Shown here piece by piece: positions 1-29,227 of a stretch of 29,227 nt of DNA. The position numbers and the translations under genes were made by a program. The stretch spans positions 3,728-32,954 of the forward strand of contig CAJUQZ010000022.1 of the NCBI GenBank assembly GCA_910588755.1, read 5' to 3'. The notes beneath the pieces were generated by a model that ran no database searches, had not been told where the DNA came from, and saw nothing but the letters and a program-made list of their open reading frames with translations. Source of the DNA: an uncultured Lachnospiraceae bacterium (GTDB lineage Bacteria > Bacillota > Clostridia > Lachnospirales > Lachnospiraceae). Numbering within the stretch: position 1 is the first letter of the stretch; the number at the start of each line of letters is the position of its first letter.

Positions 1-1383
1 CGCACCCCAGACGCGGATTCCCTGTCCCGGGAAGGAGCGGATCAGATTCACGCCCTTGGGATTGAGGATATCCTGCTCGCCCTTGTTGAACTGACAGTCC
101 AGTCCCACACATGCGCGGACTGTCTCGTTGGCCGGCGCCTTATGTACCCCTCTTGAATTGTCGCTGCGCGCGTATATTCCGATCACAGAACCTGATGGCG
201 GAATCGCGATGTTTCTCTTGTCCAGCGGATCAAATACCTCCAGCCACGGATGGTACATCGCCGCGTAATTGCTGTCCACAATCTCCCTGTGGGCAATGAT
301 GTCGTCCATCTTCTTCGCGTCTCTTGGCATATCGAGCACCGCGAAACGGCTGGCAAGATTCTCACAGTGGGCAACCAGCATCAGCTGCACATTGGGATCG
401 ATCACGCCCGGAACCGCCATGATGGAAACATTGTCGTTGTCCAGAAATGCCTGGATACCGGTCCGCTTTCCTGCACCCTTGTCCGTACCGATAAAATCAG
501 CCGCACTGATGTTTGCCACCGAACCGTTGCTGCCGCCCTTGAGTGCGATGACACAGAAAGCCTTCTCGGGGTCCTCCCCTGCAATCTCGTCAAACGGCGC
601 TACCGGCTCGCTCTTCTGGCTGCCGATATACTCCGCTACGATCAGGTCGGATTTCGCGGTCTTCTTCTCAATGTAGTTTGGAATCGATACATTAAAGGAA
701 AGATTCTCATAAAATTCCACGATGTCATCATACTTGACTTCCAGGTTGAACTCGCAGGTGGAAATCACTTTTGAGGGCAGCAGGTTCTTATCCACTACGT
801 CCTCCTCAAACTCCTTCTCAAAGACGAGGATATTGTCCTGGCTCTTCACGACACGGTTGTACACAACGTTGGTCATATCCTTGTACACAACCACGTCCCC
901 TTCATTGAAGCCCGCGGAGCTCTTCACCGAATACTGTTTGCCGTCCGCTGTCTGGAGCTCCTCTAAGATCTGTGTCTTTGCCTTGCTTGAAGGTGTCACT
1001 ACGATACTCATGTTGTTGCCCCATAAGCCGGGATTCTTTGCCCGCAGCGAAAGCACGGACTCCTGTGCCGGCGCCACGCCCTTTGCAGGCTTTGCGTCGC
1101 CTGGCGCCACGCGGGAAATATAGCACCTCGAACCTCCGTTCACAAAGAAGTGCTCCACCGCATAGGCGAGGAAACGATATTCTCCGAACTCATTCTCAGA
1201 GAGATATCCGCCAAATTTCCTCTTGAAATCCGCAAAGTTGGTCACAAGCTGCGGAACGCCCTCCGCCGGTCCTCTCTCTGCAAGACCGATAAAACCGGCC
1301 GTACTTGTACTTACGCCTTCCATTGGCTTTCCGCCTGAATCAAATTCCTCTACATATACGCCTGGTGATAAATATTCAGCCAT
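1..1383 (-). CDS. Contractile-tail sheath protein (phage-tail-like/eCIS type). The first 461 codons are present; the 3' end lies beyond the left window edge.
   Basis: This gene is absent from the ORF track because there is no stop codon inside the window. Reverse translation from the ATG at 1383-1381 is open all the way to base 1. It reads MAEYLSPGVYVEEFDSGGKPMEGVSTSTAGFIGLAERGP..., then ...GKRTGIQAFLDNDNVSIMAVPG..., AAMYHPWLEVFDP, IPPSGSVIGIYARSDNSRGVHKAPANE and NPKGVNLIRSFPGQGIRVWGA. These are the hallmark N-terminal and core motifs of the Phage_sheath family. Confidence 0.9.
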   Translation of the reverse strand, partial: MAEYLSPGVYVEEFDSGGKPMEGVSTSTAGFIGLAERGPAEGVPQLVTNFADFKRKFGGYLSENEFGEYRFLAYAVEHFFVNGGSRCYISRVAPGDAKPAKGVAPAQESVLSLRAKNPGLWGNNMSIVVTPSSKAKTQILEELQTADGKQYSVKSSAGFNEGDVVVYKDMTNVVYNRVVKSQDNILVFEKEFEEDVVDKNLLPSKVISTCEFNLEVKYDDIVEFYENLSFNVSIPNYIEKKTAKSDLIVAEYIGSQKSEPVAPFDEIAGEDPEKAFCVIALKGGSNGSVANISAADFIGTDKGAGKRTGIQAFLDNDNVSIMAVPGVIDPNVQLMLVAHCENLASRFAVLDMPRDAKKMDDIIAHREIVDSNYAAMYHPWLEVFDPLDKRNIAIPPSGSVIGIYARSDNSRGVHKAPANETVRACVGLDCQFNKGEQDILNPKGVNLIRSFPGQGIRVWGA

Positions 1384-1391
1384 AATCCTTT

Positions 1392-1428
1392 GGCATCGGC
1401 AGTACGAGCCGCCAATGCCCTCTCCTCC
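1392..1428 (-). promoter_or_regulatory. Leader hairpin lying between a strong GGAGG Shine-Dalgarno site and the sheath ATG (possible split ribosome-binding site)
   Basis: The minus strand reads GGAGG(1428-1424)-AGAG-[GGCAT TGG CGGC TCGTACT GCCG ATGCC](1419-1392)-AAAGGATT-ATG(1383). The bracketed hairpin has 5+4 bp with a 3-nt bulge. The proximal AAAGGA ends only 2 nt before the ATG, which is too close for a normal SD. Confidence 0.3.
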
Positions 1429-1759
1429 TTTCCCTTCATTAAAATAAATGTTTTTTCACAACATGCTGTTTTGTATTTCAGGTGCTTCTGCATCCTTACT
1501 TTTTCGATTATAAAACACACTACTGAACAAAATTCTAAACAATTTTCATGTTTATCCGTTTTATTTTGCAAAATATACCCCAAAAGTCGCGTTTCGTGCC
1601 AAATACCTTTTTTTTCGTCAAAATTATTTTTATAATGGTTTCAATTTCTACAAAACACGACAATATGCACAAAAATATATACAAAAAATATATACAAAAG
1701 AAGCCCCGCAAAACACCGAAAAACAAATATCAAAAAAAAAACAGAAAGATACGCTGCAA

Positions 1760-4555
1760 ATGACTGCTATAAAAAACGAAAACAACAAAATCCAAATTCC
1801 TAACGTTGACAAAGGATATACCATGCGCGCGGCCGATACGCTCCTGGCATCGCTGCAAGAGGATCTTGTTCTGCTCAACGCCGGCGCCGGTTATGGCAAA
1901 ACACAGATTCTTGCCAACTATGTCTCGCGTTTTCCCGGAAGGAGTGCGTGGTACAACATCGACAGCACGGACAACGATCTGATGTCCTTTGTCCGCAATT
2001 TCACAAAGTCGGTCCAGCACACGCTGGGAATCACCGATGAGGACTTTAATATTTCCCTACCGCTCCTGGAAAATATTGACATTTTAACAGAACAGCTAGT
2101 CATATGGCTTGACAGCCGGATTTCCTTTCTGAACGTGATTCTCGACGATTTCCAGGAGGTTGACAATCCCGATATTTTCAATCTGCTAGATATCCTCGTA
2201 AAGACGATGGACAAAAAAATCCGCCTGTTTATCGTGGAGAAGCGCTCTCTTCCCGCTTTTCTGCAAAAATATGCCGAGAGCGGACAAGCGTTCTGTATTG
2301 GAACGGACGACCTGAAAATCACGCTGCCCGAGATTGCCAGAATGCTTGAGCAGGTGGGCGAGCGCTCTGCACAGTGGGCGTCGCTTGTCTATGACTGCAC
2401 GGAAGGCTGGCCTGTGGGTATCGCCCAGATCATGCTCCAGCTGCGCCAGCAGAAAAAGAGCGTCACCTTTGAGGACCTGCAGACGATCTGCGACAACCTC
2501 GAAGTCTCCGACTACTTTATGACGCGCGTGTACAAGACGCTGCCTTTTAATATCCAGACCTTTCTGAAAAAGACGGCCGTGCTCGACTACATGACGCCCT
2601 CCATCTGCAACAAGGTGGCCGGCATCCACAATTCAGAGAGCATGCTGCGCTATCTTGTAAACGAGAAGCTCTTCGTCCAGACGCTCGGCGAGGTCAGCAG
2701 CCTGTACCGCTACCACTCTATTTTCCAGCACTTTTTGCTGGCGCAGACCGACGCCTCCGAACAGCAGGACGCACTCCGCACCGCCTCTTACTTTCTGCTC
2801 AAGACAAGCGATAAGATACAGGCCGCGGAGTACGCCTGCCGCGCGAAGGCCGCGGACATCGTGCAGACCGTGATTGAGGTCAGCGGCGACGCCATGTTAG
2901 ACGACAGGCTGTACGGCACACTAACGCGCTGGTTTACATTCATTGACGCAGAGCACTGTGAACTGTCCGCCAAGGGACGGTTTATCTATGGGAAATATCT
3001 GATGGCGCTCGGGCGCGCCAAAGAAGCCGGCGTGCAGATTGCAAAGGCCAAAAAAGACTTTTATGAAGCCGGACAGATGCCAGACTACGTCAAAGTGCTG
3101 CTGTTTGCCGCGGCCACAAAGCGCAAGGAAGGCGATCTGATCGAAGCGGAGAGTTATCTGGCGGAGGCCGATGCAGACAGCGCAAAGTCCTCAGGCGAGC
3201 TTGCAAAGGCCGTCTGCACGGAGCAGATCAAGCTTAAATGCTGCCTGCACCAGCTAAAGGACGCCGCCCTGCTGCTGTCCGGATACAGCCAGAGGGGCCT
3301 TGTATTTCTGCCAAATACCTTCTTATATGCCGCGCAGAAAACGTTTGCCGCAGACACCCTTCCGGCATTATACGATATACCTATCGTACATATACCGGAG
3401 GGTTTTCTCCTGCGAAACTGCATTCTTGCAGAACAGATGCGGGCTGCGTTTTTAGCCGGGGACCAGACCATCTCCGAGCAGGCCGCCATGAATATCATAC
3501 AGGGGTCCGCCTACGAGACACTCCAGACCGCCGCGGCGTGGGAGGTCCTTGCTATCCTGTCCTGGGACAAGGGAGACTACCGCAAGGCCGTGGAGCAGTT
3601 TCGCACGGGCAACACATTCCTGGTGAAAAACCATATATGGGACCTCGGTTTTCCGCCAAGGCAGCAGCAGATATTAAATAAAATCAACTCGGTCCACAGA
3701 AACGCCAGCGATACCCGCTATCCCGCCACCCATGAATATCATGAAGCCCCCAAAACACAGCTTGCTGAGGCGCTGCAGGCGGAAACGGTGCAAATACAAG
3801 CGCAGGCGCTGCAAAAGGAATCCGGCAAAATCAGAATTCAGTGCATGGACTGTTTCCGCGTGTTTCTTCCGGGCCCCGGGGAGCAGGAGGTAAAATGGCG
3901 CACCAAGAAGGCGCAGGAGTTGTTCGCCTATCTGTTCCACCTACAGGGAAAGGGTGTCTCCAAGGACGTGCTGATCGAGCTATTATGGCCGGATGCCGGC
4001 GCCAAGAACGCAATCGCCCTATTCCACACCACTCTCTACAGCATCCGCCAGGTCTTCTCCCAGGAGGGACTTGAGGACCTGATCTCCTACGAAAAGAAAG
4101 CATACGCCCTCAACATGCAGCTAGTGGACTCTGACCTGACGGAGCTTGCGGACTATCTTAACGACGCGAAAGCGTGCGGGGAGGAGCCGGAGCGAATCAT
4201 ACGGCTCTATCCGGGAAGTTATATGGGAAACAGCGGTTACCTCTGGTCCTACGGGGCCGCAAAGGAGCTGGAAAACAAATATTTCAAGGTACTACAGTCC
4301 GGCGCTGTCAAGCGGACCAGCCAGCGGCAGCCAGAAGCTGCGATTCCCTTTCTGCAGCGAATCATCGAGGCGGACCCCTACAACGAGGACATCGCGTCGC
4401 AGCTCATCGCCTGTCTGTACCAGAGCGGCCGGCAATCCGATGCCAAACACCAGTACGACCGTATGCAAAAACTCTACCGCGAAGACCTGGAACTGGATTT
4501 CACGAAGAGCTTTAAGGAGATTGTAAATCCGCACCCTGCAAAGGAGTATCTATGA
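1760..4555 (+). CDS. Large transcriptional regulator: N-terminal MalT-type STAND NTPase, a helical/TPR-like middle region, and a C-terminal SARP module (OmpR-type winged helix plus BTAD)
   Basis: The Walker A region reads LLNAGAGYGKTQILANY and the Walker B-like region reads NVILDDFQEVD, as in MalT/LuxR-type STAND N-termini. The C-terminus reads IRIQCMDCFRVFLPG..VKWRTKKAQELFAYLFHLQGKGVSKDVLIELLWPD...LFHTTLYSIRQ (wHTH), followed by a BTAD-like stretch: ...AIPFLQRIIEADPYNEDIASQLIACLYQSGRQSDAKHQYDRMQKLYREDLELD. The start could instead be the ATG at 1823, which is preceded by AAAGGA. The stop overlaps the next start as ATGA. Confidence 0.85.
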   Translation: MTAIKNENNKIQIPNVDKGYTMRAADTLLASLQEDLVLLNAGAGYGKTQILANYVSRFPGRSAWYNIDSTDNDLMSFVRNFTKSVQHTLGITDEDFNISLPLLENIDILTEQLVIWLDSRISFLNVILDDFQEVDNPDIFNLLDILVKTMDKKIRLFIVEKRSLPAFLQKYAESGQAFCIGTDDLKITLPEIARMLEQVGERSAQWASLVYDCTEGWPVGIAQIMLQLRQQKKSVTFEDLQTICDNLEVSDYFMTRVYKTLPFNIQTFLKKTAVLDYMTPSICNKVAGIHNSESMLRYLVNEKLFVQTLGEVSSLYRYHSIFQHFLLAQTDASEQQDALRTASYFLLKTSDKIQAAEYACRAKAADIVQTVIEVSGDAMLDDRLYGTLTRWFTFIDAEHCELSAKGRFIYGKYLMALGRAKEAGVQIAKAKKDFYEAGQMPDYVKVLLFAAATKRKEGDLIEAESYLAEADADSAKSSGELAKAVCTEQIKLKCCLHQLKDAALLLSGYSQRGLVFLPNTFLYAAQKTFAADTLPALYDIPIVHIPEGFLLRNCILAEQMRAAFLAGDQTISEQAAMNIIQGSAYETLQTAAAWEVLAILSWDKGDYRKAVEQFRTGNTFLVKNHIWDLGFPPRQQQILNKINSVHRNASDTRYPATHEYHEAPKTQLAEALQAETVQIQAQALQKESGKIRIQCMDCFRVFLPGPGEQEVKWRTKKAQELFAYLFHLQGKGVSKDVLIELLWPDAGAKNAIALFHTTLYSIRQVFSQEGLEDLISYEKKAYALNMQLVDSDLTELADYLNDAKACGEEPERIIRLYPGSYMGNSGYLWSYGAAKELENKYFKVLQSGAVKRTSQRQPEAAIPFLQRIIEADPYNEDIASQLIACLYQSGRQSDAKHQYDRMQKLYREDLELDFTKSFKEIVNPHPAKEYL

Positions 4556-6498
4556 ATCAAGCGCACAGTCAATACTACAGTTACCAGGAATTTATAGCAG
4601 ACCTGCTTGCCTGGGGCGACCAGATCTGCGGACAGCAAAACGAAAACGAAGCCGTAACTGAAACTGAAATAAAAACCAACCCCGAAACAAAATCCTTGTC
4701 CTTCCTGACATTATTGCAAAAATCAGCGGAAAGTGCCGACCAGGGGATTTTCTCGCCCTTTTTATACACCGCCCTCTCCGCGCAGCTGGCGCAGGAGGAC
4801 ATGCTGTTGTTTGCCGCCGCCTTCTATGCAAATCTGAACGGGGAACTGCTCACGCCCGAAATGTGGCATCTTTTTGCCGGTCACGAAAAAACCGACATAC
4901 TGGAGGCAGAACTATATTACCAGTCTGCCCCCCTTTTATATATACGCACGGATGCCGGGCTGCAGATCGTGCCCCAGATTGCCCTCTTTTTGCAGGGCGC
5001 CTGTCTGGAACGACAGAACCTTCCCGGTATGCACTGGTACTATGATATCAAGGACAGTCTCCCTCCCCTCGGAAAAACCATTCAGTTATACCGCAAAATC
5101 GATGCCTGTCTCTCTCTCGTACCGGGCAAAAAATTGGTCTATCTGCAGGGGGAACCAGGCAGCGGGCGCCGGTTAAACTATGCCTATCTTGCCGCAAAGT
5201 CCCACATGAGCCTGGCTGTAATCTCCTACGAGGCGCTGCAGTCCGGGCAACAACTGCGGGAAATCCAAATTGAATGCCTGCTGCACCATGCGCTGTTTGT
5301 CATTGAACTGCCCGCGCAGCCGGCAGACCTGGCACCCCTTATGCGCTGGCTCTCGCAGGAGGAAACCATATTCCTGTTGGGCACAAAGCCCAATCTGCCG
5401 GAGGCCGTCACTTTTTCGCGGCAGTACCTTCCTTTTTCGGTCTGCGCGCAGCAGGTGCTTGCGGACAAGGAACTGTACGAACAGATGACGCAGGCTTATT
5501 CATGGGAGCGCGAGGACGTGCGGACGGATTTTTTAAACCGCTACAACTTCCTGCCCGGCAGAATGCGCAGCATACTCGAACTTGCCAAAGCCTGCGCGCT
5601 AAGCCAGGGCAGCGGCGCCATCACCGGGGAATACCTGCGCAACGCCATTTTGGGCGTCTCCTCGCACTGTCTAGACCAGTACGCCACCAAGATTCAGGGG
5701 CTGTACCAGATGGACGACCTGATTCTCCCGGAACGCCCCAAGCAGCAGCTTGCGCACATTATAAACCGCGTCCGCAACCGGAAGCTGGTCTACGAGACCT
5801 GGGGATTTCTGGAAAAATCAGCCTACGGCAACGGCACAGCCATGATCTTTGCAGGGCCGCCGGGCACCGGAAAGACGATGGCCGCACAGGTCATGGCATC
5901 GGCGCTTGGCATGGAGCTCTACCGCATCGAACTGCCCGCCGTCGTGGACAAATACATCGGTGAGACGGAGAAAAAATTAAACCGCATCTTTGACGAGGCG
6001 GAGAAAAGCATGGCGATTCTCTTCTTTGACGAGGCGGATGTATTATTCTCAAAGCGTACAGAAGTAAAAGAGTCCAACGACAAGTACAGCAACATGGAAA
6101 TCGCCTTTCTGCTGCAGAAGATGGAGGAGTATGAGGGCGTGAGTATCCTTGCGACCAATTACCTGCAGAATTTTGACAGCGCCTTCCACCGCCGCGTCTG
6201 CGATATTATCAATTTCCCGCTGCCAGACGCCGACATGCGCCTGCAGATGTGGCAGTCGATGCTCCCCTCAAAGCTTCCGGTGTCGGACGACATTGACTTT
6301 CACTTCCTCGCGGCGCACTTCGAGCTGTCCGGCAGCATGATTAAAAACGCGCTGATCTATGCCAGCTTTCTGGCCGCGGAGGACAAAACGCCGCTTCTTA
6401 CAATGGAACAAATACTGAAAGGACTGCGTCACGAGCTTGAAAAAAGCGGCAAAAAATTAAGCCGTGACGAGTATGGAGAATATGGGCACTTATTTTGA
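4552..6498 (+). CDS. AAA+ ATPase with a long N-terminal domain and a single C-terminal AAA module (Afp15/Pvc15-like eCIS ATPase)
   Basis: The sequence reads FAGPPGTGKTMAAQVMASALGMELYRIELPAVVDKYIGETEKKLNRIFDEAEKSMAILFFDEADVLFSKRTEVKESNDKYSNMEIAFLLQKMEEYEGVSILATN...FHRR. This covers Walker A, Walker B and the arginine-finger region. An AAGGAG SD lies 5 nt upstream, and the ATGA overlap with the regulator stop suggests translational coupling. Confidence 0.9.
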   Translation: MNQAHSQYYSYQEFIADLLAWGDQICGQQNENEAVTETEIKTNPETKSLSFLTLLQKSAESADQGIFSPFLYTALSAQLAQEDMLLFAAAFYANLNGELLTPEMWHLFAGHEKTDILEAELYYQSAPLLYIRTDAGLQIVPQIALFLQGACLERQNLPGMHWYYDIKDSLPPLGKTIQLYRKIDACLSLVPGKKLVYLQGEPGSGRRLNYAYLAAKSHMSLAVISYEALQSGQQLREIQIECLLHHALFVIELPAQPADLAPLMRWLSQEETIFLLGTKPNLPEAVTFSRQYLPFSVCAQQVLADKELYEQMTQAYSWEREDVRTDFLNRYNFLPGRMRSILELAKACALSQGSGAITGEYLRNAILGVSSHCLDQYATKIQGLYQMDDLILPERPKQQLAHIINRVRNRKLVYETWGFLEKSAYGNGTAMIFAGPPGTGKTMAAQVMASALGMELYRIELPAVVDKYIGETEKKLNRIFDEAEKSMAILFFDEADVLFSKRTEVKESNDKYSNMEIAFLLQKMEEYEGVSILATNYLQNFDSAFHRRVCDIINFPLPDADMRLQMWQSMLPSKLPVSDDIDFHFLAAHFELSGSMIKNALIYASFLAAEDKTPLLTMEQILKGLRHELEKSGKKLSRDEYGEYGHLF

Positions 6499-7540
6499 AG
6501 AAGAACACGAAAGATCACAATGGGAATCCGGACAGGCCCTTCTGCACAGCGAATCCGTCAAAAAACACAATGACGGCCAACGGGAGAACGACAGGGAACG
6601 CAGCAAGGAAAACGAATCGTACCGCGTGCAAAATTCTTACGGAACCCTCCGCTATCTCAAAAAAGACAAAAAGAAGGGTGAGGAAAAAGAAGGCTTTGCC
6701 GTGGAGGCCTTCGAGGCGCCAAACACCCGTCTCCACACGGACGCGGAAAAACACCTGGACCGCAAGAGCATCAAGAAAGTAAAGCAGAATCATAAGCATA
6801 CCCTATATTCCTCCGAGCTTCCCCTGCGCGACCAGGCGCTCTTTATCGACATGCGGGGCGGCAAAAAAAGTGCGGACATGATCCAGTACATGAAGACGCT
6901 TGTCCAAAAACAAGGGCACCAGACCTTAAAGGACACCTTTGGTTTCCTGGACCAGGAGGAGGAGCGCGCGGAGCTAGAAGCCCTGAAGGAAAAAAGAAAA
7001 TCAGAGGAAAGCAATGAACAGGCATTGATGCAGAAATCAGAAAAAAGCCCTGAACAGGATTTGACACAGAAATCAGAAAAAAACCCTGAACAGGCATTGA
7101 TGCAGAAATCAGCACACAAGCCTGAACAAGAAACCGAGGAAAAAGACTTCGCTTCCCACGAAGACATGATATCCCAGAGAGAACATCAGTTTGAGAATAA
7201 TAAGCGCATCGATACCCTAAACAGCCGCCTTCGCAGAAAAGAAGCCTTAGAACGCCAGCTTCGAAACGATCTGCAGGTCATGCTGGACCAGCGTGGCCGG
7301 GAGGAGGTGCTTGAAGCACAAAAGGACCCCTCGCAGAATGCGTCTGAAACTGCTGACACCAAACAAAATCCAAAGCAGAGCGCTGCCAAAAAGGACGATT
7401 CCACGCGGAGGCGCTTTCGCGTGGACACAGAGGTTTCAGAGGCCGACGGAACCGTTTCCGGCGCGGACGAAGATGTTTTCGGGACAGATGACTCCTCCGG
7501 CCCCGACGAGGACGGAATGCCTCAGGATACAGTTCCTTAG
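6473..7540 (+). CDS. Hypothetical, highly charged K/E/Q/D-rich protein with 12-aa tandem repeats, probably largely disordered
   Basis: This is a long open frame overlapping the 3' end of the ATPase gene. Possible starts are GTG 6464, ATG 6473 and ATG 6482. I recognise no enzymatic motif. The composition is low-complexity, so the coding call rests on ORF length, co-orientation and the in-frame repeat structure. Confidence 0.6.
   Translation: MENMGTYFEEEHERSQWESGQALLHSESVKKHNDGQRENDRERSKENESYRVQNSYGTLRYLKKDKKKGEEKEGFAVEAFEAPNTRLHTDAEKHLDRKSIKKVKQNHKHTLYSSELPLRDQALFIDMRGGKKSADMIQYMKTLVQKQGHQTLKDTFGFLDQEEERAELEALKEKRKSEESNEQALMQKSEKSPEQDLTQKSEKNPEQALMQKSAHKPEQETEEKDFASHEDMISQREHQFENNKRIDTLNSRLRRKEALERQLRNDLQVMLDQRGREEVLEAQKDPSQNASETADTKQNPKQSAAKKDDSTRRRFRVDTEVSEADGTVSGADEDVFGTDDSSGPDEDGMPQDTVP
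7013..7130 (+). repeat. Three full 36-nt in-frame tandem repeats plus a partial fourth, encoding (N/P)EQ(A/D)L(M/T)QKSEK(S/N)
   Basis: Read directly from the sequence: aatgaacaggcattgatgcagaaatcagaaaaaagc / cctgaacaggatttgacacagaaatcagaaaaaaac / cctgaacaggcattgatgcagaaatcagcacacaag / cctgaacaag... Confidence 0.9.
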
Positions 7541-9144
7541 CATTCCATTTTCGCCTTGTACTCCAGACACAGCATTGTAATATCGTCAAACTGCGGCGCT
7601 TCCCCCACGAACGCATCCAGGTCCGCTTTGATTTCCGGCAGCAGTTTTATCGGCGGCAGGGCTGCATTTTTACAGAGCACATTTTTCAGCCGCTCCATCC
7701 CATAGAGTTCATTGCCCTCATTGGCCGCCTCTGTGACGCCGTCCGTATACTGGAAAATCTTATCCCCTATTTCCAGCTGCATGGAACCGCACTGGTATTG
7801 TATATCCTCAAGCCCGGCAAGGACAAACCCTGCTTTGATCTTATAAGGTTCATACGTTTTGCCCTTTTTGCACAAAAAGGGGATCTCATGGCCCGCATTG
7901 ACAAAGCAAAACTCCCCTGTCACAAGGTCCAGCACACCCTCAAAGGCAGTGATAAACATTCCTTCTGAGTTGGATTTACACAGCAGATTGTTCACCTCTG
8001 TAAACACCTCGCCCAGATTTCTTCCCGGCTTTGTATGATCCTTAATCAGCGTCTTGCCGATCACCATAAAGAGTGCGGCGGGCACTCCTTTACCGGAAAC
8101 ATCTGCCATGACAATCGCAAGATGACTATTGTCCACCATGAAGAAATCATAAAAATCGCCGCCCACTTCCTTTGCCGGGTTCATGCTTGCATAGATATCA
8201 AATTCCTTCCTGTCCGGAAATGCCGGAAAAATTCCAGGCAGCATATCGGCCTGTATCTTCGTTGCCACGTTCAGTTCAGCGCCAATCCGCTCCCTCTCCG
8301 CTGTGATCGTCTTGATATCCGTTATGTACAGCTCTATCCTGCCGATCATGTTATTGAAAGAATCGGACAACCATTTAATCTCATTGTTGTCCTTAAATGT
8401 GACCGGCTCAAGCGTGAGGCTCCCTTTTTCATAAGAATCAATATACTTTGTCAATGCAATGATGGGGCTTGCCACACCCGTGTCGATCACCCTGACCATG
8501 ATCGCAGTAATCACAACAAGCGCTACGACAATGAAAAAGAAGATTTTCAGCACATAACTGTTGATTTCCCGCTCCACTCTGGTCAGCACATAATCGCCCT
8601 CCACCATAGCAGCAACTTCACCGTTTCTGTCAAAAACAGGCGCCCACACAGAAATAGATCTTCCAAACCCCACATCTTCGCCGTATACCACCTGCGTAGA
8701 TGCGCTTTTGGCCTTCACATCGGGCAGCAGATAGGTATATTCTGTCTCCCTGTATTCAAAGACAGAACCAAACGCAGATATATTGTCCATATCGTCCTGA
8801 TCGGTATAAGCGTCGATCACATACACGAAATGGTCTTCATAAGGCACCATGAGATACAGATAACTCAGTCCCGACGTATTTGCCTTGACGTTGTTGAACC
8901 GGGACAGCAGCGCGTCATATGCCTCATCCGTACTGCCCGTATCAACATATTGGACAATCTTATCCCCATCAATCTCATTTGCCAGCATCTTCACAATGCC
9001 AAGGGCCTTGTCATAATAAAAATTGATATAAGTATTATAAAACGCTTTGTAACTGATGCATATCAAAATAAAACTCATAACAGCAACCAATATACATATG
9101 ATGCCAATGATCTTTCTCCTCAGGCCTATTCGTTTTTTATTCAT
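7537..9144 (-). CDS. Membrane-bound PP2C (SpoIIE/RsbU-type) serine phosphatase with domain order TM, extracytoplasmic Cache-like sensor, TM, HAMP, PP2C
   Basis: The N-terminal TM segment is IIGIICILVAVMSFILICI and the second TM is IFFFIVVALVVITAIMV. PP2C motifs are EVGGDFYDFFMVDNSHLAIVMADVSGKGVPAALFM, ...VNAGHEIPFL... and QYTDGVTEA...DDITMLCLEY. The start overlaps the GNAT stop (ATGAATAA). Confidence 0.9.
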   Translation of the reverse strand: MNKKRIGLRRKIIGIICILVAVMSFILICISYKAFYNTYINFYYDKALGIVKMLANEIDGDKIVQYVDTGSTDEAYDALLSRFNNVKANTSGLSYLYLMVPYEDHFVYVIDAYTDQDDMDNISAFGSVFEYRETEYTYLLPDVKAKSASTQVVYGEDVGFGRSISVWAPVFDRNGEVAAMVEGDYVLTRVEREINSYVLKIFFFIVVALVVITAIMVRVIDTGVASPIIALTKYIDSYEKGSLTLEPVTFKDNNEIKWLSDSFNNMIGRIELYITDIKTITAERERIGAELNVATKIQADMLPGIFPAFPDRKEFDIYASMNPAKEVGGDFYDFFMVDNSHLAIVMADVSGKGVPAALFMVIGKTLIKDHTKPGRNLGEVFTEVNNLLCKSNSEGMFITAFEGVLDLVTGEFCFVNAGHEIPFLCKKGKTYEPYKIKAGFVLAGLEDIQYQCGSMQLEIGDKIFQYTDGVTEAANEGNELYGMERLKNVLCKNAALPPIKLLPEIKADLDAFVGEAPQFDDITMLCLEYKAKMEC

Positions 9145-9724
9145 AGCCGCCTCCGTTCCTGTCTCTGCCTCTTACTTCCAGAAGTTCTATCAGCGCGCCG
9201 CATCGGCAGTCATCACCGCATATGGGGCACTTGATGTTATATTTTTTTAGGTCTTTATAAAACAGGGGAATTTTTTTCTGATACACTGCTTCTCCGATTC
9301 CCCTTAACGGATTTTGGGCCGGAACGCTGCCGTCCGGATAAATCCACAGTTCCACAAGCGCAAGCGCAACTTTTTTGCTAAGAAGCGCTCTTTTCATCCG
9401 GCGGACCAGTTCTTTCGCAACCCCTTTTTTTCGGTACGCTTCCAGCACCAGAAGTCCGTCAGGCGTATACAGTTTCCTGTCTCCTGCCACTTCCCGGATC
9501 TCGTTTTCCAGTTCAGGGTGTGGATAGGTGAATCCAATCCCGCCCTGTCCCGAAAAAAATCCCACCAGCTTCCCTCCGTCACAAGCCTTCAAACCCAGGT
9601 AATCATCAGTATGAAATTCCTTCCGTATTGTGTCGCGAATGTAACCGCCTCTATTCAGGTAAGTCTCGTACAAAGCGATAATCTGATCTAAATCTTTTTC
9701 TTCTATACAGGAATATGTAACCAT
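9137..9724 (-). CDS. GNAT-family N-acetyltransferase with a C-terminal Cys cluster
   Basis: The acetyl-CoA motif A-like segment reads LLVLEAYRKKGVAKELVRRM. The C-terminal cluster reads CPICGDDCRCG. A GGAGG SD lies 9 nt upstream of the start. The gene overlaps the downstream phosphatase gene by 8 nt. Confidence 0.75.
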   Translation of the reverse strand: MVTYSCIEEKDLDQIIALYETYLNRGGYIRDTIRKEFHTDDYLGLKACDGGKLVGFFSGQGGIGFTYPHPELENEIREVAGDRKLYTPDGLLVLEAYRKKGVAKELVRRMKRALLSKKVALALVELWIYPDGSVPAQNPLRGIGEAVYQKKIPLFYKDLKKYNIKCPICGDDCRCGALIELLEVRGRDRNGGGYE

Positions 9725-9730
9725 CGCATC

Positions 9731-12634
9731 CTACCTCCTCTTTCTGTCCGCTCCCAAAAACAGGCAAACCAGTAAAAACATCAAAAGAAACAGCACAAAA
9801 ATACCAGTTCGATTCCCAAGTGTGAGCGCAGCGCCATATATAACCGGTCCAAGCGTCTGCCCGGCATTTTCAAACATGGCATAAATTCCCATCGCATTTC
9901 CCATTCCTGCCTCGGAACACTCATCCAGCCCTTCAAAATAGGTATACTGGCAAGTGTACGCAAAGGAGATCACCACAGCTAGGATAATCATGCCTGCAAA
10001 GACACTGACCGGATTCGGAAACAGGGCAAACAATGCCATGTCAAAAGCCATGCACAGACTTGCCAGAACCACGCTCTTCTTCGCCCCAAGCGTCCTCAAA
10101 AGGTATTTCGAGAGCAGCGGCCCTATATAGATCACAAGCATACCACAGCCAAGATAAATCCGCCCGATGGTGACTTCATCGACACCAAACTGTTCCACAT
10201 ACAACGGGAAGAAATATTCCCGGTAGGACAGCGACATCATAAACGGAACCAGAATCAGCGCAAAGAAAGCCATGACACGCTTTTGGAACAAAAAACGGAC
10301 AATATGCATACGCTCCTGTGTCTCTTTCTTACCGTTACCGAATTTCACATTTTGCGCCTGTATCGTAAGCAGCAGCCCCAAACCTAAGAAGATGGCACCT
10401 GCCAGATATACGATCCTGTAATCGGCAAACGCGAGAATGATCGAGCCAAGCCCTGCCCCGATCGTGACGCCGGAAAGCACTCCCGCCGAGACATCGGCAA
10501 AGGCAGACGCTACGTACTCATCATTGCCGCCCATAGACGCCATTGTGTTGGAAGTCACATACACAGTTCCCATTCCCATACCAATCAGTAGTTTCCCTGC
10601 CAGGATTCCCATATAACCGGGAACCAACAGGCAGATGATAAAACCTGCCATCTGGCCGGTAAGCCCCAGCTGCATAACTCTCTGTATGCCGAATTTCTCC
10701 GCCAGCCTGCCGCCGCACGTTGAAAATATGGCAGCCATCATCAGCTGCAGGGATATCGGAAGCGCAATGGCAAGTTCGCGCGAAATAGGGAACACGTCTG
10801 TATAGAGTCTGGAACAGAGAATCGCGATAAAGGCATCCTGCATGGAATCCGTCATATATGACAGAAAAACCATCAGCCGTATTGGCATCTGCTGTGTGAT
10901 ATCCCATTTTGCTTTCGGTATCCCCTTTCTTTTCTCAAAAAAAGAAAGGACAAAAATGCACTCCAATACCAGCATGATCATGACACCGCAGCTGCAGATG
11001 ACCGTTATGATGTTTTCTGCCACCAGTTCCCTTTTTTCCTGCACTGCCTTGTCAAGACTCGAACCCACCTCAATAAACGCAATGATGGCGCCGCTGTTGT
11101 CCCTGACAGGCAGCAGCGTAAACATCCATGAACCATAGGAACTAATCTCACTGACCGTATAGCTTTCTCCCGTCACCAGGACCTGTGTGTACTCATTGTC
11201 GCCAAACGCATAGATTGGCTGCCCGCATACCGTCGTGTCCTCATAGTCCATCAGACAGTTGATCGTTTTGCCATCTGTCGTATACAGGGCATAGTAGTAA
11301 TATGCCCCGTGGTCATAACTGGTCAATATCATTTGATCAAGCCTGTTCTTAATCTCCATATACTCCTGCGAGTGGTAATCGGACAGCCTTCCCAGTCGTT
11401 TCAGTTTCTCTGCGTCCACCTGCTGTCTGAGACTTTCCGCAAAAATCTGCATATTGTCCATAATCAGTCTGTCCTGATTGTCCATCATGGAGGAAATCGA
11501 GGAATAAGACGCGATCGCCGCCACAATTGCAGAAGAAACAACTACCAGCACAATTCTGCTAAAACCAGCTTTATCTGGTATACCCCGCACAATCTTTGTG
11601 ATGATTGTTATGACCATGACGACAGCTGCTATGCCGGCCATCATCAGCAAAATCCAGAAGTTCACCACCCTGAAATAGTTTCCGACGCCAGTGCTCTCCC
11701 ATACTGTCGGTATCATATCCGAAACATTCAGACTGATAAAGCGCTCATTATCGGTCGCGAGTATGGTTCTGCCATCTTCCGACAGACAAATTGCATAGAG
11801 TATGTTATCACTCTGACAGACGGCCTTTGTCTCACCAGGTGCAGACAGGGAAAAATGCATGATACAACCCGTCTGCAAATCTGTATAATACACCTGGCCG
11901 TCCACAGACGCAATGTTCCACGGAATCTGGTTCCCTACATAACATGGAACTTCTGACCAGTTCCCAGTCCGCAGGGAATGATAATATATTTCGCCTAACC
12001 TGGTCGTGATGACCAGCGTTTGACTTGCTGCATCATAGGCGGCATCACTGACATAAAACGCACAGGGAACTTCCGCTGACTTCTCCACCTGACAATCTTC
12101 ACCTTCCACATGAATCTTGTATATGTCTATCCTCGCATCTTCTTTCTTCAGAAAGTATACACTGCCTTCATACGCCTGCACTTCCAATATACCGCCATAC
12201 TGTAGGGGCGGATTTTCACTGAGCGCATAATCAAACTCATATATGATTTCCCGCTGATGCCCTGTGATTTTGATAATGCGCTCTTTCTGTATGCGGTTGC
12301 CCTGCTCCCCCGAGATCACGTCCGCTATGTAGATTCCGCCAGAATCATCTCCGCAGACGTGGGCGGCATAGAAAAAATCTGCCCGTTCGCTTCCTCCGGA
12401 GAGTTTTCGGATCAATTCCCCTCTGCTATTTAAGACAATAACCGTTTTTTTGCCCTGATCGATCACATACGTGCTGCCGTCGCTCCCCCGCGCAGCCTCG
12501 CCGACCGATTCGAATGTATATTCTTTTGTGAAGGGGGACTGGGACACTGCCTCGCGATTCCAGTACAAAAAAACCGCCAGGCAGACTCCCACCAGCAGAC
12601 AACCGGCAATCCTGAACCATTTTCTCTTTTCCAT
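9731..12634 (-). CDS. 967-aa fusion protein with domain order signal-anchor TM, beta-propeller-like repeats, 2 TM, Cache-like domain, MFS transporter
   Basis: The N-terminal roughly 300 aa contain about six repeats of the type STYVIDQGKKTVIVLN / GIYIADVISG / GSVYFLKKED / QTLVITTRLGEIYY / GQVYYTDLQTG / GRTILATDNE. The middle domain reads ...YYYYALYTTDGKTINCLMDYED...SYGSWMFTLLPVRDNSGAIIAFIEVG. The C-terminal roughly 400 aa are polytopic, with the MFS-like loop GGRLAEKFGIQRVM. Confidence 0.8.
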   Translation of the reverse strand: MEKRKWFRIAGCLLVGVCLAVFLYWNREAVSQSPFTKEYTFESVGEAARGSDGSTYVIDQGKKTVIVLNSRGELIRKLSGGSERADFFYAAHVCGDDSGGIYIADVISGEQGNRIQKERIIKITGHQREIIYEFDYALSENPPLQYGGILEVQAYEGSVYFLKKEDARIDIYKIHVEGEDCQVEKSAEVPCAFYVSDAAYDAASQTLVITTRLGEIYYHSLRTGNWSEVPCYVGNQIPWNIASVDGQVYYTDLQTGCIMHFSLSAPGETKAVCQSDNILYAICLSEDGRTILATDNERFISLNVSDMIPTVWESTGVGNYFRVVNFWILLMMAGIAAVVMVITIITKIVRGIPDKAGFSRIVLVVVSSAIVAAIASYSSISSMMDNQDRLIMDNMQIFAESLRQQVDAEKLKRLGRLSDYHSQEYMEIKNRLDQMILTSYDHGAYYYYALYTTDGKTINCLMDYEDTTVCGQPIYAFGDNEYTQVLVTGESYTVSEISSYGSWMFTLLPVRDNSGAIIAFIEVGSSLDKAVQEKRELVAENIITVICSCGVMIMLVLECIFVLSFFEKRKGIPKAKWDITQQMPIRLMVFLSYMTDSMQDAFIAILCSRLYTDVFPISRELAIALPISLQLMMAAIFSTCGGRLAEKFGIQRVMQLGLTGQMAGFIICLLVPGYMGILAGKLLIGMGMGTVYVTSNTMASMGGNDEYVASAFADVSAGVLSGVTIGAGLGSIILAFADYRIVYLAGAIFLGLGLLLTIQAQNVKFGNGKKETQERMHIVRFLFQKRVMAFFALILVPFMMSLSYREYFFPLYVEQFGVDEVTIGRIYLGCGMLVIYIGPLLSKYLLRTLGAKKSVVLASLCMAFDMALFALFPNPVSVFAGMIILAVVISFAYTCQYTYFEGLDECSEAGMGNAMGIYAMFENAGQTLGPVIYGAALTLGNRTGIFVLFLLMFLLVCLFLGADRKRR

Positions 12635-12666
12635 CTGATTCCCCTGTACAATGCTGCGCTAAATTC

Positions 12667-12963
12667 TTATATGATTGACAGGATATCTGCAAAACCTGTC
12701 ACCTCAAAGATTTCCATTATTGTATCATTTACATGAGCCACTTTCATGCTGCCCTGCCTGTTCATCGTCTTCTGTGCGCCCAGCAGAACACGCAGTCCCG
12801 CGGATGACAGATAATCCAGCGCCGCCATGTCAATCGTAAGCTCCGTCACGCCTTCAAGGGAATCTTTCAGCATGCCCTCAAGCTCTGGTGCCGTGCTTGT
12901 ATCAAGCCGTCCTTCTAAAGCCAGTGTTAAATTGTTTCCATTTTGTGTTTTTGTTATTTTCAT
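12667..12963 (-). CDS. STAS-domain anti-sigma-factor antagonist (SpoIIAA/RsbV-like), copy 1
   Basis: The 98-aa protein reads MKITKTQNGNNLTLALEGRLDTSTAPELE...TIDMAALDYLSSAGLRVLLGAQK...VNDTIMEIFEVTGF. The S-x-G-L phospho-serine motif is present. Confidence 0.9.
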   Translation of the reverse strand: MKITKTQNGNNLTLALEGRLDTSTAPELEGMLKDSLEGVTELTIDMAALDYLSSAGLRVLLGAQKTMNRQGSMKVAHVNDTIMEIFEVTGFADILSII

Positions 12964-12974
12964 GAATTTCTTCC

Positions 12975-13034
12975 TTTCTTATCTGCACATTTCTTATCTG
13001 CGCATTTCTTATCTGCACATTTCTTATCTGCACG
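12975..13034 (-). repeat. Four perfect or near-perfect 15-nt tandem direct repeats in the leader of the STAS gene
   Basis: The plus strand reads tttcttatctgcaca / tttcttatctgcgca / tttcttatctgcaca / tttcttatctgcacg at 12975, 12990, 13005 and 13020. On the minus strand the unit is TGTGCAGATAAGAAA. The array ends 11 nt from the STAS ATG and abuts its SD (AGGAAGAA). Confidence 0.95.
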
Positions 13035-13167
13035 TTGGCCAGCTCAATTTGCCTGTACATGATCCAGGAAAGCAAGGCTCCTCGCCAACATGACCTATTA
13101 TATTATCTATACTTTTTTTATATAATTTCCGTTACAGGAACGAATGTTTTGCGCCTTTCTGTACAGT

Positions 13168-13578
13168 CTATATCAGTTTCCTAATACGCAATATATTCTG
13201 TCCGTCCTTATACTCATAAGAAACATCATCCATCGTCCTCTTTACCATGTAGATTCCCAGACCGCCAATCTCGCGTTCTTCAGCGGAAAGCGTGATGTCA
13301 GGGTCTTCCCTGGCAAGCGGATCATACGGAATGCCATTGTCCATAAACGTTATCACAACCGCAAGCGGGTCCTTCGCCACCTCAACGCGCACTGTTGCGC
13401 TGCCAATTTCAGGATTGTAAGCATAATGGGCAATATTGCTGAAAAGTTCTTCAACCGCTATATCAACCTGCATCTGCGTCTTTATGGGACAATGATACTG
13501 CTCGAGCTGCGCATCAACAAATTCGAGCACTCCAGGTACGTTTTCAATTGTTGCCTCAACCATCCATTCTTTCATCAT
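13168..13578 (-). CDS. RsbW/SpoIIAB-type anti-sigma-factor-like serine kinase (HATPase_c_2), stand-alone
   Basis: The sequence reads MMKEWMVEATIENVPGVLEFVDAQLE..QMQVDIAVEELFSNIAHYAY (N-box), ITFMDNGIPYDP (G1) and IGGLGIYMVKR (G2). The start is ambiguous among TTG 13581, ATG 13578 and ATG 13575. The ORF-track start at 13611 is probably too far upstream. Confidence 0.85.
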   Translation of the reverse strand: MMKEWMVEATIENVPGVLEFVDAQLEQYHCPIKTQMQVDIAVEELFSNIAHYAYNPEIGSATVRVEVAKDPLAVVITFMDNGIPYDPLAREDPDITLSAEEREIGGLGIYMVKRTMDDVSYEYKDGQNILRIRKLI

Positions 13579-13707
13579 CAATCCCCCATGCCTCCAATCC
13601 CCGGGCCACATGTTTCTTGCAGGCCGTTCCCTCCTGCTTCTTTTTCATTGTCATTGTGAACTTTCCTTCCCTTTCCTTCCTAAGGAACTGTCCCTTTTTT
13701 ATTTCTA

Positions 13708-14202
13708 TTACCAAAACCTGTCGAGGGACTGTCCCCTGATACTGTACTGCATAATCTTATCCCTAAGCTCTGCGGTCCTTTTCTTATTGGTATGATCCTT
13801 GTCATAAATATCATCCAGCAAAAGTTCGACGTTCTTCTGCATGAGGTGAAAACTCTGCGCCATACTTGTCATGATATCAACAGCATTTCTCGGATAATTC
13901 ACAATAAATTTCTCCACAGAGTCCTTTGTAATCCGCATCAGCAAGACATCGTCATACGCCACAGCTGTATAGATACAGGGTTGATCAGAAAATATGTTCA
14001 ACTCCCCAAAGCACCTTGGCTTTGAATAGATTCCTACAATGTGCTCATCCTTTTCCCCATACCGCATATAGATCGCTACAGAGCCGGATAAAATCTTATA
14101 CATTGCATCACATTTTTCTCCTTCGCGCATAATCATCTCATCTGCGCTGAATTTCTGCATTGCGCTGTTTTTGTTTGCTGTATCCTGTTCCAATTCCGCC
14201 AT
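13708..14202 (-). CDS. Stand-alone cyclic-nucleotide-binding (CAP effector) domain protein with no DNA-binding domain
   Basis: The sequence reads MIMREGEKCDAMYKILSGSVAIYMRYGEKDEHIVGIYSKPRCFGELNIFSDQPCIYTAVAYDDVLLMRI, which matches the beta-roll/phosphate-binding-cassette pattern (FGE...). A GGGAGGA SD lies upstream. Confidence 0.75.
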   Translation of the reverse strand: MAELEQDTANKNSAMQKFSADEMIMREGEKCDAMYKILSGSVAIYMRYGEKDEHIVGIYSKPRCFGELNIFSDQPCIYTAVAYDDVLLMRITKDSVEKFIVNYPRNAVDIMTSMAQSFHLMQKNVELLLDDIYDKDHTNKKRTAELRDKIMQYSIRGQSLDRFW

Positions 14203-14223
14203 ATTTTTATTCCTCCCGTCTTT

Positions 14224-16020
14224 TTATATTTTTGGTGTGGTTTCGGCATTCGGTTTATTCAGGACTATGACCAGTACATTGAGTCCCATTTTGCGCGCGT
14301 AATCGACGCGGTCGGCAATGGACGAGATGATCCGAATGCCAAACTGTTGTTCTTCGCCAGTTTTGTCCGCTGTATGCAAGTAATTCCAGGGGTCAAATGC
14401 GGCCCCGTTATCACGCATACGTATCATGACGGACGCTGGTTTATCTATAATCAATACATCAAACCATTTCTTTTCTCCTGGCCTGAAAGCATGCTTCACC
14501 ACATTTCCGGCCATTTCCTCTATACACAGGGAAATCTCATTGAGCATTGTTTCATCAATATCGTGATGATGCCCTAACTTGCAGATATCAGATGCAATCC
14601 CCATAACCTCGTCCATACTGTTCCCGATGGAGATCTCCAGTCTGTCTTTGGGATTTCCTCCAAAATCTTCTTCCAAAAGCATATAGGAAGAAATCTCCGG
14701 GGAAAATTTCCTGTTCCTGTACGTGACATACAATACGACTGTAAGCAGCGTCAATATTTCCCCAAGAAGAAACGCAATCCACACGCCTGTGCTGCCCACA
14801 GGCTTAATCAGTATCAATGCAATAATCACAGTAAACACCAGATTTTCGAGTATACAGATCAGTGTGGCCAGACCTGTTTTCTTCGTACTTTGATAAAAGT
14901 TCATCAGTACATTGTTCAGCAATGCCACGGGCATTCCAACCGCAAACAGCCGTATCGCCAGCGTTGACATTTCCCTGATATCCGGCCCGGTAACGCCAAA
15001 CGCGTCTGTTAAAACCGCAGGGAATAACAGCAGTATCACCGCCGCGATGCCGCTGAGCGTCAGTCCTATTTTGAGGGTGGTTTTCAGCGTATCCTTTAGG
15101 GCTGTCCCATCCTCCTCCCCATAGAACATACCCACTACCGGAATGACTGCCTGACCGATCCCGACAACCAATGCACCCATGATATTGTTGGCCTGTGTCC
15201 GGACATTCAGCGCTGTGACCGCACCCACGCTGACTGCTGTCACCATTAGATTGTTCAGGAACATTACTTTTAAGGTATCGCTAATACGGCTGACTGCCGT
15301 GGGCGCTCCTGTAACAATGATGGAGAGAAGTTCCCTGAAAGCGCCCCTGACCGGCACCAGCTTTAAGGTGCTGTAAGATTTGATAAAATGCGAGCAGCCG
15401 ACGAAAACCGCAATATAATAGCTGACCGCTGTCGCCAGCGCCATGCCAAACATTCCTTTATGCAGTACCAGCACCATGAGCAGATCCAGCGCGATATTAC
15501 ATGCAGACATAACGATGATACATATGACCGGAAGCCTGGGCGAACCGTCAATACGGATAAACCCCATCAGCGCCGTCATCATGATCGTAGGAAGCGCACC
15601 CAAAAAATAACCGCGTAAATACTGCGTGGTCAGTTCCTTCAATACGCCCTTTGCGCCCAAAACGTCCGCAATCTGTGATGTGAGAAGCAGACCGCCCGCG
15701 GTGAGAAAAAGGCCTGCAAAAAACGCAAAAAACATGGTAATGGTAAATATACGGCAGACCTGCTCCCTGTCCCCCCTGCCCATAGCCTGCGAGGCCCTTG
15801 CTGTACCGCCTCCTGAGCAGATATTCCCAAAAGCGGAGAGGAGCAGGCTTACAGGCCCCACAACGCCCATTGCGCCCAGCGCGTCCGGACCAAGATACCT
15901 GCCGACGATAATATTATCAATCAGCATTCCTACCGTTGCTGTCAAAGCGGACAAAATAGAAACCGTCACAAAAGAATAATATAACTTCCGTACAATATAG
16001 TCATTCCTCGTGCCATTCAT
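14224..16020 (-). CDS. MATE-family efflux transporter fused to a C-terminal cytoplasmic RsbW-like HATPase domain
   Basis: The first roughly 450 aa are typical of a MATE transporter (YYSFVTVSILSALTATVGMLIDNIIVGRYLGPDALGAMGVVGP..., 12 hydrophobic segments). The C-terminal roughly 140 aa read LEISIGNSMDEVMGIASDI...ISLCIEEMAGNVVKHAF (N-box), VMIRMRDNGAAFDP (G1) and QQFGIRIISSIADRVDY (degenerate G2). Confidence 0.85.
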   Translation of the reverse strand: MNGTRNDYIVRKLYYSFVTVSILSALTATVGMLIDNIIVGRYLGPDALGAMGVVGPVSLLLSAFGNICSGGGTARASQAMGRGDREQVCRIFTITMFFAFFAGLFLTAGGLLLTSQIADVLGAKGVLKELTTQYLRGYFLGALPTIMMTALMGFIRIDGSPRLPVICIIVMSACNIALDLLMVLVLHKGMFGMALATAVSYYIAVFVGCSHFIKSYSTLKLVPVRGAFRELLSIIVTGAPTAVSRISDTLKVMFLNNLMVTAVSVGAVTALNVRTQANNIMGALVVGIGQAVIPVVGMFYGEEDGTALKDTLKTTLKIGLTLSGIAAVILLLFPAVLTDAFGVTGPDIREMSTLAIRLFAVGMPVALLNNVLMNFYQSTKKTGLATLICILENLVFTVIIALILIKPVGSTGVWIAFLLGEILTLLTVVLYVTYRNRKFSPEISSYMLLEEDFGGNPKDRLEISIGNSMDEVMGIASDICKLGHHHDIDETMLNEISLCIEEMAGNVVKHAFRPGEKKWFDVLIIDKPASVMIRMRDNGAAFDPWNYLHTADKTGEEQQFGIRIISSIADRVDYARKMGLNVLVIVLNKPNAETTPKI

Positions 16021-16028
16021 ATGTATTA

Positions 16029-17027
16029 TTATCCCTTCTTACTTTCTGCCTGCTTCTTTAACCCCACAGTCATTGCGTCCAATATATCATTCTGGGAAAT
16101 AATAAAGCCCAAAAACTGCCTGATCTGTTCCAGATTATCCACAACGCCGCAGTCATCAATCTCCAAAAGCGACATATAGGCCATCGCCACACGATACGCA
16201 ATGAACAATTCCAGGTGATCCCAATAGTGCGCATCACATTCCTTATTCAGTTCATATCCGATCTTAAAATAAGGAAGCATCTCCTCATAAAGCACTTTTC
16301 TGCAGTCTTCCCCCGCCCTGTATCCCATCAAAAAACAGGCCTGGACAAAACTTGCCACATCATACAGATAATTTGCATACGTACATCCATCAAAATCAAA
16401 CAGCCAGATATTATTTTCTTCCACAAAAAAATTATTGATATGAAAATCCCCGTGGCAGATGCCGTACCGACCCAATTCTTCCGGCAGGGCATCTACCTCC
16501 TGCTGGACAGCGCAAATCCTCGTTTCAATCTCAGGCGGAATCTTTTCCTTCACGCGGTTTTTCAGTTCTGCAAAAGTATCACTCATTCTTTTGCGGCTGT
16601 AGCGAATCCCCAGCTCTCTTTCATTGGTGCTGACATGGTGGATTGCCCCCAGCAGGTCGCCCACGCAGATAAAAAACATCGGCTTCATCTCCGTAGTCAG
16701 CTTTATGTTTCCGCGGGCCGTACGGAACATGCTGGCCCGGTACAACCTGCCGTCAATTTCAAATTCCTCAAGCAGAAGTCCATTCAGGGACGCATTAGGC
16801 TCACAAACCGTCTGCTTAAATGGCTTTAAGTCATCTACCCACATCAGTTCGCTTAATATCTCGCTTCTGGTTTTTTTCGGAGAGATACTCACACGGATCA
16901 TATATGGCTTTTCTGAAAAAACGAACGCGTAATTTTGTGTGGAATAACGGCATACCGCCTCCTTGATATCTACCCCGTAGCGTTCCAGCAAAACCTCGCG
17001 TATCTTCTGTTTTAATTCTTCATTCAT
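16029..17027 (-). CDS. APH/choline-kinase-fold phosphotransferase
   Basis: The Brenner/catalytic loop reads ICHGDFHINNFFV and the metal-binding segment reads IWLFDFDGC. Only 8 nt separate its stop from the MATE start. Confidence 0.8.
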   Translation of the reverse strand: MNEELKQKIREVLLERYGVDIKEAVCRYSTQNYAFVFSEKPYMIRVSISPKKTRSEILSELMWVDDLKPFKQTVCEPNASLNGLLLEEFEIDGRLYRASMFRTARGNIKLTTEMKPMFFICVGDLLGAIHHVSTNERELGIRYSRKRMSDTFAELKNRVKEKIPPEIETRICAVQQEVDALPEELGRYGICHGDFHINNFFVEENNIWLFDFDGCTYANYLYDVASFVQACFLMGYRAGEDCRKVLYEEMLPYFKIGYELNKECDAHYWDHLELFIAYRVAMAYMSLLEIDDCGVVDNLEQIRQFLGFIISQNDILDAMTVGLKKQAESKKG

Positions 17028-17159
17028 GCCCTGTTTCTCCCTTTTTCATATTAATATCTGATTACAATACCCTGACAGCTGCCAAATGCAAAGAGAATGC
17101 TATTTTTTCCAGATAAGTCCCTGCCTGTCACAGGCACCATGAAACAACATCCCATTTTT

Positions 17160-17187
17160 ATTGTAGTGAATTGCAGATAAAAGGCAA
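17160..17187 (-). promoter_or_regulatory. Candidate sigma-A promoter for the APH-to-phosphatase operon
   Basis: The minus strand reads TTGCCT (17187-17182), a 16-nt spacer, then TACAAT (17165-17160). This would leave a leader of about 125 nt. It is a weak consensus match. Confidence 0.3.
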
Positions 17188-17246
17188 GCGATCTGGCAGG
17201 AACGTCAATTTTCTGGCAGAAACGAAGTATTCCAAAAAGCACTTGG

Positions 17247-17864
17247 TCAAATTTGCAGGATTTCCTCCTTCCATGCCGCAGTCTGTGAAAATAATTCTTC
17301 CATATTCATTTTCGAAAAATCTGTTGTGTCAACTTTGATTTGTCTGCCACCAACGCAAAAAGCATCAAATCCCCTCTTTTCGATTCCACAGACAAAATCC
17401 TCATAAGAAATCTTTTTCGCTTTCAGGATTTTAGGATCATTCTCTTTCTTTTCCGGATAACAGCCATTCACTACATGCCCCCTGTGCCTGTCAGGGCTGC
17501 TTTCCCGCTCCAAAAAACGCTGGTAAATCGCTTTGTAATCCCCTGTCAGGGTAATGGTCAACGCAAAATATTGATATTTTTCCAAAAGATTTTTCATTCC
17601 CTGTTCTGACGCATATTCAAAATTATTCTCCAGAATCAAAGGTAATCCCGCCTTCATAAGCTAGCCTGCGACATCATACATGATTTCCATACTGGCAACT
17701 CCAAGCTTTACTTTTTCTGCTCTCGACTGAAAACCAACCGTATCAAACAAAAGTTCTTTTATGGCATCCTTTGAAATCACAGGCAGTTTTAATCTTTCTG
17801 ACAGCACTGCTGCCATCGTGCTTTTTCCTGCTGCCGGAATACCTGTCACTATTATACAATACAT
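17247..17864 (-). pseudogene. P-loop kinase-like NTPase (AAA_33/CPT/shikimate-kinase-like fold) interrupted by a single in-frame TAG
   Basis: The N-terminal part reads MYCIIVTGIPAAGKSTMAAVLSERLKLPVISKDAIKE...DVAG and stops at TAG (17663-17661). The same frame continues L-M-KAGLPLILENNFEYASEQ... to 17247. Together the two track ORFs (67 aa and 136 aa) form one protein of about 205 aa. Confidence 0.7.
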
Positions 17865-17867
17865 TTT

Positions 17868-18650
17868 TCATGCTCCTTTGAAATGAACGGTTTCTATTGC
17901 CACGCCAAGTTTCCTTACCTGTTTCACAAAATCCTCAGACACATTCTCGTCCGTAATCAGTAAATCATAATCTTTTACCCGGCATACAGAATGAATGGAA
18001 TTTTTTCCGACCTTCCTGGACGGATATAGCCCAATGTTCATCGTGCTGTTCTTCATAACAGCTTTTCCAAATTCCACACCGGCGGGATCATGAATGGAGG
18101 CTCCAAAGTCAAAAGACAATGCCGCGTGCGATAAAAACGCTTTATCCATGCGGATATTTTTTACCATTTGAATGGTATAAAAATCATGGCAGTGGCCACG
18201 ATGGTTCATTGCACCGCCCAATACGATAACGGATATATTTATTTTTTTTCGCAGCGCCTCAGCGATGGTAACGGAATTTGTCAATACTGTAATAGTTATA
18301 TCATCCGGTAAATTTTCAGCCATATAATACCCAACCAAAGACGTCGTAATATATATAACCTCCTTGTCTTGGATATATTCGATTGCTTTTTTGGCAACTG
18401 CCAGGTGATCCGTCTGTATTTCTTTGATATCGATTGGATTATATGTCGGCGCAGGGTATATTTCTTTTGAATCAATCGCAATGGCACCGCCATGTGTTCT
18501 CTGCAGCAATCCTTTACTTTCCAATACTTTTAAGTCCCGCCTTACACAATCCGCCGAAACTTGATAACATTCCTGAATTTCCGATACCAGGATTCGTCCT
18601 GTCTGGTTGAGCTTATTAAGAATATCCTTCTGTCGTTCTTCCATAAACAT
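17868..18650 (-). CDS. DeoR-family transcriptional regulator (HTH plus DeoR C-terminal sensor domain)
   Basis: The sequence reads MFMEERQKDILNKLNQTGRILVSEIQECYQVSADCVRRDLKVLESKGLLQRTHGGA. A GAGGG SD lies 7 nt upstream of the ATG at 18650. A good promoter lies inside the longer track ORF, so the start at 18743 is rejected. Confidence 0.85.
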   Translation of the reverse strand: MFMEERQKDILNKLNQTGRILVSEIQECYQVSADCVRRDLKVLESKGLLQRTHGGAIAIDSKEIYPAPTYNPIDIKEIQTDHLAVAKKAIEYIQDKEVIYITTSLVGYYMAENLPDDITITVLTNSVTIAEALRKKINISVIVLGGAMNHRGHCHDFYTIQMVKNIRMDKAFLSHAALSFDFGASIHDPAGVEFGKAVMKNSTMNIGLYPSRKVGKNSIHSVCRVKDYDLLITDENVSEDFVKQVRKLGVAIETVHFKGA

Positions 18651-18701
18651 AAGCAATCCCTCGTTTTCGTGTTTGCAATTGTTTTTGTTTACTTGTATTT
18701 G

Positions 18702-18730
18702 ATTATACTTGTTTATTCCTGAATATACAA
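18702..18730 (-). promoter_or_regulatory. Candidate sigma-A promoter of the DeoR gene
   Basis: The minus strand reads TTGTAT (18730-18725), a 17-nt spacer, then TATAAT (18707-18702). Confidence 0.5.
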
Positions 18731-18850
18731 GACTTACTGACAAATATACACTTTATTTTTTGCCGCTGCGCTTTTTCACCATATCTTTCTTCCCATTTGT
18801 CCGATTTGTTCTGATAATTGGCAGTATTCTGTGAGAAAATCAATTTCCTA

Positions 18851-18879
18851 TTGACAACCAAACGATATACTGTTAAAAT
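18851..18879 (+). promoter_or_regulatory. Candidate sigma-A promoter with an extended -10 element
   Basis: The sequence reads TTGACA (18851-18856), a 17-nt spacer ending in TGT, then TAAAAT (18874-18879). Confidence 0.6.
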
Positions 18880-18906
18880 TACACAAAATAAAGGAAGAAT
18901 GATGCT

Positions 18907-19005
18907 ATGATTACATTTTTAATGACCCTGAACAACAAAATGAACCAGCAACAGCAGCAGCTTATTGTCGGAACTGACAACGGGCTTTTTGGGCTGTGTT
19001 CATAA
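18907..19005 (+). CDS. Candidate 32-aa small ORF or leader peptide (MITFLMTLNNKMNQQQQQLIVGTDNGLFGLCS)
   Basis: An AAAGGAAG SD lies about 9 nt upstream. The ORF sits between the promoter at 18851 and the terminator at 19039. No homology is recognisable to me, and this could equally be a non-coding leader RNA. Confidence 0.3.
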   Translation: MITFLMTLNNKMNQQQQQLIVGTDNGLFGLCS

Positions 19006-19038
19006 CAAGTGTCTTATCCTGGTTAATCTGAACGAAAC

Positions 19039-19075
19039 GGTCAAAAGCCTGATATGGGTTTTTGACCTTTTTTAT
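19039..19075 (+). terminator. Rho-independent terminator
   Basis: The stem is GGTCAAAA(gcc)...(ggg)TTTTGACC and is followed by TTTTTTAT. Confidence 0.7.
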
Positions 19076-19084
19076 GCGCAGCGG

Positions 19085-19176
19085 CGAGTAGTGGAGAAGG
19101 TCATTCCCCTACTCGATTGCACACGGGCACCCGGCGCGCGCGAAGGGGAATGGCTTTTCCCCTTCTCAATTTTGAT
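19085..19176 (+). promoter_or_regulatory. Four-segment leader with mutually exclusive hairpins (a putative transcription attenuator) upstream of the MetRS-like gene
   Basis: Segment 1 is CGAGTAGTGGAGAA (19085-19098). Segment 2 is TTCCCCTACTCG (19104-19115). Segment 3 is GAAGGGGAA (19142-19150). Segment 4 is TTCCCCTTC (19157-19165), followed by tcaATTTTgat. The possible pairings are 1:2, 2:3 (TTCCCCT with AGGGGAA) and 3:4 (9 bp, terminator-like). Confidence 0.45.
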
Positions 19177-19216
19177 AATCATTCCATCTGTCAGGAATTT
19201 GGAAAGGAGGTATACC

Positions 19217-21292
19217 ATGCCGGAACAGTCAGAGCTTCCCCAGCAAAAAGGGAAGCCGGTAATCACGAAAACAACGAACAACAGAAAGGAAAAAACGAAT
19301 ATGAGCTGTAAGCGGTTAACTTCAAGTGAACGCCCGACATTTCCCAGACGGGCTGTCATTACGGCAGGTATGCCATATGGAAATAAAAATTTGCACTTTG
19401 GACATGTAGGCGGTATGTTTATACATGCAGATATATTTGCGCGGTTTTTAAGAGACCGGATCGGAAAAGACAATGTGATCTTTCTGTCAGGAACAGACTG
19501 TTATGGCTCTCCTATCATGGAAAGCTATCGCAGGCTGCAAGAAACAGGGTATGAAGGCACGCTGGAGGATTATGTGCGCGCCAACCACGACAGTCAGAAG
19601 AAAACCCTGGAAAATTATGGGATCAGCCTCGATTTCTTTGGCGCGTCGGCCCTGGGGGAGGCCGGTCCGATTCACAGGCAGGTTTCAGCGAAGGTATTTC
19701 ATACCTTATACAAAAATGGATATATTCGTAAAATGTCCATGCCGCAGTTTTATGACGAAGAAAAAAAGATGTTTTTAAACGGAAGACAGGTGACGGGAAA
19801 ATGCCCCATACCAGGATGCGCTTCAGAGAAAGCATACGCCGATGAGTGTTCCCTGGGACATCAGTTTCTGCCTTCGGAGCTGATCAATCCTGTCAGCTGC
19901 CTGTCAAATAAAAAGCCTGTCCTCAAAGATGTGGAGAACTGGTATTTTGATTTGGAATACTGCATTCCTGCAATAAAGGACTATAACGATTTCCTGCGAA
20001 AAAACACCAATACGCGCAAGTATCAGTTAGAGACCGTAGAAGAATTTCTGAAAAAGCCCTTGCTGTATGTCCCAAAAAAGTATATCCATGACCTGGCGGA
20101 ACTGGCGGCAAAGCTGCCCCCGCATAAATTGACCAACGAGGAAAAGAAGCCGTCTGTCGTGTTTGAATTTGAAAATCTGGATGACCGCGACAAGGCGAAA
20201 GATGTACTGGAAGCCAACAGCATTCATTATACTTCCGGAAAGACGCTGGTTCCCTTTCGGCTGTCCGGCAATGTGGAATGGGGCGTACCATTCCCGGAGT
20301 GCGAAGAATTAAAAGACCTCACCTTCTGGGTATGGCCGGAATCGCTGTGGGCGCCGATCTCCTTTACTCTGGCCTATTTGAAAGAACAGGGAAAGGATGA
20401 CGGCTTATCCAGGTGGTGGTATGACGAGGACGCACAAGTTTATCAGTTTATTGGAGAGGATAACATTTATTTCTATGCCATCGCCCAGACGGGGTTATTC
20501 ACAGGGCTGCAGGTTCCCAGGGGGGAAGTCCCGGACATGGAGGCTGTGCATCTGTCCCACATCATAGCGAACCGGCATCTGCTGTATATGGATACAAAAG
20601 CCAGCAGCAGCTCCGATCTAAAGCCTCCCGCGGCAGATGAACTGCTGGATTATTACACCAAAGACCAGCTGCGAATGCACTTTATGAGCCTTGGCCTGTC
20701 CTCCAAAAGTGCAGGTTTTAAGCCGCAGGTATTTATGAAAGAGGAGGACAGGACTGGCGTAGATATGGTTCTGAAAGATGGCAATTTAATCACCAATGTG
20801 TTTAACCGGCTCATCCGAACCTGCTTCTATGCGATTCAGAATAACTATGACGGAAAAATTCCTGCAGGCGATGTGAGTGAATCCATCAGGCTGATGACCG
20901 AAAAAGCGGTTCTTGATTATGAGCGGCACATGTACAACCATGAGTTTCATCGGATTTCTTATGTTTTAGATGACTTTATCCGATCCATAAACAAGCATTG
21001 GGTAAACAACGTGAAGCTTGCGGATGCCACAAGCGACGCGGCATTCAGACATCAGCTCGTCATTGACTGTTTTTATGCCTGTAAGGTTATGGCAGTCCTG
21101 ATTCACCCGATTGCACCGGAAGGATGCGAGATGTTTCGGGAATATCTGAACCTGGGGGAGGAATTGTGGGACTGGCGTACTATATTTGAACCGGTTACTT
21201 ATTATATTGCGGACGTGGAGAAGCATCAATTGAAATATCTGGAACCGAGAGTCGATTTCTTTAAAAAGCATGACTGCCAGCTGGGAATATAA
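19217..21292 (+). CDS. Class I aminoacyl-tRNA-synthetase family protein, MetRS-like (E. coli-type with a zinc knuckle), with a non-canonical KMSKS loop and no C-terminal tRNA-binding appendix
   Basis: The HIGH region reads MPYGNKNLHFGHVGG. Further segments are FLSGTDCYGSPIM, the knuckle KCPIPGCASEKAYADECSLGH, and YQFIGEDNIYFY. The KMSKS position reads DTKASSSS. A strong GGAAAGGAGG SD lies 6 nt before the ATG at 19217. The track ORF start at 18965 would read through a promoter-proximal terminator, so it is rejected. Confidence 0.8.
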   Translation: MPEQSELPQQKGKPVITKTTNNRKEKTNMSCKRLTSSERPTFPRRAVITAGMPYGNKNLHFGHVGGMFIHADIFARFLRDRIGKDNVIFLSGTDCYGSPIMESYRRLQETGYEGTLEDYVRANHDSQKKTLENYGISLDFFGASALGEAGPIHRQVSAKVFHTLYKNGYIRKMSMPQFYDEEKKMFLNGRQVTGKCPIPGCASEKAYADECSLGHQFLPSELINPVSCLSNKKPVLKDVENWYFDLEYCIPAIKDYNDFLRKNTNTRKYQLETVEEFLKKPLLYVPKKYIHDLAELAAKLPPHKLTNEEKKPSVVFEFENLDDRDKAKDVLEANSIHYTSGKTLVPFRLSGNVEWGVPFPECEELKDLTFWVWPESLWAPISFTLAYLKEQGKDDGLSRWWYDEDAQVYQFIGEDNIYFYAIAQTGLFTGLQVPRGEVPDMEAVHLSHIIANRHLLYMDTKASSSSDLKPPAADELLDYYTKDQLRMHFMSLGLSSKSAGFKPQVFMKEEDRTGVDMVLKDGNLITNVFNRLIRTCFYAIQNNYDGKIPAGDVSESIRLMTEKAVLDYERHMYNHEFHRISYVLDDFIRSINKHWVNNVKLADATSDAAFRHQLVIDCFYACKVMAVLIHPIAPEGCEMFREYLNLGEELWDWRTIFEPVTYYIADVEKHQLKYLEPRVDFFKKHDCQLGI

Positions 21293-21450
21293 GCGATACA
21301 GGGGCGAGATTGGAATAATCGGTTTGGAAGGCTACCTTTCTGGTTCATGCGCCGAAATATCGAATGCTTCTACAAATTCTTCCACCTTCTTGGGATCTGA
21401 AATTCTTATATTAAAACTCTAACCAAATAGCGAAAAAGCACAATATATCA

Positions 21451-21479
21451 TTGCAATCTCGCCGGTCATGTGCTATAAT
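21451..21479 (+). promoter_or_regulatory. Candidate sigma-A promoter with an extended -10 element
   Basis: The sequence reads TTGCAA (21451-21456), a 17-nt spacer ending in TGC, then TATAAT (21474-21479). Confidence 0.55.
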
Positions 21480-21529
21480 CTTGCAGTCGTTGACAGCGAC
21501 AGATGAGTATTTGAGGAGAGATTTATATT

Positions 21530-21889
21530 ATGAAAAACAGGAAAATGATTCGCGGAGTGATCTTAGCCGTACTGCTGCTGTGCACAGCTTTTTTGGTCTA
21601 TCAAATCATAGCGAACCCATTCAGTGAACACGACGTTGTTCTTGCGCTTGCAGTTACAGCGGGTTTTATTGCATTGTGGGAGGATCAGAAAAAGAACAAT
21701 AGCTTTCCGGTTTGTCAATTTCCAGAGACGGAGCAATCCGCCCCGGAAAATATTGTTCGCACACCGTATGCGGCTAACAAATATACGGTTCGAAAATATT
21801 GCCCGCTTACCGGAAGCGTCAAACAACCATTCGGGCCCGAAAGAATAATGTTAAAAGAAATCATATCTGCCAGCTTACTGCAGATATGA
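21530..21889 (+). CDS. Small hypothetical membrane protein (119 aa, two predicted TM segments)
   Basis: A GAGGAGAG SD lies upstream. The N-terminus reads MKNRKMIRGVILAVLLLCTAFLVYQII...VVLALAVTAGFIALW. The 3' end is embedded in the terminator stem. Confidence 0.55.
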   Translation: MKNRKMIRGVILAVLLLCTAFLVYQIIANPFSEHDVVLALAVTAGFIALWEDQKKNNSFPVCQFPETEQSAPENIVRTPYAANKYTVRKYCPLTGSVKQPFGPERIMLKEIISASLLQI

Positions 21890-21901
21890 TTTCTTTTTTT
21901 G
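21854..21901. terminator. Strong bidirectional rho-independent terminator shared by convergent transcription units
   Basis: A perfect 17-bp stem pairs AAAGAAATCATATCTGC (21854-21870) with GCAGATATGATTTCTTT (21880-21896) around a 9-nt loop. A T-run follows on the plus strand and TTTT follows on the minus strand. Confidence 0.85.
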
Positions 21902-21920
21902 TCCTCTTAATTTACTTCCC

Positions 21921-22223
21921 TTATTTCCCGCGAACGTCCAGCTTCTTGTCAAAGCCTGCAAGCTTAAAGACCTCCATCACCTCGCTGCCCACATTCACCA
22001 CGCAGAATGTCCCGCCTGCCGCCTGCATCTTCTTGTAGGCGGCGAGCACCTCCCGCAGGCCGGACGAGGCGATGTACTCGAGCCTGTCAAAATCCAGTAC
22101 CAGCTCCTTGACCTCTGAAAGCGCGCCGATCTCCTTTCCAAGCTCCGGTGATGATTTCGTGTCGAGCCATCCCTCCACGGCGAGAACGACCTTGTCATTT
22201 TCTAACGTTTTTGTGATTGTCAT
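21921..22223 (-). CDS. STAS-domain anti-sigma-factor antagonist (SpoIIAA/RsbV-like), copy 2
   Basis: The sequence reads MTITKTLENDKVVLAVEGWLDTKSSPELGKEI...LDFDRLEYIASSGLREVLAAYKKMQAAGGTFCVVNVGSEVMEVFKLAGF. The S-x-G-L motif is present. An AAGGAGGAG SD lies upstream. Confidence 0.9.
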   Translation of the reverse strand: MTITKTLENDKVVLAVEGWLDTKSSPELGKEIGALSEVKELVLDFDRLEYIASSGLREVLAAYKKMQAAGGTFCVVNVGSEVMEVFKLAGFDKKLDVRGK

Positions 22224-22234
22224 ATTGCTCCTCC

Positions 22235-29227: not shown

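Follow-up and report, generated by a model that had tools for sequence, protein, structure and literature searches.

Does the contractile sheath gene at the left edge of the window, by which we mean the whole stretch of 29,227 nucleotides of Lachnospiraceae DNA that was analysed, belong to a contractile injection system (CIS) or to a phage tail, and what would the regulator-ATPase operon next to it contribute? We put the probability at roughly 80% that positions 1-7540 form the right-hand end of a chromosomal CIS locus of ∼37.6 kb and ∼25 genes, with a proposed SARP switch and ATPase mechanism. The following features (coordinates, strand, description) underlie this reading.

1..1383, minus strand: 5' part of the sheath gene (Cis2/Afp2-like), 461 of 578 codons, first gene of a leftward operon; open frame with Pfam PF04984
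1384..1759, no strand: divergent AT-rich intergenic region of 376 bp; 32.4% GC against 49.5% in the whole window
1392..1419, minus strand: 11-bp hairpin located in the 5' UTR of the sheath gene, with a strong SD-like AAGGAGGAGAGGG on one side and the ATG on the other; MFE and centroid folds
1507..1512, minus strand: candidate -10 box TATAAT of the sheath operon promoter, inferred by reading the sequence
1523..1542, minus strand: direct repeats TTGTTTAG-N4-TTGTTCAG, candidate SARP operator over the -35 position; pattern search and conservation
1760..4555, plus strand: 931-aa STAND-type regulator; NCBIfam MalT and AfsR, Pfam BTAD
4552..6498, plus strand: 648-aa AAA+ ATPase, paralogue in the Afp15/Cis15 superfamily; Pfam AAA at residues 431-556, E 3e-28
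6473..7540, plus strand: ORF3, 355-aa highly charged protein, third operon gene; synteny with loci L012, L013 and L037

As the preliminary description of this DNA had stated, the sheath gene begins at 1383 and leaves the window leftward: the frame reads stop-free from 1383 to 1 and its 461-aa translation, which begins MAEYLSPGVYVEEF, matches Pfam Phage_sheath_1 (PF04984, E 7e-18). The start at 1383 is supported by an identity of 79-81% from residue 1 onwards to the sheaths of L013 and L037, and automatic gene calls that place it 20 codons later are probably too short. Among solved structures the sheath fragment of the window is closest to 9EZM (E 1.7e-77), followed by 8BKY (3e-61) and 8BL4 (2e-58), while Pvc2/Afp2-4 structures reach E 1e-9 to 1e-16 and the pyocin sheath only 4.5e-7.

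The preliminary description had proposed to extend the contig leftward, which could be done with near-identical contigs (99.9-100% identity). Contig NODE_175 (L001) is 99.93% identical to the window across 16.5 kb and L009 is 100% identical across 1367 nt; the complete sheath gene and the full CIS gene set are visible on both, and tube, baseplate, spike, tape-measure candidate, cap and cargo candidate were all encountered. By homology and synteny, the structural operon was assigned the order sheath, tube, a tail-assembly-chaperone-like protein of 122 aa (p122), DUF6760 and a second tube (both tubes PF06841, E 3.5e-43 and 6e-13). It also encodes a repeat-rich tape-measure candidate of 1668 aa, baseplate proteins (CIS_tube initiator PF19266 at 116 bits, gp25 PF04965 at 84 bits), a spike split over a gpD-like and a gpV-like gene (PF05954 and PF04717), two gp6/J-type wedge proteins (PF04865, E 1e-10) and a P2-gpI-like protein. 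Further products are a 575-aa, a 297-aa and a 667-aa protein (MORN repeats in the 667-aa one), a 244-aa protein, a PAAR-like DUF4280 protein and a polytopic HAMP membrane protein kept in 13 of 13 loci. The same contig encodes the Pvc16_N cap (203 aa), whose homologue in L018, 82% identical, reaches 95 bits, and a variable protein of 614 aa, whose N-terminus is acidic and of low complexity, is a candidate cargo. The operon closes with a canonical 741-aa Afp15-type ATPase (WHD, D1 and D2). All eight core gene types of CIS and eCIS (Chen et al. 2019, PMC6899500) are present. All of the 13 GTDB genomes retrieved have kept the distal module (13/13), and the locus type is conserved in at least 13 Lachnospiraceae species genomes, cultured carriers being Petralouisia muris NM01_1-7b and Sporofaciens musculi WCA-9-b2; a related layout was found in Clostridium symbiosum.

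Across the divergent region lies the operon of regulator and AAA+ ATPase that had been described before, to which ORF3 is now added as third gene. In the sequence ATGA, which follows AAAGGAG, the regulator stop overlaps with the start of the ATPase gene (translational coupling), and the start of ORF3 overlaps the 3' end of the ATPase gene by 26 nt. The claimed STAND/SARP character of the regulator was confirmed by a MalT-like NTPase combined with a BTAD domain. NTPase and WHD span residues ∼23-405, a central helical region ∼406-690, and the C-terminal SARP module consists of a wHTH (∼700-800) and BTAD (814-915). Residues 23-382 match NCBIfam MalT with 148 bits, which lies below the equivalog cut-off of 537, so that the regulator is not MalT itself. 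It carries the NTPase motifs GAGYGKT and ILDDF, and PF25873 (WHD_MalT) stands in its precomputed annotation. The BTAD match reaches 53 bits in Pfam (cut-off 22), next to TPR; residues 707-917 align with AfsR positions 42-257 (NCBIfam, E 2e-4), and the protein is 30% identical to the L037 regulator, which carries Trans_reg_C and BTAD (PF00486 and PF03704). It has the layout of SARP activators, an OmpR-type wHTH directly before BTAD, with the wHTH less strongly supported than the BTAD domain. BTAD regulators are already listed as a 'shell' domain of eCIS (PMC8213781).

The intergenic region is indeed AT-rich and 376 bp long, and its sheath-proximal half is kept in L012, while the regulator-proximal half is not. 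By manual pairing, the hairpin stem is retained in L012, with one G-U changed to A-U and two G-C changed to G-U. The TTGTTnAG repeat pair occurs once in the window and in 0 of 100 shuffles. Ten of 36 loci contain the pattern, each of them once, a short way upstream of the sheath gene in every case. They are seven near-identical copies of the window locus, L012 and two copies of the C. symbiosum locus (L013/L014), and the conservation of promoter and repeats covers three distinct species only. The 8-bp core of the pair ends 10 nt ahead of the -10 box, a distance that is the same in L012 (-10 box TATGAT) and C. symbiosum (TAGAAT). The repeats follow a register of 12 nt in the window and L012 and of 11 nt in C. 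symbiosum. SARP targets are direct repeats in a register of 11 or 22 bp, with ∼8 bp between the 3' repeat and the -10 box (PMC10936776). With this geometry, the pair is a candidate SARP operator near the sheath promoter, while the regulator could also act on its own operon or on other genes instead.

The ATPase of the window consists of a short divergent N domain, a D1 with a Walker A Lys-to-Arg change (GEPGSGRR) and an intact D2 with GPPGTGKT, DEAD, a KY pore loop, N536 and R547/R548. The catalytic D2 residues (G438-T442, D493-D496, K467/Y468, N536, R547/R548) are invariant in 17 homologues, and the D2 of the Pvc15 family is characterized by Walker A GTGK, Walker B DEAD, KY pore loop, sensor-1 Asn and a double Arg finger (PMC11495950). 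Both peptides from which kinship to Afp15 had been suspected, KYIGETEKKL and SKRTEVKESNDKYSNMEIAFLLQKME, were found in the 4552-6498 product. Over the D2 module this product shares 38% identity (224 bits) with an Afp15 homologue from a Serratia proteamaculans Afp cluster, whose gene sits between tape-measure and DUF4255 genes; with CIS-embedded ATPases of Rhodococcus and Nostoc the identity is 43-49% (273-276 bits). Other AAA+ families score lower (p97 117-122 bits, FtsH 50); the SpoVK/CbbX-type ATPases that had been named as the competing assignment reach 25.6 (SpoVK) and 33.7 bits (CbbX). Judged by match scores, the protein is a member of the Afp15 superfamily. An hhalign comparison with a CIS-ATPase profile gave a probability of 100% over 605 columns (residues 38-645), and the best Foldseek matches are tandem-AAA p97/Cdc48/NVL proteins over ∼570 columns. 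In the AlphaFold model, D1 adopts a P-loop fold, and D2 is poorly modelled (pLDDT <50 at 455-556). The resemblance to Afp15 in BLAST is confined to the D2 half, and Pfam gave no PF22977 (WHD) match at E <= 0.01. Since the N-D1 half has only 11 relatives among 1.84 billion representatives and is lineage-restricted, the function may have drifted from that of Afp15.

ORF3 has no match in Pfam, NCBIfam, PADLOC or PHROG, and its product is probably largely disordered. Along 310 aa it shares 43% identity with its positional counterpart in L012; charged ORFs of 269-315 aa occupy this position in L012, L013 and L037, the similarity to the C. symbiosum counterpart being marginal. Regulator, short ATPase and charged ORF3 are neighbours of the sheath gene in each of four lineages, divergently in the window and L012, co-directionally in C. 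symbiosum L013 and in L037. The proposed pairing of the ATPase with a dedicated regulator is real and conserved.

How do other identities compare with a CIS locus? An R-type tailocin (diffocin-like bacteriocin) or the tail module of a myovirus prophage could account for sheath, tube, gp25, J and I, which have phage-family matches as well (PHROG tail sheath, E 5e-74), and a related sheath stands on one IMG/VR 'viral' contig. On that contig, however, annotation covered the ORFs matched by our queries, all of them tail or baseplate genes, and the sheath scores 443-463 bits against CIS sheaths compared to 282 bits for the best phage. The two AAA+ ATPases, Pvc16_N, CIS_tube (PF19266) and DUF4280 of the locus mark a CIS as opposed to a phage or tailocin (PMC6899500, PMC12210884). 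Our survey covered the 37.6-kb locus, ∼8 kb past its distal end and the ∼22 kb of the window past its proximal end, and found no capsid, portal, terminase, integrase, holin or endolysin gene across contig positions 58-37711 or in the flanks, nor any phage-like gene in the remainder of the window beyond 7540. Thus, the earlier remark that lysis, capsid and integrase genes are missing on this side holds, and in place of the complete myovirus prophage that had been considered, the leftward genes form a complete CIS without head, packaging or lysis genes. Housekeeping genes border the locus on both sides, with genes for a DUF308 protein, a hybrid kinase, a radical SAM enzyme, Fic, rpsT and gpr at the distal flank and SpoIIE, GNAT and MFS genes at the window side. 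We regard a phage or tailocin origin as very unlikely. A canonical T6SS (i-iii) was rejected, as the sheath is a single gene with PF04984 and PF17482, not TssB/TssC, and a tape-measure-sized gene is present; none of the Pfam matches of the locus belongs to a Tss membrane-complex family. Hardly any credence is left for an independent IetA-like STAND/AAA+ anti-phage defence that neighbours the CIS by chance. STAND NTPases are frequent in defence systems and the D2 of the window ATPase matches PADLOC IetA (112 bits) and NCBIfam IteA (99 bits, cut-off 510), but with 135 bits the canonical distal CIS ATPase comes even closer to IetA, and the match thus reflects a D2 type that both have in common. 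Moreover, no IetS-type protease adjoins the window ATPase, regulator and ORF3 are without PADLOC match, and the three genes keep their place beside the sheath gene in four lineages, whether divergent or co-directional. An Iet system was rejected on the basis of this D2-level match and the missing protease partner. The preliminary description also held that the ATPase had been separated from the structural genes. This did not stand, since the operon keeps its canonical 741-aa WHD+AAA ATPase at the distal end (PF22977 at 52 bits, compared to 62 for Afp15), which aligns along nearly its entire length, over 620-660 residues, with the Afp15, Nostoc and Rhodococcus ATPases. Related Bacillota and actinobacterial loci (Paenibacillus, Rhodococcus) have their sole ATPase directly upstream of the sheath gene, and for this reason the position of the window gene may be ancestral. 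That it is the single Afp15 orthologue, moved out of the operon, is nevertheless scarcely credible with the more canonical copy on the same contig and in all eight relatives whose fetched sequence reaches that position (8/8). From these alignments, the window ATPase is a second, divergent Afp15-superfamily paralogue of the locus, not its relocated sole copy.

For such a CIS with two ATPases we propose that the regulator, on some signal, would oligomerise via its NTPase, and that its SARP domains would bind the TTGTTnAG repeats, which occupy the place of a -35 element in the sheath promoter, and would switch on the structural operon by recruiting RNA polymerase. A hexamer of the window ATPase might then act post-translationally on CIS subunits or cargo, as an unfoldase or chaperone like Pvc15, with ORF3 as possible adaptor or substrate and with the work divided somehow between this ATPase and the canonical distal one. 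The 'extracellular' of the preliminary description is no more than presumptive. The CIS could be real and yet work from inside the cell, either attached to the membrane and dependent on contact (T6SS-like, as in Halogeometricum) or residing in the cytoplasm with a role in cell death or development (as in Streptomyces), the HAMP protein serving as anchor or sensor. Several observations point in this direction: the best solved sheaths are those of a haloarchaeal 'T6SS' (9EZM) and of cytoplasmic Streptomyces particles (8BKY/8BL4), far above Pvc/Afp; haloarchaeal Cis11 is closest to Bacillota homologues (PMC11566945); the order sheath-tube-chaperone-DUF6760-tube is common to pHBOR03, with p122 59% identical; the HAMP protein is kept throughout; and neither locus nor flanks hold a holin or endolysin for exit through a thick Gram-positive wall. 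On the other hand, relatives carry eCIS-type cargo markers (eCIS_core/DUF4157 in L037), lysis genes elsewhere in the genome may allow release, and sequence alone does not reveal the mode of action. We consider an inside-acting system possible, though we incline against it. It is rather unlikely that the Lachnospiraceae systems are, more specifically, signal-gated cell-associated CIS in which the STAND-SARP protein senses a cue, HAMP anchors or triggers the particle and the two ATPases share the work. The distal ATPase would then load cargo, while its window paralogue, with ORF3 as adaptor, would remodel or recycle sheath or baseplate in a ClpV-like manner. If true, Bacillota would gain their first described contractile weapon that depends on contact.

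The CIS locus represents a known system type in an experimentally unstudied lineage. Bacillota CIS have been catalogued, and the literature searched contained no experimental study of one (Streptomyces belongs to the Actinomycetota), which agrees with the earlier statement that the Firmicutes systems are poorly characterised. A 2025 metagenome survey found human-gut CIS almost exclusively in Bacteroidota (PMC12210884), and Geller et al. described eCIS as depleted in human-associated microbiomes. Since the conserved locus type includes cultured P. muris and S. musculi, next to the related C. symbiosum layout, experiments are possible. Testable parts are the candidate operator at 1523-1542, the dedicated STAND-SARP activator and the pair of ATPase paralogues, which could separate the proposed roles of Afp15. 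The nearest structural relative being a T6SS-like archaeal system raises the question of the action mode in a thick-walled Gram-positive host.

This relative is the clade IIa CIS of Halogeometricum borinquense (pHBOR03, PMC11566945), whose sheath 9EZM is the best solved match (∼52% identity by tblastn); the same paper names Bacillota homologues as the nearest relatives. Apart from the gene order, it shares a DUF4255/Pvc16-type cap and a WHD+AAA ATPase with the Lachnospiraceae locus. It differs in being archaeal and plasmid-borne, with a single ATPase beside the cap gene, DUF4157 effectors and a true PAAR, and lacks both STAND-SARP regulator and charged ORF3; its T6SS-like, membrane-anchored nature was established by experiment, whereas the Lachnospiraceae system is known from genes alone. 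Afp of Serratia and PVC of Photorhabdus have all eight core gene types in common with our locus, and Afp15/Pvc15 share GTGK, DEAD, KY pore loop and RR finger with the window ATPase, whose D1 Lys-to-Arg change is also seen in Pvc15. In contrast, these lineage I systems of Gram-negative bacteria have three sheath paralogues and one 3'-end ATPase with PF22977, while the Lachnospiraceae locus has two ATPases, the window copy without WHD match, a spike in two genes and a giant repeat-rich tape-measure candidate. The Streptomyces coelicolor CIS (8BKY/8BL4, PMC10066040), the second-best solved sheath match, likewise comes from a Gram-positive host and a lineage II type locus including an ATPase; it is actinobacterial and intracellular, with a role in cell death and development, and no STAND-SARP/ATPase/ORF3 module has been reported for it. 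The regulator is built from the same blocks as AfsR/MalT-type proteins (NTPase/NOD, helical repeats, wHTH/BTAD), and in its candidate operator the direct repeats border on the -10 box, as in SARP targets, with a register of 12 nt in this species. Compared to AfsR the domain order is reversed, the NTPase being N-terminal and the SARP module C-terminal like the LuxR domain of MalT, the host is a Firmicute, and the proposed target is a CIS operon instead of an antibiotic cluster.

The exact sequence of the window ATPase is present on 18 public contigs, and the locus was extended leftward by walking matching contigs and scanning their encoded products. Over 16.5 kb the window and the ENA contig NODE_175 (L001) are 99.93% identical, and the first 1367 nt of the window match an NCBI MAG contig (L009) with 100% identity; the coordinates of the distal genes below are those of L033. 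Leftward from the window the genes are, in order:

1383-1, minus strand: contractile sheath, 5' part, an open frame of 461 codons that begins MAEYLSPGVYVEEF; first gene leftward, 578 aa at full length
2nd leftward: gp19-type tube
3rd leftward: tail-assembly-chaperone-like protein, 122 aa
4th leftward: DUF6760
5th leftward: second gp19-type tube
6th leftward, L001:2-3505 (minus strand) and L009:3313-8343: repeat protein, tape-measure candidate, 1668/1676 aa
7th leftward: CIS_tube (PF19266)
then: spike, as gpD-like and gpV-like genes
then: gp25
then: wedge protein, 966 aa
then: Baseplate_J (Cis11), 706 aa
then: Tail_P2_I-like, 384 aa
then: proteins of 575, 297 and 667 aa, the 667-aa one with MORN repeats
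then: Pvc16_N, 203 aa
then: 244-aa protein
then: DUF4280 (PAAR-like)
L033:7213-9984: HAMP protein, 923 aa, 4-5 predicted transmembrane segments
L033:10001-11845: 614-aa protein with an acidic N-terminus of ~200 residues
last in the locus: distal ATPase, 741 aa

The span from the distal ATPase to ORF3, the last gene of the window operon, is ~37.65 kb on the contig, and beyond the ATPase follow genes for a DUF308 protein, a hybrid kinase, radical SAM, HAD and Fic proteins, rpsT and gpr. No capsid, portal, terminase, integrase, holin or endolysin genes were found on either side of the locus, and all eight of the core subunit types by which Chen et al. define eCIS loci (PMC6899500) are present (8/8). 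Since the phage genes are absent and the core types complete, the leftward genes represent a contractile injection system (CIS) set and not a complete myovirus prophage, in agreement with the preliminary description, whose coordinates and quoted peptides were all correct.

Several products of the structural operon have no counterpart in PHROGs, namely the tape-measure candidate and the 575-, 297-, 244- and 614-aa proteins. The tape-measure candidate, also without a match in Pfam, contains two long arrays of ~12-residue repeats (..ED.EFAEKLL..), and its homologues across related species measure 861 to 1963 aa, which suggests rapid length change and possibly differing tail lengths. Known domains were not found in the 614-aa protein, whose low-complexity N-terminus abounds in P, E, A and Q. 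No other gene of the distal module varies nearly as much (identity 24-78% for the 614-aa protein, 44-79% for the HAMP protein, 40-87% for the ATPase), and since its gene lies directly upstream of that of the canonical ATPase, the 614-aa protein is a candidate for a cargo or effector. The HAMP protein, with its HAMP domain at residues 579-624 and a C-terminal region that appears nucleotide-cyclase-like by eye, is kept in the CIS operon of 13/13 Lachnospiraceae loci and is possibly a membrane anchor or sensor; a cNMP-binding protein is also encoded in the window (13708-14202). Roles for ORF3, the 614-aa and the HAMP protein are proposed from composition, position and variability.

The sheath frame of the window matches Pfam Phage_sheath_1 (E 7e-18), and among solved structures CIS sheaths rank at the top (9EZM, 1.7e-77; 8BKY, 3e-61; 8BL4, 2e-58), followed by those of Pvc2, Afp2-4, AlgoCIS and the Anabaena CIS (1e-9 to 1e-16); the R-pyocin sheath is a weak match (4.5e-7). 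The 5' region of the gene has a further element:

1392-1419, minus strand: 11-bp hairpin (6-nt loop) that separates a strong SD-like AAGGAGGAGAGGG from the sheath ATG

The ATG itself is preceded only by a weak and very close AGGA. In the related locus L012 the stem is kept with changed base pairs, as seen by manual pairing, and Clostridium symbiosum has a shorter stem at the same place. The hairpin may bring the distant SD near the start codon or serve as a translational control element.

Rightward of the sheath gene, the window carries three genes on the plus strand. The regulator (1760-4555, 931 aa) combines a MalT-like NTPase (NCBIfam, 148 bits, residues 23-382) with a C-terminal BTAD/TPR region, the ATPase (4552-6498, 648 aa) has a single Pfam AAA domain (431-556), and ORF3 (6473-7540, 355 aa) is a charged protein. 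As regulator and ATPase genes meet in an ATGA junction (4552-4555), with AAAGGAG ahead of it, and the ATPase and ORF3 genes overlap by 26 nt, the three form one operon.

The assignment of this ATPase to the Afp15/Pvc15 family had been made from its C-terminal module. With the protein as a tblastn query, plasmids yielded CIS-embedded ATPases, one of them in a Serratia proteamaculans Afp cluster between genes for a 'contractile injection system tape measure protein' and a DUF4255 protein, which is the Afp15 position. BLASTP gave 38% identity to this Afp15 homologue over residues 319-634 (224 bits), and the Nostoc and Rhodococcus plasmid matches, both in CIS clusters, reached 276 and 273 bits. 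Since these CIS ATPases outscore NCBIfam SpoVK (25.6 bits) and CbbX (33.7 bits) as well as the best PDB matches, p97/Cdc48 (117-122 bits), the protein is by score Afp15-like and not of the SpoVK/CbbX type. All D2 motifs of Pvc15 (GTGK, DEAD, KY pore loop, sensor-1 Asn and double Arg finger; PMC11495950) occur in the window ATPase and do not vary among 17 homologues, and D1 shows G-x2-G-S-G-R, with Arg at the Walker A lysine position, as reported for Pvc15 D1. Compared profile to profile, the window ATPase and a CIS-ATPase alignment matched over columns 38-645 with 100% probability. AlphaFold2, run on the 17-sequence alignment, predicted a five-stranded P-loop fold for N-D1 (pLDDT about 85-94) and a poor D2 (pLDDT below 50). 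With Foldseek the model retrieved tandem-AAA p97/NVL/Rix7 structures over ~570 columns at TM-scores of 0.23-0.32, low due to the poorly modelled D2, and supports only a 'tandem AAA, p97-like' protein and no specific family.

The proposal that the ATPase had been split off from the structural operon has to be abandoned. The operon has kept its ATPase, since the canonical 741-aa protein is present at its distal end, on the same contig, and conserved, in 8/8 loci whose fetched sequence reaches its position. The distal module, from the 297-aa protein to the ATPase, is conserved in the 13 retrieved GTDB species genomes, which include Petralouisia muris and Sporofaciens musculi. Like the Afp15 homologue (62 bits), the distal ATPase matches PF22977, a variant winged-helix domain (WHD), with 52 bits in addition to AAA, and it aligns with the Afp15, Nostoc and Rhodococcus ATPases over 620-660 residues. 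The window ATPase has no match to PF22977 in Pfam and shares by BLAST only D2 with these proteins; over D2 it is 46% identical to the distal ATPase, which was absent among its listed homologues and was reached via cluster look-ups. A phmmer search with the N-D1 half returned 11 relatives among 1.84 billion cluster representatives, one of the 11 full-length, and no link to canonical Afp15 N-D1. The window gene is an additional, divergent ATPase paralogue. At L038:2661-6177, the gene for a WHD+AAA Afp15-type ATPase (P0114, 720 aa) is followed directly by one for an ADP-ribosyl exotoxin, CIS structural genes being absent from the 10 kb downstream, and this may be an orphan ATPase-toxin pair.

The pairing of ATPase and regulator, also proposed previously, is upheld. 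A trio of MalT-WHD/BTAD regulator, short ATPase and charged ORF of 269-355 aa adjoins the sheath gene in four lineages: divergently in the window and in L012 (ATPase 77% identical), co-directionally in C. symbiosum (41%) and in a further Lachnospiraceae MAG (L037). This synteny in both orientations speaks against chance adjacency and against a separate defence system; PADLOC matched IetA and TRIP13 at the D2 level only, IetA more strongly for the canonical distal ATPase. The regulators have NTPase and SARP modules in common, with an additional central region of ~250-285 residues in that of the window. ORF3 is 43% identical to its L012 counterpart with conserved blocks, is marginally similar to the C. 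symbiosum ORF and has no match in PHROGs. In L037 a canonical WHD+AAA ATPase and a 706-aa eCIS_core protein (PF13699/DUF4157), at L037:2881-7147, stand immediately upstream of the co-directional regulator-short ATPase-ORF3-sheath block; the two ATPases of L037 are ~5 kb apart.

A possible target of the regulator lies in the divergent region:

1384-1759: intergenic gap, 376 bp, 32.4% GC vs 49.5% in the window
1542-1507, minus (sheath) strand: candidate operator and -10 box, TTGTTTAG-N4-TTGTTCAG, 10 nt, TATAAT
1671-1701: tandem 13-nt repeat AAAAATATATACA x2, 60-90 nt upstream of the regulator start codon

Promoters of three species were compared. Upstream of the L012 sheath gene the repeats are identical to those of the window, with TATGAT as -10 candidate, and C. 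symbiosum has TTGTTAAG-N3-TTGTTAAG, 10 nt, TAGAAT in a differing context. The pattern occurs once per locus, at this place only, and in 0/100 shuffled windows. SARPs bind direct repeats spaced one helical turn, contacting the first 8 bp of each, with the 3' repeat ~8 bp from the -10 box (PMC10936776). From the downstream repeat start to the -10 box we counted 18 nt, compared to ~17 nt at afsS. The 12-nt repeat register of the window species deviates from the SARP rule. From repeat conservation and geometry we infer that the regulator would activate the sheath operon via these repeats. The tandem AAAAATATATACA was dropped as an operator candidate, as it is not conserved in L012, whose intergenic region is shorter. 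A sigma-70 consensus scan of the region performed no better than on shuffles and missed the TATAAT candidate, and an Rfam search of the window found nothing.

The flank (7537-16020 and 22235-24358) is dense in partner-switching signalling genes, with two SpoIIE-type PP2C phosphatases with HAMP, one fused to an HATPase_c_2 anti-sigma kinase domain, a STAS protein, stand-alone HATPase_c_2 kinases and a MatE transporter fused to HATPase_c_2. The first phosphatase gene is convergent with ORF3 (4-nt overlap), and a 967-aa protein joins an N-terminal domain to an MFS transporter. Further on lies:

24424-29066, minus strand: adjacent genes for a 4'-phosphopantetheinyl transferase and an NRPS-like protein

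The latter is a single module of 1252 aa (partial C, A, T, terminal reductase), and the pair forms a small natural-product locus of its own, with no relation to the CIS.

CIS loci of Firmicutes have been catalogued (PMC6899500; PMC8213781), with BTAD listed as an eCIS 'shell' domain (PMC8213781). Our searches found nothing specific on Lachnospiraceae CIS or SARP-CIS links, and in the literature searched there was no description of paired Afp15-type ATPases, of the conserved regulator-ATPase-ORF3 module or of the putative operator. Since surveys report gut CIS as essentially Bacteroidota (PMC12210884) and cultured Lachnospiraceae hosts are available, these systems are a reasonable experimental lead; judged by the names of related genomes, the host habitat is probably the rodent or other mammalian gut.

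Among known systems, a canonical T6SS is not compatible with the single-gene sheath, the tape-measure candidate and the lack of a Tss membrane complex. Tailocin or prophage was likewise rejected as an identity; an IMG/VR scan gave one related contig, on which the queries detected tail and baseplate genes only, the other ORFs being unannotated. In Paenibacillus and Rhodococcus a single ATPase gene lies upstream of the sheath gene, while in Halogeometricum it adjoins the cap gene. The best structural match to the window sheath is that of Halogeometricum (9EZM), and the next-best belongs to the Streptomyces CIS, which is cytoplasmic (PMC10066040). Because these closest relatives are T6SS-like archaeal and cytoplasmic systems, the label 'extracellular' is unsupported for the Lachnospiraceae locus, which, given its conserved HAMP membrane protein and absent lysis genes, may act in a cell-associated way. 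The archaeal system, which functions in the manner of a T6SS, has a sheath-tube-chaperone-DUF6760-tube block syntenic with that of the Lachnospiraceae locus, and the 122-aa protein of this block (p122) shares 59% identity with that of pHBOR03. PMC11566945 assigns the Halogeometricum cluster to clade IIa, until then without a characterised member, and reports its Cis11 to be closest to homologues from Bacillota.

Follow-up and report, generated by a model that had tools for sequence, protein, structure and literature searches.

An eight-gene cluster from a gut Lachnospiraceae bacterium brings together a STAS antagonist, an RsbW-like serine kinase, a membrane PP2C phosphatase and a MATE pump whose cytoplasmic C-terminus carries an RsbW/SpoIIAB-like domain. 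The cluster may specify a transporter-centred partner switch, a reading given about an even chance of being correct, in which membrane sensors would set the phosphorylation state of the STAS protein, and unphosphorylated STAS would dock on the pump tail, thereby gating efflux and/or recruiting a small-molecule kinase. The window referred to below is the whole stretch of DNA analysed (29,227 nt). The genes, in cluster order, and their domains are as follows.

7537-17027, minus strand: cluster of eight co-directional genes (ORFs and Pfam)
16029-17027, minus: AmiN-like small-molecule kinase, APH fold, 332 aa (Pfam APH, E 3e-15)
14701-16020, minus: MATE transporter core of the pump, DinF type, aa 1-440 (Pfam MatE, E 8e-33)
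14227-14700, minus: C-terminal cytoplasmic RsbW/SpoIIAB-like domain of the pump, aa 441-598 (HATPase_c_2, E 5e-12)
14266-14571, minus: HATPase_c_2 stretch of the pump tail, aa 484-585 (Pfam, E 5e-12)
13708-14202, minus: stand-alone cNMP-binding-fold protein, 164 aa (cNMP_binding, E 7e-20)
13168-13611, minus: stand-alone RsbW-type serine kinase, ORF of 147 aa (HATPase_c_2, E 1e-23)
12667-12963, minus: STAS antagonist, 98 aa (STAS, E 2e-15)
12802-12804, minus: codon of the predicted STAS phospho-acceptor, Ser54 (alignment)
9731-12634, minus: propeller/Cache-like/MFS membrane protein, 967 aa (MFS_1, E 4e-26)
11684-12523, minus: its extracytoplasmic NHL-type six-bladed propeller (AlphaFold2, Foldseek)
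11057-11368, minus: its Cache/PAS-like domain (AlphaFold2 model)
9749-10882, minus: its DHA1-type MFS core (MFS_1, E 4e-26)
9137-9724, minus: GNAT-like protein, 195 aa (Acetyltransf_1, E 1.5e-5, weak)
7537-9144, minus: membrane HAMP-PP2C phosphatase, 535 aa (SpoIIE, E 2e-43)
8332-8472, minus: its HAMP domain, weak (Pfam, E 2e-3)
7558-8130, minus: its SpoIIE-type catalytic domain (Pfam SpoIIE)

All eight ORFs were found on the minus strand at the coordinates of the original prediction, and a Pfam check matched every one to its proposed family. Successive intergenic spacings are 8, 21, ~96-126, 204, 32 and 6 nt and the last pair overlaps by 8 nt, so the description of the genes as tightly packed is true of most of them but fails at the two longer gaps (~96-126 and 204 nt). 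Two DNA elements lie in the spacers.

17160-17187, minus: promoter-like site TTGCCT-16-TACAAT (consensus scan, 9/12 matches)
12975-13033, minus: 15-nt tandem repeat GTGCAGATAAGAAAT, 3.9 copies (TRF score 111)

The promoter-like site, in the 219 nt of spacer that precede the APH gene, is a possible start of the transcription unit, but no more than a candidate, because the total of such sites in the region is not above shuffled expectation. The tandem repeat occupies part of the 204-nt gap, immediately upstream of the STAS ribosome-binding site, and a 12-mer of it occurs 4 times against 0.22 expected.

The pump core scores 145 bits against NCBIfam matE, and its best PDB match in a profile search is DinF-BH (5c6o/4lz6, E 6e-29). 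Asp35 occupies the column of DinF-BH Asp40, which is marked by the D40N mutant chain 5c6n, and is retained in 68 of 78 members of the pump-fusion family. One clade (L056-L067) lacks both Asp35 and Asp179, which weakens the case there for efflux as the output. That the tail is of the RsbW/SpoIIAB type, as first proposed from the sequence alone, was borne out by profile (HATPase_c_2) and by fold. PF13581 was matched by 40/40 diverse pump tails, the tail profile found RsbW (6m36, E 6e-6) and next SpoIIAB in the PDB, and the AlphaFold2 model (pLDDT 83.5) returned SpoIIAB, UsfX and RsbW as its top 18 Foldseek matches (target-normalised TM 0.72-0.81). A histidine-kinase CA domain was ruled out for the tail, all 18 of these matches being anti-sigma kinases. 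Across 78 sequences there is hardly any variation in the N-box (E-E-x-x-G-N) or at the G1 Asp, which indicates that the tail is under selection; it is strongly conserved and not decaying. A mirror-tree test gave practically the same correlation for the tail as for the pump core (r 0.689 versus 0.688). The G1 Gly is variable, with Cys in its place in 31/78 sequences, only one Gly is left in the G2 box, and the lid is short. Given these degenerate G1/G2 boxes, the tail may act catalytically, as a kinase, or serve for docking alone.

The STAS and SpoIIE assignments stood up to profile searches, the STAS protein also scoring above cut-off against TIGR00377 (70.7 bits). Its Ser54 aligns with RsbV Ser56 and with the Ser that is replaced by Ala in the SpoIIAA mutant chain 1tid_B, and this residue is invariant in all 46 STAS domains found near pump fusions. 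The stand-alone kinase, for which gene callers place the start at ~13581 (137 aa), has complete N, G1 and G2 (GGLG) boxes, matches RsbW 6m36 at E 5e-5, and is 36-52% identical to stand-alone kinases and to the kinase domains of PP2C-kinase fusions in related modules. The phosphatase has an extracytoplasmic domain flanked by two TM helices, shows the metal-binding motifs GGDFYD, ADVSGKG, TDG and FDD in its translation, and gives the best match for the PP2C domains found in related modules. The window contains three HATPase_c_2 domains, the number claimed originally, together with two STAS and two PP2C genes; the additional copies form a second, more divergent switch pair that adjoins PPTase and NRPS genes.

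21921-24358, minus: second partner-switch pair (Pfam; gene calls in L001)
21921-22223, minus: second STAS (Pfam)
22235-24358, minus: HAMP-SpoIIE-HATPase_c_2 fusion (Pfam)

The two STAS proteins of the window are 42% identical, and cross-talk between the second pair and the main cluster is possible.

The propeller/Cache-like/MFS architecture proposed for the 967-aa protein is upheld by its AlphaFold2 model (pLDDT 85.9); in Foldseek comparisons the resemblances are to NorA, MdfA and VMAT for the core (TM ~0.8), and to Pizza6/NHL and the PknD sensor domain for the propeller. Its family has 34 members only, from Lachnospiraceae. The GNAT-like protein (25.7 bits versus an Acetyltransf_1 cut-off of 20.7) bears a C-terminal Cys-rich motif; its gene always accompanies the MFS and PP2C genes, with the orthologous position in six other loci (L015, L033, L050, L093, L094 and L095), and it belongs to the MFS/PP2C module. 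The cNMP-binding protein keeps the fold assigned to it but not the phosphate-binding Arg, which is a Cys when the protein is aligned with PKA RI-alpha and M. tuberculosis CRP. It has no DNA-binding domain, its gene was found in just one relative (L015), and it is a lineage-specific accessory.

The pump-tail fusion was confirmed in at least 153 species, at full length down to 27% identity, and represents a large family without a name. Both domains are present in 120/120 best homologues, and searching with the tail only, at E <= 1e-10, yielded 230 cluster representatives; among the best 150 of these, most are ~580-610 aa long, with the match at ~440-590. Linkage was counted in the 53 fusion loci that have 3 kb or more of sequence to either side. 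A STAS gene lies within 300 bp of the fusion in 16 of them and within 3 kb in 25, PP2C lies within 3 kb in 18, and at least one switch gene (STAS, PP2C or RsbW-like) lies within 10 kb in 38, in many cases directly next to the fusion or overlapping it; the other 15/53 have no switch gene within that distance. The check on neighbourhood conservation that accompanied the prediction thus turned out positive: both the fusion itself and its association with STAS, PP2C and RsbW-like genes are kept across many genera. Two compact modules recur (APH / pump-tail / STAS / 5TM_LytS-PP2C-HATPase, and STAS / pump-tail / PP2C-HATPase), their surroundings differing from genome to genome and one adjoining mobile-element genes.

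In the favoured scheme, the RsbW/SpoIIAB-like domain on the DinF-type MATE would replace the free anti-sigma factor of canonical systems. The stand-alone kinase would phosphorylate the STAS protein on Ser54 and the membrane PP2C would dephosphorylate it; the sensor part of the phosphatase (extracytoplasmic domain and HAMP) would perceive an envelope or xenobiotic signal, with a second input possibly coming from the 967-aa protein. Unphosphorylated STAS would bind the pump tail and alter pump activity, for example by relieving autoinhibition, and its docking may also draw the AmiN-like kinase to the pump, so that a toxic compound would be phosphorylated and expelled under regulation. The spread of the fusion suggests an undescribed control of efflux via protein phosphorylation.

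The APH-fold kinase has intact catalytic motifs (H192-G-D194-F-H196-x-x-N199 and D211-F-D213), and its family profile matches the amicoumacin kinase AmiN (6sui/6sum, E 2.5e-31, residues 14-290). The idea of an antibiotic response gains weight from this relationship. The P-loop kinase gene upstream of the cluster, originally counted with APH and GNAT among the antibiotic-inactivating fold families, is split by an in-frame TAG. The APH gene adjoins or overlaps the pump gene in 32/77 relatives and is fused to STAS in L026, L038, L053 and L076; STAS-APH, APH-STAS and STAS-APH-HATPase_c_2 fusions adjoin pump genes. Because such fusions exist, the kinase appears to be part of the switch, more than a bystander resistance enzyme. 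AmiN acts in a kinase-phosphatase cycle by which a biosynthetic cluster confers self-resistance (PMC7314540). A rather unlikely reading, compatible with the favoured scheme, is that APH and pump provide self-resistance and export for the neighbouring NRPS gene cluster: before its export the peptide would be phosphorylated intracellularly, much as AmiN phosphorylates amicoumacin, and the switch would set the timing. An NRPS of C-A-T-reductase architecture is encoded, together with a PPTase, 8 kb upstream in the same orientation, and in four loci (L016, L041, L032 and L036) an NRPS is followed directly by (STAS) APH and pump. An NRPS occurs within 10 kb in only 7/77 fusion loci, however, and the compact modules stand in unrelated contexts, which a stand-alone resistance or 'bioscavenger' role fits better.

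The catalytic-looking Glu, Asn and Asp kept in the tail mean that it could be an active kinase that writes on STAS, not a receiver. The pump would then be the input, its tail a serine kinase tied to the transport cycle or substrate load (flux sensing) that phosphorylates STAS for a target elsewhere or for the PP2C-kinase protein. The near-invariance of the N-box and G1 Asp is what one would expect of nucleotide binding or catalysis, two-gene modules (STAS-APH and pump-tail) keep the phospho-Ser although no further kinase or phosphatase gene lies within 10 kb, and the clade lacking the DinF-type Asp residues is what a non-transporting sensor might look like. Such a role is nevertheless improbable: the G1, G2 and lid features described above speak against it, no other output protein is conserved among the fusion neighbours, and a second kinase is unneeded in the compact modules, which already have a complete RsbW-type kinase fused to PP2C.

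Gene order in relatives argues that the cluster is best read as two joined modules, 'APH + pump' and 'STAS + MFS + GNAT + PP2C + kinase', which would have fused so that one STAS is now common to both. The window's gene set recurs in identical order in L015 and in a different order in L033 and L050, and the MFS967, GNAT-like, PP2C and kinase genes (with or without STAS) occur in L093, L094 and L095 with neither pump nor APH. As it is found there without any pump fusion, this second module must have another output in those loci. The original interpretation is partly supported: its tail, STAS and SpoIIE calls, the conservation and the absence of a recurrent sigma factor nearby have held, but the eight genes do not form a single indivisible operon, and its P-loop kinase is broken. 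The existence of the pump-free loci could also mean that two independent systems merely lie side by side, with STAS, kinase and PP2C serving the MFS/GNAT module alone and the pump tail partnerless, but this is very unlikely: the modules stand together in at least four lineages, in two gene orders, the pump module normally has its own STAS and the cluster has just this one, and the window STAS is nearer to STAS genes directly abutting pump fusions elsewhere (52-67% identity) than to two of the three STAS proteins from MFS-only loci (32%, 36% and 52%). Highly improbable, too, is a canonical anti-sigma system acting in trans, in which the stand-alone kinase, matching RsbW and SpoIIAB models as it does, would sequester a sigma factor encoded elsewhere and the tail would be a decoy or irrelevant relic, since no large ORF of the 29-kb window has a sigma-70-family domain, no Sigma70 family with two or more members recurs near the fusions (145 neighbouring ORFs, 144 Pfam families, ~60 relatives), self-contained modules move among unrelated contexts, and the tail is conserved.

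The roles of PP2C, STAS with the same phospho-acceptor Ser, and GHKL serine kinase are common to the cluster and to the RsbU/RsbV/RsbW-sigmaB and SpoIIE/SpoIIAA/SpoIIAB-sigmaF switches of Bacillus, whose RsbW and SpoIIAB (with UsfX) are the nearest structures to the pump tail. The cluster differs in that no sigma factor is encoded with it or recurs in its relatives' neighbourhoods, and in that one RsbW-like domain, with degenerate G1/G2 boxes, is covalently joined to a 12-TM MATE. M. tuberculosis Rv1364c is a multidomain PP2C-RsbW-STAS protein feeding into SigF; its fusion of switch components in one polypeptide resembles the PP2C-HATPase_c_2 proteins of related modules, which instead adjoin the pump-tail fusion. 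In the sigma-independent switches BtrU/V/W (Bordetella T3SS), HsbR/HsbA (Pseudomonas) and SypE/SypA (Vibrio fischeri), STAS phosphorylation acts on a non-transcriptional target. To our knowledge, the Btr and Hsb systems have no kinase-like domain on a transporter and no link to a MATE pump or APH-fold kinase. HenR/All4160 of Anabaena is another sigma-independent switch with a non-transcriptional target, in which the STAS domain of All4160 is joined to an enzyme (bioRxiv 10.64898/2026.04.08.717354), a parallel to the STAS-APH fusions of the cluster's relatives; neither it nor SypE/SypA has a kinase-like domain on a transporter or a link to a MATE pump or APH-fold kinase.

AmiN, the closest solved relative of the cluster's APH, shares with it the HxDxHxxN Brenner motif and the DFD, but the two are less similar than the 32-98% identity by which the AmiN-like subfamily is defined (PMC7314540, PMC6156654), and Gln replaces Glu36 in the cluster protein. 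AmiN is not described as linked to STAS or a MATE pump. DinF-BH of Bacillus halodurans matches the pump best among solved structures over the whole 12-TM region, the equivalent of its Asp40 being kept, but has no regulatory domain at its C-terminus. Transporters are also coupled to the STAS/anti-sigma-antagonist world in SLC26/SulP proteins, which have a C-terminal STAS domain, and in MlaB-MlaFE (review PMC8256260). The transporter family differs in the cluster, and the polarity appears to be reversed: here it is the MATE pump that bears the predicted RsbW-like, STAS-binding-type partner, while the STAS protein is free and probably phosphorylatable.

The main gene cluster (nt 7537–17027) consists of eight ORFs, all on the minus strand and co-directional. 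The domains predicted for these genes from the sequence by eye were each matched by Pfam, as follows:

16029–17027, minus strand: APH kinase (332 aa; Pfam E-value 3e-15)
14224–16020, minus strand: MatE (E 8e-33) with a C-terminal HATPase_c_2 domain (aa 484–585, E 5e-12)
13708–14202, minus strand: cNMP_binding (Pfam E 7e-20)
13168–13611, minus strand: stand-alone HATPase_c_2 kinase (Pfam E 1e-23)
12667–12963, minus strand: STAS (98 aa; Pfam E 2e-15)
9731–12634, minus strand: MFS_1 within a 967-aa protein (Pfam E 4e-26)
9137–9724, minus strand: GNAT, a weak match (E 1.5e-5, above the cut-off)
7537–9144, minus strand: SpoIIE (E 2e-43) with a weak HAMP match

NCBIfam gave the same picture, with RsbW, SpoIIAB and RsbA models matching both kinase-like domains of the cluster, and the anti-sigma antagonist superfamily and MATE efflux models matching the STAS protein and the pump, respectively. 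Successive genes are spaced by 8, 21, about 96–126, 204, 32 and 6 nt, and the last two overlap by 8 nt. Matches to the window are found in metagenome contigs and one MAG (GCA_948547625.1), and the closest named relatives are Lachnospiraceae. The unusually long 204-nt gap carries, directly upstream of the STAS ribosome-binding site, a 15-nt tandem repeat (nt 12975–13033; GTGCAGATAAGAAAT on the coding strand) of 3.9 perfect-looking copies, which might serve as an operator array or be a variable repeat. The corresponding gap is only ~60 nt in L015, a related locus of 90% identity. No Rfam family was matched anywhere in the window, so that the two larger gaps are without a known riboswitch or leader. 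Consensus scans gave 26 promoter matches (21.1 ± 4.4 in shuffled sequence) and 14 terminator matches (9.0 ± 2.9), neither above expectation, and the minus-strand terminator-like matches in the cluster all lie inside coding sequence.

The second gene specifies a MATE transporter core (aa 1–440) continued by a tail domain (aa 441–598). The core has two MatE stretches (Pfam), and its 12 TM segments and TM1 Asp place it in the DinF subfamily of H+-coupled MATE exporters (MOP superfamily). A profile alignment with DinF-BH spans the whole 12-TM core (residues 15–430, E 6e-29), and pump Asp35 falls on DinF-BH Asp40, a column marked by the D40N mutant chain 5c6n. Asp35 is present in 68/78 family members, the exceptions forming a single clade (loci L056–L067) with Asn at this position and Ala at that of Asp179. 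A flippase identity (MurJ/Wzx) was considered and rejected, as some homologues gave weak MurJ matches but the multidrug MATE models and DinF-BH were best. In the known MATE topology both termini are cytoplasmic, which would place the tail where STAS and ATP are.

As a single sequence the tail had no match among PDB sequences, and so a profile of 40 sequences and a structure model were needed. The profile matched RsbW (6m36; E 6e-6) and next SpoIIAB, and PF13581 was matched by all 40 of 40 diverse tails. Foldseek searches with the AlphaFold2 model (pLDDT 83.5, pTM 0.78) returned only anti-sigma-factor kinases at ranks 1–18 (target-normalised TM 0.72–0.81), namely SpoIIAB (1til, 1tid, 1th8, 1l0o), Mycobacterium tuberculosis UsfX (8ih8, 8jzt) and RsbW (6m36, 6m37), with histidine-kinase CA domains ranking only below these. 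As modelled, the tail is a Bergerat-fold domain nearer to SpoIIAB/RsbW than to histidine-kinase CA domains. Nearly all of the 78 family members keep the N-box (C-I-E-E-M-A-G-N) and the G1 Asp. In 31 sequences Cys stands for the G1 Gly, only one Gly, itself invariant, remains of the G2 box, and the ATP lid is short. Judged from this residue pattern, the tail is clearly under selection, and it would suit an active kinase or, instead, a docking domain that binds nucleotide. Co-divergence with STAS was practically the same for the tail (r 0.689; mirror-tree, partial Mantel) as for the pump core (r 0.688); at this level the comparison shows joint inheritance of the module only, and the STAS-contacting part is not singled out.

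The fusion is not an artefact of gene calling or assembly, since the same continuous ORF occurs on 13 contigs and in >150 species. All of the 120 best homologues (57–100% identity) carry both Pfam domains, and 'MATE family efflux transporter' is the sole source name among them. A scan using one genome per species confirmed 153 relatives, a lower bound that puts the family in at least 153 species. For comparison, 79 loci were kept, with matches that are near full-length down to 27% identity, save for a few truncated at contig ends. They come mainly from Lachnospiraceae, Oscillospiraceae and other Clostridia, the family being concentrated in gut and rumen members of the first two, and a few bins are labelled Eggerthellaceae, Methanomethylophilaceae or Cloacimonadaceae. 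Searching with the tail alone gave 1767 cluster representatives at E ≤ 1e-3, of which 230 reach E ≤ 1e-10; among the 150 best matches listed, most proteins are ~580–610 aa long and match at ~440–590. Variant architectures include MATE with two tandem HATPase_c_2 domains and MATE-HATPase_c_2-HD-CE (homologues P0168, P0178 and P0266). Near-identical modules of the L056–L067 type are found in bins assigned to Eggerthellaceae, Faecalibacterium, Acutalibacteraceae and the archaeal Methanomethylophilaceae, several of them from one study, and this taxonomic scatter points to horizontal transfer or binning error.

By sequence, three partner-switching roles are represented in the window: a STAS protein with a phosphorylatable Ser, a GHKL serine kinase and a PP2C phosphatase. 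The STAS protein passes the TIGR00377 cut-off (NCBIfam), and its Ser54 (codon at nt 12802–12804) aligns with RsbV Ser56 and with the acceptor Ser of SpoIIAA, which is Ala in the mutant chain 1tid_B. The surrounding motif (Y-I-S-S-A-G-L-R) is nearly constant, and the acceptor Ser is invariant in 46/46 STAS domains near fusions. The window STAS is 52–67% identical to those abutting pump genes in loci that lack the MFS module, compared with 42% to the second STAS of the window (nt 21921–22223) and 32–52% to those of MFS-only loci, which indicates that it is of the pump-associated type. In the stand-alone kinase (nt 13168–13611) the N, G1 and G2 boxes are visible as E-x-x-x-N, D-N-G and G-G-L-G, and the 535-aa membrane phosphatase has the PP2C metal-binding motifs (GGDFYD, ADVSGKG, TDG, FDD).

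Gene neighbourhoods were compared by searching the window domains (phmmer) against six-frame ORFs of the related loci, with counts taken over the 53 loci having at least 3 kb on both flanks. A STAS domain occurs within 300 bp of the fusion in 16/53 loci, and the count rises to 25 at 3 kb and to 33 at 10 kb; STAS density is about six times lower at 3–10 kb than in the first 3 kb. PP2C and a further RsbW-like domain are each found within 3 kb in 18/53 loci. Overall, 38 of the 53 have some switch component within 10 kb. Within the cis context, three of the refuting outcomes named with the original prediction did not materialise: profiles support the domain calls, the neighbourhood is conserved and no linked sigma factor recurs. 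The APH gene adjoins the fusion, often overlapping it, in 22/53 loci, all of which belong to the clade of at least ~40% identity. Two compact modules recur, both in unrelated genomic contexts: APH / pump with tail / STAS / 5TM_LytS-(HAMP)-PP2C-HATPase_c_2 (L011, L013, L024, L037), and STAS / pump with tail / PP2C-HATPase_c_2 with overlapping genes (L056–L067). The sensor domains of the phosphatases vary between modules (5TM_LytS, dCache, 2TM-HAMP), as one would expect if the input enters through the phosphatase. The full gene set of the window is found in the same order in L015 and in another order in L033 and L050.

The best PDB match of the APH family profile is the amicoumacin kinase AmiN/hAmiN (6sui, 6sum; E 2.5e-31, residues 14–290), with aminoglycoside and spectinomycin kinases far behind. 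The Brenner motif with its extra His (HGDFHxxN) and the metal-binding DFD motif are intact, and Q31-N32 stands where AmiN-like kinases have E-N (E36/N37). The published AmiN-like subfamily covers 32–98% identity (PMC7314540), and the window protein looks more distantly related than this range. AmiN phosphorylates and inactivates an NRPS-PKS antibiotic in a kinase-phosphatase self-resistance cycle (PMC7314540). Several relatives have APH fused to STAS, either as STAS-APH (~392 aa; L026, L038, L040, L075, L080), as APH-STAS (485 aa; L053) or as STAS-APH-HATPase_c_2 (528 aa; L076, nt 4777–6363). Pfam confirmed the fusions of L026, L038, L053 and L076, and those of L040, L075 and L080 are assigned from phmmer STAS matches, protein length and recognisable kinase motifs. 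The two-domain fusions are mostly found no more than ~50 bp from the pump gene, those of L026 and L076 being 5.2 and 3.6 kb away. As Rosetta-stone fusions, these proteins speak for the small-molecule kinase being a functional part of the switch and not a bystander.

As the most economical reading, we infer that STAS Ser54 would gain and lose its phosphate through the RsbW-like kinase and the membrane PP2C, in answer to a xenobiotic or envelope signal. In its unphosphorylated form STAS would bind the RsbW-like pump tail, as SpoIIAA binds SpoIIAB, and docking would change pump activity and/or bring the AmiN-like kinase to the pump. In the compact modules PP2C already carries a complete kinase, and no conserved candidate receiver other than the pump tail is present. 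Control of MATE pumps is usually thought to be transcriptional. We tentatively propose that phosphorylation-controlled docking of STAS on the MATE tail may both gate the pump and recruit the AmiN-like kinase, giving a regulated complex that would 'inactivate and expel'. Partner switching would then have a transporter as output for the first time, and a MATE pump its first post-translational on/off control; the arrangement would be widespread in gut and rumen Clostridia. A variant compatible with STAS docking assigns APH and pump to the self-resistance and export arm of the adjacent NRPS cluster. An NRPS directly precedes the (STAS) APH and pump genes in L016, L041, L032 and L036, but is nearby in only 7/77 fusion loci; for part of the family, the gene order suggests that the module may serve a nonribosomal peptide cluster in export or self-resistance. 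Alternatively, the tail could be an active kinase and the pump a flux sensor. The conserved N-box and G1 Asp would allow this, but we regard a flux sensor as unlikely.

Homologues of the 967-aa MFS protein number only 34, and all seem to come from Lachnospiraceae. Its AlphaFold2 model (pLDDT 85.9) shows TM1, an extracytoplasmic beta-propeller (aa 38–317), two TM, a Cache/PAS-like domain (aa 423–526), one TM and a 12-TM MFS core. Foldseek placed the core nearest to NorA, MdfA and VMAT (target-normalised TM 0.77–0.84), and in its modelled structure it fits DHA1-type MFS drug/H+ antiporters; the propeller is nearest to NHL/Pizza6 and the PknD sensor domain. In L093, L094 and L095 the genes for the MFS protein, a GNAT-like protein, PP2C and an RsbW-like kinase occur with STAS nearby and without the pump fusion or APH, a sigma-less partner-switch module of its own. 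The window cluster is therefore the junction of two modules, 'APH + pump' and 'STAS + MFS + GNAT + PP2C + kinase', with one STAS shared. The predicted GNAT stands as a match, if a weak one, and its gene belongs to the MFS/PP2C module. The fold of the predicted cNMP-binding protein was upheld, but a Cys aligns with the Arg that binds the cyclic phosphate in PKA RI-alpha and in M. tuberculosis CRP, and there is no DNA-binding domain. Given this substitution, the ligand may be other than cAMP or cGMP. The cNMP gene is a lineage-specific addition to the cluster. The MFS module's existence on its own could be taken to mean that the two modules are independent neighbours; with the shared STAS being of the pump-associated type, this is quite improbable.

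Every sizeable ORF of the 29-kb window lacks a Sigma-70 domain. A further 145 neighbouring ORFs (130–330 aa, from ~60 loci) matched 144 different Pfam families of at most five members each, with no sigma-70 family among those having at least two members. No sigma factor that the kinase might sequester was found in the window, and none recurred near relatives. The predicted absence of a linked sigma factor holds for the cis context, and control of a sigma factor in trans, which would fit the RsbW and SpoIIAB matches of the stand-alone kinase, is a very unlikely explanation.

Other parts of the window were also annotated. The P-loop kinase gene upstream of the cluster (nt 17247–17864, minus strand), counted in the original prediction among the antibiotic-inactivating folds, is split by an in-frame TAG (nt 17662–17664) into ORFs of 67 and 136 aa, and the read-through product matches AAA_18/AAA_33 across the stop. 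The split is also called in other samples (L001, L002, L007). The gene is probably a pseudogene. A second partner-switch pair (nt 21921–24358, minus strand), a 100-aa STAS and a 707-aa HAMP-SpoIIE-HATPase_c_2 fusion, lies immediately downstream of genes for a PPTase (nt 24424–25089) and an NRPS (nt 25308–29066). The NRPS runs off the window end and is 3060 aa long in L001; a 36-nt tandem repeat within its frame (nt 28351–28479, 3.6 copies, 90% matches) sits between a condensation-domain remnant and the adenylation domain. In several relatives (L016, L041, L032, L036, L025) an NRPS of C-A-T-reductase type is directly followed by (STAS) APH and the pump fusion. A methionyl-tRNA synthetase gene (nt 18965–21292, plus strand) is positioned mid-island on the opposite strand, between the NRPS/partner-switch genes and a DeoR regulator (nt 17868–18743). 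Convergent with the main cluster is an operon (nt 1760–7540, plus strand) for a BTAD/MalT-like STAND protein (931 aa), an AAA ATPase (648 aa) and a 358-aa Lys/Glu-rich protein, the gene for which has 36-nt tandem repeats (nt 6998–7128) and shares its last 4 nt with the end of the PP2C gene. This trio adjoins the cluster in contigs of the same species too.

If the STAS-docking reading is true, a covalently attached anti-sigma-type domain together with its cognate STAS, phosphatase and kinase would make a fast, signal-dependent efflux switch, and transporters would join sigma factors as targets of partner switching. A role in antibiotic tolerance or self-resistance in the microbiome is suggested by the tight coupling to a relative of amicoumacin kinase and, in some genomes, to NRPS clusters. 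Sigma-independent partner switches are known in BtrUVW, SypE/A and HsbR/A. HenR/All4160 is another (2026 preprint, bioRxiv 10.64898/2026.04.08.717354). No description of a MATE/anti-sigma-type fusion was found in the literature searched, a partial coverage in which absence is not proof and which included a 2021 review of STAS-only proteins (PMC8256260). A link between STAS and transporters is established for SLC26/SulP (PMC8256260), where STAS is fused to the transporter, whereas in the window STAS is a separate 98-aa protein and the transporter bears the kinase-like domain. The components of the cluster are ordinary members of partner-switching families; what the literature searched does not describe is the reverse polarity, with an anti-sigma-type domain on a MATE pump, conserved together with a free phosphorylatable STAS, PP2C, a kinase and a relative of an antibiotic kinase.

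Follow-up and report, generated by a model that had tools for sequence, protein, structure and literature searches.

Partner switching by a PP2C phosphatase, an RsbW-type kinase and a STAS antagonist is the textbook means of controlling sigma factors, and a handful of other outputs are known. Systems with such non-sigma outputs include SiaABCD, HsbR/HsbA (Pseudomonas), BtrU/V/W (Bordetella) and SypE/SypA (Vibrio), where the output is a diguanylate cyclase, FlgM, or a regulator of secretion or biofilm formation. STAS domains are also found in connection with transporters. The SulP/SLC26 anion transporters are secondary transporters with a cytoplasmic C-terminal STAS domain, and in the ABC transporter MlaFEDB the small STAS component MlaB binds the ATPase. 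MlaB is not known to act within a kinase/phosphatase switch, and its action involves no GHKL domain.

Here we describe a gene for a MATE transporter that carries a SpoIIAB/RsbW-like domain at its C-terminus (the gene is called MATE-CTD and the domain CTD in the following). It lies in a 29,227-nt stretch of DNA from an uncultured Lachnospiraceae bacterium, the whole of which was analysed and is referred to as the window. In the literature we have found no description of a MATE-HATPase_c_2 fusion, and no report of a secondary transporter that is controlled directly via a built-in RsbW-like domain. As read from its sequence, the arrangement suggests a pump that is switched directly by the protein-phosphorylation circuit normally controlling sigma factors.

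With SpoIIAB and RsbW (PDB 1th8, 1til, 6m36) the CTD shares the fold (TM-score by target 0.74-0.81) and the N-box pattern E-x-x-x-N-x-x-x-H, the G1 box of the window protein is RsbW-like (D-x-G-x-x-F-D), and the CTD is likewise encoded together with a phospho-serine STAS protein and a PP2C phosphatase. It differs from them in being fused behind a 12-TM transporter, in having one glycine in the G2 box (in 79/88 CTDs), in having no sigma partner nearby and in belonging to a separate clade from the co-encoded kinases. With the SulP/SLC26 proteins it has in common that one half of the STAS/RsbW pair serves as the cytoplasmic C-terminal regulatory domain of a transporter, but the arrangement is a mirror image: here the MATE transporter bears the RsbW-like half while the STAS protein is soluble, and the pump operon also encodes a kinase and a phosphatase that would set the phosphorylation of STAS. 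The systems with non-sigma outputs resemble ours in their PP2C, RsbW-like kinase and STAS-type protein, and in the combination of a PP2C-kinase fusion with STAS, as in HsbR/HsbA; the difference is that the presumed target here is a transporter with an RsbW-like domain of its own. Finally, the regulation of a membrane transporter by a small STAS protein, which we propose for MATE-CTD, has a likeness in MlaB.

The fusion gene and its transporter core

The gene and its two parts are as follows.

14224..16020, minus strand: MATE-CTD gene, encoding a 598-aa MATE transporter with a C-terminal SpoIIAB/RsbW-like domain (open reading frame; Pfam MatE and HATPase_c_2; full-length AF2 model)
14701..16020, minus strand: MATE core, aa 1-440, 12 transmembrane helices, PfMATE/DinF-like
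14251..14688, minus strand: cytoplasmic CTD, aa 445-590, GHKL fold of the SpoIIAB/RsbW type (Pfam HATPase_c_2, AF2 and Foldseek)

The 598 codons form a single reading frame without interruption. Pfam MatE (PF01554; MOP superfamily) matches the protein in two stretches (E = 7.8e-33, 113.9 bits against a cutoff of 24.9), and the score for NCBIfam TIGR00797 is just under its cutoff (145.2 against 147.4). In the full-length AF2 model (pLDDT 81.8, pTM 0.81) 12 long helices within aa 7-436 are followed by a domain of b-a-a-b-b-a-a-b-b topology. The core superposes on the solved structures of PfMATE, DinF-BH and VcmN (PDB 6hfb, 3wbn, 4lz6, 6idp). Its best PDB matches are PfMATE 6hfb/3wbn/4mlb, with TM-scores by target of 0.87-0.89 at 22% identity, and the Foldseek matches to PfMATE, VcmN, DinF-BH and NorM together span 0.82-0.89, in line with the V-shaped MATE fold. 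The acidic residues of TM1 and TM5 are conserved as in these transporters, and in the pump they correspond to D35 and D179, both invariant in the aligned close homologues. With two MatE repeats, 12 predicted helices and D35/D179 kept, the core appears functional, and the 12-TM MATE core that the preliminary description had read from this gene is borne out by the Pfam, AF2 and PfMATE matches. Among solved MATE structures, the top-ranked chains have about 405-486 residues and differ from the pump: their alignments do not extend past the 12-helix core of about 450 residues, and a C-terminal globular domain is seen in none of them.

The exact protein is present on at least 8 contigs, and its cluster representative, distinguished by the single substitution A511T, on 15. 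Among the matches listed in a search with the full-length protein, all 120 clusters combine MatE with HATPase_c_2 in 582-605 aa. In the species-representative genomes that encode a relative, 79 loci are listed, and all except two contig-truncated ones align out to query residues about 574-597. A search with the CTD alone gives the same picture: 66 of the best 150 representatives are as long as the pump (560-625 aa) and have the domain at about 440-590, and the remaining matches examined are apparent C-terminal fragments or have different N-termini. The 21 matches of the CTD in a word-indexed protein search are mainly fragments. The linker between core and CTD is itself conserved (L449, F453, G454). 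An assembly or frameshift artefact, which would show as two separate genes in relatives, is thus ruled out by the same continuous reading frame on many independent contigs and samples, in at least 120 clusters and in 232 species genomes, and the fusion that had been proposed from the one sequence is genuine.

The architecture is widespread: at least 232 species-representative genomes encode a relative, and at E <= 1e-10 there are 231 representative clusters. The hosts are chiefly Clostridia, together with Eggerthellaceae, Spirochaetes, Synergistes and two archaeal MAGs. A tblastn search of a plasmid collection returned MATE cores only (query residues to about 448) and no fusion on sequenced plasmids. 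The source annotations read 'MATE family efflux transporter', and some fragments are annotated as 'anti-sigma regulatory factor'.

The C-terminal domain belongs to the SpoIIAB/RsbW fold

The assignment of the C-terminal domain to the GHKL/RsbW type, made earlier from motifs, holds. Pfam HATPase_c_2 is found at aa 484-585 (E = 5.1e-12, 46.4 bits against a cutoff of 27.4), and the CTD modelled alone by AF2 gives a confident SpoIIAB fold (pLDDT 88.7, pTM 0.80). The best PDB matches of this model are SpoIIAB (1til/1tid/1th8/1l0o), RsbW (6m36/6m37) and UsfX (8ih8), with E-values from 2e-7 to 1e-5 and TM-scores by target of 0.72-0.81; all of the top 18 Foldseek matches belong to these three proteins. 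The SpoIIAB, RsbW and UsfX structures matched were all solved bound to STAS or sigma partners. SiaB-SiaC (6kko) is also among the fold matches.

A PDB sequence search with the CTD alone gave no match at E <= 1. The NCBIfam equivalogs for RsbW and SpoIIAB are absent from the matches of the pump protein at E <= 0.001, the sole related NCBIfam match being RsbA_anti_sig with 24.3 bits against a cutoff of 210. When 87 CTDs were compared with 28 RsbW-like domains from proteins other than pumps, the two sets were reciprocally monophyletic and formed separate clades. By this comparison of sequences the CTD is a distinct, old clade.

The operon and its relatives

The pump gene is surrounded by the following genes.

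16029..17027, minus strand: APH-family phosphotransferase, 332 aa (Pfam APH, 3e-15), 8 nt upstream of the pump gene
13708..14202, minus strand: stand-alone cyclic-nucleotide-binding domain protein, 164 aa (Pfam cNMP_binding, 7e-20)
13168..13611, minus strand: predicted canonical RsbW-like serine kinase, 147 aa, or 137 aa from an internal start (Pfam HATPase_c_2, 1.3e-23)
12667..12963, minus strand: STAS protein of the anti-sigma-antagonist type, 98 aa (Pfam STAS, 1.8e-15; TIGR00377, 70.7 bits against a cutoff of 53.45)
7537..9144, minus strand: membrane-associated PP2C (SpoIIE-type) phosphatase, 535 aa (Pfam SpoIIE, 2e-43), overlapping a GNAT acetyltransferase gene by 8 nt

The PP2C, kinase, STAS and pump genes lie in one minus-strand string with gaps of -8 to 204 nt, and all three types of partner-switching component, PP2C, RsbW-like kinase and STAS, are present in the operon. 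The kinase has the G2 box EIGGLGIYMV and matches RsbW 6m36 in the PDB at 4.6e-5. The STAS protein contains the phospho-serine motif D-Y-L-S53-S54-A-G-L-R, in which we take Ser54 to be the phospho-acceptor by alignment of the motif to that of SpoIIAA. Scanned ORFs of the window included no gene for a sigma factor.

The pairing of a small-molecule kinase with an exporter recalls self-resistance by phosphorylation and export. The product of 16029-17027 has an intact Brenner motif (HGDFHINN) and an intact DFD motif, and in a comparison with PDB sequences at E <= 0.01 it matched two sequences of the amicoumacin kinase AmiN only, the best being 6sui (1.2e-15). The likeness to AmiN thus lies in the intact catalytic motifs, at low overall similarity, and a difference is that at loci related to the window the APH enzyme is fused to STAS. 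We know of no report of a STAS fusion of AmiN-type kinases.

Across relatives, a STAS gene is found within 6 kb of MATE-CTD at 33 of 61 well-flanked loci and is absent there at 28. Among 42 neighbouring STAS genes, 18 are within 100 bp of the pump gene and 37 are on the same strand, and the motif Y[ILV]SSAGLR is retained in 49/49 neighbouring STAS domains. PP2C occurs within 8 kb at 20/61 loci and another HATPase_c_2 domain at 25/61, while 16/61 loci, especially among distant relatives, have no partner gene of any kind nearby. PP2C-kinase fusion proteins together with STAS flank the pump gene at many loci, and a tight cassette of STAS, MATE-CTD and PP2C-kinase recurs in Eggerthellaceae and in Methanospirillum and Methanomethylophilaceae MAGs, there without APH. 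Wherever the module is complete, a dedicated kinase is found beside the CTD. Sigma-like ORFs, searched for with a set of seed sequences, are seen at only 2/87 loci, in both cases at a distance of over 5.5 kb from the pump gene, and the loci annotated with Pfam, L001-L008, contain no clear sigma factor. The preliminary description had placed the pump directly inside a partner-switching network, which is now backed by the kinase, STAS and PP2C genes of the window, by the STAS neighbours of more than half of the well-flanked loci and by the recurrent cassette.

The most constant neighbour, which the preliminary description did not mention, is APH, which adjoins the pump gene in 27/28 relatives at >= 40% identity; 42 of 46 APH genes are within 100 bp of it, with frequent 4-nt overlaps. 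Among distant relatives the order is reversed, with an APH neighbour in 6/33 and STAS in 18/33. Many loci have APH and MATE-CTD with STAS absent within 6 kb. Fusion proteins of the types STAS-APH, APH-STAS and STAS-APH-kinase adjoin MATE-CTD genes, APH being fused to STAS at about ten loci (for example L035:6781-7974 and L040:3087-4262). At 8/10 STAS-APH loci the 8 kb around the pump gene contain neither another kinase (HATPase_c_2) nor PP2C, although the serine of the fused STAS is retained.

ATP-binding motifs of the CTD

Three motifs were located in the 598-aa sequence.

14485..14529, minus strand: N-box, aa 498-512 (LCIEEMAGNVVKHAF), with E501, E502 and N506 kept across the family
14389..14421, minus strand: G1 box, aa 534-544 (RMRDNGAAFDP), with D537, F542 and P544 invariant or nearly so
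14326..14352, minus strand: degenerate G2 box and ATP-lid hinge, aa 557-565 (EQQFGIRII), with G561 as the sole remnant of the GGLG motif

The N-box and G1 box are thus present as first described (L498, E501, E502, N506, H510; R534, D537, G539, F542, P544). Across 67 representatives E501 is found in 66, E502 in 67, N506 in 65 and D537 in 66, and the E...N pattern is retained in 82/87 CTDs of the loci. Position 539, a glycine in the window, varies: 37 of the 67 have Cys there, 25 Gly and 4 Ala. Over about 90 sequences, down to 27% identity, there is hardly any variation in the Glu and Asn of the N-box, in the G1 Asp or in one G2 glycine. The constancy of the N-box and G1 residues speaks for retained nucleotide binding and is still compatible with catalysis.

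The G2 box is another matter. A single Gly is found in 79/88 CTDs, some form of G-x-G in 7 (5 in register) and GGxG in 1, the in-register GxG or GGxG motifs belonging to loci L005, L012, L025, L061, L062 and L073, whereas GGxG is found in 27/27 co-encoded RsbW-like kinases, be they stand-alone, PP2C-fused or APH-fused. The same holds in the window, where both other HATPase_c_2 domains (13168-13611 and the C-terminus of 22235-24358) have the canonical IGGLG; alignment with these two agrees with the degenerate G2 noted earlier. The ATP lid of the window CTD is also about 3 residues shorter than that of the neighbouring kinase. As judged by alignment, the degenerate G2 is a family trait of the pump CTDs. 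In one natural protein, P0134, a canonical kinase domain (IGGLGIYLI) comes after the MATE-CTD (NIGIHMI), an arrangement that argues for different roles of the two domains. A single G2 glycine is in itself not proof of inactivity, because large non-pump proteins in the flanks, by appearance putative LytS/YesM-type histidine kinases, have a single-Gly 'HIGI' at the aligned position.

Proposed mechanism and alternatives

We suggest that the CTD is a STAS-docking regulatory module and that the pump, not a sigma factor, is the output of partner switching, a reading drawn from sequence comparison and structural models to which we assign a probability of roughly 0.55. The 598-aa protein would act as a proton-coupled exporter of the PfMATE/DinF type. 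The RsbW-like kinase (13168-13611) would phosphorylate STAS (12667-12963) at Ser54, and the membrane PP2C (7537-9144) would strip the phosphate off upon a signal, leaving unphosphorylated STAS to dock on the CTD of the pump. From gene order and domain fusions we infer this switching of STAS between the kinase and its output partner. The CTD would probably be nucleotide-bound while docking, because the N-box and the G1 Asp are kept, and would presumably have a reduced kinase activity of its own. Contact between STAS and the CTD may then gate transport, or bring the co-encoded APH-family kinase (16029-17027) to the pump, or possibly both. Recruitment of APH would couple phosphorylation of the presumed substrate to its export. 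In this scheme regulation would run from the network to the pump.

The signal could also run in the opposite direction, from the pump to the network, if the CTD were an active serine kinase and the pump a sensor ('transceptor') whose transport cycle sets the phosphorylation of STAS or STAS-APH. We consider this unlikely, although it draws on the near-invariance of Glu and Asn in the N-box, of the G1 Asp and of one glycine in G2, on the single glycine of the putative histidine kinases in the flanks, and on the STAS-APH loci without another HATPase_c_2 or PP2C within 8 kb, where the phospho-serine motif is kept and the CTD is the sole candidate kinase nearby. Against it stand the loss of GGxG from most CTDs while every co-encoded kinase retains it, the shorter lid, the dedicated kinase next to the CTD in all complete modules, and the presence of both domains in one chain in P0134. 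The proposal of the preliminary description that the CTD is a receiver rather than an enzyme is upheld in part by the same evidence: the family-wide G2 loss, the separate clades and the tandem in P0134 favor it indirectly, while the nearly invariant N-box and G1 residues and the 8/10 STAS-APH loci count against it.

A somewhat more doubtful alternative is that the CTD acts independently of STAS, as a nucleotide-sensing or APH-binding tail that couples the APH kinase directly to the exporter. Its link with the partner-switching genes would then be a loose one. The constancy of APH among close relatives, its short distance to the pump gene, the many loci with APH and MATE-CTD but no STAS within 6 kb and the retained nucleotide-binding residues would all fit. 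However, among distant relatives STAS is the more frequent neighbour, and the archaeal and actinobacterial cassettes consist of STAS and PP2C-kinase with no APH. The repeated STAS-APH fusion best fits STAS as an adaptor of the CTD; that STAS is an adaptor touching the RsbW-like CTD is the simplest explanation of its recurrence. It could also be argued that the CTD is a membrane-tethered anti-sigma factor that holds a sigma factor at the pump until STAS binds, as the nearest structures are those of the anti-sigma factors SpoIIAB, RsbW and UsfX, and the Pfam family is named after anti-sigma kinases. With no sigma gene among the scanned ORFs of the window, sigma-like ORFs at only 2/87 loci, and the RsbW and SpoIIAB equivalogs absent from the matches at E <= 0.001, we find this highly improbable and have rejected it.

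If STAS docks on the CTD as we suggest, a further step can be proposed tentatively, and with far less confidence than the docking itself: MATE-CTD, STAS and APH could form a phosphorylation-gated 'modify-and-export' machine, switched by PP2C/RsbW and spread horizontally in gut anaerobes including archaea. STAS in its unphosphorylated form, either free or as part of an APH fusion, would bring the small-molecule kinase to the pseudokinase tail of the pump, and a metabolite or toxin would be phosphorylated and then passed directly on for export. Assembly would be toggled by the PP2C/RsbW switch, whose input would come from membrane sensors and, in the window, perhaps from a cyclic nucleotide. This would, if true, represent a new use of partner switching, namely the post-translational assembly of a transport metabolon. 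The recurrent STAS-APH fusions offer a testable hypothesis of a physical link between kinase and exporter for small molecules. We point out that most of the family is found in Clostridia of the gut and rumen, for which efflux, tolerance to antibiotics and the export of secondary metabolites are important. MATE-CTD could moreover be a tractable model for the regulation of transport by STAS/GHKL contacts, mirroring the long-puzzling STAS domain of SulP/SLC26.

Other features of the operon

Two further genes lie between the STAS and PP2C genes.

9731..12634, minus strand: 967-aa protein with a large non-membrane N-terminal region, a sensor-like middle and a C-terminal MFS transporter (Pfam MFS_1, aa 588-899)
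9137..9724, minus strand: GNAT acetyltransferase, 195 aa (Pfam Acetyltransf_1, 1.5e-5)

A scan of 7000-19000 for promoters and terminators gave nothing clearly over the shuffled expectation. With PADLOC, none of the pump, APH, kinase, STAS, PP2C and MFS proteins matched a defence system, and there was one weak match (2.6e-4) for the cyclic-nucleotide-binding protein, in which no DNA-binding domain was detected. The gene for the latter is limited to the closest relatives (the contigs of L001-L003, and L010). The window STAS protein has a weak match to NCBIfam mlaB_1 (3.3e-5). At L010, L028 and L046 the gene for the 967-aa MFS protein is conserved together with those for GNAT and PP2C.

The pump within a partner-switching operon

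The pump gene belongs to a string of minus-strand genes with gaps of -8 to 204 nt, which runs in the following order:

16029-17027, minus strand: APH-family phosphotransferase
14224..16020, minus strand: MATE-CTD gene, 598 aa, single unbroken frame
13708-14202, minus strand: stand-alone cNMP-binding protein with no effector domain, between pump and kinase
13168-13611, minus strand: canonical RsbW-like kinase
12667-12963, minus strand: STAS protein
9731-12634, minus strand: sensor-like MFS protein, 967 aa
9137-9724, minus strand: GNAT acetyltransferase
7537-9144, minus strand: PP2C/SpoIIE phosphatase

With kinase, STAS protein and PP2C phosphatase all in the pump's own gene string, the operon has the components that define a partner-switching system, which supports, at this level, the suggestion in the preliminary description that the pump sits inside such a network. 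The APH enzyme has an intact Brenner motif (HGDFHINN) and DFD motif, and at E <= 0.01 the only PDB sequences that it matches are two of the amicoumacin kinase AmiN (best 6sui, 1.2e-15). The cNMP-binding protein is found at this position only in the closest relatives (the contigs of homologous loci L001-L003, and L010) and may add a cyclic-nucleotide input to the switch. The 967-aa protein consists of a soluble N-terminal region of ~330 aa, a membrane-flanked sensor-like middle with weak similarity to the AtoS N-terminus, and a C-terminal MFS transporter; in L010, L028 and L046 its gene is conserved along with those for GNAT and PP2C, and the switch may thus control a further transporter in this protein.

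A MATE core with an RsbW-type tail

The 598-aa protein matches Pfam MatE in two stretches (7.8e-33) and HATPase_c_2 at aa 484-585 (5.1e-12, 46.4 bits; cutoff 27.4), while in NCBIfam it finds the generic matE model and its tail only a weak RsbA_anti_sig match (24 bits; cutoff 210). In the full-length AlphaFold2 model (46-sequence alignment; pLDDT 81.8, pTM 0.81) 12 long helices lie within residues 7-436, and a b-a-a-b-b-a-a-b-b domain comes next. PfMATE, VcmN, DinF-BH and NorM all superpose on the core with TM-scores of 0.82-0.89 by target, at 22% identity to PfMATE. Modelled alone (pLDDT 88.7, pTM 0.80), the tail has as its best 18 PDB matches SpoIIAB (1til, 1tid, 1th8, 1l0o), RsbW (6m36, 6m37) and UsfX (8ih8, 8jzt). 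The predicted 12-helix MATE core with a SpoIIAB/RsbW-type tail of GHKL fold, as first described, is thus upheld by both domain matches and models, and the N-box, G1 box and degenerate G2 box quoted at that time are present in the translated frame:

aa 498-512: N-box of the tail, LCIEEMAGNVVKHAF
aa 534-544: G1 box of the tail, RMRDNGAAFDP
aa 557-565: G2 position of the tail, EQQFGIRII where RsbW shows GGLGLYL

The fusion is one gene on many contigs: the exact protein occurs on at least eight, and the cluster representative, which differs by A511T only, on 15. A full-length search returned MatE plus HATPase_c_2 at 582-605 aa in all 120 listed clusters, with identity down to 57%. The tail alone gave 231 representative clusters at E <= 1e-10 (exhaustive HMMER); among the best 150 representatives, 66 are proteins of 560-625 aa with the domain at ~440-590, and the remainder mostly look like C-terminal fragments, with a few other N-termini. 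Scanning one genome per species, we found a relative in 232 genomes, and the alignment reaches query residues ~574-597 in the 79 listed loci except two that are truncated by the contig. Given this recurrence on independent contigs, in 120 listed clusters and in 232 genomes, the chance that the fusion is an assembly or frameshift artefact is next to nil. The spread is wide: carriers are chiefly Lachnospiraceae (nearest genome match Lachnospiraceae bacterium UBA7179, 90% identity), Oscillospiraceae and other Clostridia, together with Eggerthellaceae, Synergistes, Spirochaetes, Desulfoscipio, and Methanospirillum and Methanomethylophilaceae MAGs, and Pfam confirms the fusions in L056 and L057. 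The fusion had no match in a search of a sequenced plasmid collection or among defence-system models.

A family-wide degenerate G2 box

Starting from the window proteins, we built HMMs by iteration, used them to annotate the flanks of 87 homologous loci, and aligned all RsbW-like domains found there. The degenerate G2 box first seen in the window proved to be a family trait: only one glycine is kept in 79 of 88 pump tails (x-[YFILMV]-G-[IL]-[RK]), G-x-G of some kind occurs in seven (in register in five) and GGxG in one (L073), whereas GGxG, nearly always IGGLGI, is present in 27/27 co-encoded small kinases (13 stand-alone, 13 PP2C-fused, one APH-fused). The window's two further HATPase_c_2 domains are likewise canonical. 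The lid of the tail is ~3 residues shorter than that of the neighbouring kinase. Judged by alignment, the ATP-ligand positions are retained despite the G2 loss: among 67 tail representatives E501 (66/67), E502 (67/67), N506 (65/67) and D537 (66/67) are kept, F542 (66/67) and P544 (62/67) are near-invariant, and G561, Y574 and N581 are invariant; at the G539 position of G1, 37 have Cys, 25 Gly and four Ala.

A midpoint-rooted NJ tree divides 87 tails and 28 other RsbW-like domains into two reciprocally monophyletic groups. In the homologous protein P0134 (757 aa) the MATE core precedes two RsbW-like domains, a tail (EKNIGIHMI) followed by a canonical kinase domain (KEIGGLGIYLI), and since both stand in one chain we regard tail and kinase as not interchangeable; in P0144 (754 aa) both tandem RsbW-like domains are degenerate. 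One glycine does not prove inactivity, because a single-glycine HIGI also occupies the aligned G2 position in large non-pump flank proteins that are LytS/YesM histidine-kinase-like by appearance only.

An HD-CE domain is appended after the tail in L072:3292-5967 and P0233 (Pfam), part of a sub-family of ~890 aa (L072, L073, L077, L079, P0233). Some MATE proteins of 563-573 aa have a ~120-aa C-terminal extension that no longer matches HATPase_c_2, and one of these adjoins an NRPS. Paralogous pumps share loci (L006:1079-4514, L006:14096-15787, L023:9763-11484), in one arrangement with the MATE-CTD gene behind a gene for a GH3-family amido synthetase.

Gene context across loci

Homologues at 57-62% identity are found in a compact APH / MATE-CTD / STAS / 5TMR_LYT-PP2C-kinase fusion cassette with gaps or overlaps of 3-4 nt; some loci comprise APH / MATE-CTD only. 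Among 61 species loci flanked on each side by 1.5 kb or more, 45 have at least one partner gene: an adjacent APH in 33 (27/28 relatives at >= 40% identity against 6/33 below 40%), STAS within 6 kb in 33, PP2C within 8 kb in 20 and an additional HATPase_c_2 in 25. Nearly all APH genes (42/46) lie within 100 bp of the pump gene; for STAS genes near pumps this holds for 18/42, with 26/42 within 1 kb and 37/42 on the same strand. L056, L057 and L058 share a near-identical, tight STAS / MATE-CTD / 5TMR_LYT-PP2C-kinase cassette without APH, its owners being an Eggerthellaceae genome and Methanospirillum and Methanomethylophilaceae MAGs, which suggests inter-domain horizontal transfer or contaminated MAG bins. 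Genes for a MobA/MobL relaxase, a serine recombinase and TnpV adjoin the four-gene cassette (L007:7731-11425, L006:1-344), a hint that it can ride mobile elements.

STAS and APH are also fused to each other in ~10 loci. Among these fusions Pfam confirms, always directly beside a MATE-CTD gene, STAS-APH (L035:6781-7974, L040:3087-4262, L064:2386-3570), APH-STAS (L050:1272-2729) and STAS-APH-HATPase_c_2 with a canonical RsbW-like kinase part (L065:6396-7988); we found no description of the STAS-APH architecture in the literature. The motif Y[ILV]SSAGLR is kept in 49/49 STAS domains near pumps, free or fused, and by aligning this motif with SpoIIAA and further antagonists we take Ser54 of the window STAS to be the phospho-acceptor.

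Proposed mechanism and alternatives

We suggest, with a probability of about 0.55, that the tail derives from SpoIIAB/RsbW and serves unphosphorylated STAS as a docking module; canonical kinase and PP2C phosphatase would set the phosphorylation state of STAS, and STAS on the tail would gate the exporter, bring the APH-family kinase to the pump, or both. The tail would probably still bind nucleotide, like SpoIIAB clamping SpoIIAA. What the data show is the architecture together with the fold, the motifs, the phylogeny, the order of the genes and the domain fusions; that STAS and tail touch, which way control runs, that catalysis is weakened, and what the substrate is are inferred. The main alternative, in which the tail has stayed a kinase and the pump acts as a sensor, agrees with the invariance of the ATP ligands and with the 8/10 STAS-APH loci that have no other kinase or phosphatase within 8 kb; we consider it unlikely, and slightly less likely again a STAS-independent role of the tail in coupling to APH or nucleotide.

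That the tail is an anti-sigma factor is very improbable. Sigma-like ORFs, searched with seed sequences, occur in only 2/87 loci, both > 5.5 kb from the pump, and neither the loci annotated with Pfam nor the scanned ORFs of the window show a clear sigma factor. The tail descends from SpoIIAB/RsbW and would work like it, but it departs from that family in three of the defining features compared, the G2 box, the sigma partner and the curated equivalog models, and is for this reason not classed here with the anti-sigma kinases. SiaABCD, HsbR/HsbA, BtrUVW and SypE/SypA are non-sigma partner switches, and these are among the nearest conceptual relatives of the MATE-CTD system, as are MlaB on the Mla ABC transporter and the STAS domain of SulP/SLC26 transporters, whose mirror image it is. 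We found no description of a MATE-GHKL fusion in the literature. MATE-CTD is a real and widespread form of partner switching, apparently undescribed so far, with a putative RsbW-like receiver built into the secondary exporter itself.

Other genes of the window

The window has three further features of note:

21921-24358 and 24424-29066, minus strand: second partner-switching module, beside PPTase and NRPS
18965-21292, plus strand: methionyl-tRNA-synthetase-like gene (tRNA-synt_1g), between NRPS cluster and pump operon
17247-17864, minus strand: P-loop kinase-like gene (AAA_33/AAA_18, weak)

The second module directly adjoins the PPTase and an NRPS with a terminal reductase domain; its 707-aa HAMP-SpoIIE-HATPase_c_2 fusion shows canonical IGGLG and, within the kinase domain, an insert of low complexity, and the module's own STAS has the variant motif YIASSGLRE. 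The synthetase-like gene, a TTG-start ORF of 775 aa (691 aa in the L001 gene call), could be a paralogue or a resistance copy. In the P-loop kinase-like gene one in-frame TAG (17661-17663) separates ORFs of 67 and 136 aa; the split is called alike on three independent contigs (L001-L003) and may reflect a pseudogene or read-through.
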